DNA of 63,809 nt, filler included, from Thraustochytrium aureum (Eukaryota), in NCBI GenBank assembly GCA_012862495.1. It is 6 parts of 5 records of this genome, joined end to end, with 100 filler letters (N's around TTAATTAATTAA, not from the genome) between each part and the next. Parts side by side here need not be neighbours in the genome. Positions count along the whole stretch, not along the records: positions 13,649 to 35,864 come from BLSG01000270.1; 5 more parts are not named here. One strand, written 5' to 3'. The position numbers were made by a program, and so were the translations under genes. Positions 1 through 63,809 of this stretch are shown piece after piece. Under the pieces are notes generated by a model. The model was given only the letters and a program-made list of their open reading frames with translations. It had not been told where the DNA came from and searched no databases. Positions within the stretch are counted from its first letter, which is position 1, and every line of letters begins with the position of its first letter.

Positions 1-2
1 CC

Positions 3-710
3 CTGGAATTTACGACCCCCAAGACAGTGCTCACCAAGTCGCAGATGAAGCAGGTCGACGCCAAGCAGCAGCTCTTCAAGAACGACGCGTCCACCGAGGG
101 CGAGGCAGAGTTCCACTTTGGCAAGTCCATGACCACCGAGCAGACCCTTACTGTGAGCGCCACGCTCGGGATCTCCACGACAAAGAAGCTCTCTGTCGAG
201 TTCAAGCCAAAGGGCTTTGGCGTCGGCGGCGAAATGAGCACCACGTTCCAGGCGAGCATCCAGACGACCGGAAGCACTTCGCAGTCCAAGACGTACGACA
301 CGCGGACGACCCAGAAGATCAAGATCGCGCCTCGCACCTGCAGCCTCGCGTCGGTAGTGGTTCTCGAAGGGCACGAGACCCAGGAGTGGAGCGCCAGCGC
401 AGTGACCGACGGCGTCGACATCTTGGCGGTGCCGCCCACCAGGGCTGCGTACTTTGGCCCAAAGGTTGGCGTCATTCAGGGCGAGTCCTCGCGCGGGTAC
501 TTGTGGCACATCTCGGGCGATACGAAGGGCGACATGGGCGTCATCGGCGGCACGCTGTCCGGCGGCGTTGCGTTCCGCATAATCGTGTCCAACAAGGAGT
601 ACCCGATCGTCAACGGCGAGTGCGACCTCTCCGCAGCCAAGTCGCTCCGAGGCGCGATCGCCGAGGAACTGGGCACAGTGGTCTACGACTCTGGTGTCCA
701 GTCCGTGTAG
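3..710 (+). CDS. Aerolysin-like (ETX/MTX2-type) beta-pore-forming domain protein, 5'-partial
   Basis: Frame is open from the window start (LEFTTPKTVLTK...). Contains the FKND..EAEFHF motif, a Ser/Thr-rich strand (TTEQTLTVSATLGISTT), an alternating amphipathic hairpin (KLSVEFKPKGFGVGGEMSTTFQASIQ), a second S/T strand and 'QKIKIAPRTCSLASVVVLEG'. This layout is typical of aerolysin-fold toxins. Recognised by eye, no HMM run. Confidence 0.65.
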   Translation: MEFTTPKTVLTKSQMKQVDAKQQLFKNDASTEGEAEFHFGKSMTTEQTLTVSATLGISTTKKLSVEFKPKGFGVGGEMSTTFQASIQTTGSTSQSKTYDTRTTQKIKIAPRTCSLASVVVLEGHETQEWSASAVTDGVDILAVPPTRAAYFGPKVGVIQGESSRGYLWHISGDTKGDMGVIGGTLSGGVAFRIIVSNKEYPIVNGECDLSAAKSLRGAIAEELGTVVYDSGVQSV

Positions 711-1155
711 GCCATAACGCGAGCAGCAAGATCGCCAAGCCAAGCGGCGTGGCGGCCCGTCCATCGGAAGTCAGAAACGAAAAAAGCATCCACATTCATT
801 GCACATTCACATTCCATTTCATGTGTTGTGTCCCTGATTACGTCATTACTAAAACCGCTCGTCCGTACAGGCGGAGAACTTGTGGCCTTGCGTCATCCGC
901 CCTCGCTGACGCAATGCGGCTAAACGTATGCAGACAAACCTGCGGTTTCCGCGCAAGTGACGTCACATGCTCGTGACTGTGCAAAGCGGCGTCCCAGAGG
1001 ATGCAGGTCACCGATGTCTGTGGCAGACCTCGAACGAACTGTCGCTGTCGGGCACACAGTCTACGGACGAGCTGGGCCGCGCATGTCTGGTCGAGGCAAG
1101 CTAGTTTGCTGCGGCCGTGCCGTGGATTCGGCCAGGAAGAGAGAGCGGCGAATCG

Positions 1156-1890
1156 ATGGCCCATGCCATGCGCCTGGGCGCGACGTCCTCGTCCCCAAGC
1201 ACTGTTGTGTCGATTTCAGACAGTGAGAGCAGCGACGACGAGGACTCGATGGTGCAGTCGCCCGCCGAGCACGGTTTGTCCGTGCGCGCGACGCGAATCC
1301 CAAGCACTGTGGAGATACCTAGATTCGGACGAAGTGCTGCGCTGAGAAGCACGACCTTCGAGAGACCCTTCGGCTTTCAGGAGCAAGTGGGGCCGCCGCG
1401 CCCTTCGCAAGCGCCGCCCCAACGCCAGCTCACGACCATGACGGTGGGCATGACTGACGAGTTGCACAGTGTGAGACCCAGATTGCACTCTCGACCGGAG
1501 CCACGTTTCCGTTCCGCAGGGGAGCGCCTGCTTGGACAGAGCACGAAGCGCCGTAACGCGGTCGACAACAACGAGCGGCGAGCAAAGCGGCAAGCCAAGC
1601 GGCAGCGGACCAGTGAAGGGCTCTGTGCGGGGCCGTCTGAATGCTACATTTGCTGCAGTGAAAAGCAGTCGTTCGTGGTGTTTCCGTGCTCGCACAGCGC
1701 GTGCTCCCTGTGCTGCGTCAAGATGCTCCTCAGCACGCGAGAGCACAGGTGCCCGGTTTGCCGGCACCCTTTTTCGAAAGGCGAGCTCGATGAGTTCGAG
1801 GAGGTGATTGCAATGCCAAGTGGCGCCGCGTCCACCGTTGCACTTCCCGACGCAGCTCGCAGCGGTGAGGGCCAGCCCCTGCGTCGCTAG
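1156..1890 (+). CDS. C3HC4 RING-finger protein with low-complexity N-terminus
   Basis: CYICCSEKQSFVVFPCSHSACSLCCVKMLLSTREHRCPVCR matches RING-HC spacing. First in-frame ATG is at 1156. Confidence 0.8.
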   Translation: MAHAMRLGATSSSPSTVVSISDSESSDDEDSMVQSPAEHGLSVRATRIPSTVEIPRFGRSAALRSTTFERPFGFQEQVGPPRPSQAPPQRQLTTMTVGMTDELHSVRPRLHSRPEPRFRSAGERLLGQSTKRRNAVDNNERRAKRQAKRQRTSEGLCAGPSECYICCSEKQSFVVFPCSHSACSLCCVKMLLSTREHRCPVCRHPFSKGELDEFEEVIAMPSGAASTVALPDAARSGEGQPLRR

Positions 1891-2590
1891 ATGATCGAAC
1901 AAGCGTCGTCAGGAGCTTGCCATGGTCCAACTTCTTTGACCCGAAGGGCCGAAGGCCGCGTGAGCGAGTTCCTCGCCGATGCCTCGCGTCAACGTCGAAG
2001 GGCTCGAGCCCTGCGCCATCTAAGCAGAGTACTTTAACTTTTAAAAGACATGCAATGTGTTCGAGCTGTTGCTGGGCTGATCTGGGACCGGTTCTCGAGC
2101 ACGCAGAATCTGTACCGCGGGAACGGCGTGGGGCGAGAAAAAAAGTGGCGAGCGAACAACGCTGGATCGCCGAATACCGGTAGAGTACATTGGGAGGTAG
2201 AGTACAGAGTATGCCACAGGCTGCCAGGGCTGAAGAAGAATACAGAATACCTACAGAATACAGAACATCTGCCTTGCGCAACTAGCTGCGGCCTTGAGGA
2301 ACGCGAGGCGAGTACCGGTACTCGTACCTACTGGAGTAGTCTGCATGCCCCGGGGACCGGCGTGGGCAGTCCTGAAACGCCACGGCGGCTCATCGCGAAC
2401 ACAGGCGAGGTCGGCTCTCAACATCACGACACCTGTGGGTCCACAACACGTTTGGCGCTTTGGATCAGCGAGCCGAGACGGTCAACAGCCGACAAAGCAG
2501 AGATCGACTGAGCGGGCTCGATCGAAAAGCACGAGTTTGAGTTTGGCCACGTGCGACTTCTGTTGAGGGCCTCCAGCGAGACAGGGCAGC

Positions 2591-2941
2591 ATGGAAAGCG
2601 GCGTCCTCGCTGGGATAATCATTGGCTCTCTGGCAGGGCTTGCGCTCCTCATCGCTGGCCTGCACCAGTGGGTCTCGGGCTTGAAAGGCGACGGATTCTT
2701 TGGGGTTGGCAAGGGCACTTCGACAAGCGCGGTCAAGTCGGGCTGGTCGCTGCTCTGCGCGTACGGCCTATTTTCGACCACGACAATCGCCGGGGTCTTT
2801 GGCTTCAACGCGCTATTTTCGGTCGTTTCGATAAACAGCGCCTTCTCGATCCTCTCTGTGAACAGCGCGCTGTCGATCCTCTCTGTGAACAGCGCGCTGT
2901 CGATCGGCTGCGACAACGAGGTCATGAGCATCTGCATCTAG
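2591..2941 (+). CDS. Small hydrophobic/membrane protein with 9-aa repeats (NSALSILSV)
   Basis: 116-aa ATG-to-TAG ORF with an N-terminal hydrophobic helix, a second hydrophobic segment and about 3-4 copies of a 9-aa unit encoded by a 27-bp tandem repeat. Confidence 0.6.
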   Translation: MESGVLAGIIIGSLAGLALLIAGLHQWVSGLKGDGFFGVGKGTSTSAVKSGWSLLCAYGLFSTTTIAGVFGFNALFSVVSINSAFSILSVNSALSILSVNSALSIGCDNEVMSICI

Positions 2942-3102
2942 AGCTAGAGCTAGCTCGCTTGGTGGGCCGTGCGACGCGCCCTTGCGGGACCCACTTTTGT
3001 ACTTTCTTGAAAGCTCCAGCAACGGTAGTGTGGTTATTTTTGGTGGTATTCCGCAGGGCTCGGGCTTGCGGCCGCGCGCTGCCGCAGGTGCAAACACCTC
3101 CC

Positions 3103-6100
3103 CTAGCCCGTCCTGTACTGCGCGGGCGCCCCGTGCGCGTGAAACTGTTGCTGTTGTTGCTGCAAGAGCTGGCTCACGTGCTGCTGATGTGCAAGTTGCT
3201 GCTGTTNNNNNNNNNNNNNNNNNNNNNNNNNNNNNNNNNNNNNNNNNNNNNNNNNNNNNNNNNNNNNNNNNNNNNNNNNNNNNNNNNNNNNNNNNNNNNN
3301 NNNNNNNNNNNNNNNNNNNNGGTAGTGCACTTGCTGCCACTGGGGGTCATACACGGCATCCTGGCGCACTGGGGCCGGCGGCAGAAACTGCGCCTGCTCC
3401 GCCGCATCCCGGAACCCAGGTTGGGGCGGCCTGCGCGACTTTGGCTCGCCCGGCGCTCCGACCCCCTCGGACCTGCTGCGCCTGCGCAACTGGATGCTCC
3501 TCTTCGACTCGCCCTCCGGGCTGGTTTGGCTCGATGTGCCGTTGCTGGCCACTTGCACAGTCCTGGTCAGGCACATCCTCATCTTTTCCGTCTTGCAGTG
3601 CATTGTCGCCCGGCGAGGCTCGGGCCGGAGCCGGCTCCTGGCGTTGATGAGCCTTCTTGGCGCCCTTACGTCTTCCCCCCTTTTTCGTGAAACCGAGCGC
3701 AGTGACATGGGCGACGTCATCGGGATCTTGGTCCAGCAGGCGCCGCAAGTGCTCGAAACTGGCGCCGTACACCGCCCGCGCCTGGTCCTGGCTGATCGAC
3801 GCACTCGCTGCAGGCTCGGTGGCAAACAGAAGCAGCGTCGAGGCCTCCAGTTCCGGGAAAGCAGGTAAGCGGTCGGCAAGTCGCGATCGTCTTTTCGGCC
3901 GCCTTGGCCGTCTCATTCGGATTGAACTTTTGGCACTTTGCGTCTGTGAGCGAGTAGACCGACTTGAGGTAGTGCTTGAGCTGGAGCAAGAGCACAAAGT
4001 GCTGCGCTGTGCGGCACGCCCGGTGCAGGCCGAGCGCCGGAAACGCACGCGCCTGCGGCCCGCCCCGGCGATCGTCCTCTGCGTCGCTGTCCTCGTCGTC
4101 GCTGTCCGCTATGCCAAGCCGTTGTGCGATCGACTCGGTCAACGTCTCGCCGTGCAACGACGTGATGCGGTTAACCTGATAAACGAGGAAAAGCGGCTCC
4201 TCCTGCAGAGTGTAGGGCAGGGTTGCCAGGGTCTCTGCGACAAAGCGCAACGCTTGCAGAGGGATCTGGTCGCGCGATGCAGCTCGCTCAGCCACGACCG
4301 CATCGTCGGACGCGTCGCCAGTGCCGCCGCCGTACACGTCGGACGAGTCGGCCTGGAAAAGCGAGATGGCCGACTGCAGGAACCGGGAGCGGCTCACTGC
4401 ATTGCTGGCAAGACAGGACCGGTACAGGCGCGAGAAAAGCGAGAACGTCGGCTGCAACGGGCCCACACGAAAGTGGTCTGCCAGTCCCGGCGGCGGCACA
4501 GTGGCCCACACTTGCGGCGCAGTCTCCGCCTTGTACTTGTAGGCGCGCAGAATGCCCTGCACGGCGCGCGTTGTGAGAAACTCGGGGTGGCGCTCGTCCA
4601 GCTCGAGCAGAAACTGGTGCGCGGTCTGGTGCACGACCCACTTGTCGTCCGACTCGAGCGTGACCATGGGCTCGATGCACAGGAGCGGGTTGACGAGCCC
4701 CTGCCGGAGCATTGTGCCCACTAGGAGCACGGCCTTGATGCGTACCTTGGTGGAGGGGTCGAAGAGCAGCGCGATGATTGAGGGCGAGTGCTTTTGCATG
4801 AGGGCTGCAATTATACCAGAGTCCGAGTCCTGGTCGCCGCTGACGCGCGCCACACGAGACGTGCGCTCCTCGAGGGCCTTGCGCGCTTCACCGTCCTCCA
4901 TACGTGTCTCGCCCAGCTGCAGGAGGTCGCACAGCGACGACAGCGCCTGCGCGCGCACGACGCTCTCCGGCTCCTTTGTCAGGCTCCACTGAATGAGCGA
5001 GTCGGGCCCCTGTTCATCATGAGCGCCTGCGAGGTCTCCAGCAGCAGGCCTAGCGCGCGCATCGCGTTCGCTCGGCATGCTTTGTGGCCCTTGTCATTCC
5101 CGTACGCGAGGACAAGCTCGAGACAGGTGTCGAGAGTGGCCGCGGTTGGCTCGGGAATCGCGAGGCACAGCGCCCCGCACGCCAGCACGGCGCGCAGCAC
5201 GTTGCTCACCACGCGGGCGTCTTGGCCTTGCAACGTGCGCTCCCCCCGCCGCTTGCTGAGAAAGCCCACAAACTTTTTCAGGGCGCCTACGAGCAATTCG
5301 GGGCTCCCGCCCGGCCGGCGAGCAAGCGCGCCCAAGCACTCGATCGCAGCCAGCATCGTCTCCGGGGCCTCGCGAAAGATCATCTGATGCGCCTCTGCAG
5401 CGAGGGAATCCAGCACGGCGGGCTTGAACTGCTTGGCTGTACCGAGCACGCGGGTGAAGCAACGAAGCAGGAGGCCCTGCACGTCGACTTTGTCCTCGTT
5501 GCGAATCTGCAGCTGCTCGACATTCAAGTAAGGCTGCAGGGTCTCGGCGAACGGCGCCAAGAGCTCCGCGTCGGCTTCGCAGAACAGGTCGATGGTCTGA
5601 AGGAGCTTTAGCGATAGCTCCTCCACATGCGTCGACTCGACCAACTTGCCCTCCGCGGTGACCAGCTCGGCGTCCTCGTCGTCTTGCACCTCGATGAGCT
5701 GGTCAACGAGGCTCTCGACCAGGCCGGTACACATTCTGCGGCTCTGTGCAAAGGCCAGCAGCGCTTTTTTGTCCGGCTTGTCCGCTTCAGCAGCGGCCGC
5801 GTCGTCAGCGAGAACGCCGAGCACGCCTTTGACGAGCGCGATGAGCCAAGCGTGGTCCTCCGTGGCGCCTACGAGAGCCACAATGTCGCTCGCGTTTCGT
5901 CGCACCTCGTCTGTGCACGGCAACCCCTTGAACGGCGAACGACCGAGGTAGGGCGTGCCTTGCACGGACGCCGCACTGCCGTGCCGCTGCATAGTGGACA
6001 TCATCGGGGTCGCCCCGCGCTGCGCTGACCGCACGGCTTGCATCGGCGTGCAAAAATGCGGCGTCCTGCTGCCAGAGTCGGCGGCATCTTCAGCGCTCAT

Positions 6101-8985
6101 CTCGTCGGTGCGAGCAGCAGGCGAATCGGACAACGAGCCGGATTGCCGCGCACTTGCTGGAGTCTGGTGGAGCGCTTCTGCGCCCGGCCCGTCGAGCGCC
6201 AACGCGTCGCCAAAGCTGTGCTCGGACGAGGCCCTTTGCAAACCGGGCAAGTCGGCGGGTTCGGTGAACCACATGTCTCTGAAGAGCGCGATGATCACCT
6301 CTCGCACAGAGTCCTCCTCTTGCTCGTCTGTGATACGCTGCACGAGGCCTGCATGGATCGCGGTCCTATCGTAGCCAACTTTGTGCAGAATGAGGAGATC
6401 GCGGAACGTCTTGACCACGCGCTTGCGCACGGAGAGGCCCATGTCGCTCAGTCGCTGGAGGAGCATGCTCTCGTACGACTGGGCGAGCTCCGGCTTGGCA
6501 AGCACATATTTGCCCACAAGCTCGAGCGTGGCCTCTCGCACAGAGATCGACTCGTCCAGGACGCGCTGCTCGACCGCCTTCTTGACGCGCTCGTCCTTCA
6601 TGAGCTCCGGGTTGGCCTCCAACACGACCCCAAGCGCCTTGATGGCGCGCGCGCGGAACGAGGGCTGTCCGGTGCCCAAGATAACGAGCAGCCGGGCCAG
6701 CATGACGTCGCTAACCTCCTTGGTGCAGAGCCCAGACGGGCTCGTGGCTGCCAGGTGCTTTACGATCGCGTGGGCTGCGAGCCGCGATATGGACCGTTTG
6801 CTTCGCCCCGCGGCCCCGCAGCTCGTCGCGTCTTCGACAACCTCCCGCCGCTGCAGCCATTGCTGCCGAAGCACGGGCCCGCTTCGCGCGTCGAGCTTGC
6901 GCGCAGCGTCGGCGCTTGCCCAGTGCGCCACGCAGTACTCGTACGCGAACAAGGACGCTGCCGACCCCTCAGCTGCGCGGCTCGCCAAAAAGTTGAGGTA
7001 GAGTTGCCGAAAGGCGGCCAGGTCGCGGAGGGACTCGTCGCTGGCCGTCTGGGTCTGTGGGCGGCTCGACTCGCCCGCCTCGTCCTCCTCCTTCTCTGCC
7101 GATGGCGAGCGGTCTGGCACGCCCGGGGTCTGCTCGCCAGGCTCACCGAGCGCCGCTTGATGGGACGCGGAGGCGGCACCCTTGCCCGCTCGGGGCCCCT
7201 CGTCACGATAAGCAAAGTTGGACTTGCCGAGCTGCTGAAGCATCACGCAGTCGTCGCACGTAAAGGTGCCGGCACGCTCCGGCGCGCTCAAGCACGACTT
7301 GTGGAAGAAAAACTCGCAGGCGACGCACAAAATGAGGTCAAACTCGCCCCCGTCCAGCTGCGCGGATGGGGCGGGCTGGCCTGCGCTGCCGACCAGCGCG
7401 AGCTCCTCCTCCTCCTCCTCCGCCTCGGTGCCGCGGCCTTTGGCCTGGCGTCCGCCATTTGCGCCCTCGCCGCTTTGGCACATCGGGCACTGGCGGCGGT
7501 CCGCCGACTTGCCAGGGCGGCCGCTTGGGAGCCTGAGGTGGTTGACCTGCGCCCAAGCCATGTCGCTCTGGATCCGCGCCAGAAGCTGCCCCAGCAGCGT
7601 CAGCGCCTGCGTCCCGAACTTTAGCTGCTTGGCCTGCTCTTTGCCTGTTGACTTGGCGTTCTGCTTGAGGAGCTTGTTGGCGAGGAACGCGCTCAGCAAG
7701 GTGAGCACGAGTTCTGCGGCGGGCCACTCTGGGGCGTGCAGGATCAGCAGCAGGTCCTCGACAAAGTTACTGAGAAACAACCGCAGCTGTTTCGTGTCCT
7801 CCTCGTCGGCGTGCTCTTGTGGCGACGCACAGCGTTCCAGGAGCTTGTGCAAAAAGTCCTTTGCCACTGCGCGGCACCGCTGCACGTCGGGAATCTCGCC
7901 CACGTCGCGCAGCGACGGCTGGCACACACACTGGATCAGCTCGAGCACGGTCGCCGTGACGGCTTGCACGTGCTGGTTCTCCACGCGGAAGGTTCGCAGC
8001 GCTCGCGCAGAGCGCGGCAGCTTGACCAGAACGTCGATGATTTCGTCGATGATGTACGAGCGGTGCTCTGCGTGCTGGCGGAACAGAGAGCGCAGCAGCT
8101 CGATCGAGATCTGCTGCAGCTGCACCACGCTGCTTGCGTGCCGCATCGACTTTGACGGCTCCACGGCGAGCGAGGACACGCACAGCCCCGCGACTTGCAG
8201 CAAAAGTTCGTCCTCCAGCTTGTGCACCACAGCTACCGTGCGGTCCAGGCCGATCATTACGTTGCCCAGCGCCGTCGCTAGGTTGGCGAGTGCGACGGAC
8301 CCGAGCGTGGCCTGGGCTTGCGCGTCACTCTCTCCTCTGCCTCTGCCTGCGGTGTTGCTCTCCGCCGCGTCCTCGTTTTCGTCATCGTCGTCGTCGCTCA
8401 TGTCTGGCGCCTGGCCTGCTTTCCGCTTCGACTTTGCCTTGCTCGCCTTGCGCTTGCCTTGGCGCCGCTTTGCTTTGCTCTGCGAGCGCTGTCTCGCGGC
8501 TCCAAATTTTGAAGCAAAGGTGGGGTCTGCGGCAGGGAAGATCACATCGTGCAAGAGGTTGCGGCACAGGGAGATGACGCCTTCAAGCGCCTCGCCCGAC
8601 ACGACACGCTGGTCAACCCCTGCGGCAGTCATAAGCGCCAGAACGGTGTGTGCAAGGTCGAGCTGCCGCGCCCAGTCGAGGGAGGCGCCAGCGTCGCGGA
8701 TCGCAGAGTCGAGCAGTTTGACAAAGTCCAGCACGACGTCCTGGTCTGCTTTTCCGACGACCCCCCTGCGCGCTTCGCCCTCCACGTGTCCGCAGACCGC
8801 CAAGAGGTCGTCGCTCGCGTCGACGTTCCCGCCTCCTTCCCTCATCCCTGCCAACGCCGCGCTCTCGCAGCCCCTCAGCCGGTCTGCTGCTTGCTCGTCC
8901 CCTCGCTGCACGACATCCCGCAGCAAGTCCGTGAGCCGCTCAGCATCTCCATCCACAGCACAGCAGCAACCGCGTTCGCCTTCCT
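3103..8985 (-). CDS. NIPBL: Cohesin loader Nipped-B/SCC2 (HEAT repeats, PHD finger, C-terminal domain); 5' end at a gap, split by 2-3 single-base frameshifts
   Basis: Contains SCC2 motifs FVEDLLLILHAPEWPAAELVL, FRARAIKALG, DESISVREATLELVGKY, DMGLSVRKRVVK, LRQGLVNPLLCIEPMVTLESD, LATLPYTLQEEPLFLVYQVN and LLQLKHYLKSVYSLTDAKCQKFNP. Frame switches near 5008 (GGGG run) and near 3860. The Q-rich tail to 3103 needs a further shift and is less certain. Confidence 0.9.
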
Positions 8986-9729
8986 NNNNNNNNNNNNNNN
9001 NNNNNNNNNNNNNNNNNNNNNNNNNNNNNNNNNNNNNNNNNNNNNNNNNNNNNNNNNNNNNNNNNNNNNNNNNNNNNNNNNNNNNNNNNNNNNNNNNNNN
9101 NNNNNNNNNNNNNNNNNNNNNNNNNNNNNNNNNNNNNNNNNNNNNNNNNNNNNNNNNNNNNNNNNNNNNNNNNNNNNNNNNNNNNNNNNNNNNNNNNNNN
9201 NNNNNNNNNNNNNNNNNNNNNNNNNNNNNNNNNNNNNNNNNNNNNNNNNNNNNNNNNNNNNNNNNNNNNNNNNNNNNNNNNNNNNNNNNNNNNNNNNNNN
9301 NNNNNNNNNNNNNNNNNNNNNNNNNNNNNNNNNNNNNNNNNNNNNNNNNNNNNNNNNNNNNNNNNNNNNNNNNNNNNNNNNNNNNNNNNNNNNNNNNNNN
9401 NNNNNNNNNNNNNNNNNNNNNNNNNNNNNNNNNNNNNNNNNNNNNNNNNNNNNNNNNNNNNNNNNNNNNNNNNNNNNNNNNNNNNNNNNNNNNNNNNNNN
9501 NNNNNNNNNNNNNNNNNNNNNNNNNNNNNNNNNNNNNNNNNNNNNNNNNNNNNNNNNNNNNNNNNNNNNNNNNNNNNNNNNNNNNNNNNNNNNNNNNNNN
9601 NNNNNNNNNNNNNNNNNNNNNNNNNNNNNNNNNNNNNNNNNNNNNNNNNNNNNNNNNNNNNNNNNNNNNNNNNNNNNNNNNNNNNNNNNNNNNNNNNNNN
9701 NNNNNNNNNNNNNNNNNNNNNNNNNNNNG

Positions 9730-12700
9730 GTTGTTGCGAAGCGGCTGCTCACCAACAAGTCGCCCGTAGTTCGTGCGCAGGCCTTCGGGCTGCTCACGGC
9801 CGCAGCGCGCCATGGCGCCCTCGCACTCGACGGCGGCGCGACGCTTGCTGATGCCGGCACGATAACTGTTGCTTGCGCTGCATTCGGGAACGAGACAGAC
9901 ACCAGCGTTCTTCCGGCCGCGCTCGAGGCCGTGATGGCCATCGCTGTTGGAATCGCCGAGGACCCGGGCGGCGACCTCTTCGCGCGCATCGATTACCGCA
10001 AGACGTTCTTCCCCGCGCTCTGGAAGGTGCTACGTGACGGAGGTCGCGGCGCTGCGCGGACGCTCTACCCCTCCGCGCTGCCGCTGCTTTCGCTGATCCC
10101 TGAGCGCGTCTTTGACGACTATGGGCCGGGCGTTCTCGGCGCCAAGTGGATGGAGGAGCTCGCTGCTGGGCTGGACGCCCCCGATCTCGGCCCACACGGT
10201 TCCCCCGTGCTCCTTCACGCAATCGCCGAGACCCAGGCGTTTTTGCTCAAGCGCAGGCGCGGGTTTGGGGAGGTTCAATTCCTGCGCGTCCTCGAGATCT
10301 ATGTCACCGAGTCGCGCCGCTTTCTTGTGGGCGACAAGCTCGTGCCCGCGATCGTGATGTGTTTGGGCCAGCTCGACCCCGGCGCAGAGGCGTGGCCGCG
10401 AGTCGAAGACCACTTGGCGGAATTGTCGCGGCGCGGGGCGACGGAGGCGGTGCGGGTGGCCCAGCTTCTTGTTGCCGCGCGAGGGCTCGAGCCGGCGCGC
10501 GATCTGGCTTCGCGCCTGTTTCTCGCGGCGCTGGACTCGGCCTCGGTGTCGGAAGCCAACACGGAGGCTCTTGACGCACTGTTTGCCGCAGCGCCCGGCA
10601 GCGTTGCACCGGGCAATGCCAGAATCGTGGCAGAGCTTGCGGCGCAGGGCGTCCACACGGCGAGCGCGGGCTCCGCGCTTCGCCTCGTTCTGCGCGTTTC
10701 TATTGCGAACGACTTTTCCCTCGAGCCTTGGCAGGCGTTCATGAGCGCTGCGGGGCCCCTGGACCGCGCTGCTGTCCAGGCGCTTGGCCGAGCCGTCGAG
10801 GCTGTCGTTCCGCCGGGGTCTGGCAGGCTCGATGGCGTCGCAGNNNNNNNNNNNNNNNNNNNNNNNNNNNNNNNNNNNNNNNNNNNNNNNNNNNNNNNNN
10901 NNNNNNNNNNNNNNNNNNNNNNNNNNNNNNNNNNNNNNNNNNNNNNNNNNNNNNNNNNNNNNNNNNNNNNNNNNNNNNNNNNNNNNNNNNNNNNNNNNNN
11001 NNNNNNNNNNNNNNNNNNNNNNNNNNNNNNNNNNNNNNNNNNNNNNNNNNNNNNNNNNNNNNNNNNNNNNNNNNNNNNNNNNNNNNNNNNNNNNNNNNNN
11101 NNNNNNNNNNNNNNNNNNNNNNNNNNNNNNNNNNNNNNNNNNNNNNNNNNNNCAGTCCTGGACGCGTGCGGGGCGGCGATATCCGCAGCGCTCGCATCTG
11201 TGTTTGGCCAGACGGGTCCTGGCGAGCCAGAGCCCGCGACAGGCGAGGCTGTGGAGGAGGAGATCGCTGTCGTGGAGCGGCTCTGCGCCGTCGAGCAAGG
11301 TGGTGGCGGCCGCGAGACCGACCTTGCTGTAGCAGCCCAGATCGCCCGCCACGTGGCGCGACCGGGCGCGGCCGCGGCGCGTGCGCCGCTGCGCGAGGCG
11401 GTCCAAGCAGGGATAGCGCGCTGGCTAGCAGCGTGTCTGGACGGGTCGGATTCTAGCACTGCCTCCGCAGACTGGACCCGCAGGCCGCTGGCCTCGCGCG
11501 CGTGGGCCTCGCTGGCGGTGCACTTCGGCGCCGTTCAGCAGATGTTTGCCACGGCAGTCAGCGGCGGTTTCGAGCAGCGCTTCGTCCTCGCCGCCATGCA
11601 CGTGAGCGAGCAGATGCCTGCTGGACAGCTGCTCGGTTTCCCTGAAAGCGCCGAGTTGCTGTGGCGCCTGCTTGTACACGCCAAGACAGAGCCAGACTGG
11701 CGCGGCGCCGTCCTCGTCCCGTACATCTTGATGGACAGGGCCCGCACGCGAGGCGTCGTGGAGGAGGGCTTGCGCTCGGGCGAGTTTACACCTGAGACGG
11801 CAGGGCCGCTTCTTGAGGCCGCCAGCGGCGACAGCGACACCCTGGACGAGTGCTTGAGCGCAGTCCTCGCGCCTGCGCTCCTTGAAGCTGGCGAAACCGC
11901 AACGCTCTCGAGCGTGGAGACCGTCGTGCAGACATGCGCTGAAAGCCTTGCGCGCCTTGGCCTCTTGCGGCAGATAACCAGCAGTCTCGCCGCGAGCGTG
12001 CTCGAGTGCCTCGACGAGGACGACAAGGCTGATGTGCAGGCCGCCGCTGGCGCATTCGTGTCGCTTCTCCTCGAGACCGAGGCAAATACCGAGCCTGCCA
12101 GCAGCCGCGACGACGAGGTCGCTGGCGGTGAGGACGACGGCCTCGACGGCGAAGCGGCCGAAGCGCCGCCTCCACCTCAGTTGGCGAATGCCGTGGAGGA
12201 AGCTTTTGCGAAGGGAGAAGAAGTCTACTATGTCAAAACAGGCGTGCGGACGCTCGGTGTCGTTGTGAGCGTTCATACGGACGACCCCACAGCGCCCTAT
12301 TATACCGTAAGGCTCACCGGGGACCGCGAGGTGCAGACGACCGCAAAGGCTCTAGAGCCAAGGTTGGCGCGGCCCAAGACGCTCCAGGAGCTCAACCAGC
12401 TGCTCGCCGAGGCCCGCCGCGCAGGTGACCACAAGGAGTCGCTCCGACTGATGAAGCTGCAGCCTTCGCTGGTCCCGAAACCGGTGGACACCGACGCAGC
12501 GCGCAAGCAGGCCATGGACGCCGCGCGCCGCCGCCGCGAGCGCGCTCTCGACCAGCTGGCGAAAGCGAAGCGCGAGGAGCGCAATGGCACTGCGCAAGGC
12601 GAAAATGCAGGACGGGACAGCGCGCCGGGCACCCTGGCTGGCTCGCCCCGCGCCGGCGACGTGCAGAGGCGCAGAGCTCTCACCAACGAGTCGCTCGCCC

Positions 12701-13548
12701 GGCGAATCGAAGCCTTTGCGGCGGCAACAGGACCGGAGCGCGCCGTCAAACTTGACAACGTGGAGATGCGCAACTTGCTCACCGTCGCCGGCAGCCTGGA
12801 GCACCTTGTGCCACCTCGGAGCGTTGCGACGCACCTGCGGACGGTCGGCGCGCCCGACGCGTTTAGCAGCGTGGTGCACGCAGCGCTTCGCGCGCTCTGC
12901 TCCCTCGCGGCCCACGTGCGTTCGGACGCGATGCCGGCTGCACTCCGGGCCTATTTGGACCGCGTGGTGCTGGCTTCGATTACTCTTGGCCAAGACCGCG
13001 ACGAGCGAGCCCTTCGGCTCGGCTTTCAAGTTGTCGCCCTGCTTCCGCGGGAGGACGAGATCTTTGAGCGCGCCTCCAGGGTGGTGCTCGAGTTGGCCAC
13101 CAAGCAGGTCCAGGAGTCTCGCCAAGTCTTGACGCCGGCAATGGAGCGCCTTGTCGGCACCGTTGCGGTCCAAGTGGTGGTTGACATGGAGGAAGAGCTG
13201 GTGGGCAAACCGCGCGCACAATCGCTCTTGCACGCCTTCGTCCAAGTCGACGAAGGGTCGCAACTTGCACTCGAGCTCATCGAGTTAGTAGGCCGGTGTT
13301 GCAAGGACAGCGACCGCCTCGTGCGGCTCTGGTGGGCCCAGGCAGACGCGCTGTTTGAGCAACTCGCGCCCCGTCATCGTGCGAGTAGCGGCGCCCAGGG
13401 AAGCGAAGATGGAGCAAATGAGGACACAGGCGACTCTGAATGCGAGAGCGTCGATGCAGTCGACGACGCCCCTGCGCCGTTCAACCCTGTGGCGTGGTGC
13501 GTCCTGCTGAACGTGATTCGCCGACTTCGAGTGTTGGAGCCCGAGCTA
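9730..13548 (+). CDS. LTN1: Listerin/LTN1-like HEAT-repeat E3 ligase, partial at both ends
   Basis: KSPVVRAQAFGLL and DYRKTFFPALWKVLRDGGRGAARTLYPSALPLLSLIP resemble the conserved Ltn1 N-terminal region. Long helical ORF runs into the scaffold end. The C-terminal RWD/RING region is not in the window. Confidence 0.65.
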
Positions 13549-13648
13549 NNNNNNNNNNNNNNNNNNNNNNNNNNNNNNNNNNNNNNNNNNNNTTAATTAA
13601 TTAANNNNNNNNNNNNNNNNNNNNNNNNNNNNNNNNNNNNNNNNNNNN
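13549..13648. other. Artificial scaffold spacer
   Basis: 44 N + TTAATTAATTAA (13593-13604, stops in all six frames) + 44 N. Confidence 0.97.
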
Positions 13649-16600
13649 GGGGTTGGCAAAGAGTTGGTGGCGCGCGTTCGCAAGCCGCACACAAAGCGCT
13701 TGCTCAAGCTTGAGGTTAGACCTACTCCAATCTCTTCAGCGTCGAGTTGGTCTCGAGTGCCTTGCAGAACACAGCAGCCCCGGCATCGGAGATTTGATTC
13801 TTCCAGAGACTGTTGTTGGCGTTGTGTGTTGCGGATATCGAGTTGGAGGCAGAACATTGTGTTAGCGAGCGAGATGTGGAGGGCGGGTCGGCTTTGCAAG
13901 CAGCAGACTAGGACGGAGTGAGACACTGCGCTGCGGCGCCGTCCGTGAAACTTACTGGAGCTCGGTCAGTGTCGAGTTCTTCTCAAGCGCCTTGCCTAGC
14001 GCAGCAGCTCCTGCATCGGAGATTCCGTTCGAGACGAGACTGTTGTTGTTGGCATTGACAAATGAATGATTGGATGGATGGATGGATGGATGGATGACGT
14101 TTGGGTGTTTCATTCGTCAGCGAGCGCGCCAGCGAGAAAGAGAGGCGGGTGCGGCCGCTCGCACAGCAAATAGAATAGGGGTGGCGTTCGACACGGCGCG
14201 CTACCATCTCTGCAACGACTTACTCGAGCCAAGTCAGCGTCTTGTTGGTCTCGAGTGCCACGCCGAGAGCAGCAGCCCCTCCATCGGAGACTTCGTTGCC
14301 ACCGAGACTGTTGTTGTTGACGTTGATGGTGGATGACAGCAAAGCGTTGTTTCATGTCAGCGACCCAGCGAGAATGGGAGGTAGATTCGGCCGTACAAGC
14401 AGCGGACAATTGCGTATGTTACACCGCACCACGATGCACTTCCTGAAACGACTTACACCAACTTTATCAGCGTCTCGTTTGTCTCCAATGCCTTGCCGAG
14501 GGCGGCAGCCCCTGCAACGGCGATTTGGTTGTTGAAGAGACTGTTATTGTTGGCGTTGATGATCGATGGATAGACGGATGCCGGCAGTGCAATATTTTGT
14601 CAGCGAGCGAGCCAGCGTGCGAGCGAGCGGAGAGAGCGAACGCGCTGCGGCGCCATACCCAAAAATACGTACTGCAGCTCTGTCAGCGTCGAGTTGGTTT
14701 CGAGCGCCTTGCCCAGCGCAGCACCCGCTGCATCGGGGATTTCGTTGTTGTCAAGTCTGTGTGTGATGTTGGCGTTGGTGATGGATGGTAGCGCGGACGC
14801 ATGTTTGTCGCGCGTTGATTCGTTAGTGGGCAAAAGAGAAAAGCTGCTGCGCCGTCCTTGCAACGACTTACTCGAGACTCGTCAGCGTCGAGTTGGTCCT
14901 GATTGATCTGCCCAGTGCAACACCCCCTTCATCGGAGATTCGGTTGCGCTTCAGACTGTCGTAGATGGCGCGATGATTCGTTGACAGGCGGGTGACAGCA
15001 ACGTTGACTCGTTAGCAAGCGAGAACGAGGTGGAAGTTCGGCCGCTCTAGCAGCGCATGGCGGGGGAGGGAGGGAAGACAGAGCGCGTTCGTCCCGCCGC
15101 TCTGTGGCGCCATCCAGCAACGACTTACTCCAGCCAAGTCAGCGTCGAGTTGGTCGCGAGGGCCTTTCCTAGCGCAGCGGCGCCCGCATTTGAGATTTCG
15201 TTGTTGAAGACGCTATTGTTGTGTGGGGTGACGACGTTGTTTCATCAGCGAGCGAGCGGGAGGTGCGGACGTGAAAGCAGCTGATGGGGAGGAAGGAACT
15301 TACATGAGCCTAGTCAGCGTTGAGTTGGTTTCAAGTGCTTTGCCAAGCGCTGCAGCCCCTGCATCAGAGATTTTGTTGTTCCAAAGACTTTAGTTGCAAG
15401 TGAAAGGATGGATCGATGGATGACGGACGCGCGTTGTTTCGTTAGTGAGCGAGCGAGCAGCACACAAGGAGGACAGGGGCCAGGAGCGAGCGCGTTCGAC
15501 ACGTAGCCCTGCGCGCCAACCCTGAAACGACTTACTGGAGCTCAGTCAGCGTCGAGACACGTCCCGAGTGCCTTGCCCAGCGCAGCAGCCCCTGCGTCGG
15601 AGACGCTGTTGTTCTCAAGACTGTTGTTATTCGCGACGATGATGGATGGATGCAGCGCGGGTTCGTAAGCGATATTGCCACAGCTCGAGAGAGGGACAAG
15701 CGCGTGACGCGCCGCCCTCCGGCGCCATCCCTGCAAAGNNNNNNNNNNNNNNNNNNNNNNNNNNNNNNNNNNNNNNNNNNNNNNNNNNNNNNNNNNNNNN
15801 NNNNNNNNNNNNNNNNNNNNNNNNNNNNNNNNNNNNNNNNNNNNNNNNNNNNNNNNNNNNNNNNNNNNNNNNNNNNNNNNNNNNNNNNNNNNNNNNNNNN
15901 NNNNNNNNNNNNNNNNNNNNNNNNNNNNNNNNNNNNNNNNNNNNNNNNNNNNNNNNNNNNNNNNNNNNNNNNNNNNNNNNNNNNNNNNNNNNNNNNNNNN
16001 NNNNNNNNNNNNNNNNNNNNNNNNNNNNNNNNNNNNNNNNNNNNNNNNNNNNNNNNNNNNNNNNNNNNNNNNNNNNNNNNNNNNNNNNNNNNNNNNNNNN
16101 NNNNNNNNNNNNNNNNNNNNNNNNNNNNNNNNNNNNNNNNNNNNNNNNNNNNNNNNNNNNNNNNNNNNNNNNNNNNNNNNNNNNNNNNNNNNNNNNNNNN
16201 NNNNNNNNNNNNNNNNNNNNNCGCAGAGGCCCCTGGGCCGGAGATTCTGTTGTACTCGAGACTGTAGTTGTCGTTTACGGTGATGATGGATGGATGGGTG
16301 CATGTACGCATGACAACAGCGTGTTGTTTCGTTAGCCTGCGACGAAGGAAGCGAGGCTCGGTCGCTGTGCCAGCGAAGGGGGAGCGGGCGCGTTCGACAC
16401 ACGGCTCTGGGGCGCCTTATACTCATCTACTTACTGGAGCGCAGTCAGAGCCGAGTTGGACTCGAGCGCCTTGCCTAAGGCTGCAGCCCCTGCATCGGAG
16501 ACTTGATTGCCACAAATGCTGTTGTTGTTTGCGACGATTATGGATGGATGGGTACATGAACGGATTGCGGCAGCGCTGACGAGTGAGCGAACGAGCGAGA

Positions 16601-17538
16601 GAGCGGGAGGGATGTCTGGCCGTGCAAGCAGCATCAAATGAGAGAAAGGAACAATCGCGTCAACTGCTGCACGAAATCTGCAACGACTTACTGAAGCTCT
16701 GTAAGCGTCGAGTTGGTCTCGAGTGCCTTGCCCAGCGCAGCAGCCCCTGCGTCGGAGATTTGGTTGGGACCAAGGCTGTTGTTGTTGGCGTTGATGATTG
16801 CTTGATGGGGGGACGACAGCACGTTGGTTCGTAAGCGAGCGAGAAGGGGAGGCAAGGGCTCGACCGCAAAAGCAGTGTGAGGCGCAGAAAAGAACAAGCG
16901 CTTTCGACGCACTGCGCCGCGGCAACGACTTACGCCAGATAGGTCAGCGTCGAATTGTTTTCGAGCGCCGTGGCCAGTGCAGCAAGTCCTGCATCGGAGA
17001 CGCGGTTGATGGAAAGCCTGTTGTTGTTGTTGGTTGTGGTGGTCGTTTCGATGGATAACGACAGCACGGTGTGCTTTCGCTTGTTAGCGTAGTGAGCAAG
17101 GCAGCGAGATTCGGCCAAGCAAGCATCAGACGGTGTGGTGGCCGGGGCGAGTGCGTTTGACCCGCCACACTGCAGCCGCACTGCGGAGCCATTCCAAAAC
17201 AACAAACGTACCGGAGCGTCGCTAGAGCCGAGTTGGCCTCAAATGCCTTGCCCAGCGCAGCAGCCCCAGCATCGGAGATTTGGTTGTTGTCAAGACTGTT
17301 GTTGGTGGTGTTGATGATCGACGGATGGAGGAGTGCCGGAAGCGATTTGTTTGTTAGGACCGACCGAGCGTGAATCGGAATCAAGTTCGGGCGCTCAAAC
17401 AGCAGAAAGGCCAGGGGGTATGGACGAGCGCATTCGACGCGCTGCACCGCGAAGCTATTTCTGTCGCGACTTACTTGAGCCCAGATAGCGTAGAGTTGGT
17501 CTCGAGTGCCTTGCCCAGCGCAGCAGCCCCTGCGTCGG
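13649..17538 (-). repeat. Diverged tandem array of ~175-280 bp exon+intron units (at least 15 copies)
   Basis: Introns are 91-194 nt. They share a GTAAGTCG-type donor, a TCGAACGCGC-like internal motif, a CTAAC/CTGAC/CTTAC branch site, (ATCC)n tracts and a (CAA)n-CAG acceptor. Confidence 0.88.
13726..17538 (-). CDS. Multi-exon RI/NLRC3-type (28-aa) LRR protein, one LRR per 84-nt exon; partial at both ends
   Basis: Exons in 5'->3' order: >17538-17475 (partial), 17295-17212, 17017-16934, 16775-16692, 16518-16435, 16261-<16222 (partial), 15620-15536 (85 nt), 15387-15304, 15212-15129, 14955-14872, 14756-14673, 14540-14457, 14307-14224, 14039-13956, 13809-13726. All visible boundaries are AG/GT and all introns are phase 2. 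Consensus is xLxxNxISDAGAAALGKALETNSTLTxLx. Confidence 0.92.
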
Positions 17539-18441
17539 NNNNNNNNNNNNNNNNNNNNNNNNNNNNNNNNNNNNNNNNNNNNNNNNNNNNNNNNNNNNNN
17601 NNNNNNNNNNNNNNNNNNNNNNNNNNNNNNNNNNNNNNNNNNNNNNNNNNNNNNNNNNNNNNNNNNNNNNNNNNNNNNNNNNNNNNNNNNNNNNNNNNNN
17701 NNNNNNNNNNNNNNNNNNNNNNNNNNNNNNNNNNNNNNNNNNNNNNNNNNNNNNNNNNNNNNNNNNNNNNNNNNNNNNNNNNNNNNNNNNNNNNNNNNNN
17801 NNNNNNNNNNNNNNNNNNNNNNNNNNNNNNNNNNNNNNNNNNNNNNNNNNNNNNNNNNNNNNNNNNNNNNNNNNNNNNNNNNNNNNNNNNNNNNNNNNNN
17901 NNNNNNNNNNNNNNNNNNNNNNNNNNNNNNNNNNNNNNNNNNNNNNNNNNNNNNNNNNNNNNNNNNNNNNNNNNNNNNNNNNNNNNNNNNNNNNNNNNNN
18001 NNNNNNNNNNNNNNNNNNNNNNNNNNNNNNNNNNNNNNNNNNNNNNNNNNNNNNNNNNNNNNNNNNNNNNNNNNNNNNNNNNNNNNNNNNNNNNNNNNNN
18101 NNNNNNNNNNNNNNNNNNNNNNNNNNNNNNNNNNNNNNNNNNNNNNNNNNNNNNNNNNNNNNNNNNNNNNNNNNNNNNNNNNNNNNNNNNNNNNNNNNNN
18201 NNNNNNNNNNNNNNNNNNNNNNNNNNNNNNNNNNNNNNNNNNNNNNNNNNNNNNNNNNNNNNNNNNNNNNNNNNNNNNNNNNNNNNNNNNNNNNNNNNNN
18301 NNNNNNNNNNNNNNNNNNNNNNNNNNNNNNNNNNNNNNNNNNNNNNNNNNNNNNNNNNNNNNNNNNNNNNNNNNNNNNNNNNNNNNNNNNNNNNNNNNNN
18401 NNNNNNNNNNNNNNNNNNNNNNNNNNNNNNNNNNNNNNNTT

Positions 18442-19149
18442 TTGGATAGCGACGGCGTCGCGATGGAGGGCAAGTGCGCGCGGGAAGGCAAGTGCGACGA
18501 GAAGGAGCTCTGCAAAGGGTTCAGGGACGTCGCGGTGGTCGAGAACGAGAACAGACGGTCCAAGGCGATCTCGTTCTACCCCAAGGAGGTCGAGCAGGTC
18601 TGCAAAGGTGAGTGAGCGGCACACGGTGTGCGTCTGTGATGGCTTGACTCTGACTGGCTGGCTGGCTGCCGTGGGCGTGGCGGCGCAGACATTGCGGCCT
18701 ACTTCAGGGCCGAGAGTGGCGGCGCGGACCGGAAACGCGAGAAGGAGCTGGACGACGTCCTCGGCCCTGAGGCGCTGCGAGCGCTGCTGCGCAACGTCGA
18801 GGAAACCGGCGACGACAACCGCACGGTGTGGTTTTTCGAGTACAAGCTGATGAGTGCAGCGGAGATTGGTAGCCGCGGGGTCTTGGAGCCGTGCGGCTTG
18901 GTCCCGTTTGCAGAAAACGTCGACGGCGACATGCTCGCTGTTGGCGAGGCCGAGCATGACGGCGGCGTGTTCAACGTCTCGTCCGAGGGCGAGGTCGAGG
19001 GCGGCCGCGAGGCGAAAAGCCTTGCCGAGTACCTCGAGGCGTACCGTGACGACTTGCTGAGTAGCAAGCTGGAGTTTGTCGAGGACTGCGGCATGGTGGA
19101 GAAGACGCCCGCGGTCGGCTCGCCTGTCGGCGCTGGCAGCAAAAAGTAG
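18442..19149 (+). CDS. SMI1/KNR4 (SUKH)-like domain protein, 5'-partial, one intron (18608-18688)
   Basis: Splicing GTGAGT...GCAG (81 nt, CTGAC branch) joins ...EVEQVCK/DIAAYFR...VWFFEYKLMSAAEI...LVPFAENVDGDMLAV...AKSLAEYLEAYRDDL in frame. The latter segment has the SUKH pattern. Recognised by eye. Confidence 0.55.
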
Positions 19150-19787
19150 GCCCGGGGGCAGCCCCTCGGCGTCTGCACTCGCGTTCGCCCTCATCCTGCA
19201 TGTACTTGAGCGCCGCTCGGTTGCCCGGGCGGCGCGAGTAGCAAGCACCCCACAAGCCAAACCGCATCTTCACGCCATATTACGCATCGTCCACGCCGCG
19301 TCGCGCAGAGCCGGCGCGCGGCTTTGAATGATCAGTTGTCACGGTGAGAGGNNNNNNNNNNNNNNNNNNNNNNNNNNNNNNNNNNNNNNNNNNNNNNNNN
19401 NNNNNNNNNNNNNNNNNNNNNNNNNNNNNNNNNNNNNNNNNNNNNNNNNNNNNNNNNNNNNNNNNNNNNNNNNNNNNNNNNNNNNNNNNNNNNNNNNNNN
19501 NNNNNNNNNNNNNNNNNNNNNNNNNNNNNNNNNNNNNNNNNNNNNNNNNNNNNNNNNNNNNNNNNNNNNNNNNNNNNNNNNNNNNNNNNNNNNNNNNNNN
19601 NNNNNNNNNNNNNNNNNNNNNNNNNNNNNNNNNNNNNNNNNNNNNNNNNNNNNNNNNNNNNNNNNNNNNNNNNNNNNNNNNNNNNNNNNNNNNNNNNNNN
19701 NNNNNNNNNNNNNNNNNNNNNNNNNNNNNNNNNNNNNNNNNNNNNNNNNNNNNNNNNNNNNNNNNNNNNNNNNNNNNNNNNNNNNNN

Positions 19788-20072
19788 TCGCTCGCGCTCA
19801 GCCTCCGCTCGCTCGCGCTCTGCCTCCGCTCGTTCGCGCTCCACCTCCGCTCGTTCGCGGCTCCGTCTTCCCTCCGCCAACAAGCGTCGCAGGTCCTCGA
19901 CCTCGAGCGCGGCCGAGTCCGTCTCCGTCGCGTCTCGCGACCGCCCGTCGCTGCCGTCCTGGCCGCCGCCTGACGAAGCTGCGGAGCGCCTTCGCGCAGC
20001 AGCTCCGCTCGCGGACCCGCGTCGGACCGCGCCGGACAGCCTCGTGCCCAGCGCCTTGAGCCCGCGGTTCAT
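19788..20072 (-). CDS. Hypothetical coiled-coil protein with (ERERAEA)n repeats, runs into a gap
   Basis: ATG at 20072. LEVEDLRRLLAEGRRSRERAEVERERAEAERERAEAERER is encoded partly by a 21-bp tandem repeat that probably caused the adjacent gap. Confidence 0.45.
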
Positions 20073-20417
20073 CCCGAGGACCGCCTCATCGAGGCCTCGC
20101 GTCGCTCTGCGCCGCCCGCGCAAGTTGAAGTCCTGCCTCTTCGCAACAACACGCGCTGTGGGTGTGTACCTTCCTGCGTTCTCGTCAAGAAGGAGGATCA
20201 GTTCATAACAGATAGATGGTGAGTACACGTACACACCTTGTAGCGAGCAGTTCGTGAACAAGCGAACATCGGCGAAACGCGCGCTCAAAAAGAGTAGAGG
20301 GGCAGGCTAGGGTAGCTGCGGGGGACAATAGAGGGTTAGGACTGTGAGGGTTGGGTTAGGGTGCCAGCAGCAGCGTGTGGAGTGAAGACGCGCAGACGGC
20401 GGCAGAGCAGCCTCGCG

Positions 20418-20419
20418 GG

Positions 20420-20467
<48 letters not shown>

Positions 20468-20468
20468 C
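20418..20468. repeat. (GGCA)n microsatellite
   Basis: About 12-13 perfect GGCA units. Confidence 0.95.
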
Positions 20469-20609
20469 GGGTGCGCTGTGCTGTCGTGCGGGTTGCCCGT
20501 CGCTGCCCTGCAGGGTGTTGCTTGGGGCGTTCTGGTTGTTGGCGAGCTTGCCGGTTCGTTGGTTGGGTGATCTGGGGGTGGTTTTGGTTTGCTTGGTCGA
20601 CGTGCGACC

Positions 20610-21212
20610 ATGCTCGCCGCCGCCTTCGGCGGCGCGCGAGGCTCGCTGCTGGTGAGGGCGGCGCTGCTGAGGCCTGCGGCGAATGGGGCTGGCGCGGCTG
20701 TGTGGCATGGAGGGTCGGCAGGGTTTGCGATGCTGCCCCCGCCCGAGTTGCCCGTGCCGAAACTGAACAAGAAGTGGAGGCGCAAGCTGCCCGCGATATT
20801 GGAAGCGTGGGGCGGCAAGATGCCGCCGCCCGTGATCTCGACCGATCCGGAGATTTTTGCGGCGCAGCAGCGTATCTTTGGGTACCGGGACCCCTCGCCG
20901 GTGAAAACGATGCGCAAGAAGAACGAGCGCTACTTTCGCCAAGCAGCCGCCGTTTCAGACTGGTACGCTCCGGACGTGTCCGAGTTTAAGCAGGGCGTTA
21001 TGGAGGAGCTCAGGTGGAAGAAGCGCGAGCTCAGGAAGGGCAAGGTGCTCGCTTCCGGCGAGTCGCTAGAGGAGATCGAGGCCGCTCTCACAGTGTTTCG
21101 CTACACCCCCGACGAGATTCGCCGCGCTCGAAAGCTCCAAGGCCTCAAGCGGCGCGGGAAAGGCCCGCCCAAAAAGGGCCAGGGCAAGCGCGCAGCCAAG
21201 AAGAAAAAGTAA
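20610..21212 (+). CDS. MRPS33: Mitochondrial small-subunit ribosomal protein mS33 (Rsm27-like)
   Basis: Arg/Ala-rich presequence, then QQRIFG, DWYAP and the diagnostic C-terminus RRGKGPPKKGQGKRAAKKKK. Confidence 0.85.
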   Translation: MLAAAFGGARGSLLVRAALLRPAANGAGAAVWHGGSAGFAMLPPPELPVPKLNKKWRRKLPAILEAWGGKMPPPVISTDPEIFAAQQRIFGYRDPSPVKTMRKKNERYFRQAAAVSDWYAPDVSEFKQGVMEELRWKKRELRKGKVLASGESLEEIEAALTVFRYTPDEIRRARKLQGLKRRGKGPPKKGQGKRAAKKKK

Positions 21213-21252
21213 ACAAACATGTGAACCGCGCTTTCGCGATTTTAGCCACCTA

Positions 21253-21355
21253 CGACTCCGCCGCGATGCCCCGACGTGCGACGCTCAGGCCACCGCCGTG
21301 CGACTCCGCCGCGATGCCCCAAAGTGCGACTGCTCAGGCCACCGCCGTGCGACTC
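21253..21355. repeat. ~48-bp direct repeat, 2+ copies, between convergent 3' ends
   Basis: CGACTCCGCCGCGATGCCCC...GTGCGAC(T)GCTCAGGCCACCGCCGTG at 21253-21300 and 21301-21349, followed by CGACTC. Confidence 0.85.
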
Positions 21356-21366
21356 AGCCCTTCTCC

Positions 21367-24300
21367 TCAGGCCAGCACCGTGCGCTGGTTGAAAGTCATC
21401 TGGCACACACGTTCGAATTCGGCCCACTCGAGCGAGCCAGATTCGTCTGCATCGAATTGCAGAAAGATCGCAGAGATGCGGTTGAAAGCGGAGGCGCGGA
21501 GCAGCGGGCGCAGCACGGGCGACTCTTTGATGAGCTGCAGGATGATCATGTCGGATTTTAGCGCCTCGCGCAGCTCGTAAATCGAGATCGACCCGTCCCC
21601 GTCGCGGTCCATGGCGTCGAAGAGCTTGCGAAAGTCTACGCGGCTCGAGCGCTCCTGCTCCGACTCGTTGAGCGTCCGCCCAAACACGCGCAGGAACTCT
21701 TCAAGGCTGACGTCACCGGAGCTGTCGGCGTCAATCGACTGGAAGATGATGTCGCACAGCTCGTCGTCCATCAAGAGCCCGAGCGACGGATACTCCTTCG
21801 CGAGCTCTTGCAGTAGCGACTGCTCCCGCACTGCCTTCTTCAGCTCCCGGAGCGACACAAAGCCGTCTCCGCTTGTGTCGAGCTGCGCAAACAGCATGCT
21901 GAGCGCATCGTCGCTCACCACGGCTTCGCTTTGCTGTTCTGGCTTTTCGCTCGCTGCCGACTCGGCGAGTGACATGGCGCTGACGGGGACCTTGGATAGC
22001 TTCCCCTTGCGCGCGTTGAGGTTGCGCGAGCCCGGCTTGCGCAAGCTAGGGCTGGAGAGCTTGCTCGGCACTCCAAGCGCAGCCATCAGGGCGTCCGCCC
22101 CGGGCTGGCCCTCCGTTGTTATAGAACGCTCACTAAGGAGACCGCCAGAATGGCTCGGCCCACCTGAGCCCTTGCGCAGCACGCGCAGAGAGGCTTTGCT
22201 CGTCCCGAACCGAATTTTGCGCTCCGCATCGCTCGCTCTGGCCCGCGCCGACTGGCCCACGGCTGTTTTGCTGCGCTTTACTGAGGCGCTTTGGCGCCTG
22301 GAGCGCTTGTCTGCTTGCCCGGGACCAAAGTCGACAAAGATGTTCTGCGCCTTTGCGTACCTGCCCAGCATTTGAGCGCGCAATCCGTCAAACGACTGGC
22401 CCGTGGGCGCGAGCTTGCTGTCTACGTCGGCGCGCAGCTGATTGAGGAGCAACGAATTGGCCGGAACTTGCGCGGCTGCCGTTCGCGGCCGAACCCGCGA
22501 TGGAGACGACCGTTTTGGCCGAGACCCCGTTGCCTCGCTCGTTCGCGGTCGCACCCCGCGCTCAAAAACAAGCGGCGGAAGCTGCGCGGGGCTTTGGTGT
22601 CCGTCACTAAACATCTCGCTGTTGTTGCTGACGGCTGGGACCCCGTGGCCCTGGTGAGTCGCCGCAGCGTCGTCGTGCGCCTGCGCTTGCCACGCCCCTT
22701 CGCCGACAGTGTAGTGGTGAAAGATCTGCATTTCGTACGCCCCGATTCCACGCGGCCGGCCCAGCACCTCAATTCGGCGCTTTGGTTCGGTCGCGTGTGT
22801 CGGCGTTTTGGTCTCGAGATCGATTGCGTTCGGAAGCCAACGTGACGGGAAGGGCCGAAGGGCCGGCGCGTTGGTCCCCGCGTCGACAGTTGCGACGAGG
22901 TCGCCCCGTCCGGCGCTGTCCTGGTCGTCCTCTACTACCATGGCTACCTCAGTGCTCAAGATGGCCTGCGACTGTGTGCGCCATGTCTTTGTGTTCTCCA
23001 CGGCGGTCGAGCTGAGCTGCGTCCAAAAGTCTTTGTTGTACTCCTTTCGCTTGAGCAGCTCGAGCTGGCCGCGAGCTTCTCTGGCGTGCCTTTCGTCGCT
23101 GGCTCTCTGAGCAGCCCAGCGCTTCTTCATCTGGTTCGTGATCTTTGGTTGAGCTGCCGCGCGGGCGGCCTTTTCCGTGCGGCCCTTTCCGCTTCTTCGC
23201 GCACCTGCTGCGCCTGTTTGGCCACGTTGCGCTCCGTGAGCTGGGACTGCATTTTTGAGAACGCAGACAACGCGTCGACGTCGCCACGGGCTTCGAAAAT
23301 GTTTTGCGCCTGCTCTGCCTCAATCTCAATGCTCCTGATGGACTCGAAATACTCGTCACTCATCTTTTCGGCCAGGGTCTTCCTCTTTTCTTGCGAGGCC
23401 GCCGGGAGCGGCTCGATTGCTGCGAACTGGCGCAGCGGGGCGAGCCCTAGTTCATCTTCGCCCTCGTCTTCGCTGCCCTCGACTTCGTCGCCCTCGTCTT
23501 GGCGGCCCTCGCAGCCTTTCCCACGGAGCGAGGCTTTCCCTTCTTCAGGAGTCGCTTCTGTGTCTTGAGGACACTCCATGCTGCTCCCTGCGCTGGCCAA
23601 GCCCCGCGCATTGTTCCTCGCCGTCGCGGCGCTGCGCTCTTCGCACGGGTCTGCGCCTTCCTCGCCGCCGCTTGCGGTCTCGCTTGCAAGAACCTCTGGC
23701 TCCGCATCTACAGGGCTGGCGTCCAGTGCAGCGATTCCTCTGCGTCCCACAACCCGGGGCCTTCCTCGTCAGGGTCGGTGGCACTTGCATCTTGCAATGA
23801 ATCCAAGCTCGCGTCCAAGCTTGCGCTTTGGCTGCTTGGGTCCTCCGCCGGGACCTCCTCCGCTTGCTGGTCCTGCGGCATGTCCCGCGCAATTTCGGGC
23901 GGCAGCGCGGCGCCTGCAACTTCGCCTCCGGCTTCTGCAATGTCCGCGTCAGCAGCATCACTCTCCACATCAGACGCGCCGCTTTGCCCGCCTTCCACGT
24001 CGGAGGTCGTTGCTTCCGGGCCGAAGGCTTCGAATGCTGGCAGCTCTGTCTCCGCGAAGAGTTTGCTGAGCCGAATAAGCTTGGCCTTCTCGCCGCCAAG
24101 CTTTTCGCTCTCGGAAAGAAGCCTTTTGCTCTCAGAGAGCAGGTCCTCGAGCCGGGCAAGCCCGTCCGCCTGGCTACTAGCTGGTGCCGGTCCGCCGCTA
24201 GCGCTTCCTGGCACTTGGCAAGCGAGGCTCGCACGATGCACGGTCGCCCTGTGATGCAGCGCTGTGAGCTCCTTCTGGGCGACCTTGCGCGTCGCAGAGC

Positions 24301-24520
24301 AGAAAAACCCTGCAGGCGGCTCCCATGCGGACTCGCCCGTGGACTCGTTCAGGTAGTAGTGCGCGTTCGAGCTTGGGTCAAAGAGCATGACCCAGGTGCC
24401 CCACATCACCGCGCTCGGGTGCTCGTACATTGCGGCTCCCGTCGCATCGTGAAAGTAATAGTTGCCATATTCTGCGTCCTCCACGCACGTCCAACCCACT
24501 GGCGCTTCCAAGTAGTCCAT
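21367..24520 (-). CDS. WW-domain + C-terminal EF-hand protein, split by two single-base frameshifts
   Basis: Two N-terminal WW domains (GWTCVEDAEYGNYYFHDATGAAMYEHP; WVMLFDPSSNAHYYLNESTGESAWEPP) and four EF loops (DTSGDGFVSLRE, DADSSGDVSLEE, DRDGDGSISIYE, DADESGSLEWAE). Adding one base near 23735 and one near 23175 joins three ORFs. Confidence 0.7.
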
Positions 24521-25194
24521 GGCGGCGGCAGCTCTCGCGCGGCTGCTCGTTCGCGGCGGGCTCTGTCCTCTGTGCGCCGCGCAGACTGGCAGCAAAGCCG
24601 TCGCGGCCTCCGTGCCGTCGCGGCCGCTGCCCACGCGGCGCCACCGTCTTTGCGCAGCCCAGCCAACTGCTGCACGACCAAGGCCAGGCGGCTGTCTCGT
24701 CACCAAATTCCACCCACCACAGAGTCCTCGTCAGCGGACATGCTCCACATCCCGGCTCGCAACGGCGTGGTGACCATGGCCAAAGCCCACCCGCCAGACA
24801 GGCACATGACCTCAAAAACGCACTTGAGATTTATCTGGACCTCCAGAGCAAAAGCAAAACGCCTCTCCGCGCCGACCGTCCATGCCGCAGCCCGGAGCAT
24901 CCGCGCCGCGCCCGCCGCAGTCGCGCAGGCCGCGCCGAGGCCCCGGCTATTGCAACTTTCCACCGACGGTCCAGAATTCGCTGCAAAGTACACACNNNNN
25001 NNNNNNNNNNNNNNNNNNNNNNNNNNNNNNNNNNNNNNNNNNNNNNNNNNNNNNNNNNNNNNNNNNNNNNNNNNNNNNNNNNNNNNNNNNNNNNNNNNNN
25101 NNNNNNNNNNNNNNNNNAAGCTTGGAAGCGGCGAAAAGTGCTCGACGAACGCGACGAGACGCGAGCGACCGCAGGCGGCCGCGCGGTGGAGGAG

Positions 25195-26322
25195 ATGGAG
25201 GAAGGCAAGTATGAGGACGAGGAGGTCGCCGAGATGTCTGCGCGCCTCGACGAGGCCAAGATGGACTTTGACGACGAGGAGGGCGGGCCTGGCGGCCAAG
25301 AGGATGAGGGGAACTACGAAGACGAGGACGAAGACGAGGACGACGAGGAGGACGAGGACGAACGCGACCATGAGACTGCTCTGGTCGAAAGCAAGAGCAA
25401 CGCGGTTGACGATGACGACGTCCTGCCAAGTGAGGTGACGGATCCAAAGGTGATGGAGTTTCTGAAAATCTTGGACGAGTATCGGCTCAAGTGCGAGAGC
25501 GAAGGCAACTACGCTGAGGCAGAGCGCGCCTCCAAGCAGCTGGACAACTTGCGCAAGCAGGAGATGAAGCGGCAGAACAAGGCGCTCAAGGCACGGCAGC
25601 TGAGCGAGAAACAGAGCATCCAGATGGCGCACAACCTGCAGTTCAGCGAGTTCAACGCGGCCTGGGACAAGTACATGGGCGAATTTGACGAGATGAGTGC
25701 GCAGTATATTCAGCAGATGACCGCGCGACATGCCGAAGAGCTCCGCCAGTTCCAAGAGGACATGCACGCCAAAATTGCTGCCCGGCCGCCAAAGTTCAGT
25801 CGTGAGCTGCTCGAGTGGCGCCGCCGCGAGCACATGCTGGCGCGCCAAAAGGACTACGCGCAGGCGCAGAAGATCAAGGCTATCGCTGACAAGATGGAGG
25901 CCAAGGAGCGCTCCAAGCTGGACGGCGAGTTCCAGAGCTCCTTCGCGGCAAAGGAGGGGCGTTTCCGCGCCCAGCAGCAGGCCGAACTCAACGCCCTGCT
26001 CAAGCGTATTGAGGTGCGTCGCAAGGAGCACCTGTCGCAGCGCAACCTCGACAGCAAGCGCTTGCTCCAACGCAACCGGAACGTGCAAGCAGTGCTGGAG
26101 AGCAAGCAGACCGTCGAGGAGCGCATTGCCAAGACAGAGATCAAGACGCGCCTTACGCGCCCGCGGAACGGCGTGTTTGGCTCGCCAGCGGCGCAGGCCA
26201 CGACGGCGGCGCCAAAGCAGAAACGCGCCGCGAAGGCGCTTCGAGACAAGCGCGCCGACCTCGACGAGCCTGTGCCCAAGGCGCCGTCTGGGCTCACAGA
26301 GTCCACGTTTCTCACCGGCTAG
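25195..26322 (+). CDS. Coiled-coil protein with acidic N-terminus and UVR-like motif (family seen in ciliated protists)
   Basis: LDEYRLKCESEGNYAEAERASKQLDNL, PKFSRELLEWRRREHMLARQKDYAQAQKIK and RLLQRNRN. Strongly GC3-biased coding pattern. Confidence 0.75.
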   Translation: MEEGKYEDEEVAEMSARLDEAKMDFDDEEGGPGGQEDEGNYEDEDEDEDDEEDEDERDHETALVESKSNAVDDDDVLPSEVTDPKVMEFLKILDEYRLKCESEGNYAEAERASKQLDNLRKQEMKRQNKALKARQLSEKQSIQMAHNLQFSEFNAAWDKYMGEFDEMSAQYIQQMTARHAEELRQFQEDMHAKIAARPPKFSRELLEWRRREHMLARQKDYAQAQKIKAIADKMEAKERSKLDGEFQSSFAAKEGRFRAQQQAELNALLKRIEVRRKEHLSQRNLDSKRLLQRNRNVQAVLESKQTVEERIAKTEIKTRLTRPRNGVFGSPAAQATTAAPKQKRAAKALRDKRADLDEPVPKAPSGLTESTFLTG

Positions 26323-26961
26323 TCCTCTGGAGATGTACCCGCCCCGTCGACCGGGCGAGCGGCTAGCGCTCCCTCGGCTCGACGTTAAAACCCCCATGCC
26401 TTTCTATGAATGACTAGTGCAGATTGAGGCCGAGCCCAACTTGATAGCCCAAGAGACTGCGCCATCGGCCACTCCGCCGAGGAGCAATCCAGGCATCAGC
26501 AACAGCATCAACTCGAACAGCACCGGCCTCGTCAGCAGCGCGAAAGACGCGCGCCCAGACCTGCAGCCACATCCACGAGCCGCCGCAAAAAACCTTCACC
26601 AATTGGTCTCCGCGTCCATCACGGCCTCAGTCGTTGTGGCCATCCTGGCCCCAGCCAGAAGCAACTCGATCACCATCGTCATGGCCACCATCGTCATCTG
26701 CAGCAGCAGCAGCAGCAGCCCCGCAAAGCAAGCCGTCCACGATGTGCGTCCGCCCCACATTGCAACGGCTGCTCGCGTCCCATCCAAGGTCAAACTTGCT
26801 GCGCCAAAGACAGTGTCGGACGCCTTCCAGCCAGCCAGCCTGCCTGCCTGCCAGCCTGCCTGTCGGCGCACGGGAAGGTGGTTTTTGGAGGAGCTGGCGG
26901 CCAACGGTGCGGGGATCTGCTTGGACCTTGGTCCGGCTCGGGACCTGGGGCTCCTGCTGCG

Positions 26962-28564
26962 ATGGGCGAAGCCAAGATGCCGGGTGGACGAGGCGCTGGG
27001 CGCAAGGAGCAGGCGAGCAAGGCGTTCCTGGCGATGTCGAGGTTTCGCAGACGCAGGTACGAAGGCTGCGTGGAGCTGTGCACGGAGATTCTGGCGGATA
27101 ACCCCTACGACAAGGCGATCTGGCTGCTCAAGTGCCAAGCACTTACAGCGATGACGTACATTGACGACTCGGATTTGGAGGAGCAAGGCATCGCCGACTT
27201 TTTGCTGGACGACAATGCGACGGCCTCAATGCCCCGGCCCGGGACCTCGCTCCACGCGGCGCAGGGCCAAGGCGGGCCTGCCAACCGCGCTCTGGACCCC
27301 GCCGTTCGCCCCCATGTCCAACGCCGGCCGGCCCACGTCCGGGTTCGTGCGACCCAGCACCCAGTCGTCCTCGGTGCGGCCAGGGACGAACGAAGCAGGT
27401 AGCCGTGCTGCGCTCGAAACCGCGATGCGCAAGACGGGGCGGCCCGGCACTAGTCGCCCAGTCACGGCGCTCGGTCGGCACGTGCGCCTTGGCACGGCGT
27501 CGATGCGAAGCGAGATGGACGGGCCCTTCATCGACGTCAACAGACTCGACCTCCGAAAGTACGCGCATAGGCCAGCTCTGGCGCGGGCACTGGAGGACTT
27601 TTTGCTCTACCACGACCACAACCCGCGCAAAGCGCTCGAGCTAGCGGCGGAAGCAACCAAGGCCTGCGGGTACGAGTGCTGGTGGTGGAAGCAGCGGCTC
27701 GGCAAGTGCTATTACCTGCTGGGCTTGTACCGGGACGCAGAGCAGCAGCTCAAGAGCTCGATGCGCCTCCACCAGAGCGTAGACACCGTTCTCGACCTCG
27801 GCAAGGTGTACTTGCGCCTCGACCAGCCGCGCAACGCGCTCGATACGTACGCAAGCGCGCTCGAGTGGTACCCGGGGTCCACGGCGCTGTTGATCGCTAT
27901 TGCGCGCACGCACGACCTGCTCCTGGACGCAGACGAGGCGCTCAAGGGCTACAAGCGCGTGCTCAAGGAAGACCCCAGCAACGTGGAAGCGATCGCAAGC
28001 CTCGGTGCGCACTACTTTTACTCGGACCAACCCGAAGTCGCCCTGCGCTTTTACCGCCGGCTCCTCGAGTCAACGCAGACCGGCGCCGACAACAAGGCCA
28101 GCGCAGAACTGTGGAACAACGTCGGGCTCTGCTGCTTTTTCGCAGGACAGTACGACATGACCCTTCGCTGCTTTGAAAACGCCCTTGCGGCCGCTGACGA
28201 TTCAAACCTAGCAGACGTGTGGTACAACATCGGGCACGTCGCGATCGGTATCGGCGACCTTGGCCTCGCGTACCAGTGCTGCAAGGTCGCCGTGTCGATC
28301 GACCCGACGCACGCCGAGGCCTGGAACAACCTCGGCGTTCTGGAAGTGCGCAAGGGCAACCTCAACGAAGCCGCCGCTGGATTCGGGAGCGCACGCGAGG
28401 GCTCGGCCTATGCATTCGAGCCTAGGTACAACGCGGCGTTGCTGGCTTTCAAGCGCGGCGACTTCGACTCGAGCTTTGCGCTGGCCTCCGAGTCGAAGCG
28501 GCTGTACGCAGCAAACCCAAACACGGACGAACTCTTGGACGCCCTGCGCAAGCGGCTGTGCTAG
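26962..28564 (+). CDS. TTC8: BBSome subunit BBS8 (TPR protein); one extra C near 27308-27312
   Basis: AMSRFRRRRYEGCVELCTEILADNPYDKAIWLLKCQALT, PRPGTSL, RPMSNAGRPTSGFVRP, VRLGTASM, WWWKQRLGKCYY and YFYSDQPEVALRFYRRLL. Confidence 0.93.
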
Positions 28565-28878
28565 TTGGCAGACCCGCTTGCGCCGGCTCGCTCTAGCTAG
28601 GGCTGGCTGCGCTTGTTGCGTCGCTCGTCGCGCGAGCTGCGCGAGTTGGTGCCGGCCCGGGGCAGTCGGAAGGCTTGAGCTTTTCATGATGGATGTTGTT
28701 TTTTGAGTACCAGAGTGGTAGTAGTAGGTACAAGTACTCAGATCTATAGTTGCGAGTCCTACGGTTTCGCCTGCAGATCCACCGCCCCGTCCACGACATC
28801 GTCGATTCTGTCTCAAGCGCTCGCCGACTCTTGCCCAGCAGGCAGCAGCGCCTTGGTCTCCCATTGTAAAAAGCAGAG

Positions 28879-31800
28879 CTAGGGCGCTGGAAGCACGCGG
28901 TTGTCGCGCGCCGCTCCGGCCGGTTCAGAGTCGACGAACGACATCGCGTGTACCGAACCAGACTCAAGCCCAGCAAGGCCGGTCATCTCAATCGCGTGCT
29001 CCTCAACAGGGCCGTCCTCGTTCGGCTGTCCTCGCACCGCGTCGAGGAGCGGGTCGTGCGAGTCGGTGGCGTCGAGCGGGATCGTCGTGTGCAGGGACGA
29101 GAGCGACGTGCGGACTGGCGCAGACATCGGCGCCAGCTCGCGGGGCGCCCCAGAATCAGAGAGCTTGAGCGACATCGCCTCGCGCATAGGCCCAATCGAG
29201 CTGCGCAGGAGCGAGTTGACGAGGCTGCGCACGCGCTCATCTTCGGGGTGGTCATAGTCAAACGCAGAGCGGTCAGCCCCGCGGCGAATGTTTTTGATGT
29301 TGGCGGCCGCGAAGAGCTCTGAGATGGCGTTCTGCGGGATCGTGAGCGGCTGCGCAATGCGTCGAAATATCTTGTTGACTTTGCGAAGCCGAGACTTTTT
29401 GTTCCCGGTCGACTCGCCAAAGCCACGGTCGATCTCGATAACAATGTCGACGACGCTGGGGAAGAACTCCTTTCGAACGTAGATCGCAAAGACGTCGTAG
29501 ACCATGCACATCGCCGTGACCAGAAAGACGTTGCTCCACAGGTAGCCCGTGACCCCGTCGCCGGCCCAGAGCACCGTGGGGCCGAACTGGACGTAGATGG
29601 TGGGGTCGGTCGAGTAGTAGATGGGCTCGAAGACCAGCATGCAGAAATAGCCAAAAATGACGACGCCCACATTGAGCCAGGTCCAGGTATACGTCTCCAG
29701 GCAAGAGCGACTCACACAAACCCAAATGCATGCCATGTACACGGTCGTGCCCAGCGCAGAGATGTTGACACCGCGCGGCGCGGCCCAAATGATGCAAATC
29801 GCGCAGATCAGGAACGCGTGCAGGAAGGACTTGAAAATATACTCTAGCGCGCTGCCCTTGTCGAGGTGCAGGTTGCGCCGGCCCGAAATGTACATGGCTG
29901 GGTACTCGAGCGCGGTTTTGCGGGAGATGTCCTTGTTGAGGCACGCGATCACCGCAATGGGGATCTGCGTCGGGTAGCTGTACACCGTGGTGAGAAACAC
30001 CCAGTACAGCGCAGACCCGCTAAACTTGTTGTAAAAGTTGTACACGAACGCAGTCAGCACAAAGAGGATGTTGGCGTAGAACACGAAAAGCACCATCGTG
30101 GCAGCGCGGCGGTAGTTCCACCGTCCGTGCACCAACATGAGCTCTTGCAAGAACCGAAACTGCGCGATCGCAAAATCGGCGCTGTTCACGGCCTGACGGC
30201 CTTCATGGCCGCTGATCCCCACGCCGACCCTGGCCTCCTGGATCATGGCCACGTCGTTGGCGCCGTCCCCTATTGCCAACGTGATCGGGCTCGAGCCGTC
30301 CTGCATGCGCACGCCCTTCTTGACCATGCGCACGATGAGCGCCTTCTGCTTTGGGCTTACGCGGCACGCCACTACCACAGAACAGAGCCGCGCGATGGAC
30401 AGCAGGAGCTCCTCCGACTCGACAGTCCCGAGCTCGGTCTTGAGCAAGCCGCGCAGGGCCGGCCCGGTTAGCACAAGCGCCATGTTTTGCGCCTCGAAGC
30501 CGTCAAGGTTCTTTTCCGTGCCCTTGAGCTCGCGCTCGTTCACGCGACCCTCTGAGGCGTTTTCGACACCAGGGGGCAGGGGCTGCGCGGCAGAGCGCCA
30601 CTCTCCCGCAGACGCGCCGCTTTCGAACAAGGCCCCCGCCTCTTCGCTAGCGGTGCGGCCCACGGTGCCACGACTTGTGCCCTGGCCGTCGCGTCCAAAG
30701 CTCATGTGCATGGTGTTCCACAGCTTGGACAGCGAAGGTATCGATCGGCGCTTCTTGGAGGGCGACGTCGCGCTGGATGTCGCGCTCATGGGCTCGCCAA
30801 ATGCAGAAGCGGCCTGACTGCGCGCTGTTGGCGGCGACTTGGCCCCCGCCATGCACTCGTCCACAGTGTGGGAGCGCGAGCGCTGCGACTCTGAGAGCAA
30901 AAGGCCGCCGCCGGCCTCGCCCGTCAAGCCCAGGTCCGAGTTGGCGTGTGCGGACGGAGCCTCGGCGCTCGCACCCTGAGGACGCGCAGAAGCCTCAGAT
31001 TCACTTAAAGAGCCCAGCACAGGTATGCGCGGGCTTCGCCCACGGGGCTGGCGCCGGTGCNNNNNNNNNNNNNNNNNNNNNNNNNNNNNNNNNNNNNNNN
31101 NNNNNNNNNNNNNNNNNNNNNNNNNNNNNNNNNNNNNNNNNNNNNNNNNNNNNNNNNNNNNNNNNNNNNNNNNNNNNNNNNNNNNNNNNNNNNNNNNNNN
31201 NNNNNNNNNNNNNNNNNNNNNNNNNNNNNNNNNNNNNNNNNNNNNNNNNNNNNNNNNNNNNNNNNNNNNNNNNNNNNNNNNNNNNNNNNNNNNNNCATCG
31301 CCGTCGCCGTTTTCTGTTGGAGAGCGAAACTGGCGCAGCGAGACAACGGAAAACGCCGCGCGGCCAGCCTTCTCGACGTGTTAATCGTCGAGCGACCTGC
31401 GCGCTCCACCGTATCGAGAGTGGCACGGCCCCGCTTTTCTCCATCGTGTTGACCGTGGTGGACCTCACGCCGTGGACGGCTTTGCCCAGAGTGGACATGG
31501 TCGAGGTCGCGCCGTGCTGGAGCAGGTTCTTCCCGGAACGCTCGCGGACCGCCTCCCGGCCGCGTTTGCGCTTCTCTGAATCCTCGGCGAGGTTTTGGGG
31601 CACGAGCAAGGCGTGGAGGTCGCGCAGGGTTGCTAGATTCTCCTCGCTCGACTCGCTGGTGATCCGAACGACCTCCATCTCGGGCGTGAACAAGCGCGCC
31701 GAGAACGAGATGTTGATCGCCGTTTCCACTTTGTCGCCCGTGAGGACCCAGGTCTTGACCCCGGCCTCGCGGAGCGCGACGAGGGTCTCGGGCACCCCGG

Positions 31801-33984
31801 CTTGCAGGCGGTCTTCGATGGCGCTCGCGCCGACGATGACCAAGTCCCGCTCGATTCGCTCGGCCGCGGCAGCGAGCAGCTCGGCGCGCCGCTCTCCGAG
31901 CGCGTTGGAGGCCTCGTCAAAGCCCACGCGCCACTCGGCGTACTCGTCTTCGGTGAGCTCGCGTTGCGCCATGACCAGCGTGCGCAAGCCGTCGTTGGCG
32001 AACGCGTCAAGGTGGCGCGCCAGCGTGGCCATCGCCTCTTGGTCTTGCGCAGAGGCCTGCTGGTTTGTGAGCTCGAACATGATTGTGTCAGCACCCTTTA
32101 CAAGGAGAACGAGCCTGCCGTCCGGCCGGCGGCACACGACCGACATGCGCTTGCGCGTCGAGTTGAAGTGATTGATGGCGAGGATTTCGAAATTGAGGAG
32201 CTCGCCGTTGCAGTCATCCAGCGAAAAGCACGCCTCCTCTTCCTCCTCTTCCTCCTCCCCCTCCTCGTCGGCTTGGTCGGCCTCCTTGTCGCCGTTGGCC
32301 GCGCGCTTGGCGCGCTCCTCGTCTTGCCGAACTTGGCGGCGCGTGGCCTCGAAGAGCCGGGCCTCCTCTTCCGTCGACAAGTCGAAGTTGACCGTATAGG
32401 TGCCGTTGTCGGTGGCGACGAGGCGCAGGCCGATCTCGGCGGCCGCGCTCACGAGCGCTTCCTCGTCAGGGCCCTCGGCGTTGTACTGGATCTTGCCGGT
32501 GGTGGTGTCCACCAGCACGGTGTGGCAGACTGAGAGGACGATGCAAAAGTCCATGAGAGCCGCGCGGTCCGCCGCCTTCGCCGGCGACTCGCTTCGCAAG
32601 AGTTTGATGGCGTCGGCAAAAATCTCTTTGATGGTGCAGCTCGAGTCCGATCCGGTGCCCTCCAGCCCGTTGCCGATCCCGAAAACGCGCCCGTTTACAG
32701 TGCAGCCCACGAGCTTCATCTCGTTGCGCGTGAGGGTCCCCGTCTTGTCGCTAAACAGGTATGAGACCTGGCCGAGCTCCTGCACGAGCTCCATCGTGTT
32801 GCACTTGGCGGGCGTGTCGGTTTCGGCGTGGTACATGTCGAGGTCCCAGTGGACGAACATGGCCTGCCAAAAGTTGCTGAATGTCATGCAGAACAGGAGG
32901 GAGATGGGCAGGAGGCTGCTGTAGAGAACGATAAACGTGCACACGTTGGCGATGTACGTCGGGAACTGAAAGGTGTTCTCCGAGGCCTGTCGGAGGTAGT
33001 ACAGCGAGGTGTTGTTCGGGTACCCGTATATCTCGATCAGCGAGCTCACCGTGCACAGGACGATGTCGACCGCGAGAATGAGCACGATGATCTTGTTGAT
33101 CAGCTTTTGGATGCGGCTCATCTTGCTCGGGGGATCGCTGCTGCTCTGCACCACCTTGGTCTCGGGGCCCGCGTAGAGGACGATGCCGAGCACCCAGGGC
33201 GTGTTGCGCAGCACTGAGCCGCGCAAGAGGATATTCGAGGTGTCGAGCGGGACGTCGGTGTACCCGTCTTTGGTGGGCTCGCGCATGTACCGCGTGTCAT
33301 CGAAGACGCGCGCGCTTCCCGAAAAGGTGAGGAAGGCGTTCGGGAGGTCGTATGTGATCACCGCCCGCAGCGAGGCCGCCTGGTCGGGCAGGAGCAACGG
33401 TCCACCAGGTCCTTGGCCACGTGCTTGATCTTAAGGTTGGTTTCGCCGTCGATGTTGGCAGTCTCCACGTAGCACTTGTTGCCCACGGCGCACGAGGTCA
33501 CAAACAGCAGGTCGGCCGGGAACTGGGCGCGGTCGTGGACCTTGAGCAGGTCGCCGGGCCGGACGTCGGCCCAGGGAATCTCCTCCATGTGGCCGTCCCC
33601 TGGCCGCAGCCGGTAGGCTATCCGCGCGTTCACCTCGCGGTCCTCGCGGTGGCGCTTGATGTCGTAGTACCCCTCGAATGCCATCGTGAAGCCGACGACC
33701 AGCACCAGGCCGAGCAGCGTCCCGGCGGCCGAGTAGGGGCTCTCGAATAGGTTGGTGTTCGTCCCGAGGATGGCCAGCACCACGATTACCAAAAAGTAGA
33801 TGTTGCTCAGGTTGCGAAACTGCTCGAAGCCGCACTTGAAGACGAAGTTTAGCAAGGTGTACCGCGCGGTTTTCACCATGTTGTTTGGCCGCGTGCCGCG
33901 GTCCACCACGGGTAGCTCCATTTCTAGCTGCTCCAGCTTCGCCGCGCGCGACCTGCACCACGGGATGCACCTGCACCAGCCCAT
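28879..33984 (-). CDS. P4-type ATPase (phospholipid flippase); internal gap and frameshifts
   Basis: NMVKTARYT, EQFRNLSNIYF, ETANIDGETNLK, LLRGSVLRNT, PISL, FSDKTGTLTRN (phosphorylation site), PDEEALV, IEDRLQ, WVLTGDKVETAINI, CRVSPKQKA, IGDGANDVAMIQEA and LVHGRWNYRR. Confidence 0.93.
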
Positions 33985-34958
33985 TGCTCTGCTCCGGCCA
34001 CCGGTCACGGCCAGCCTCCGCTTGAAACCGCCGCCGCCGCCGGGGCCTGCGAGCGCTGGGCAGCAGCTGCTGCGGGCGCAGTCAGCCGTCCAGCGTCCGC
34101 AGCGTCTGCAGCGCCGCAAGCCGCGGCTCTTCGCGCAAGCTGCGNNNNNNNNNNNNNNNNNNNNNNNNNNNNNNNNNNNNNNNNNNNNNNNNNNNNNNNN
34201 NNNNNNNNNNNNNNNNNNNNNNNNNNNNNNNNNNNNNNNNNNNNNNNNNNNNNNNNNNNNNNNNNNNNNNNNNNNNNNNNNNNNNNNNNNNNNNNNNNNN
34301 NNNNNNNNNNNNNNNNNNNNNNNNNNNNNNNNNNNNNNNNNNNNNNNNNNNNNNNNNNNNNNNNNNNNNNNNNNNNNNNNNNNNNNNNNNNNNNNNNNNN
34401 NNNNNNNNNNNNNNNNNNNNNNNNNNNNNNNNNNNNNNNNNNNNNNNNNNNNNNNNNNNNNNNNNNNNNNNNNNNNNNNNNNNNNNNNNNNNNNNNNNNN
34501 NNNNNNNNNNNNNNNNNNNNNNNNNNNNNNNNNNNNNNNNNNNNNNNNNNNNNNNNNNNNNNNNNNNNNNNNNNNNNNNNNNNNNNNNNNNNNNNNNNNN
34601 NNNNNNNNNNNNNNNNNNNNNNNNNNNNNNNNNNNNNNNNNNNNNNNNNNNNNNNNNNNNNNNNNNNNNNNNNNNNNNNNNNNNNNNNNNNNNNNNNNNN
34701 NNNNNNNNNNNNNNNNNNNNNNNNNNNNNNNNNNNNNNNNNNNNNNNNNNNNNNNNNNNNNNCGTTGACTTCCGCTGCCGCCCTTGAAAGCCAGCGACGG
34801 AACTCCGAAGCAGAGGGAGGCGGCGGCGGCCTGACGGCGGTCAGTGCGCGTTCGAACGTCGCCTGGAGGCCAGGCCTGCCGCACTCGTCGAGTCTGTTGA
34901 CGGCCGCCTCGTGGGCCTCGAGGACCTGGGCCCGATCGCTCGCAAGTGCGAAGCCGCC

Positions 34959-35194
34959 GGATCGCGTCGAAGACAAGCGACAGCAGGATCGCGTCGAAGA
35001 CAAGCGATAGCAGGACCGGCGAGCACGTCGCGCCGAAGCCACACGCGTTCAGCAAGGACGCCAAGGCCGCCCGCAACAACGACAACGACAACAACAACGA
35101 CAACAACAACAACGCCAGCGACAACAACATCGACAGCGACAACAACAGCGACAACAACATCGACAGCGACAACAACAGCAACAGCGACAACAAC
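34959..35194. repeat. 27-bp direct repeat (x2) followed by an AAC/GAC trinucleotide-derived low-complexity tract
   Basis: GGATCGCGTCGAAGACAAGCGAYAGCA twice, then an (AAC/GAC/AGC)n tract at about 35073-35194. Confidence 0.85.
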
Positions 35195-35864
35195 CGCACC
35201 GCGCATCACGCGCGGCCTCGTCGTGCCGCGTGGCAGCGCGCCTCGCCCGCTCCAGCACGAATCGCTCCACCGCATGCCCTCTGTCCCACGCACCAAACCA
35301 TCCCAGCACATTTCGTTCACACTTTCATGCCTCGGAACAAATTCCGTCGAGCAAAGCAAGACTCTTGGGACACGAACGACAACAAAGACCACAACCAACC
35401 ACGCTGGAGTTGTGAGGCGAGAATGCCGCCGCCTCACAGTCTCCGTGCACAATCGAACAAGCCGGGGGAGGGAGGCGAGGCACGTGCCGCCTCTCAGCCC
35501 CTCGCGCAGCCTTGAGGGAGTCCATTCTGCGCACTCCTCCTCGGACTCACTCGAATTCCTTTCCATGTGTTCTGCGACTCCGCTCTATCTCTAGCGAAGG
35601 GGCGAAAGTCACTCGAATTCTGCAGGCTAAGCTCCTCTCGCGTGATGCGCGATGCGCGAGTGTAGAAGTGGATGTCGTGGAGGCGGCGTCGAAATGTGCG
35701 TGCCGGCAGTCACGCAGCGCGGCCGGCTGACCAGGCAGCTGCAGCGGCGGGCGTCTTTGGCAGAAGGGACAGGGCGGAGCGCGGGCGCGGGCGAGGCTTG
35801 AGCACGTGCGCCGGCCCTCGGCTCGCTCGGCTGGCGCCGGCAAGATGAACTTTCTGCGCAAGTC

Positions 35865-35964
35865 NNNNNNNNNNNNNNNNNNNNNNNNNNNNNNNNNNNN
35901 NNNNNNNNTTAATTAATTAANNNNNNNNNNNNNNNNNNNNNNNNNNNNNNNNNNNNNNNNNNNN
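35865..35964. other. Artificial scaffold spacer
   Basis: N44-TTAATTAATTAA-N44. Confidence 0.97.
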
Positions 35965-36378
35965 TACTTCACAGTCGCGCTCGACGAGTTTGCGGCGAAA
36001 TCCGGACCGCCGCGCCAGGCGACCAGACAGACCTCCAGGTCCGCAGCGCGCGCCGCGCCGAAGATCCCGCGCACGTGGTCGCGCAATCGGTAAGACGCGA
36101 GCCGGCCGGCGCCCTCTGCCGCGCGCCGCTGCCCGCGCTGCCCGCTCGCTCTCTTGCAGGTCTGGCGCTGTCTGTGCTTTTCTTCGTGATTTCCTTGCTA
36201 GGCTAGGTTTGGTTAGGGCGCGCCGCGCGGAGGGTGTGTGCACGCGCGGCGACGGAGTTCATACCGATGTTCTCAGATTTGTTTTGATTTCGCTCGCGGG
36301 CCTCGCGGGCATGGAGCGGCCCGTGGCCGGCGCAGGCCCGGGGCGAGCGGGCTTTGCGAGCGAGCGGGCGGGCTAGTG

Positions 36379-37134
36379 TCAAGTTGATACATCCATGGAC
36401 GTGGCCCCGAACGAGGTCGGCGGCGACGCGCTTTGGTGCAGCCGCGGGGAGGAGGTCTTGGCGGCCGATGCTGTCGCGTAGAGGACCCGGATGGACTGCT
36501 CGAGGGCAGCGGCAGCGCTCGCGTCGTTGGCGCGGGCGCCTGCCACGTCGTCCATCGTCTTGGCGAGCACTGCCAGCAAGGCCTCGGACCGCGCGCACCA
36601 GCCGCCCAGGGTGGCGAGCATGGCGTCGATGTCTTGCTCGCGCACGTCGCGGCCCGTGACGCCCTGAACGAGGAAGCGCTGGCCGCGGTGGTCGAGCTTG
36701 CCCTGGACCAGGCCGGCGTAGACGCTGTCGATGATCAGGTCCTCGATTTCGCGCGTCGTGCCGAGCCCGAGCGCCCCGAACAGGGCCCCGTACTCGAGCA
36801 CCTTGGTCTGCGCTGCCATCTGTACAATAGTTAGCTGGCGCAACTTGCGTTGCTTGTCCTCCCCGAGCGGCGGCAGGGCATCCTTCTCGCGCAAATAGTC
36901 GCCGTAGACGCCGTACGCGAAGATCTCCAGCGCGCGCAGCGAGCCCTCTGACTCGGTCCCGCGCAGCTTTTTCACATTCTCAAGCTCCAGGATCTCCCCA
37001 AACACGAAGATCTGCTTATGATTCAGCACCTTGTCCACAATCGCGGCCGTGGCGCGCCCGGACGTCGCCTTGGCCAGTATCTTGAACTGCTCCACATAGT
37101 CATTCCCACACCCCGCGACCTCCCGGCCCTCCAT
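36379..37134 (-). CDS. CSN7: COP9 signalosome subunit 7 (PCI domain)
   Basis: EQFKILAKATSGRA, IFVFGEILELENVKKL, LEIFAYGVYGDY, KLRQLTIV, REIEDLII and VQGKLDHRGQRFLVQGVTGRDVR. Confidence 0.92.
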   Translation of the reverse strand: MEGREVAGCGNDYVEQFKILAKATSGRATAAIVDKVLNHKQIFVFGEILELENVKKLRGTESEGSLRALEIFAYGVYGDYLREKDALPPLGEDKQRKLRQLTIVQMAAQTKVLEYGALFGALGLGTTREIEDLIIDSVYAGLVQGKLDHRGQRFLVQGVTGRDVREQDIDAMLATLGGWCARSEALLAVLAKTMDDVAGARANDASAAAALEQSIRVLYATASAAKTSSPRLHQSASPPTSFGATSMDVST

Positions 37135-37697
37135 CGTCGCCCTCCATGCCGAGCCTCGAGCCCACCTCGCCTCCACCCCGCAGCTCCTCAGCAACGCCCC
37201 ACACGGACCTGCGCGCCACGCCCCGCGCTCCCGCTTGCTCGCGGCTCTGGACTGCTCCTGCAAGGCCAGAGCCCCAACCGAATCCCCTCGAAAGACGCCC
37301 TACACAAAATGCACGCGCATTTCTCCGTCTCCAGGAACTACACCCTCGAAGTACCCCATGTACAAATGCCAGCTCTTACGCCCGTGCTCCTCCACTACAC
37401 CCTCGAAGTACGCCCGAGAACCCCTACGACATATTTGGTGAAGTGCCGCAGAATAACCCAGGAAAAACGCCCATAACATACAGCTGCTTGTTTGACTCGA
37501 GTCGCAGGGATGTACCCTCGAATGTTCCCTAGGGATTGGGGCGGCGGTGGACAAGGAGGCAGAGCAGGCGAGCAAAGCCGTTTCGGGGCGGGCGCGCGGG
37601 CGGGCGAGGCAGCGCGCGCGGCGCAGCAGAGGAGCGAGAGGACGCGCCGCCCGGCGTTCCCTGCTGCGCGCTCCTGGCGCGAGTGCCCTGGCGGAGG

Positions 37698-40600
37698 ATG
37701 AAGGCCGGCCAGGTGGACGACGTGGAGAAGGTGCTGTTCGCCTCGCTCGATGTGAGCGCGCTGGGGATACTGATGGAGCCCGACGCGCGCGGCAACGCCG
37801 CGGTGGTCAAGTCGATGATGACGCCGCTGCAGGTCGAGGTGTGCCGCAAACGGCCGCGCGTGGGGGCGCCGCCGGCGAGCGCGACCGCCTTTGGAAAGCT
37901 GTGGCTCGAAGTCGGCGACGTGCTCTTTGCCGTCAACGGCAAGCTGGTGCACCGAGTACCGCACAAGCAAGTGCTGCCTATGCTCAACGTTGACACGCTC
38001 GGCAGTGAGGAGGCGCGCTCGGGCTCGGCTCCTGCGCGCATGCTGATATTGAGCTTTATGGANNNNNNNNNNNNNNNNNNNNNNNNNNNNNNNNNNNNNN
38101 NNNNNNNNNNNNNNNNNNNNNNNNNNNNNNNNNNNNNNNNNNNNNNNNNNNNNNNNNNNNNNNNNNNNNNNNNNNNNNNNNNNNNNNNNNNNNNNNNNNN
38201 NNNNNNNNNNNNNNNNNNNNNNNNNNNNNNNNNNNNNNNNNNNNNNNNNNNNNNNNNNNNNNNNNNNNNNNNNNNNNNNNNNNNNNNNNNNNNNNNNNNN
38301 NNNNNNNNNNNNNNNNNNNNNNNNNNNNNNNNNNNNNNNNNNNNNNNNNNNNNNNNNNNNNNNNNNNNNNNNNNNNNNNNNNNNNNNNNNNNNNNNNNNN
38401 NNNNNNNNNNNNNNNNNNNNNNNNNNNNNNNNNNNNNNNNNNNNNNNNNNNNNNNNNNNNNNNNNNNNNNNNNNNNNNNNNNNNNNNNNNNNNNNNNNNN
38501 NNNNNNNNNNNNNTTCGCTTGCAGCAGGCCTTGGCCGACGAGGCGGCGGGCGAGGCGGCGGGCGAGGCCCTGGAGCGTTTGGCGGCGCCTCCGCTGGAGC
38601 CCCCTTTCGCCTTCGTTTTGGACACAGCAAAGCGTGGCACTGGCGAGCAGGGCGACGCGTATGTAAAATTTGCTGCGGGCAAGTACGCTCAGGCCCTCGC
38701 GGTGTACACGAGCGTCTTGGAGCGCGAGCCGCTGAGCCACACAGTGCGCATCAGCCGGTCGATGTGCTATCTGAGGCTCGGAGAGCCCGAGGCGGCTCTC
38801 CGTGATGCGCTGACGTGCTGCGCGCTCAAACCAGAGTGGCCGATGCCGTACGTGTGCAAGGGAGCGGCTTTGGACGCCATGGAGCGGCCCATGGAGGCCT
38901 GCAGCGCATACGTTTGCGGTCTGGTCGTGGACCCCTCCAACGCGGTGCTGCGCGAGCGGCTTAACGCCCTCTTTGCGCGCATGGCCTGGACTTGCGTCGC
39001 CTTGGACGGGCGGCAGGTGGTGGGTTCGGTGGCCTCGGCTGTCATGCAGCGCGAAGAGTGGGGCGCGGACCTCTTGGTCGACCGCATCTTGCTGTACAAG
39101 GACGCTGAGGCGTGCCGCTCGCAGCTGCGCGACCTGGCGCCCGTGCTGGAGCTCGTCCACGCAGGTCAGCACGGCCATGTGACGATCCAGGTCCCCGACG
39201 CGGACGAATACTCATCGTTAGTGCGGTCGGGCCGGGCGCTGTGCGAGCTCTTCGACGAGGACGAGGTGCTGACGATCAACTCGTCTCCGATCCGGAGCCT
39301 GGACCAGCTGTGGGACTGCATTGACGTCGCGCGCGGCGTGGTGATCGTCGGCGTCCTTTCCGGGTCGCGGATCGCGGCGACCAAGCTGCTCGAGGCCGAT
39401 TTCGCCAGGAAGGCCGAGGCGGCGCTAAGTTCAGTGCGCACAACGACGCTGTTCACGGTCGAGGTGCGCGGCTGCGGGACGCAGGACGCGAACGGTGTGT
39501 ATATTCCCCAGGAGCTCCGCAACGGGGCATACGTGTACGAAAACTCGTGCGGGTGCCTCTTGTCGCTGGAGCGTACGCGTGCGGCGCGCGGCTGGCGAGC
39601 GGGGTGGGTCATTGGGAAGGCCGGCAGTGTGCTTTACGCCGGCTTGTTGCCAGCAGAGCAGGCGGCTCCGAGTCTGCCCAATTCAGGCAATGCAGTGGCC
39701 TCCAGGGGTTGGATGCACATGGACTCCTCCCAGTTTCGCGCTAGTCTGCAGGGCGTCAAGTGGCGTGTTTGCCGCGGGGACGGGCCCGCGCCAGGATTGC
39801 TCGGCACCAGCCCAGTGCCCTCGCTCGGGTTTTTCGTCGGCGAGGAGATGGGCGGCGACGCAGCGATCGCAGGCGCCCCAGAGGCAGATGTAGAGGACTG
39901 GACGGCCGACCTGCAGATCCTGGCGATCAAGGGGTACGGCAACCGAGCCATGGGGCGACGCGACTTTGACTCTGCACTGTCCTGTTTCAACCTGGTCATC
40001 GTTCAGGTCGACGCGCTCTTGACCAACGTGGAGACTGACACTGACGACGAGTCGCCGACGGAGCCGGAGGTGGACATGCGCGCGTTTGGGATCGGTTCCG
40101 AGGCGCCGAGCCCCGACTCGGAGGCGATGGCGAGCCCGAGCGAGGCGGCGGCGGCGGCGCTGGAGGGCACAATCNNNNNNNNNNNNNNNNNNNNNNNNNN
40201 NNNNNNNNNNNNNNNNNNNNNNNNNNNNNNNNNNNNNNNNNNNNNNNNNNNNNNNNNNNNNNNNNNNNNNNNNNNNNNNNNNNNNNNNNNNNNNNNNNNN
40301 NNNNNNNNNNNNNNNNNNNNNNNNNNNNNNNNNNNNNNNNNNNNNNNNNNNNNNNNNNNNNNNNNNNNNNNNNNNNNNNNNNNNNNNNNNNNNNNNNNNN
40401 NNNNNNNNNNNNNNNNNNNNNNNNNNNNNNNNNNNNNNNNNNNNNNNNNNNNNNNNNNNNNNNNNNNNNNNNNNNNNNNNNNNNNNNNNNNNNNNNNNNN
40501 NNNNNNNNNNNNNNNNNNNNNNNNNNNNNNNNNNNNNNNNNNNNNNNNNNNNNNNNNNNNNNNNNNNNNNNNNNNNNNNNNNNNNNNNNNNNNNNNNNNN

Positions 40601-41148
40601 NNNNNNNNNNNNNNNNNNNNNNNNNNNNNNNNNNNNNNNNNNNNNNNNNNNNNNNNNNNNNNNNNNNNNNNNNNNNNNNNNNNNNNNNNNNNNNNNNNNN
40701 NNNNNNGGTTTGGGGCGATCGAGGACCTTCTCGTGGCTCCGCGGTGGAGCGATTCTCGAGCGAGATGCGCGAACGGCTCGCGAAGGGGTTTCGCGTGGAG
40801 CGCTTGCGCCGCGGCCGTGACGGTGCGGACAAGGCAAAACCGAAGCTGTTGGCGTGCAGCGCGGACGGCGCGGAGTTGCACATCTCGACCGTGTCGAGGT
40901 TTAAGGATGCGCTGTCGCTGGGCAAGGCCGGGGCTTGGCTTGCTCGGCCGCGTGTGGCTGGCGTCGTGATCGGCAGGGTGGAGGGCGACGCTGGGCGGCT
41001 GCGCAGCAAGACAGTCCGCGTCGAGGAGCATCCGCGGGCCGTGTCGCTTGTCCTCGGCCGCGATCGCGTGGAGGTGTTTCTTGCGGCGTCGCGGCAGGAG
41101 CGTGACGAATTGGCCGAGCTGGTCGCTTCGTGGAAGCGGTTTGGCTGA
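37698..41148 (+). CDS. PDZ-like + TPR + C-terminal PH-like multidomain protein (two internal gaps; single-gene model inferred)
   Basis: PDZ-like LEVGDVLFAVNGKLV; TPR triplet (AGKYAQALAVYT...RSMCYLRLGEPEAALRDALTCCALKPEWPMPY); PH-like tail (LAKGFRVERL...RAVSLVL...FLAASRQERDELAELV). Confidence 0.65.
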
Positions 41149-41176
41149 GGCTCGCCGCCGTGGGCCAACGCACGGG

Positions 41177-41260
41177 GCGCGTTTTGGGCTGCGCGTTTTG
41201 GGCTGCGCGTTTTGGGCTGCGCGTTTTGGGCTGCAGGTTTTGCGCTGCAGGTTTTGCGCG
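41177..41260. repeat. 14-bp minisatellite, 6 copies
   Basis: GCGCGTTTTGGGCT x4, then GCAGGTTTTGCGC(T/G) x2. Confidence 0.92.
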
Positions 41261-41755
41261 ACCACCTCGTGGTGCGGAGAGCTTGGCCGATTGTAGAATT
41301 TTATGAAATGCGTTGATGGTAATTCGCTGGTGTTGGTGGTGGTAAGTAAGTGAATGCGTTGGTGAGTGATGTCGTTGTGTATTGAACAAGAGGTTGCTGG
41401 CTGGCTACACGGGCCGGCTCGGGCGCAGGCACGAGGGGTCCGGGCGGCCAGCCGCGAGAAGAAGTGTACCCTAGTGAAGAGCAGACTTGGGCAAAGTCAC
41501 CCAGTCCGCAGAGCACGGGTCCTACCATCGAGTCCCCATTCATCGNNNNNNNNNNNNNNNNNNNNNNNNNNNNNNNNNNNNNNNNNNNNNNNNNNNNNNN
41601 NNNNNNNNNNNNNNNNNNNNNNNNNNNNNNNNNNNNNNNNNNNNNNNNNNNNNNNNNNNNNNNNNNNNNNNNNNNNNNNNNNNNNNNNNNNNNNNNNNNN
41701 NNNNNNNNNNNNNNNNNNNNNNNNNNNNNNNNNNNNNNNCCCAGATCACCAGCAC

Positions 41756-42896
41756 TCAGCTGCGCTGCCCTGCGAGGCGATTGAGTGCGGCGCGCGGCGC
41801 GTTGGCCGAATAAAGCGTTCGGATCGTTTGGTCTGGGATGACACTGTAGCCCTCGAACAAGTGGGCAGAGTTGGAAGGTTCTAGCGGGGCGTCCAGAGCG
41901 GCCAGGTGTGTGAAGCCAGCGTCAAAGTTGGAGACGTCGAGCGTGCTGGCGATTCGCGGCGGACGCAGGGGTCTCTCTTGGCCGAGCTCGACGCGGGACC
42001 AGTCGAGCCCCCCGAAGAACGGGTGCGACTTGAAGGCGGTCTCGAAATCGGCGAGGTCAAAGCAGAGACGGTCGGAGGGAACTTTGCACAGGAGGCGGCT
42101 GACGAGGTCAAACTGCGGCGAGCCCTCTGGGACGGCCACGTCTGGCTCGAAGGCCTCGGTGCAAATCATATTGCAGAAGCGCTGCTCGTCCTCGTCCTCA
42201 AAGGGCGGGAACCCTGTGAGAAGCTCGAACAAGATGGCACCAAGGCTCCACCAGTCCGACTCGAAAGCGTGGGGCTCGCGGCGCAGGATTTCTGGAGAAG
42301 AGTAGGCGAGCGTGCCGCACTGCGTGACAATCTCGCGGCGACCTGTCAGCGGGTTGCGGTGCTCGGCGTCATTGAGCCACACCGAGAGCCCAAAGTCGAG
42401 CAGGCGCACGTGGCCGTCAGAGCCAATCGCGACGTTCTCTGGCTTGAGGTCGCGGTACACGATGTCGTTTCTGTGCAAGAAGTTGAGGGCGAGAGCGATT
42501 TCGGCGACGTAGAGCCGTGCGTCGGCTGGATGCACCGCGTCCCGCATGATCAGCGTAAAGAGCTCGCCGCCTGGGCAATACTCCATGCCGATATAGAGCT
42601 TTGAGCTGGTCTGGCAGGCAAACTGAAGACCCACCACGTAGCGGTGCTGGCTCGCGAGCCTGAGCACGCGCAGCTCGGTGACCGCCTGGTCGGCCATGTT
42701 GCTCTCAACAACGCGCTCCTTGGGCACAACCTTGACGGCGACCAGTCGGCTCTGGGCGTCGTGCTGGGGGCTCGGGCTGTGGTCTGGCTCGGGCTCCTCC
42801 GCGGCGTCCGCGCGCGCGGCCCGCCGGTTCTCTCGCAAGACGGCCGCTAGTGGCGAGGCACGGAGCGAGTCTTGCCGGCGCGCCGCGAGCCCCTCT
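41756..42896 (-). CDS. AGC-family Ser/Thr protein kinase, 5'-partial
   Basis: VAVK, MEYCPGGELF, YRDLKPEN, DFG, CGTLAYSSPE, DWWSLG and an AGC C-tail DVSNFDAGFT...LFEGYS. Confidence 0.92.
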
Positions 42897-42996
42897 NNNN
42901 NNNNNNNNNNNNNNNNNNNNNNNNNNNNNNNNNNNNNNNNTTAATTAATTAANNNNNNNNNNNNNNNNNNNNNNNNNNNNNNNNNNNNNNNNNNNN
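42897..42996. other. Artificial scaffold spacer
   Basis: N44-TTAATTAATTAA-N44. Confidence 0.97.
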
Positions 42997-44700
42997 ACAA
43001 CAAGGACCTATGCTGTTGCGTTGGGCGTGGTCTTCGGCACGGGGCAATCCGATACAAGTATTGCGCAGTCTTATTTCCCAGCCTGACAGGAATTGTTGGG
43101 CGCCCTGAAACGTGTCTCTCCAATAGTACAATGACATAGACATAGACCAAGGAGGCCGATCAAACAAGAAACTAATTGCCACCAACGACACCGAAGCGCA
43201 GTGTTTGGTTGACGCAACAAGAATGTACTATAGAGACTTTCCAGACCCTGTCGTGTGGAAGCTCTGTGGATCGAAACCGCAGACAGCAAGGAGAGGAAAG
43301 GCAGATGAAGCGTCGTGGCGCACAACCGAGGCAGAGCTGAAGTTGTCCCGCTCCTCACGCAGGGCCGGTTTTCGACATGGTTGTTTCTTCAATTGTGTGC
43401 GTAGCTTCAGCTCTCCTACGGTGATCGGTGAGGGAGGCAAGCGCGCTCGCGTGTTTACGTTGGACCAGGGTGGCTTGTACGGCAACCGAAGTGATCTGGA
43501 TTCTGATGCAACAGTGTGCGGCAGCACCTTCGAGCCCTGCCGACCAACCCACGCCTTTCTGCAGTCCCGCTCCATCATCCAGCACCAGCACGGGCAACAC
43601 AACGAGGAATGGGCGGACCAACGTGCCCGGCCGCTCGCTCTCCAGGGGAGTGGAGCGCCATGCTGCGCCCGGTCGCCAAGGACGGGCAACTATCCAGAGT
43701 TTTGGTGGCTTGCGATGATCCCTGGCCAGCGATACCTATACCCGCTCATCATTTCTCACTCCCTTCCGAAGGCAAGTCGGATCAGAGCTGCAGGCCCATG
43801 CAGAACTCAATCCATGTGGTTGGGCTGTTACGCTACGCTACTACGCGAGGCTAACAAACGGGAAGTGCGACCTCAACAGAAATGTGAAAGAAACTACACA
43901 GCCCAACCTATGAGCAGGTCAGGCAGCGCCAACCGGGAGGGTCTCGCTGCGCCACGAGGGCGGCAGAACTCAATTACAAACCTAGCGCTACTTCTCATCG
44001 ACTACTAACGAAAACTGTTGCTGTCTCAGCGAATTTCTCGTTCCCACCGGGCGGCGCAGGGCTGCCGGCCAGCTCTGCCAGGCGCGAGGGTTGGCCGTTT
44101 CGCTGCTGCAGTACACCCCGGACCATGTCGAATCGCCGCCCCCGAGGGAGTTGGCCCTCTCCAGAAACGAATCCACGCGGAACTCTTGAGCTCTGAGCAA
44201 CCGATCTGGTGAATCGCGCTCGCGGCTCTCACGCGTGACCTTTCGAGCCTGGAGACGAGCGAGAATTCGCAAGCAGGAGACCTCAACGCGCCCAACGGCT
44301 CCGGCGCGTCGGGCAACAACATCGGTAAAACGTGCCAGGACATGTCAGTCTCTGTGCCTTACTCAGGAGACCTCTTTTGTACCGCTCAATTCCGACTATT
44401 TGCGTATCGGCACACTTCGTTTTGTTCCAAGTAAAGGGGTATGCGAGATAAATGGGTTGGGTTTCTTGGCGTTGTCGAACATCGCGTCCATCTCAGCCCA
44501 GCNNNNNNNNNNNNNNNNNNNNNNNNNNNNNNNNNNNNNNNNNNNNNNNNNNNNNNNNNNNNNNNNNNNNNNNNNNNNNNNNNNNNNNNNNNNNNNNNNN
44601 NNNNNNNNNNNNNNNNNNNNNNNNNNNNNNNNNNNNNNNNNNNNNNNNNNNNNNNNNNNNNNNNNNNNNNNNNNNNNNNNNNNNNNNNNNNNNNNNNNTT

Positions 44701-46385
44701 GGAGTGGCTGGCTGCGTTTTGTTTCTGTGGCTCCCCCGTCGGCTCATTCCAGAGTACGCCATGTATCGTGTCGACATCGCTGCGCACGAAAGCGTAATCA
44801 TCGACTACTCGACGCGGTCGGCGCTGCAAGAGCTCCGCGCACACATCAACTGGGACATGCCGACGACCTTCTACCTGCCTGTCAGTTTTCTTTGTTTCTT
44901 AGAGCGCCCACGGCCCTTTGGTTTCGCGTGCTCGTGCCAGTGGCGGCCATGTACGGCCTGTTCTTTTCTGTGCGGCGAGCAAATGGCGTCAACCTTGCCG
45001 GGACTATCGCAGGCCTCGGGCCCCTCTCAGCGATGCTGCTGGTGTTCTGGAAGAGCCTTCCGCAAGGAAGCCGAATTCCCAAGCAAGCTCTTGTTCAGGT
45101 CATGATCGTGCACCTGGGCATTCTAATGCTGACTCTCCTTCGCGCGATGCCTGCGAACGAGATCTGGGCTCAGCTGCTGCTTATCTGTGTACTCTTCCCG
45201 ATATATAGAGAGATCACTCTCCTCTTCAGTCGGCACTCGGCCCGATACCTCATCATAGCCAAAGACGCCAACGGCGAAGGCGACCAAAACCAAGTACGCC
45301 GCAACCTTGGTTGGCTTTTCTTCATGTGGTGTCAACTCGTCGTCTCGTTGACTTCCCGGCTCGCTTTCACGAACGTCAACGACCAGAACCTGATGGTGGT
45401 CGTGATCGCTTTCCAGAGCATCTTGGAGATTGCGCTCAGGTTCACAATGGAGGCGCGCAGCAGATGGGTGCGAGACGTGTGGTCCAGGCTTTCGACGAAA
45501 GTGTCCACCTCATCCTCAAACACAGCGATAGCACAGCACCCCAAGAACAAGTCAAGCGTAGATCCTGAGCGTCTTGGCAGTCTCAAGCGGTCGGGGACAG
45601 TGCTGGTCGAGATTCGAGCGAAAGGTCTTGGTGCCGCGGTCAAGAGTAAACCGTCGGCACGTTTCAACAGGACGGCGGCGCTTCTTCGAGCGCTGGAAAA
45701 CAAGTCGGCTCTTGGGTTTGCAGATAGCGACGCCATTCAAAGCAGCGTCACAACGATTGCTTCAGGCGAGACTGCCGCTGCCGAGACGGAAAAGGCGTTT
45801 TGGGCGATGATGCTGTGCGGCGAGATGCTCTCCGAATACGTTGGAATCTGTGAGTTTGGCCGGTTTGCTGGCGCAGCATCGCTTGCCAAGCAGCGCCCTG
45901 ACTTGGACTTGTGTCTTTCTTGCTGGGCAGTTTGTTCGCTCGCCGTCGTATTCCTCTACAAGGACGCGCCACTTGCACTCCCGTTCGAGTACTACAACGC
46001 AGTTCTAGCCGCGGGTCCAAGTCAGCCGGTCCCAATAGCGCCCTTAGTAGAGTCCACGCTGCTGCAGCTGGCAGCAGAGGTGCTGGTTGACGCGATTTGC
46101 GCTGCGGTGGAAATGCGAAAGGGCTACAATCTTTCCGCCGTGTGGAATGGCCGCCCCAAATGGTTTGCGACGATTCTTGTCATGTCTTCCTGGTTTGCGG
46201 CAGCCTTCGCATTGATCCTCTCCGTGGGGTGGGACGATATATCCAGGTGCAGGGACCAGGACATGTGCTGTTGCGTCGAGAATGGCCTCAGACCCGGCGC
46301 TCTTCGCTACAACTACTGCCTCTTCATTTATTCGAACGCGACTGATGTGCCCGGGCGCCCCGTTTTCGGCTGCGATGCAGCCTAG
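44701..46385 (+). CDS. Multi-pass membrane protein of unknown function, 5'-partial; probable in-frame intron 45850-45930 and frameshift near 44890
   Basis: At least 8 hydrophobic segments and a Cys-rich C-terminus. An 81-nt GTGAGT...CTGAC...GCAG segment interrupts a predicted TM helix. Confidence 0.65.
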
Positions 46386-46843
46386 AGGGGGTCCAGTCTA
46401 CAGCATGAGTGCGAGATCTGCATACGAGCGCCTGGTAGGCCTGCTTATAAGCCAGCGAACAATGTCGTTCACTCTACACTAAATCACTTCAAGATCACAA
46501 AGGAGGAGGTCCATGGACCTACATTCGTGTCTTCCTTGATATCCAAAAATGGAGTCGAGGTAGCGAGCTCCACCATTCCCGGCAGACCGAGCTGGAGGAA
46601 TGCGCGGGATAGGAAAGGAATCCCTGCCAACCCGTCTGAAAAAAAACCATGATACCTGCCACCTTGTTCTCAGCAGCTCCGAGCTCGCGGCCTGTCCAAT
46701 TCTGTAAAAAAACTCTCTCGCGGGATACTTGTGTGCGTCGCTTTTCCCCGGGACGACGCAGGCCGCCCACGCGAGCAGTAGACTGAAAGAGCTGAAGCCC
46801 TGCGCGCCCGGCCCAAGCGTTGGCGCGGCGAAAGCTCCGCGGA

Positions 46844-47272
46844 TCAGTAGGTGTGCCGTGTCGAGTAGTCTTTCGGAGAGATGACGAGGCCGCGCCCTAC
46901 GCGCGCTCCTCGGTACACGGTTTCCACTATGTCGATAAACTCTTGCTTGTCGGTGAGCGGCCAGTTGATCTTGTTGTTGTTTCCGGTGCCGAGGTCGACC
47001 ATAATGTGCCTGTTCCTGAAGAAGAACATGACGCTCAGTGGATCGTAGAGCTCGTACATGACATTAAAGTCCGGGACCTCGGTGATGTCCACCACGTAAA
47101 TCACCGCAAAATTGCGCACCAGTTCCGCCACCTTGACGAGCGTCTCGTCCATCGCCATGCACTGCGGGTCATGGTCGTGTCCAAACCTGATCACCACAAC
47201 CCTGTCCTCCTCGGACAGAATCGCCTGGTCCACCGCCCAACCACTATCGAGGTGCGGCAGCAAGTAGCTCAT
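46844..47272 (-). CDS. TXNL4A: U5 snRNP thioredoxin-like protein Dim1 (142 aa)
   Basis: MSYLLPHLDSGWAVDQAILSEEDRVVVIRFG...FFFRNRHIMVDLGTGNNNKINW...GRGLVISPKDYST. Confidence 0.97.
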   Translation of the reverse strand: MSYLLPHLDSGWAVDQAILSEEDRVVVIRFGHDHDPQCMAMDETLVKVAELVRNFAVIYVVDITEVPDFNVMYELYDPLSVMFFFRNRHIMVDLGTGNNNKINWPLTDKQEFIDIVETVYRGARVGRGLVISPKDYSTRHTY

Positions 47273-48090
47273 CTCCGCAGCCACAGCCGCCGAGCCTCGG
47301 CCGCCGCACGCACCGCCAGCCCCGATTCGGCCGTATCCCTTTCGCGCCAACGCCGCCGCCAATGCGCGCGCCCCGCGGCCCCAACTCCTGCTCTGCTCTG
47401 CTCTGTTCTGCTCTGTTCACGGATGGCCACTTGCGCCAGTGAACAAAGATCTATTCTTTGCGATCAACGAATTATTCATTCGTCGAAAAGTGGCGATTCG
47501 CGAGCGCATTTATTTTCTCGATCGAAAGATGGATTGGCTTGAAGGAATGGTGAGGCTCGAGCGGGCGGGCTGCTGGAGCCGCTGGCCCGCTGTCGTGGCC
47601 GGCCACGTGCTGCAAAAGCTGCGCAGCTTCGGCGCCCTGTCGTGCGAACCCGGCGCTGCGCGAGCCTGTCAGGCGGCCGGGGGTGCAAGGGCCGAGGGAA
47701 ACGGATCAAAGTGGCGTCATCCGCCGCGCGACTTTTGATAAGAAGTAAGGTGGGAGGGTTGAAGGGATGGCGTCATTCCGGAGGGCGCGGACGCGGGCTG
47801 ATGTGCATTGGCTCGGGCGCGAGTTGGGCGCGGCCATTACTGAGCAAGGACCAGACCGACGAGGGAGTGCAGAAGCTCAAGCGGGACACAGAAAGCTGTG
47901 GAGCTCGATCACGAGGAGTCCGGCGGCGCGGGTCGGTTGACGGCCACGCCGACGACGCCAGTGCCAAACACCAACGCCTGCGGGTCTGCGGGGTTGGCTG
48001 ACATTGTCAACGCCCGGAGCTGGCCAGTCGAGTCCCGGTGCGCACGGGCACGGGGGATCGCGGAACGGCAGGCCCCAGGGGTTTTACACG

Positions 48091-51000
48091 ATGGGCGTCG
48101 TGGTCAGCCAAGAGAAGCGCGCGCCTCGGACATGGACGACGTTCAAAAAGCGCGCGGCGCTCTGGGGCATGACAGAGGTGATCAAGGCGCGCGCAAGGTT
48201 TGCAGAGATCTTTGCAGAGTCTAGGTCGTTCCTGATTGGGCGCCGGCAGTTCCTGGAGATCTTTACCGACTTTGACTTTCAGCTCGTGCACCACGGCGAG
48301 TTTCTCAACTTGCCGCTCGAGGTCTTCGCGACATTCGAGCAGGAAAAGTCTGGTATCATCGACGTCCGCGAGGTGCTGTGCCTCCTTGCCTTGATGGCGC
48401 AAAACGGTTCCATGTCGGACAAGCTGGAGGCCACTTTCCCCTTGTTCGGGCCCGCGATGACTGAGGAGCGCGTGTCGCAGTATCTTGCCACCGTCCAGCG
48501 CGCCATGGCGCGGGTCGGCATCCTTGAGGAGAAGGCCCCGCCAAACCAGGTAATCTCCATTGCCAGCCGGGTGTGCGGTGAAGGGGCCTGGCGGAAATGC
48601 CGAACCGTGTCGGCGCAGCTGCTGGGCGACTGGGTGCTCAACTGCCATGAACTCGACGAAATCGTCGACGCCCTCCTCGGCACCAAGCACAAGAACGCAT
48701 CGCAACAGTACAGTCTGCTCCGCAGCACAGACGAATTGAAAACCACCGGATCCGTGATGAAGCGCGAGGCTCGCAAGCTGCTGGCCTCGTCGCAAAGCAC
48801 GGGCCAGCTGCGCAGCAGCACAGCGAAGAGGTCCAAGCGTGAGGGCCGCGGCTCGCTCGCTCCCGAGGGACGCCGCAGTGTGGGTGGGCACGCGCGCGAC
48901 AGCTTGGCAGGGTCCGCATCGCTCAAGGACGGCACGTCCGCAGAAGATGCCTTCAACCCAGAGTCACTCATGAGTGTCATGGAGCCGGAGGCAATGCAAC
49001 TGCTGCAAGATTGGTAAGTAGGAAGGAGAGCGTGGGTGGCTGGGCGGGTGAGTCGGTGATTGCCTGCCCCGCCCAATTGCCGGGCCCAGACACGGTCCCG
49101 CTGACGGCCTCGCGCTGCACAGTTGGACAAAGACCAAGACGACGCGTAAGGGTCTGAACAAGGACCAATTCGCCGCTGTGATGCTGACGCAGTTCCCAGC
49201 AATCTCCAACAAGTCGATTCTTGCCCGTATGTTTGACGTGTTCGACCGCAACAAAGACGGCTACCTCGACTTTGACGAGTTTATGATCGGAATCAGCAGG
49301 CTCGCTTCAGTCAAGCTGGAAGACAAGGTGCGCTTCCTCTTTGATGTCGGAAATGCCAACCCGGGTGGAGCGCGCTTCGGCAGGCTCGAAGGGAACGGCG
49401 CAACAACCGAGGACGGCGACGTGGCAGAGGCGGCCGGGGCCGTCCCAAAGCGCAAAACGCGCGTCAGTGGGTCCACGCCCGGTCTGGGATCCCAAGGTTC
49501 CTTCAAGAGCATCTCCACCGCAAGTGGCAAGTTCAAGGCGGCCGCGGAGCCGAGCATGAAGCTCATCGACCTCGTCAAGCTCGTCCAAGACACGAACAAC
49601 GAGATGATGGAGTGCGCCCACTTCGTTGAGTTGATTATCACCATGATGGACTACGACAAGAATGGCGTCGTGGACAGGGACGAATTCACTCGTGCTGTGA
49701 CAGAGATGCCTTCCATCATCGAGAGCTTTGACGAATGCCTGCGGCCAAGCCGAGATATGCGCCGTCACACGCAGCTGTTTGTTGACTGCCTCGTCAACTT
49801 TGAGGCGCCAAATATTGCCAAGGCCTGGACGCGGCTTGGGAATAAAAAGCAAAGCTTCAAGTCAGCGGATTGGGAGCGCTTTCTCAAGTTTGCCGAGCCG
49901 CTCTTGGAGCAACAAAATGGCGCTGGGCGGGATGATGGGGCTGGCGCTGGGGCTGGCGAACACATCGCGCTCTCGCACCTCCGAAACGTCTTCAGGGCAG
50001 CGCTTGCCTCGGGCGCTTCGGCGGCTCCAGGCGAGATCGACTTGCGCAAGGCCGTCGTGGGCATGGTCCTGAGCATTGATCCCAACACAAACCTTGGCGC
50101 CTCAGGACAGACAGCTCTTTCCGTTGAAGAGAAGGGCAAGATGTACTTTGAGCTCTTTGACGTCGATGGAAGCGGCCAGGTCGACTATCACGAGTTCTTT
50201 GAAATGCTGTACGCTTCGCAGCTCGATATGCAAGACGCCGGGTGGAAGGCAGTTGAGGCGTTGCGTTGCCTCGACATTGACGGCGACGGTACGATCACCC
50301 TCTCGGAGTTCATGGAGGCGATTCGCTCGCACCGCCAGATTCTCGAGTGTTTTGGCCGTGTTTTCCAGGCCTCGATCCTCGAAGACGTGGACGAATTCGA
50401 GCCGATTCCGACGGCAACACGACCATCCATAAGCGTTGGCAGCGAGAGCGTCTCCGAGCCTACGGCGGCGGTCTTGGAGGCGGCGGCAAACGATATTGCG
50501 GAGCCTACTTTGCCAGGGCCAGAAAACGTGGATGCCACAGTGCCCAACCCGGAGCTGGCAACCGTCCCAGACGGCCCAGAACTTGAAGAGGAGTCCAAGG
50601 AAGACGCTTCCGATCCCGCGCTCCTCAACAATGCCGCCAGTGCGCCGTCTTTGGCGCCCGCGGGCGACTTGAGCGCACCGTCAGACGCCTTTAGCGCTCT
50701 CGCGTCGACTGCGTCCGTCACGGTCCTCCCGATGGACAGTGTGTACAGGACGACATACTCCTTTCGAAAGAACAAGCCGCCCGCTCGGGGCGGCGCTGCG
50801 ATCGAGGACGGGCTCGGATTGCTGCGCCNNNNNNNNNNNNNNNNNNNNNNNNNNNNNNNNNNNNNNNNNNNNNNNNNNNNNNNNNNNNNNNNNNNNNNNN
50901 NNNNNNNNNNNNNNNNNNNNNNNNNNNNNNNNNNNNNNNNNNNNNNNNNNNNNNNNNNNNNNNNNNNNNNNNNNNNNNNNNNNNNNNNNNNNNNNNNGAA

Positions 51001-51139
51001 CTCGAAGGCTTCGCTCGCGTCGCTCAAGTCCACTGCTTCGTCGTCGCGGGAAACCAAGACCTTGTCGCGGCAGCCGAGCAAGAGCTCCGTCATGTCTACG
51101 GAGAGGCGGAAGCCAAGCAACCGACTGGAGCCCTTGTAA
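48091..51139 (+). CDS. Large multi-EF-hand (calcineurin-B/NCS-like repeats) protein, one intron 49014-49122
   Basis: Starts MGVVVS (possible myristoylation site). GTAAGT...CTGAC...CAG splicing joins the two ORFs in frame (QDC/WTKTK). EF loops include DRNKDGYLDFDE, DYDKNGVVDRDE, DVDGSGQVDYHE and DIDGDGTITLSE. Confidence 0.85.
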
Positions 51140-51438
51140 CCATGCTCGTTTGATTTCAATTGAAAACTAGGATAGCTCTTGTCGTTTTGTTTTTTCTTTC
51201 TTCTTCGCACTTGCCTCCCTGCCGCGCACCAGTTCCTCCTTGCTCAAGTCTGGACAAGGTGCTCCCTAACCGCCGCGACCTTCGCGCTGCGCGATGCGGG
51301 CGTCGCAGCTCAGATGCGAGCCCAACCACGAGCTGATCTGGTCTCGCGACCTCGAGCGGCATAAGGAATGCGCTAACGCCGCTGACGCCGTTAAGTATCG
51401 TATGTTGGCTGGTTGGCCCGCGGCCCCCAAGGGATGGA

Positions 51439-54400
51439 TCAAAACTCGTCAATCTCGTCGCCCTCCAGAGTCGTGGGGGGAAGCAGCGCTCCCAACGTCC
51501 CAGGTCTTCGTGCAAGCGGCGCTCCGGGGTCACCATGGCGCGAGAGCTGCGCGATCTTTTTACCGATCGGCCACAAGTCTGTATGGACATGCGCGCCGAT
51601 GTGCACGCTCGTGGCTGTCTGGCATTCGCCGAGATGTTGCTGGCGGCGCGCTGCCGCGGTTTTCCGAAGATCAAACACAGGCGGCTTGAGTATCGGAGCG
51701 TATCCGACGTCAGCACGGACCGATCGACTTGCTGGGACACAGCGCGCCGCAATCGATGAGATGTAGCCTCCAGGGAACGCATTTCCCCATCGGCCGAGCG
51801 TCCATGACCCGAACCCTTCGCGAGAGCCTGCCGCTGCAAGTGTGTCAGCCGTACAGAGCAGGTCAAGAGCCATTGCTAGCTCGTCGATTGAGACAAAGTG
51901 CTGGGCACAGTTGTGCTGCACAAAGGCAGCGAGCGAATCCGGGTCAAGCGGGCACCGGTCGGCGACTGTCTCCGGGACGTAGTTTAGGGCGAGGCGCTCC
52001 ATTCCCAGTGGGGCAGTGGTGCACTTGCGCTTTGCACGGTCACTGAGAGAGTCAAAGTCCTCGCCAACGGTCTTTCCGCGTATGAGCTTGCCGACAGCGT
52101 GTGTGAGCGACATGTTGGCGTCGCGCCAGGTCTCCTCCACTGAGAACGAGGCGCCGCCGCAGACGCCATGCGGCCGCGGCGCCGCGACCCGCCGCTTCTG
52201 CGACCCGCCTTTACGCTTTTGCGACATCGCAGGAGCGATCTCGCGACCTTCGCCTACAGCAGCAAATTGCAACGACAGGAGGGCGTTCCGAAGGTCCCCG
52301 TCCGCGCTGAGGACAATGTTGTCGAGCTGGTCGCTGGAAACACGCGAATCTGCGCCCTCCCTAGTCGCGACCTCCTGCAAGACCTTCCGCATACGAGACG
52401 GTGCAACCTTGGGCATCGCGATCGACGTTGTGTGCATGCTCTCCAAGAGCTCGGCAGACAGGTGCTGTCGCATCACGGTCGGGTTGGCCGTCTCGGACTC
52501 GCTTGAGAAGACGATCACAGCAACGACCTTGTGCGTTCGGCTGCTCTGGCGCACTAAGCCCGCGAGCAGCCGATGAAGCTGGTCTTGTTTGTCTGGCCCT
52601 GTCGCGTGCGGGAGGTTTTCCAGCAACAACATGCTGGCTCGCGCTGAGCGGTTCACCAGCGACGGGTACCGGGCGTCGCGCAGAAATAGTTTGAAGTCCT
52701 CCAGCTGCGAGACATAAGGGACAGTCATGTCGCTCTTGGCCCTCGTCGCGTCGTCCATCTCGAGAGCAAAGTTCGCCGAGGTCGCCCGTTCAGACTCGCA
52801 GCGCCACTCTCGCACAGGGAGACCAAGCTCGTTGGCAGCCAACCGCGCGCAAGTTGACTTGCACGCCCCTCCAGGGCCGTGCAGGACCAGGACGCGGCAG
52901 AGGTCGCCGCTCAGCGCGAGGCTGAGCCAGCCCAGTACCTGCTCGACCTTGCGTTTCTGCACTGCGCTGTACAGCTCCTCCAGCGTCGAAGGCGAGTGCT
53001 TGTCCGGCCACGGCTCAGCAGCAAGCGCTTGTGCGGCCGGCGGCGGCCTGGCCGCGCTTGCTGCGGCGTGGCGCTTGGCCACGTCGCTATTGTTGGCGAG
53101 CTGCTGCCTGCGCTTTTGGCCCCGAACGGCAGGCGCGAGAGCCGATACGGCAACAGCGGGCCCGGCCGCGCTAGCAGAGCCTCGAGCTTGGGGCTCGGAC
53201 TGAGGGTCCCCAAGAGAGCGATTGCGCTTCCAGGGGGGCGGCTGCGCTGCAAATTGTAGCGCACGCGCGACCGCCGTAGCGGCGTCGTCGTCGGAAACAG
53301 CGTCCCCATCGGAACTTTTTGTCAACCGCGCCGCTGGTGCCGCCCTTGGCGGCTCGCCACGCGCTGTCTTGGTTCCAGGCAATCTGGGCCGCGGCGCTTG
53401 GGCCGAGCCCGTCAGCGCTGGCTTTTGCGTCTGGCTTGAACAAGCCGGGGGCACGCCAGCACAGACTTTCGTGCCACCGCGCTCAGCCACGGCGAACGGA
53501 GCGTCCAAAGTGCGCGCCTCGGTCATAGCGGAGCCGCCGCTGACATTTTTGACTTGCCAAGAAGCCGCCACGGCGCTTGGCCCACCAGGAGATTCCTCGC
53601 TTGACGAAAGGCTGTGGTGCGAGGAGCTCGCAGAGTCGCTGTTTTCTGCAGATATATCGAGGGCGCTGTCGGCCCAACCGTTGCCACGTCCTTTCGCTGG
53701 GGGCGTGGTGAGAGAAGGCGCGCGCGGCACAAAGCAATCGATTTTGCTCTGTTTGAGGCCCCGTCCCTTTGCGGCGCCAAGTTGGCGGCGCCTCTCGCCG
53801 CACGCGGCGCACGCCGCGTCCTTCTCACGATTCTTCAGCGTGCAGAGGCGACATGTCCACGTAGTTGCCTTGGGCGCGGGCGCGGGCGCGTCGCCACCCT
53901 TCGCGTCGCACGCCGCGCACGTGTCCCGTGTGAGCGGGTTTTCCAGCGTGCACGTTTGGCACGACCAGAAGAGCCCGCAACCGAGCGGCTGCTGCCGACC
54001 CAAGGCGACTTTGTCCTCTGGGCTCGACCGGCCTTCTGTGCGGGTCGTTCCGCCGCAGTCGTTGCTGACGTCCGAGTCATCCAGGAGCGAAATCACTATC
54101 GAGTCCGGCTGAGCCAGCGGGCCGTCTCGGCGCTTGCGCAGCGCGCTGAAGCTTCCCGACCGGCCTTTGCTCGCGGACGGCTTGAGCTTCTTGAGCAGCC
54201 TTTCCCCGTCGCTCCGTCGCGGCGGTTTCGCGACGGCAACCACCACCTGTTTGCCTTTCCGAGCGACTTCCTCGACCGCATCGCTCTTGTCGCGCAGCGA
54301 TTGCGGGGAAGCCGGTCCGCGAGCGCCTCGTTTTTTCGCGCGTGGTGCAGCTGCACTTGGAAGATCTGCTGCCTCAGGTTCGTCTTCCTCTTCGATCGGG

Positions 54401-54447
54401 TCCTCGCTCTCGTCGAGGAACCGGCCGCCTGGCGAAGACGGGCGCAT
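51439..54447 (-). CDS. RAD17: Checkpoint clamp loader Rad17 with N-terminal extension carrying two RanBP2/NZF zinc fingers
   Basis: WPDKHSPSTLEEL..VQKRKVEQVLGWL, Walker A GPGGACKST, SQLEDFKLFL, LLLENLP, GDLRNALLSLQF and RDANMSLTHAVGKL. Zinc fingers WSCQTCTLEN..CAAC and WTCRLCTLKN..CAAC. Confidence 0.88.
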   Translation of the reverse strand: MRPSSPGGRFLDESEDPIEEEDEPEAADLPSAAAPRAKKRGARGPASPQSLRDKSDAVEEVARKGKQVVVAVAKPPRRSDGERLLKKLKPSASKGRSGSFSALRKRRDGPLAQPDSIVISLLDDSDVSNDCGGTTRTEGRSSPEDKVALGRQQPLGCGLFWSCQTCTLENPLTRDTCAACDAKGGDAPAPAPKATTWTCRLCTLKNREKDAACAACGERRRQLGAAKGRGLKQSKIDCFVPRAPSLTTPPAKGRGNGWADSALDISAENSDSASSSHHSLSSSEESPGGPSAVAASWQVKNVSGGSAMTEARTLDAPFAVAERGGTKVCAGVPPACSSQTQKPALTGSAQAPRPRLPGTKTARGEPPRAAPAARLTKSSDGDAVSDDDAATAVARALQFAAQPPPWKRNRSLGDPQSEPQARGSASAAGPAVAVSALAPAVRGQKRRQQLANNSDVAKRHAAASAARPPPAAQALAAEPWPDKHSPSTLEELYSAVQKRKVEQVLGWLSLALSGDLCRVLVLHGPGGACKSTCARLAANELGLPVREWRCESERATSANFALEMDDATRAKSDMTVPYVSQLEDFKLFLRDARYPSLVNRSARASMLLLENLPHATGPDKQDQLHRLLAGLVRQSSRTHKVVAVIVFSSESETANPTVMRQHLSAELLESMHTTSIAMPKVAPSRMRKVLQEVATREGADSRVSSDQLDNIVLSADGDLRNALLSLQFAAVGEGREIAPAMSQKRKGGSQKRRVAAPRPHGVCGGASFSVEETWRDANMSLTHAVGKLIRGKTVGEDFDSLSDRAKRKCTTAPLGMERLALNYVPETVADRCPLDPDSLAAFVQHNCAQHFVSIDELAMALDLLCTADTLAAAGSREGFGSWTLGRWGNAFPGGYISSIAARCVPASRSVRADVGYAPILKPPVFDLRKTAAARRQQHLGECQTATSVHIGAHVHTDLWPIGKKIAQLSRHGDPGAPLARRPGTLGALLPPTTLEGDEIDEF

Positions 54448-54994
54448 CGCGCTCTGCCGCAGTAGGGTCGGAGCGCGCGCTGCGTCCGTGCCGCTGCCGC
54501 CGCGCGATGCGGTTCTAGTCGAACAACTTCCCGTCCGCTGTCTTCATTTTCAAGAGATCAAAAGACGCCGAGAGTGGGGAAAAAGTGGGAAGAAATCGCA
54601 TGCGCTCCGCATTCTGGCGTTGCCCATCCCCGGGCCTGGCCGGCCGCGCGGCACGTGGCTCTGAACGCGTCGTCATACACGCAGAGTCCCGCGGCTCAAC
54701 AATGGTTGTATTTTTTGTGCGCGATTGGCATGAATGCACGGGTTCGGGCTGCCGCGGACTGCTGGGCTATGCCGTGGCCCGGCGTCCTGCGCGCGGCTCG
54801 GTGTTCGTCATGCGCTGCAGACGGACCGCCGCGTGGCTCAACGGCAACCGCCGCCTACGCCGCGGCGTTTCTTCTTGCCGTGGCGGTCCAGGCGGAAGGT
54901 TTGTACGACATGTTTACTTCTTCGTAGTTGCATCGCGCGGCTTATGCAGGAAGCCAGTTGAAGCTACACAGAGCGCGCGTGCCAGCGCGCAGTA

Positions 54995-56110
54995 CTATGT
55001 CAAGTTTCGAGCCGCCCGCTCAGCGCGACGCTCTATTCTCGCGTCCTCGCGGCGCTCGGCAGCCGCGAACCGCTGGTCGAGCAACTCCAAGTAGGGCAGA
55101 CCGCGGTACCGGAAGGCGCGCCGGTGCTCGGCCTCCCAGCGGTGCGCCGCGGCTCGCACAAGGCGCTCTGTTCTTCGGCGCTCGGCAACCGTCCGCAAAA
55201 GACGCTTTTCGAGGTCGCGCGAGTCGCGGCCAAGGCGCTTCTCGAGAAGGAGGTTGGCGCGGCAGCCTGCCTCGTTGGCAACGAGCTGCTCGAGCAAGCG
55301 GACCTGCGGCAGCAGCTTTGTTGCCTCGAGGCGGTCGCGCCGTGCTTGCAAGTCTCGGACAATGTCAAACAGGCGCGCGCTGCGCGCCGCGCCGTCCAGC
55401 TGGTCGAGGCCTTGGAGCTCGCGCTGGCGCTCGACAAACCCGACGGCGAGCCGATCCCAGAGCTCCAGGAGCTTTGCGTCGCCTGGCCCACTCGAATCTT
55501 GACTACGCCGTGACAGCAGGTGCTTCCGAAACTCCCGCTCGGCAGCAAACTCGGCGGCCCAAGGCCCCTCGACTTGACTGGCGAAGTCGGGTTCGAGTTC
55601 CGGCTTGTCAGGTGGCGTGGGGCCTCGGCGTGCGGCCGGTTCGCTTGATGGGCTTCGCCACGCATGCTTCACCTCTGGTTCTGCAAGGCGCTGTTGCGAC
55701 TCGTTCTTGCGCTTTAGATCGCCGAGCATTTCTAGCGCGGACCGCGACGCCCGAACGCGGACAGCGCGCCGATGGTCGTCGCGCGCAGCGTTCTCGGCCC
55801 TCGCTGCAGTTGCCAGCGATCTCGAGAGCGCGCCAAGGGACTGCGAGGCAAAGTCTGGGCCTGCGGCGCCGTCGCGCTGCCGTCTCCTTGTGCTGGGCCC
55901 GGCCGAGGCCAGAAGCCCGACACGGGGGTGGCGCAACCGCTCGGTGCCCCTTCCCAACTCGGCTCTGCCATCAAGGCCGGTTGGTCCGTCCTGCCTCCTC
56001 TGAACAGGATGCGGCGAAGGCTGAGCTCGTGGCGAGAAGGCTCCCGCGCGTCCGCCGTCAAGCGAGTCAAGCTCAAGAAGAGTATCGTGGACGTCGCGCA
56101 TCAATTCGTC
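54995..56110 (-). CDS. Coiled-coil protein with MAP65/ASE1/PRC1-like C-terminal motif, 5'-partial
   Basis: LLELWDRLAV and WEAEHRRAFRYRGLPYLELL resemble the conserved MAP65/Ase1 motif WExExxxxFxxxGxxYL. Confidence 0.55.
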   Translation of the reverse strand, partial: DELMRDVHDTLLELDSLDGGRAGAFSPRAQPSPHPVQRRQDGPTGLDGRAELGRGTERLRHPRVGLLASAGPSTRRRQRDGAAGPDFASQSLGALSRSLATAARAENAARDDHRRAVRVRASRSALEMLGDLKRKNESQQRLAEPEVKHAWRSPSSEPAARRGPTPPDKPELEPDFASQVEGPWAAEFAAEREFRKHLLSRRSQDSSGPGDAKLLELWDRLAVGFVERQRELQGLDQLDGAARSARLFDIVRDLQARRDRLEATKLLPQVRLLEQLVANEAGCRANLLLEKRLGRDSRDLEKRLLRTVAERRRTERLVRAAAHRWEAEHRRAFRYRGLPYLELLDQRFAAAERREDARIERRAERAARNLT

Positions 56111-57581
56111 NNNNNNNNNNNNNNNNNNNNNNNNNNNNNNNNNNNNNNNNNNNNNNNNNNNNNNNNNNNNNNNNNNNNNNNNNNNNNNNNNNNNNNNNNN
56201 NNNNNNNNNNNNNNNNNNNNNNNNNNNNNNNNNNNNNNNNNNNNNNNNNNNNNNNNNNNNNNNNNNNNNNNNNNNNNNNNNNNNNNNNNNNNNNNNNNNN
56301 NNNNNNNNNNNNNNNNNNNNNNNNNNNNNNNNNNNNNNNNNNNNNNNNNNNNNNNNNNNNNNNNNNNNNNNNNNNNNNNNNNNNNNNNNNNNNNNNNNNN
56401 NNNNNNNNNNNNNNNNNNNNNNNNNNNNNNNNNNNNNNNNNNNNNNNNNNNNNNNNNNNNNNNNNNNNNNNNNNNNNNNNNNNNNNNNNNNNNNNNNNNN
56501 NNNNNNNNNNNNNNNNNNNNNNNNNNNNNNNNNNNNNNNNNNNNNNNNNNNNNNNNNNNNNNNNNNNNNNNNNNNNNNNNNNNNNNNNNNNNNNNNNNNN
56601 NNNNNNNNNNNNNNNNNNNNNNNNNNNNNNNNNNNNNNNNNNNNNNNNNNNNNNNNNNNNNNNNNNNNNNNNNNNNNNNNNNNNNNNNNNNNNNNNNNNN
56701 NNNNNNNNNNNNNNNNNNNNNNNNNNNNNNNNNNNNNNNNNNNNNNNNNNNNNNNNNNNNNNNNNNNNNNNNNNNNNNNNNNNNNNNNNNNNNNNNNNNN
56801 NNNNNCTTGGGAGTCGGGACTCGAGTTGGGAGCGTTGACGGATTCAAACCCGGTTGGACACGTCGGCGCCGCATGGTTGGTTCACAGATCAAGCCAGAGA
56901 ACCGAGTCCACATTGCCAAGTTTTGTGCTGAGATTGAGGGGCTGAATAGCTCTAGCTCGTAGTTCCGCCTGGACTGGCCAACCGAGCGTTGACGTGCGCA
57001 ACTAGCTTCAGCGGCTCATTCGTTGGAACGTTATGAACCTGTCGATGATGTTGCCGAACGCGATTCTCGAGGCTGTCCAGGGCAAGTTCACTTCCGTACC
57101 AAGCCAATTCGTCGGCGCTGTCAACCGGCCCAAACCAGAGAGCGGAGCCGGATTCTCTTTCAGCAGTGTGTGGACAAGGGCGATGTGGCCGTCAACAAGA
57201 CGCCGCATCCAAGGCCGGCAGTGGCAAGCAGAAGCGGCATCGTGGCGGAGAAAGATCAGATGTTCGATGCTTGCCGAGCTGCACGCAGGACCTCATGGAG
57301 CCACTGTGCAAAGGGGTCTGAACGGCTCTGGATGAGGGCGTTCTGTTCGAGCGGGAGTGAGCTGAGCGATACCAAGTGACCAGGTGCCAGGCAAAACGCC
57401 TGATACCGCGTCGGCTTCTTCGGCAACTCAAGGAGGATCCTCCTTGGGCAACTCGAGAATCCTGAGGACCCCGACCCTCAGGATGCCATTTTGCACCAGT
57501 CATCGCGCACTCCACGAATACCGAGGAGGATCCTCCTTGCCAATACGAAGGACAGGGCAGCCTGCGGGGACGAAAGTAGGT

Positions 57582-57681
57582 NNNNNNNNNNNNNNNNNNN
57601 NNNNNNNNNNNNNNNNNNNNNNNNNTTAATTAATTAANNNNNNNNNNNNNNNNNNNNNNNNNNNNNNNNNNNNNNNNNNNN
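57582..57681. other. Artificial scaffold spacer
   Basis: N44-TTAATTAATTAA-N44. Confidence 0.97.
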
Positions 57682-58254
57682 GACAGCTTCGAGCCGAGCC
57701 TTCGCTCGGTGGCCAAGACGACATATCCCAGGATTCCGAGCAGCTCAATCAGCGCGCGAATAATTTTCAAAATAGCCCCGTCGATCTCCTTCTCGTCGCG
57801 GCCTGTGCACAAAAGCTTGTATATTAGGCTTTTCCTCTCGCAGAAGTTATCCAGAGTTACAACTGCGTCGACGATATCATTGACCGCCGTCTGGAAGGCC
57901 TGCTGGTCATCTGGCGTAACGCATTCGACGACGCTCTCCAAAAATTCTACCTCTTGGAACCGTTCGAGAGCGAAAACTACGTCACTGGCCCGCTTCTGGT
58001 TTTTCAGCGCGCTTTTAACCCGCCTGAGAATGGCGCCAACCACGGTGCTGATGGGCTCGACGACTGTGAGGATTTCGCAGACCCCCTCGACGGCCTCCTG
58101 CGCAGTAGGACAAACGGCATACTTCTCTACGACCTTGGCCCCGAACGCTGCTACCTCGGTGATCACTTTCGCAGCGGACGCTGCATTGGCCGCTCTCTCT
58201 GCTTGCTCGAGCCAGTTTTTTTAGCTTCCTGCGCGCCTGCGTCTCGCGCATCAT
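57682..58254 (-). CDS. Helical-bundle protein N-terminus (MLKL-NTD/RPW8-like pattern), 3'-partial; probable extra A in the A7 run at 58216-58222
   Basis: Removing one A gives MMRETQARRKLKNWLEQAERAANAASAAKVITEV...VVEPISTVVGAILRRVKSALKNQKRASDVVFALERF...AVVTLDNFCERKSLIYKLLCTGRDEKEIDGAILKIIRAL. The family call is by pattern only. Confidence 0.5.
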
Positions 58255-60406
58255 CGCCCGTCGTCCTGGCCTGACCCGCGTCGTCCTTCTCGTGCGTGCC
58301 GTGTCGCCTCCAATTGGGGACTGGCAAGCCCTACACAGCGCGCCCACGCGTGCGCATGTTGGTTGGGAAGTACGGTGAGCGCGCAGATTTTATTTCCCAC
58401 TCCCAAAAACAAGCGAACATGTGCACCTGTTTGCATCTCACAAAAAACAAACAAACTTGACCATGGTCACGGTAAAGGAAAAAGCAAGGAGGATGCTCCT
58501 TGGAAAAGGAAATTGCGCGCGAGGTTTGGCTGGGTCACAGAGGCCTATCACGGCCCGAACAGAACAGAAATCTATTGGAAGTCTATGGCGTGTAGTGCGT
58601 CGCCTTCTCGAAAGTGTTTTGCTGGACTCTTGGCTGGACTCGTAACTTCCCTCCCATCCGAAATTTCAGAGACGACTAAGAAGGTTTCTTTCCCGCTAAT
58701 TCTTGGACTCAGAGCCTTTCACTTGCGGAGTCCGAGAGGGAGGTACTCTACCGGAATGGCACCCGTAGGGCACCCTGTACCGGGAGTGTACCGGGAGCGT
58801 ACCTAAGGGAGTATAAGGGAGTACTCTAGCATGTACTACTCCCTTACTACGAGTACTCATGTTTCCGGTTGACTGTTGGTACCGGGTACTTAGGTACTCC
58901 TCCAGTATTTTTGAGGTTCATCGTCTGCCAGAGGCTTGTGGACGAGGAGGACCGCGCTTTGTTCCCGTGCTGGGCGGCGGGGCTCGAACGCGTCTTGGAG
59001 GCGCGAGAAGGAGCGCGCGCGCATCGGCAGCCTGGAGATCGCAGCATTCCTCGTCTGTCGCAGGGCAAGGAAAGCGGTGAGGGCGAGCGGCTCGCGTTGA
59101 GGTAGATCGGATGGGGTCGAGCCTATTCCGCGGATGCGGAATCGATTGCCACCCCATCGCCAAAAGCCCGAGACCGAAATAACAACCCCTGCCACGCCCT
59201 CGTGCTGCCTGTAGCAAAAGCAAGCCTCACCGCTCGGCGCGCGGGACTTGCAAACGAGTACTCGAGGCGAGCGCCATTGCATCGTGCAGGGGCTCGCAAG
59301 TCGGCCAACCAAGAGTTTTAGGTTTCCGTTTGTGAACGAACTGATGCGCACCCACTCGAACCTGTCTTGCAAGTTGTCGTCAAGTGGCTTTTGCGGACGC
59401 ATAATACAGGCAGTTGACGGCGGTTACGAAAACAAGCGTCACCAGACCTGATCTGCACAGCAAACTTGTACGAGNNNNNNNNNNNNNNNNNNNNNNNNNN
59501 NNNNNNNNNNNNNNNNNNNNNNNNNNNNNNNNNNNNNNNNNNNNNNNNNNNNNNNNNNNNNNNNNNNNNNNNNNNNNNNNNNNNNNNNNNNNNNNNNNNN
59601 NNNNNNNNNNNNNNNNNNNNNNNNNNNNNNNNNNNNNNNNNNNNNNNNNNNNNNNNNNNNNNNNNNNNNNNNNNNNNNNNNNNNNNNNNNNNNNNNNNNN
59701 NNNNNNNNNNNNNNNNNNNNNNNNNNNNNNNNNNNNNNNNNNNNNNNNNNNNNNNNNNNNNNNNNNNNNNNNNNNNNNNNNNNNNNNNNNNNNNNNNNNN
59801 NNNNNNNNNNNNNNNNNNNNNNNNNNNNNNNNNNNNNNNNNNNNNNNNNNNNNNNNNNNNNNNNNNNNNNNNNNNNNNNNNNNNNNNNNNNNNNNNNNNN
59901 NNNNNNNNNNNNNNNNNNNNNNNNNNNNNNNNNNNNNNNNNNNNNNNNNNNNNNNNNNNNNNNNNNNNNNNNNNNNNNNNNNNNNNNNNNNNNNNNNNNN
60001 NNNNNNNNNNNNNNNNNNNNNNNNNNNNNNNNNNNNNNNNNNNNNNNNNNNNNNNNNNNNNNNNNNNNNNNNNNNNNNNNNNNNNNNNNNNNNNNNNNNN
60101 NNNNNNNNNNNNNNNNNNNNNNNNNNNNNNNNNNNNNNNNNNNNNNNNNNNNNNNNNNNNNNNNNNNNNNNNNNNNNNNNNNNNNNNNNNNNNNNNNNNN
60201 NNNNNNNNNNNNNNNNNNNNNNNNNNNNNNNNNNNNNNNNNNNNNNNNNNNNNNNNNNNNNNNNNNNNNNNNNNNNNNNNNNNNNNNNNNNNNNNNNNNN
60301 NNNNNNNNNNNNNNNNNNNNNNNNNNNNNNNNNNNNNNNNNNNNNNNNNNNNNNNNNNNNNNNNNNNNNNNNNNNNNNNNNNNNNNNNNNNNNNNNNNNN
60401 NNNNNG

Positions 60407-61575
60407 AACCGGTCTATCATCAACTCGAGAATGGGTACCCACTCTGGCGTAATGACGCGCTCGCCGGGGCGACCAGAATCCCCTTCGTCAAAGGCGCGAG
60501 GCAGCCACTTGCGCGGGTCGCGCTGCGAGGCCTTCCACTTTCGCTGGAGTGCCTTGGCGTCGTCATTAGTCTTTGTGATCGGCTTGATGACATACGGACC
60601 CAAGTTCGGTGAGGAGATTGACCCAACGGTAGCTAAGCAAACCAAAATAATAGGAAGAGATACCGCGGAGGCGAACATCACGAAAAGAACCGCGTGACCG
60701 AAGGTGGGTAAGATTCCATCGTAGCTCTCACTCAGGAAAAGTAACCCGATGAAGCCGTCGTAAGAGTGCACAGAAGAATCTTTGCGCCCGTATAACGCTG
60801 ACAAGATCTTGGCGATGTTCATCAGAACTTCAGCGGCAAAAATTAGCATCAAGCACTCGAAAGCAAAGATAATCAGCATGTACCCGAGAATCATGGAATA
60901 AGACCCAAGGGTCGTATTCATCGTGCGCTCGGCTTTTGCCATCCCACTTGCATCGTTGGAGAACGATATGATTGCGAGCGTCACAATCAAGCCACCGAGC
61001 ACAGTTATGACGCCTAAGAGAACTGTACTGAAGAGTGCATTGTCGAGATAACCCAGCACCTGAGGTCCGCCGCCGCTTTCGTAGGTCTCACGAGACGGCC
61101 CGCAGATGTCCTCGAACAGGAGGTTCCCTGTGCTGAACTTGCTGCCGGTGTCATTTGCGGCGTCTAGACACAAAGAGTGCAGTTGCACGCGCATCTCGCC
61201 AGAGACTGCGCTCCACATCGTGAGAAGCAAGAAAACCAAAAGCGTTGTGACAGAAAGCATGTGCATGACTGCCTTGCTCGACTCCAAATTACCACGGTTG
61301 TCCTCGGCTTTGTATTGCCCAAAAACCTCGTTGATGTCGATGCGCTTTTGGTTGAGCCTTATTTGAACTGGGTTCTGCGCATCTTCCTGGGAAGGCAAGA
61401 CCGTCACGGTGACGTCTTCCCTCATTTTCTTGGTTCTGATGCTCGCTGCGTGCCGCTGCGGCTGCCAATAGATCTGTTTCGCGTCTTGCTTTGTCGTTTG
61501 GGGTTTGCTTTGGTTCTGTGGTCGCCAGCGTTTCCAGGTCGGTGATGGAGTAGCACAACAGAAGCGAAATGGCAT
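60407..61575 (-). CDS. Four-TM hypothetical membrane protein, runs into a gap
   Basis: Long stop-free frame with four hydrophobic segments. ATG at 61575, with an alternative at 61425. Confidence 0.65.
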
Positions 61576-62435
61576 GGCTTTTGAGTTTGTGCAGCCGACC
61601 GAGTGGGCGGCCTCTTCGCTCTTACTCCCAGCCCTGTTTCTTCCGTTCGAGCGACGGCATCCGCTATCCGCAGACCGCCACGAATCGCCTGCAGCAAACT
61701 GCCCTCGCCCGTTCAAGCAGCTGGTTGGCGACGGACGCCATCCATGTCGGCGCACAAGCCCAGGCATGCCCTCTTTCAGCGTAGCGCGGGCAAGTGATAC
61801 AATCCATTGTATTCGATTGTGAGTGCCAGGAGGCGCGTGGCTGAGGGCGACGCAACGAAACCAAAATGTGTGGTATTTTTTCCTGCTACCGGCTGAGGAC
61901 AGTTTTTACACCGTGCTCTGCGCTTGGGTGCCGGTGTGCTGCCGGGACACGGCACAAGTCAACTCCCCCGTCGAAAGTGTGTTTTGCTTGGCGGTCTTGC
62001 TACGACCAGCCAAAAGCCGCACGCTCGTTGAGCTGAGCATGCCGGCACGGCCGCGGTGGGGCCCCGGCAGGTCCGAGTAGCGCAGACTGCTTTCGCGAGC
62101 TGGTCGTCCTGGAGGATTAGGGAGTGGAGTACTGGGTAGAGTACCCCTCTACCTACTTGTGTAAGCATACTCCATTTGGGTGGGTTGTTACTCTACGCGA
62201 CGCTAAAAGACGGGAGGTGCGACCTCAAAAGTGAAAGAAAAGGTGGAAGAAACAACGCTGCCCAACCTAGGTCAGGCAGCACCAACAGGGACGTCTCGGA
62301 AGGCGGCTTGCTGGAGACGGCCCAGGCCAGCCCCATGGGGGCCAGAGGTTGAATGCGAATCGAAGGTAGCCAGATGCCGCAGAACTTGCTGGATGACTGC
62401 CTTACGGTGTTGACACGAGACGTCCGTGACAACTT

Positions 62436-62535
62436 NNNNNNNNNNNNNNNNNNNNNNNNNNNNNNNNNNNNNNNNNNNNTTAATTAATTAANNNNNNNNN
62501 NNNNNNNNNNNNNNNNNNNNNNNNNNNNNNNNNNN
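62436..62535. other. Artificial scaffold spacer
   Basis: N44-TTAATTAATTAA-N44. Confidence 0.97.
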
Positions 62536-62536
62536 C

Positions 62537-63808
62537 GTGCTACACCTCGTGAGCGGCCTGGTCCGCGAGTCGTCGAGCGGGGACCTGTCAACGCTGTGCC
62601 ACGCCGGAGTGGTGCACGCGATCGTCGGGTCCATGCTCAACATTCACAGCTACGAGGTCCAAAAGCTTGCGACGAGAATGTGCCGCGACCTGTGCGAGCG
62701 GTTCCCGCCTGCCCAGGAGGACGTCGAGACCCTGCTCGGGGGCCGGGTCGTGACAAGCCTGCTGGAGAGCACCCCGCTCAAGGACGGCCAGATAGTGCGC
62801 GAGTTTATCCAGGACGAGCAACTTTTTGCGAACGTGGCCAATCGACTTCGAGAGCGCGGCTGGGACATCCGCTCCAGGCAAGCCGGCCGCCTCAGCAGCT
62901 TGGGCTTGGTGGGCGCTGCTGCACCAGAACCGGCCACGACAGCGACGCAGCCGTCGAATACAGCTGCCCAGGAAGATGGCGCCAAGGAGGAAGGCAGTGG
63001 CGAGGGTGGCGAGCCGGACGACGCTGCAACCGAGCCCGAACTCGCCGACGCAGCCAAGGACGAGGCAAGCGGCCAAATGGGCTCTGACGGGGAGAGCGAC
63101 GCCGAGCCAGGCGGGCCGAGGCGGTCTAGCGTAGCAAGCTGCTCCTCCGCGTCCTCCGTGCGCTCTGAAGGCGGGGCCCGGCCCGCGTCGCGCGCTGCCA
63201 ACTTTTCGGAGCAGCTCGACAACGCCATGGGCACCGCCGCGGAAGACGCTCGCGCCCCAGCCTTTTCGCTGCCCATTGACGGTCGCGCCCTAAAAGCGCG
63301 CGTGGAGCGCAAGTGGGGCTCGACTGCCTCGCCAAAACGAGAGGCCCTGTCGCGCAAGGAAGAGGTGTACGTGTCCAACCTCGTTCCCAAGCGCGAGGCG
63401 CTAGACGCCTCGGTAACGTTCATGCAGCAGGTGTGCCGAGACAAGGCCCCAGTATTCGCGCAGGACGAGAAAGAGACGCTCGAGTACATAAAAGGCCTCC
63501 CGGCAGCTGCGTCGTCCTCGCCATCGCACTTTCAAGTGAGCTCGGACGAGGCCATGGAGGGCGCGACGGGCGAGGCGCTGCGCGACATTCCGCTAAAGTA
63601 CTTGCCGGACGCCGTCGCGGCCACGTACCTGGACCACACCATTGTCGACCCGCGCTCCATCGAGCAGGCCCGCAAGGCCAAGCGGAAGCACAGCCACGAG
63701 GCGAACCGGCTGCTCCCGCTCTCCAAGGAGGAACGAGCTGCGCTTCGAGAGCGGCGCGCTGAGGAGATTCGCGCGGCCAAGCTCGAGCTGCGCGAGCTGC
63801 GGGAGCTC
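62537..63808 (+). CDS. Hypothetical protein with armadillo-like helical segment, partial at both ends (absent from the ORF track because no stop falls in the window)
   Basis: Own translation: VLHLVSGLVRESSSGDLSTLCHAGVVHAIVGSMLNIHSYEVQKLATRMCRDLCERFPPAQEDVETLLGG...ERRAEEIRAAKLELRELREL, open across the whole scaffold fragment. Confidence 0.7.
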   Translation, partial: MLHLVSGLVRESSSGDLSTLCHAGVVHAIVGSMLNIHSYEVQKLATRMCRDLCERFPPAQEDVETLLGGRVVTSLLESTPLKDGQIVREFIQDEQLFANVANRLRERGWDIRSRQAGRLSSLGLVGAAAPEPATTATQPSNTAAQEDGAKEEGSGEGGEPDDAATEPELADAAKDEASGQMGSDGESDAEPGGPRRSSVASCSSASSVRSEGGARPASRAANFSEQLDNAMGTAAEDARAPAFSLPIDGRALKARVERKWGSTASPKREALSRKEEVYVSNLVPKREALDASVTFMQQVCRDKAPVFAQDEKETLEYIKGLPAAASSSPSHFQVSSDEAMEGATGEALRDIPLKYLPDAVAATYLDHTIVDPRSIEQARKAKRKHSHEANRLLPLSKEERAALRERRAEEIRAAKLELRELREL

Positions 63809-63809
63809 G

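What the first reader, a model, noticed from the sequence alone, without database searches (positions are those of the whole stretch)
13649..17538. One-LRR-per-exon cassette array: candidate combinatorial immune-type receptor system in a protist
Seen: at least 15 tandem units on the minus strand. Twelve complete exons are exactly 84 nt, one is 85 nt and two are cut by gaps. Each encodes one 28-aa LRR (e.g. LGPNQISDAGAAALGKALETNSTLTEL, LWNNKISDAGAAALGKALETNSTLTRL, LKRNRISDEGGVALGRSIRTNSTLTSL). Every intron is phase 2 at the same position, so any exon can be skipped, duplicated, deleted or swapped without breaking frame. Other genes in the window have 0-1 detectable introns, so 14+ introns in under 4 kb is exceptional. 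Known: vertebrate NOD2/NLRC3-type LRRs use 84-nt exons, and brown-algal (Ectocarpus) ROCO genes have shuffled one-LRR exons. Inference: this is an independently built, modular ligand- or pathogen-recognition repertoire diversified by exon shuffling and/or alternative splicing.
Basis: partly seen in the sequence, partly recalled or inferred. Interest (0 to 1): 0.9.

Follow-up and report, generated by a model that had tools for sequence, protein, structure and literature searches.

The report
Thraustochytrid one-repeat-per-exon LRR gene
A marine protist gene encodes a row of leucine-rich repeats, each on its own 84-base exon, and a transcript fragment joins three of them in plain order; it is likely the binding end of one member of an expanded gene family, with a layout known from other eukaryotes, and no mix-and-match immune mechanism is shown.

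Summary
In detail: 12 exons of 84 nt, one of 85 nt and two cut by gaps, all with phase-2 introns, each coding one 28-aa RI/NLRC3-type LRR. The host is a thraustochytrid. The introns are homologous (62% vs 36% shuffled), so the array grew by exon+intron duplication. One probable-RNA contig splices three neighbouring exons in order; no skip joint was seen, but only 2 of 13 junctions are covered. A DNA run keeps the order at 6 of 13 adjacencies and reads the 85-nt exon as 84 nt. There are no inverted exon copies. The framework is under purifying selection; strand residues vary at about the neutral rate (p=0.066). Six other junction sequences in RNA point to an expressed family. The same layout occurs in 18 of 39 metagenome loci, some beside Roc, kinase or NACHT domains, and in NOD/NLRC genes; this scan noted similar arrays in fungi. 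Real gene, known design; shuffling, isoforms and immune role unshown.

The parts
17475..17538 (-). LRR exon, 5' part lost in the gap
17212..17295 (-). 84-nt LRR exon
16934..17017 (-). 84-nt LRR exon
16692..16775 (-). 84-nt LRR exon, closest to the array majority (11 differences)
16435..16518 (-). 84-nt LRR exon
16222..16261 (-). LRR exon, 3' part lost in the gap
15739..16221 (.). 483-N gap; by unit length it would hide about two more exons (inferred)
   Evidence: the sequence after the gap aligns with intron starts
15536..15620 (-). 85-nt LRR exon; 84 nt in DNA run X1
15304..15387 (-). 84-nt LRR exon
15129..15212 (-). 84-nt LRR exon
14872..14955 (-). 84-nt LRR exon, spliced to the next exon in run X4
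14673..14756 (-). 84-nt LRR exon, spliced on both sides in run X4
14457..14540 (-). 84-nt LRR exon, spliced to the previous exon in run X4
14224..14307 (-). 84-nt LRR exon
13956..14039 (-). 84-nt LRR exon
13726..13809 (-). last visible 84-nt LRR exon; donor GTAGGT, scaffold ends 77 nt later
13810..17474 (-). span holding 13 whole and 1 partial homologous phase-2 introns (91-194 nt; GTAAGT or GTACGT donor, CTRAC-like branch in most, AAC-rich acceptor)
17539..18439 (.). 901-N gap that must hold the gene's 5' end; shared with the upstream region of the divergent neighbour
18463..19149 (+). divergent neighbour gene (one intron, 18608-18687; weak SMI1/KNR4 match); bounds the LRR gene upstream

Best explanation
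The array encodes a run of at least 15 ribonuclease-inhibitor-type leucine-rich repeats, one per 84-nt exon, with three neighbouring exons seen spliced in genomic order; it is likely the N-terminal binding domain of a predicted cytosolic protein and likely grew by tandem duplication of one exon-plus-intron cassette. Shown: exon and intron anatomy, intron homology, serial splicing of two introns, purifying selection on the helix framework, a thraustochytrid host. Inferred: unequal crossing-over as the duplication route; constitutive splicing of the remaining exons; a family of paralogous genes that share the cassette; a horseshoe fold whose inner strands bind a partner. Each intron cuts the codon in the middle of the binding strand, so any gain, loss or swap of a cassette over evolutionary time makes a new strand without breaking the frame. 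Diversity would thus be inherited and slow, not generated per cell. The downstream domain (Roc, kinase or none) is unknown.
For: Introns 62% identical vs 35-38% in 5 shuffles. Contig 25 of run X4 (208 nt, 0 differences) crosses 14872/14756 and 14673/14540 at GT..AG; these are the only 2 joints listed at 95% likeness in 4 runs. DNA run X1, about 1% different (6 letters in 627), bridges 6 of 13 adjacencies with 31 or more letters on both sides, all in window order (table 8). Exons differ by 14-32 of 84 nt, with no young duplicate pair and no link between distance and divergence (rho -0.02). Framework positions: 45 of 528 minority bases vs 57 of 180 at fourfold sites, p=1e-12. The divergent gene starts at 18463 and contigs run 171-188 nt into the gap, leaving about 700 nt for the 5' end. 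Same exon design in 18 of 39 metagenome loci, GC 36-62%, next to Roc (L018, L033), MLKL_N plus kinase (L026), NACHT (L028).
Against: RNA cover is thin: 1 contig of depth 4.2 in 1 of 3 runs that are only guessed to be RNA, 2 of 13 junctions; contigs drop rare isoforms. Strand residues vary at least as fast as neutral sites (51 of 120 vs 57 of 180, p=0.066; by column p=0.08), which hints at diversifying selection. Exon halves and flanking introns give uncorrelated distances (6 Mantel tests, p 0.06-0.67), as recombination would, though a star-like burst would too. X1 contig 1 leaves its last 21 letters unaligned beyond 13736, inside the last exon: a different exon end in that haplotype or an assembly chimera. 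X1 may be the sample the window came from.
Confidence: 0.65

Rival explanations
1. A fast-evolving recognition family: many paralogues exchange cassettes by recombination in the conserved exon core, which homogenises the helix and reshuffles the variable strands, as in Ectocarpus ROCO and Tetrahymena LRR genes, probably for sensing pathogens or prey.
For: Short core pieces have depth 498-650 in the probable-RNA runs and 94.5 in DNA, against 2-6 for unique pieces (the tool warns that depth is no copy number). Six distinct spliced junction sequences in those runs match none of the 13 visible junctions (read by hand as TDLFLRNN, TTLYLWSN, RSLDVSIN, RSLDLQSN, TTLNLSNN, TTLYLG). Eight DNA contigs leave the window 9 nt into one intron with another intron start (place 15120). 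Two different endings after a last LRR are seen. Unaligned 21 letters at 13736 in X1.
Against: No inverted or orphan exon copy in 56 kb of called sequence. No near-identical tract between cassettes: the best self-matches are 63-77%. Order kept in X1 at 6 of 6 bridged adjacencies. Positive selection not significant. Some of the extra junctions may come from exons of this same gene hidden in gaps. No evidence on ligand or induction.
Confidence: 0.22
2. Combinatorial alternative splicing: the cell skips or chooses exons to make many isoforms from this one gene (Dscam-like or as reported for Ectocarpus ROCO).
For: All exons are symmetric; 196 of 196 possible junctions are stop-free. Skipping of one LRR exon is known for NLRP3 (PMC6642158) and splice variants for ROCO genes (PMC11378527).
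Against: The three exons seen in RNA are joined serially, which excludes pick-one use among them in that molecule; 0 skip joints at 95% likeness. At 90% the extra joints lack intron ends or carry foreign letters. Donors are strong and uniform (11 GTAAGT, 2 GTACGT of 13).
Confidence: 0.08
3. A decaying, weakly expressed paralogue of a younger family: the array is under relaxed constraint and has no current recognition role.
For: Each exon is 11-21 nt from the array majority while near-majority cores are abundant elsewhere. One exon is out of frame in the window and lacks the otherwise invariant Asn; a few framework changes (exon 13809).
Against: 12 of 12 whole exons are open with intact AG/GT; framework under purifying selection; spliced contig present; the frameshift is absent in X1.
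Confidence: 0.05

Closest known systems
Vertebrate NOD/NLRC LRR domains (Hoss et al. 2019, PMC6642158; section 6 read whole, other passages)
   Same: One 28-aa RI-type LRR per exon, frame-preserving, exon border at a fixed place within the beta-strand.
   Different: Here the repeats lie near the gene's 5' end with little room for a NACHT domain before them; introns are short and still homologous; skipping, shown for NLRP3, is not seen here.
Brown-algal LRR-ROCO genes (Zambounis et al. 2012, PMC3341825, passages; Teng et al. 2024, PMC11378527, passages and section 15)
   Same: Stramenopile; N-terminal LRR array; one repeat per exon; phase 2; variation on the concave face.
   Different: Their exons are 72 nt (24 aa, GxxPxxL type). 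Their shuffling evidence (inverted and noncoding intronic exons, differing recent paralogues, positive selection, splice variants) was not found here. A Roc domain is not seen here.
Tetrahymena 90-bp-exon LRR genes (Xiong et al. 2019, PMC6564038; passages and section 27)
   Same: Unicellular eukaryote; tandem exon-intron cassettes with phase-2 introns; growth by unequal crossing-over; mostly purifying selection; function unknown.
   Different: 90-nt exons, thousands of genes, link to a retrotransposon. Family size and any mobile element are unmeasured here.
Unnamed eukaryote arrays in metagenomes (L004, L005, L011, L013, L015, L017-L019, L023-L029, L031, L033, L034)
   Same: 84-nt, phase-2, same-border RI-type LRR exons in tandem, 2-9 per contig.
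   Different: Other GC content and intron style; exons 33-56% identical to the window's on average against 70% within the array; partner domains differ.

Membership tests
RI-like (NLRC3-type, Pfam LRR_6) leucine-rich repeat | 28-residue period with LxxLxLxxNxI strand and long helix | tested here: met
   13 junction strands fit the motif. Single exons score weakly (6 of 12 hit LRR_6 at E<=0.1, best 0.0016), as the exon splits the motif. 35 of 36 profile hits scanned carry LRR_6; PDB hits include a ribonuclease-inhibitor-like protein.
NLR (NOD/NLRC type) | One 28-aa LRR per frame-preserving exon, border inside the strand | tested here: met
   PMC6642158 section 6
NLR (NOD/NLRC type) | NACHT domain upstream of the LRRs | tested here: inconclusive
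   No NACHT among 122 ORFs of 170 aa or more. About 700 nt of gap remain before the divergent neighbour, too little for a NACHT module (size recalled), but the gap length is an estimate. Not filed as an NLR.
Brown-algal shuffling LRR-ROCO genes | 72-nt type I LRR exon | tested here: not met
   Exons are 84 nt and RI-type vs 72 nt.
Brown-algal shuffling LRR-ROCO genes | Roc-COR domain after the LRRs | not testable with these tools
Brown-algal shuffling LRR-ROCO genes | Inverted or noncoding LRR exons inside introns | tested here: not met
   nhmmer and self-blastn find none in the called sequence; the one out-of-frame exon is in frame in X1. Gaps not covered.
Brown-algal shuffling LRR-ROCO genes | Positive selection on concave residues | tested here: inconclusive
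   pN 0.54 vs pS 0.51 at five strand positions, 0.15 vs 0.45 elsewhere; excess over fourfold sites p=0.066. No codon-model test was run.
Brown-algal shuffling LRR-ROCO genes | Splice variants with different LRR combinations | tested here: inconclusive
   2 adjacent joints, 0 skips, 2 of 13 junctions covered, contigs only.
Tetrahymena 90-bp-exon LRR genes | Exactly 90-nt exons | tested here: not met
   84 nt
Dscam-type mutually exclusive exon cluster | Only one exon of the cluster per transcript | tested here: not met
   Three neighbouring exons in one contig; other exons untested.

The most novel reading that the evidence does not exclude
An intron-poor thraustochytrid keeps a large, expressed family of LRR genes whose cassettes recombine between loci in a homogenised exon core, so that each exchange builds a new binding strand across the split codon: a heritable recognition repertoire in a unicellular stramenopile, made from an exon design that many eukaryote lineages have amplified separately.
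Probability: 0.22. Interest if true: 0.65.

Novelty: new member of a known kind. Interest (0 to 1): 0.33.

Why it matters
It extends the one-LRR-per-exon layout to thraustochytrids; I found no paper on it there. The metagenome hits show that the 84-nt, phase-2 RI-type cassette is widespread and has been amplified separately in several genomes, beside Roc, kinase and NACHT domains, so the layout alone is weak evidence for an immune shuffling system. If exchange between loci or induced isoforms were shown, thraustochytrids would be a small, culturable model for how single-celled eukaryotes diversify recognition proteins.

Tried and rejected
No whole genome is held, so paralogues could not be counted. 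No run on record as RNA was listed; X2-X4 are guessed RNA, supported only by the spliced contig. Parts of the array without contig cover in the runs are not counted as evidence. tblastn of single exons against the window gave only noise outside the array. Protein searches with the exon profile found no protein of this gene: best match 20 of 27 residues among 248 stored proteins; top hits are NACHT-LRR and other RI-LRR proteins, named ones from corals and a fungus. Six Mantel tests between cassette parts were not significant. The 103-exon tree has 27 columns and few supported forks; the window's 12 exons form one side of a branch at 86/46, not starred. The metagenome pattern fixed the donor position, so it shows that this border recurs, not that other borders are rare; 21 of 39 loci had fewer than two such exons. 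Grouping of loci into 11 sets was my choice from contig-name prefix (10 data sets) and intron style. The Atlas look-up of the neighbour gene was not available. No structure was predicted, as the spliced protein is not a contiguous sequence. PMC8917795 (one passage) only counts LRR Pfam domains. Papers listed and 65 other than the five cited were seen as listings only. Supplements were not read; exon tables in the supplements of PMC6642158 could confirm the exact border and phase in NOD/NLRC genes. Rejected: assembly artefact (exons differ by 14-32 nt, splicing seen), transposon or simple repeat (coding constraint), pseudo-exon reading of the 85-nt exon.

Full report
Observation. The minus strand of 13649-17538 holds 12 exons of exactly 84 nt, one of 85 nt and two cut by gaps, each between AG and GT and each coding 27 whole codons plus a split codon. 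The 13 whole introns are 91-194 nt and phase 2; 11 of 13 give an in-frame stop at the donor if retained, and all 196 combinations of exon end and exon start are stop-free. The exon-end pattern occurs 6 times in the window and never in 100 shuffles. The window is a chain of scaffolds joined by 100-nt linkers; the array ends 77 nt before one of them and begins after a 901-N gap, so both ends of the gene are missing.

Host. BBS8/TTC8 on the same scaffold is 72% identical to Hondaea fermentalgiana and 71% to an Aurantiochytrium entry, against 57% for the best named oomycete; Nipped-B on the next scaffold also has Hondaea as best named hit. The host is a thraustochytrid. Long unbroken ORFs fit an intron-poor genome.

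Repeat type. Across junctions the repeats read LxxLxLxxNxI followed by a long helix, 28 residues in all. This is the RI/NLRC3 type: 35 of 36 profile hits scanned carry Pfam LRR_6, with NACHT, kinase, COR/TIR, U-box, RCC1, Sel1 or ankyrin partners. The class therefore does not name the function. A divergent gene starts at 18463 and contigs extend 171-188 nt from it into the gap, which leaves about 700 nt for the LRR gene's start. If the gap estimate holds, the repeats are N-terminal and the gene is not NACHT-LRR; the domain after them is unknown.

How it was built. The introns align with each other (mean 62%, shuffled 35-38%), so the duplicated unit is exon plus intron. Exons differ by 14-32 nt, with no young pair, and divergence does not follow distance (rho -0.02). 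Exon halves and flanking intron ends give no correlated distances: either one burst followed by separate drift, or old recombination. No inverted or orphan exon lies in the called sequence. Framework codons are constrained (45 of 528 vs 57 of 180, p=1e-12); the five xxLxLxx positions (set recalled from LRR geometry, chosen before this count) vary as fast as or slightly faster than fourfold sites (51 of 120, p=0.066). The intron cuts the codon of the central strand residue, so each strand is made from two exons.

Is it spliced, and how? In run X4 (guessed RNA) a 208-nt contig with 0 differences joins 14937-14872, 14756-14673 and 14540-14483 across two GT..AG introns. These are the only joints at 95% likeness in four runs; they cover 2 of 13 junctions at depth 4.2, so rare isoforms are not excluded. 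DNA run X1 bridges 6 of 13 adjacencies, all in window order, with about 1% differences; it may be the source sample. X1 lacks one base at 15560, which puts the 85-nt exon in frame, and one X1 contig has 21 unaligned letters beyond 13736 in the last exon, unexplained.

A family. Short pieces matching the exon core reach depth 498-650 in X2-X4 and 94.5 in X1, against 2-6 for unique pieces; six distinct spliced junction sequences match none of the visible junctions; eight DNA contigs continue into another intron start at 15120; two different sequences follow a last repeat. Depth is no copy number and hidden exons of this gene may explain part, but a multi-gene family with similar helices and variable strands is likely.

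Elsewhere. One scan of metagenome contigs for the exon end plus donor gave 39 loci; 18 hold two or more 84-nt, phase-2 RI-LRR exons, from 10 data sets with GC 36-62%. With a fixed motif, 60 exons were 84 nt in this frame and none in the other two frames. Neighbouring ORFs carry Roc (L018, L033), MLKL_N plus kinase (L026) and NACHT (L028). 90 of 103 exons have their nearest neighbour in their own group, 12 of 12 for the window: a shared design, amplified separately. The pattern fixed the border, so other borders were not sampled.

Literature. Most NOD and NLRC genes have one 28-aa LRR per exon with the border in the strand, and NLRP3 skips one LRR exon (PMC6642158). Brown-algal ROCO genes use 72-nt phase-2 exons with inverted intronic copies, positive selection and splice variants (PMC3341825; PMC11378527). 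Tetrahymena has 90-nt phase-2 arrays grown by unequal crossing-over, function unknown (PMC6564038). I found no paper on such arrays in thraustochytrids. Earlier notes of this scan describe 84-nt arrays in early-diverging fungi (unchecked); none matched this sequence.

Verdict. A real, spliced gene fragment with a known design, new for this lineage. It works most likely as a serially spliced binding domain that evolves by cassette duplication (0.65). Exchange between loci in a recognition family remains open (0.22); combinatorial splicing is unlikely (0.08). Interest 0.33.

Noticed in passing
window 18463-19149 (+): Divergent neighbour with one intron and a weak SMI1/KNR4 (SUKH) match, E 6e-4, below the curated cut-off. 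The intron is retained in contigs of X2 and X4.
   Followed up: partly
window 13549-13648, 35865-35964, 42897-42996, 57582-57681, 62436-62535: Five identical 100-nt linkers (44 N, 12-nt TTAA repeat, 44 N): the window joins separate scaffolds, so genes across them are not neighbours.
   Followed up: yes
window 13715-13736: A DNA contig of run X1 stops matching inside the last exon for its final 21 letters: other haplotype or chimeric scaffold end.
   Followed up: no
L005, L013, L015, L027, L029: Five contigs of one data set with 32 such exons; exons of different contigs mix in the tree, a candidate for exchange between loci in another eukaryote.
   Followed up: partly
L026:3615-5468 (-): MLKL_N-like plus kinase ORF directly upstream of five 84-nt LRR exons: a possible cell-death-type sensor in an unnamed eukaryote.
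   Followed up: no
L018 and L033: 84-nt RI-type LRR exons upstream of a Roc domain: ROCO genes with a repeat class other than the brown-algal 72-nt type; L018 also has an ion-transport ORF upstream.
   Followed up: partly
window 17212-17295 and 14673-14756: Two distant cassettes share an exon start and the rarer GTACGT intron start, each other's best match in both: a trace of non-adjacent duplication.
   Followed up: partly
window 3720-8983, 21370-24730, 27155-28561, 28882-34143, 41759-42895, 46847-47416, 51442-54543: Ordinary genes by Pfam: Nipped-B, EF-hand and WW proteins, BBS8, P4-ATPase, a kinase, DIM1, Rad17.
   Followed up: partly

Follow-up and report, generated by a model that had tools for sequence, protein, structure and literature searches.

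On the minus strand of a 63,809-nt stretch of Thraustochytrium aureum DNA (the window), we found an array in which an 84-nt exon occurs 15 times, every copy encoding one 28-residue leucine-rich repeat (LRR) of the ribonuclease inhibitor (RI) type. The array extends from position 13722 to at least 17538. Our preferred reading, which we put forward tentatively, is that of an expressed minus-strand gene with at least 15 tandem exon-intron units, in which five residues of the predicted concave face were likely selected apart for new contacts and the rest of the repeat was kept constant. Selection for variety at these residues is likely but not proven.

A tandem array of single-repeat exons

The exons are compiled in Table 1. 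The earlier note had placed the array at 13726..17295; an array is indeed present there, but it lies on the minus strand, reaches beyond both ends of that span and includes two exons (E01 and E06) truncated by stretches of N. The count of 15 is a lower bound. Twelve exons are exactly 84 nt long and bordered by AG and GT. Judging from the spacing of the units, the N gap at 15739-16221 likely conceals one further exon. Throughout the window, no copy with a strong nhmmer score was found outside the array or on the plus strand. A faint exon-like match (E 0.0022) is located at 28793-28857.

Table 1. Exons and intron-bearing span of the LRR array, with positions counted along the window.
Feature	Description	Position	Strand	Remarks
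E01	LRR exon, 3' part only	17475..17538	-	5' part lost in N gap 17539-18439; nhmmer E 2.4e-17
E02	LRR exon, 84 nt	17212..17295	-	Bordered by AG and GT
E03	LRR exon, 84 nt	16934..17017	-	
E04	LRR exon, 84 nt	16692..16775	-	Pfam LRR_6 14.8 bits; matches solved RI-type LRR chains
E05	LRR exon, 84 nt	16435..16518	-	
E06	LRR exon, 5' part only	16222..16261	-	Remainder inside N gap 15739-16221
E07	LRR exon, 85 nt in the window, frameshift	15536..15620	-	Extra base at 15560
E08	LRR exon, 84 nt	15304..15387	-	
E09	LRR exon, 84 nt	15129..15212	-	
E10	LRR exon, 84 nt	14872..14955	-	3' border confirmed by joined contig
E11	LRR exon, 84 nt	14673..14756	-	Both borders confirmed by joined contig
E12	LRR exon, 84 nt	14457..14540	-	5' border confirmed by joined contig
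E13	LRR exon, 84 nt	14224..14307	-	
E14	LRR exon, 84 nt	13956..14039	-	
E15	Last LRR exon	13722..13809	-	Stop TAG at 13722-13724
Introns	Intron-bearing span	13810..17474	-	13 fully sequenced introns; some partly hidden in N gap 15739-16221

Besides E07, 13 exons have open frames. As it stands in the window, E07 contains a premature stop; the extra base is missing in a contig of DNA run X1, and its removal gives an open exon of 84 nt. The stop codon of E15 occupies the position of the 5' splice site of the other units (GTAGGT, elsewhere GTAAGT), and E15 is presumably the terminal exon of the array. A visible continuation of the array past the contig edge was considered and dropped, the 77 nt on the 3' side of E15 showing no significant similarity to the intron family (P = 0.29).

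Intron homology and splicing

The introns are 91-194 nt long and run from GT to AG, most of them with the 3' end AACAACAACAG. They are mutually homologous, with a mean pairwise p of 0.38 between aligned introns, a distance that is biased downward, compared with 0.56-0.59 in shuffled controls. Each intron interrupts the codon of repeat position 5 identically, with two bases before and one after it, within the β strand, and therefore the gain or loss of a unit preserves the reading frame.

A 208-nt contig of run X2 matches the locus with 0 mismatches and omits 14757-14871 and 14541-14672, both with minus-strand GT..AG ends. At its joints (14872 to 14756 and 14673 to 14540) three exons, E10 to E12, are fused exactly at the predicted borders; that run X2 represents RNA is a guess, and a spliced contig of this kind could also be a processed DNA copy. 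Among the contigs of run X1, 176 show at least 85% likeness to the exon cores, 20 of these at least 98%; many paralogous exon cores are present in the organism, and the contigs suggest some hundred or more paralogous 84-nt exons. Neither splice variants nor inactive or inverted exon copies inside introns were found in the window and the run contigs.

Repeat class and predicted fold

All 15 copies fit L-x-x-L-x-L-x-x-N-x-[IV]-S-D-A-G-A-A-A-L-G-K-A-L-E-T-N-S-T with a period of 28, in agreement with the definition of RI-type LRRs (a period of 28-29 residues, with a helix-forming stretch after LxxLxLxxNxL). Against Pfam LRR_6 (PF13516), five exons taken singly reach 13.3-18.8 bits, and the gathering threshold of 23.4 bits applies to the whole protein; the predicted spliced protein would pass it if the 15 repeat scores sum as in relatives. 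Solved RI-type chains that match are an RI-like protein (9y6s_4e, 2.2e-7), NOD2 (5irm, 6.8e-6) and, weakly, RI (1dfj, E 0.34). A search of the whole library returned 3312 representatives at E <= 0.001, and among the 27 nearest relatives examined LRR_6 is above threshold in all 27 and NACHT is present in six.

The model of one relative, P0002 (67% identity across a single repeat; pLDDT 68.7), stands in for the spliced protein. In this model the strands span x3-L4-x5 and the helices D13-E24, which places positions 3 and 5 in the β strand and positions 7, 8, and 10 in the following loop, outside the helix. In fold comparisons it is matched best by NOD2, CARMIL, tropomodulin, NLRP1, and RI (1a4y), and it superposes on the NOD2 LRR at 1.9 Å over 88 columns.

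No NACHT or NB-ARC domain was found in the 40 long ORFs of the window, and the window ORFs gave no match to Roc/COR. The 5' end of the gene lies in the N gap at 17539-18439. The neighbouring gene, a divergent plus-strand gene with a SUKH domain, also has its 5' end in this 901-nt gap. A protein atlas search with a neighbouring gene gave no match above 0.84. Because the gap houses the 5' ends of both divergent genes, there is little room for another domain, provided that the gap size is right, and the shared gap suggests that the product is probably an LRR-only binder resembling ribonuclease inhibitor.

A profile built from ten exon segments gave 60 matches with at most 73% identity, apart from one short match of 21% coverage; with no match above 73% over adequate length, the searched protein collection is therefore without an orthologue or a same-organism paralogue. 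The 42-residue reference protein search yielded only two matches among 16 candidates, neither of them close, and the exon core, searched as an exact DNA pattern, occurred in 0 metagenome contigs. In the literature, we found no paper that unites 84 bp LRR exons, positive selection, and NLRs.

Sequence variability and selection

Variability is concentrated at five positions of the repeat. The Shannon entropy is 3.09 bits at position 7, 2.95 at position 3, 2.69 at position 5 (the codon divided by the intron), 2.56 at position 8, and 2.30 at position 10, and it is at most 1.51 bits at the remaining 23 positions, the scaffold. Four of these five leaders are among the five x sites of LxxLxLxxN, with a hypergeometric chance of ~0.001 by our own arithmetic. 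In two unrelated, internally conserved arrays the entropy leaders are positions 3, 5, 8 (P0003) and 3, 5, 7, 8 (P0006). The repeats of the gene are 65% identical overall; in the 12 complete repeats the scaffold has a mean pairwise amino acid identity of 0.738, as against 0.129 at positions 3, 7, 8, and 10.

The residue pairs of L-x-x-N that the earlier note had read (DN, SI, GP, CG, EY, EN, WN, FN, KR, DN, FN, GG, VS, WK) were recovered in all 14 repeats and in this order. The L-x-x-L pair varies as had been described, its first x being mostly T (10 of 14) and high variability being confined to the second x, with 9 residue types in 14 repeats. The description of the helix as nearly invariant in the protein despite synonymous changes likewise held: the 23 scaffold codons have a pN of 0.146 and a pS of 0.442 (dN/dS ~0.24) and are under purifying selection. 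Three exons (E01, E04, and E07) have a common 40-nt core that is identical including its silent sites, and the trees of the units are star-like and poorly supported.

Among the 70 variable-site codons, 31 encode charged residues or His (14.7 expected) and four encode Trp (0.8 expected), compared with seven for aliphatic residues or Cys (21.5 expected) and one for Pro (8.6 expected). The skewed composition indicates that the variable sites are filtered and not free, yet they change at or above the pace of silent sites. Their pN amounts to 0.604 versus a scaffold pS of 0.442 and an intron p of 0.381, and it was equal to or lower than the scaffold pS in a fraction of only 0.002 of 500 site bootstrap draws. 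Against a saturation level of 0.714, the value corresponds to ~85% of saturation.

Codon site models were run with our own code, not PAML, on paralogous repeats of this one gene. Rate heterogeneity between codons was far above chance (lnL -820.87 for M0 and -795.05 for M1a). The M1a/M2a comparison gave an LRT of 11.4 and an ω of about 2.3, with a posterior >0.99 at positions 3, 7, 8, and 10 only; across all five topologies the LRT was 11.4 to 23.5 and ω2 2.3-3.1, with the identical four sites. The check by M7 versus M8 that the earlier note had proposed was positive in its standard form, which assumes one synonymous rate (LRT 22.5), and M8a/M8 gave an LRT of 11.5. Over all settings, ω at the four positions was 1.8-4.1; its point estimate exceeded 1 in each of the eight settings with a common synonymous rate, and P was <0.05 in seven of the eight combinations of tree and codon frequencies. 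With F1x4 codon frequencies the LRT was 5.68 (p = 0.058). None of 32 simulations under the M1a null reached an LRT of 5.99. Two outcomes had been named as contradicting diversifying selection, a dN/dS at or below 1 and a location of the variable residues on the convex face; the standard models gave values above 1, and the P0002 model places the residues elsewhere.

Synonymous rates are uneven (Leu codons 1.0-5.6, Ala/Gly 0.2-1.2). When the variable codons were given their own synonymous rate, α was 1.15, β 2.12, and ω 1.83 (LRT 1.27, p = 0.26), and when α was pooled with the adjacent codons 2, 4, 6, and 9, α was 2.30, β 2.10, and ω 0.92 (p = 0.77). Per-site FEL was significant at none of positions 3, 7, 8, and 10 (p 0.06-0.33). 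Strictly neutral variable sites simulated under the local rate reached an LRT of 5.99 in 29 of 41 cases and the observed 10.96 in 20 of 41, with a median ω2 of 2.5. The inference of selection rests on a single synonymous rate being shared by all codons and is not secure. The claim of diversifying selection on a binding surface thus stands insofar as ω exceeds 1 in the standard models, but the excess is not significant with the variable codons' own synonymous rate, is absent with the local rate, and misses significance in the F1x4 setting. Since the repeats are paralogous and near saturation, and in view of the local-rate results, the data show post-duplication divergence at or above the neutral rate and not an ongoing arms race. 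Between the strains represented by X1 and the window there are four exonic differences: two synonymous, one at position 8, and one in the scaffold.

Discussion

Relaxed constraint alone could produce a similar pattern if exposed strand and loop positions drift within a filter that disfavours proline and aliphatic residues and have become nearly randomised since duplication; unevenness of the synonymous rates would then have produced the ω >1 as an artefact. LRR consensus sequences generally have variable x positions, which counts in favour of this explanation, as do the ω of 0.92 under the local synonymous rate, the 20 of 41 neutral simulations that match the observed LRT, the F1x4 result (p = 0.058), and the closeness of the variable sites to saturation. 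However, the point estimates of ω are above 1 in all settings with a common synonymous rate, the variable-site pN is higher than both the scaffold pS and the intron p, and sites that evolve neutrally under a residue filter should change more slowly than silent sites, instead of equally fast or faster. We regard relaxed constraint alone as somewhat less likely than the preferred reading. Concerted evolution is a further candidate: the units would be old, conversion or unequal exchange would homogenise cores and introns, conversions overwriting surface residues would be purged, and the variable sites would merely be older. This agrees with the silent sites at codons 2, 4, 6, and 9, which show about four times the divergence of the core (α 3.02 vs 0.77), with the silent-site identity of the 40-nt core in E01, E04, and E07, and with the star-like, poorly supported unit trees; a precedent for concerted evolution with hypervariable sites appears in the accessible text on fungal NLR repeats (PMC4986451). 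On the other hand, core Leu codons are also fast at silent sites (L19 4.4, L23 3.5), and therefore the elevated silent rate may reflect codon type and not position. Similarity between units is unrelated to physical distance (Spearman p = 0.16-1.0), and a four-gamete/PHI-type test was without signal in 14 usable sites (P 0.42-0.78). Given an intron divergence of 38%, any homogenisation is not recent, and we consider this account improbable. Gene conversion did come out as 'significant' in a Sawyer-type run-length test, but we discarded this result because the conserved core of the exons confounds it.

That the array is a decaying pseudogene and its variability mutational decay appears very improbable. 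The 85-nt E07 with its premature stop in the window and the gene's 5' end being out of sight would fit such decay, but the extra base is absent from DNA run X1, where the exon is open, the other 13 exon frames are open as well, the scaffold has an ω of 0.24, and the X2 contig with two introns removed matches the locus exactly.

The reading that we prefer is selection for variety. The array grew by tandem duplication of the exon-intron unit, as the homology of the introns and the star-like tree of the units show. Introns of the same phase, which are seen directly in the sequence, let units come and go in frame. Purifying selection keeps the leucines, Asn9, the Ala/Gly-rich helix SDAGAAALGKALE, and the TNSTL turn, while positions 3, 5, 7, 8, and 10 have changed as fast as synonymous sites or faster and are richer in charged residues and tryptophan and poorer in aliphatic residues and proline. 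Each predicted turn of the horseshoe would then present surface residues of its own, and the binding face of the protein would be non-repetitive. Rate and composition are direct observations; the binding role is inferred. It is conceivable, though quite doubtful, that the gene is part of a large family, expressed and exon-modular, whose LRR-only proteins of the RI type form a diversified recognition repertoire, with binding-face codons under diversifying selection and a surface reshuffled by unequal exchange or exon skipping. Its members would be immune-like receptors without a NACHT or kinase signalling domain in a unicellular, intron-poor eukaryote.

If the reading of a variable face is true, a further eukaryotic lineage diversifies a recognition surface on a constant LRR scaffold by means of one-repeat exons. 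Brown algae, ciliates, and animal NLRs already show this solution, and the additional case would support the view that binding diversity has repeatedly been reached in this way. Caution is called for, as M7/M8 on short internal repeats yields ω >1 for neutral variable sites if silent rates vary along the exon. Our neutral simulations do yield such values, and a control of this kind may be needed for comparable claims in other systems.

Comparison with known systems

Lamprey VLRs start from an incomplete germline gene into which flanking donor LRR cassettes are copied. An assembly of this type is not suggested in the window, where a single spliced gene contains all the copies in one orientation. 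Ribonuclease inhibitor (RNH1) is an LRR-only horseshoe of ~15-16 RI-type repeats, in which residues of the strand and of the strand-to-helix loop touch the ligand. RI repeats alternate between 28 and 29 residues, and RNH1 has two repeats per 171-nt exon. The likeness of the present protein to RI consists of the weak sequence match to 1dfj and of the match to 1a4y, which is a fold match of the P0002 model, and it implies no RNase partner. For NLRP genes, a layout of two repeats per 171-nt exon is described in the accessible part of PMC6642158.

In fungal NLRs, concerted evolution of WD40/ANK/TPR repeats has been demonstrated with population data, according to the accessible text (PMC4986451). 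As in the present gene, the units are alike and a few positions per repeat are hypervariable; in the fungal repeats these lie on the interaction surface and test as positively selected, as the predicted surface positions do here in the standard models. Unlike here, the fold is another one, the text gives no per-repeat exons, and the internal identity is ~85% compared with 65%.

An exon-modular LRR architecture is already known from brown-algal ROCO, Tetrahymena, and vertebrate NOD/NLRC genes. The large LRR family of Tetrahymena has arrays of exactly 90-bp exons with same-phase introns, explained by unequal crossing-over, and the accessible text contains no selection analysis that we could find (PMC6564038). 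Both organisms are protists with equal-length LRR exons and many paralogous cores (here in the X1 contigs), but repeat length and LRR class, as given there, are not the same. In the brown-algal ROCO genes of Ectocarpus and Saccharina, type I LRR exons of 72 nt encode 24-residue LRRs next to a ROC-COR GTPase; M2/M8 models on exon alignments choose four concave-face sites, and splice variants as well as inactive or inverted exon copies within introns are reported in the accessible parts of these papers (PMC3341825, PMC11378527). The present gene resembles them, as far as those parts describe them, in having one LRR per equal-length, frame-keeping exon, tandem duplication, and a uniform codon split, and differs in its 84-nt exons and 28-residue RI-type repeats, with no other domain, ROC-COR included, seen.

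In vertebrate NOD/NLRC genes, each LRR exon encodes a single 28-residue repeat of the RI class, LxxLxLxx(N/C)xL (Hoss et al., 2019; PMC6642158). Those genes have a NACHT domain, unlike the present gene, in which none was seen, and in the accessible text their introns are not reported to be mutually homologous (PMC6642158). As far as that text goes, they share with the T. aureum array frame-preserving exons whose border lies at a fixed place in the β strand, and NOD2 is among the top matches of the array both in sequence and, through the P0002 model, in fold.

Structure of the LRR exon array

The window DNA is eukaryotic nuclear, with a G+C content of ~60%, many N gaps and ordinary genes (Nipped-B, a P4-ATPase, CSN7, Rad17, kinases and EF-hand proteins) mostly in the form of uninterrupted long ORFs. 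A short exon encoding one leucine-rich repeat (LRR) occurs in 15 copies (E01 to E15) on the minus strand, from 13722 to at least 17538. When a DNA profile of the copies was run against the window, the strong matches were all 15 and no others (E from 2.9e-24 to 1.8e-05, with the truncated E06 scoring lowest). A stray weak match near the 3' end of the P4-ATPase ORF (E 0.0022) is probably due to chance. Twelve of the 15 copies are exactly 84 nt long, with AG and GT borders.

Coordinates of the LRR exon copies and associated features
Feature	Position	Strand	Remark
Exon copy interrupted by N gap	17475-17538	minus	
Exon copy interrupted by N gap	16222-16261	minus	
Exon E07	15536-15620	minus	85 nt
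Last exon copy, E15	13722-13809	minus	ends in TAG
(TGGA)6.5 microsatellite	14071-14096		
N gap at the 5' end of the LRR gene	17539-18439		
Neighbouring gene	18440-19149	plus	
Stray weak profile match	28793-28857	minus	
Identical spacers	13549-13648, 35865-35964, 42897-42996, 57582-57681, 62436-62535		five, 100 nt each

The stop codon of E15 occupies the position of the 5' splice site in the other units (GTAGGT versus GTAAGT); at 13722-13727 the sequence reads GAG TAG GT, versus GA followed by GTAAGT in all other units. On this sequence comparison, the last exon has the appearance of a unit in which mutation turned the splice donor into a terminator. The 77 nt past it showed no significant likeness to the intron family (P = 0.29), and E15 was therefore taken as, and presumably is, the terminal exon of the gene.

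All introns of the gene split a codon past its second base (classical phase 2), so that the frame is kept with any number of units. The 13 fully sequenced introns (91-194 nt) are mutually homologous, with a mean pairwise difference of 0.381 (MAFFT alignment) versus 0.555-0.586 in five shuffled controls; the duplicated unit is therefore exon plus intron. Most introns in 13810-17474 begin with GTAAGTCGTTGC and finish in AACAACAACAG, which is rich in A and C and lacks a pyrimidine tract. Runs of the CATCCATCCA type lie close to the intron 3' ends, and one of them has expanded to the microsatellite.

The 5' end of the LRR gene falls within an N gap, as does that of the divergently oriented neighbouring gene, in which a match to the SMI1/KNR4 (SUKH) domain was weak (E 0.0008, below threshold). 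If the gap size is right, there would be little room for another domain at the 5' end of the LRR gene. The 100-nt spacers, each made up of 44 N, TTAATTAATTAA and 44 N, appear to mark artificial joins between contigs, with stops in all six frames; the sequences on either side of them, also at the 3' side of the LRR gene, are therefore not certain to be neighbours.

Splicing and paralogous exons

The LRR locus is present in a public DNA run (X1) at an identity of at least 99%, in 8 listed pieces. A 208-nt contig of a second public run (X2), whose library type is not on record and was guessed to be RNA, matches 14937-14872, then 14756-14673, then 14540-14483 with 0 mismatches. It omits exactly two predicted introns, the omitted stretches ending in CT..AC on the plus strand, equal to GT..AG on the minus strand. 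Such a contig is expected from a spliced mRNA, though a processed DNA copy of the locus could also yield it. The extra base at 15560, which gives E07 a premature stop in the window, is absent from X1 (one contig, depth 6.3); without it the exon is 84 nt long and open, with Val at the otherwise invariant Asn26. The frameshift in the window therefore stems either from misassembly or from a difference between strains.

At 85% likeness, 176 contigs from X1 and 91 from X2 matched the LRR stretch, mostly over exon cores, the X1 contigs falling at identities of at least 99% (12), 95-99% (27), 90-95% (72) and below 90% (65). The organism therefore has many paralogous exons of this type. The family is large, and it would be collectively well expressed if X2 is RNA. 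Hundreds of X1 and X2 contigs at 85-95% identity lie on exon cores in 13700-15738 and end near the exon ends, and very deep 31-mers of X2 fall at 13736-13765.

Variability along the repeat

The repeat was numbered L1-x2-x3-L4-x5-L6-x7-x8-N9-x10-I11-S12-D13-A14-G15-A16-A17-A18-L19-G20-K21-A22-L23-E24-T25-N26-S27-T28. The x7-x8 pairs that the earlier note had read from L-x-x-N were correct in 14 of 14 repeats. Position 7 had the highest entropy (3.09 bits), followed by 3 (2.95), 5 (2.69, the codon split by the intron), 8 (2.56) and 10 (2.30); none of the remaining 23 positions (the scaffold) exceeded 1.51 bits, and L1, L4, N9 and N26 did not vary. In the 12 complete repeats, amino-acid identity averaged 0.648 over the whole repeat, 0.738 over the scaffold and 0.129 at variable codons 3, 7, 8 and 10. 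The same note had claimed conservation at the protein level despite many synonymous changes, and the 23 scaffold codons agree with this (pN 0.146 versus pS 0.442; Nei-Gojobori, all pairs), while codons 3, 7, 8 and 10 gave pN 0.604 and pS 0.380 by the same method. The variability pattern is real and sharper than chance.

Silent sites of the helix core (codons 14-22; for example GCT GCT for Ala16-17 and GGC for Gly20) are far more conserved than those of Leu codons, although the genome is rich in G+C. Codon preference could account for this, as could gene conversion or a splicing signal in exons as short as these.

Single exons scored 13.3-18.8 bits against Pfam LRR_6, whose whole-protein cut-off is 23.4, and matched solved LRR chains of the ribonuclease inhibitor (RI) type, namely 9y6s_4e (an RI-like axonemal protein, 2.2e-7), MOP84A (6.7e-6), NOD2 5irm (6.8e-6), RI 1dfj (0.34), DRC5, LRRC34 and tropomodulin. 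As a proxy for the fold of the spliced LRR protein we used the relative P0002 (109 residues, 67% identical across one repeat), whose model has a modest pLDDT of 68.7, with strands at x3-L4-x5 and helices from D13 to E24. Superposed on the NOD2 LRR, this model fits at 1.9 A over 88 columns; it can also be superposed on RI, CARMIL, tropomodulin and NLRP1. Given this placement, positions 3 and 5 would be strand residues alternating with buried leucines, and 7, 8 and 10 would lie in the strand-to-helix loop. The strands of an LRR solenoid line its concave face. A check for variable residues on the convex helix of the model found none. The location of the variable residues on the strand and loop side is supported by homology and the proxy model.

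Possible selection on the variable positions

Site models were fitted with our own GY94-type code, all branch lengths being optimised, and five topologies were used because the unit trees were star-like and poorly supported. Under F3x4, M1a versus M2a gave an LRT of 11.4 (p 0.0033, omega2 2.31, 15% of sites) on the tree of exon plus both introns, 23.5 on the star tree, 18.0 on the exon-only tree, and 13.2 and 11.6 with the downstream and upstream intron, respectively; on each topology, positions 3, 7, 8 and 10 were the only ones with a posterior above 0.95. The outcome depends on the codon-frequency model, the LRT being 8.16 with Fequal (p 0.017), 5.68 with F1x4 (p 0.058) and 25.9 with F61. 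M8a versus M8 gave 11.5 (8 beta classes). None of 32 data sets simulated with the fitted M1a exceeded an LRT of 3.41, whereas the real data, treated alike, reached 10.96.

This result leans on one silent rate for all codons. Silent rates were ~0.2 at helix Ala/Gly codons and up to 3-5 at several Leu codons. A pooled fixed-effects test of the four codons gave beta 2.12 and LRT 16.2 with the gene-wide silent rate; alpha 1.15, beta 2.12, LRT 1.27 and p 0.26 with their own; and alpha 2.30, beta 2.10 and p 0.77 with a rate common to flanking codons 2, 4, 6 and 9, a partition picked after the per-site values had been seen. The diversifying selection proposed in the earlier note finds support in M7 versus M8 (LRT 22.5, p 1.3e-5), but the excess over neutrality is lost with a local silent rate. 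Simulation of strictly neutral variable sites with a local rate yielded M1a/M2a LRTs of at least 5.99 in 29 of 41 cases and at least 10.96 in 20 of 41 (median omega2 2.5), and the standard test cannot reject this null. Plain relaxed constraint at the variable positions is a serious reading, if a doubtful one. Across the five variable positions (70 codons) there are 31 charged or His residues versus 14.7 expected from intron base composition, 7 aliphatic or Cys versus 21.5, 1 Pro versus 8.6 and 4 Trp versus 0.8, so the choice of residue is restricted at these sites. The pN of the variable sites (0.604) exceeds both the scaffold pS and the aligned-intron difference; only a fraction 0.002 of 500 site-bootstrap draws brought it down to scaffold pS or lower. 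This excess is weakened as evidence by a saturation level of 0.714 and by intron distances that, coming from an optimised alignment, are underestimates. Filtered sites changing at least as fast as silent sites argue for some positive pressure.

Concerted evolution with protected surface codons would mimic this signal, through conversion that spares those codons. One gene-conversion test was confounded and the other, underpowered with 14 sites only, showed no signal; we consider this reading improbable. Decay of the array seems very improbable; scaffold pN is below pS, and E07 is open in X1. That selection drove the divergence of the variable positions we rate at somewhat under an even chance, and diversifying selection is the likeliest reading but is not demonstrated. 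As repeats within one gene were compared, the data concern divergence after duplication and not a current arms race. Between X1 and the window, ~2.4 kb differ by 9 substitutions, 4 of them exonic (2 silent, 1 Ile/Val at position 8 and 1 in the scaffold).

Relatives and known systems

A whole-library search with a 42-residue reference from the window, whose matching part (residues 14-41) is one exon, returned 3312 representative proteins at E <= 0.001, at identities of up to 68%. LRR_6 was found in 27 of 27 scanned relatives, NACHT in 6, and a kinase and an RCC1 domain in 1 each, most being without other domains. Matches in a profile search include a diatom transcript and coral proteins of the NLRC3-like and NLRC5-like kinds. 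In two relatives whose repeats also resemble one another, variability peaks at positions 3, 5 and 8 (P0003, NACHT-LRR, 13 repeats) and at 3, 5, 7 and 8 (P0006, 6 repeats); in the bacterial-looking relative P0001 variability is dispersed along the repeat.

In the literature, brown-algal ROCO genes are described as having one 24-residue LRR per 72-nt exon, with shuffled exons and concave-face sites picked out by M8 (PMC3341825, PMC11378527), and Tetrahymena as having tens of thousands of LRR exons of exactly 90 bp with same-phase introns (PMC6564038). Other papers report one 28-residue RI-class LRR per exon in human NOD/NLRC genes, with the border fixed within the beta strand (PMC6642158), and fungal NLR repeats that are internally conserved with hypervariable surface positions (PMC4986451). 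The exon-modular LRR design is already known from other organisms, and the LRR gene of T. aureum is a further example.
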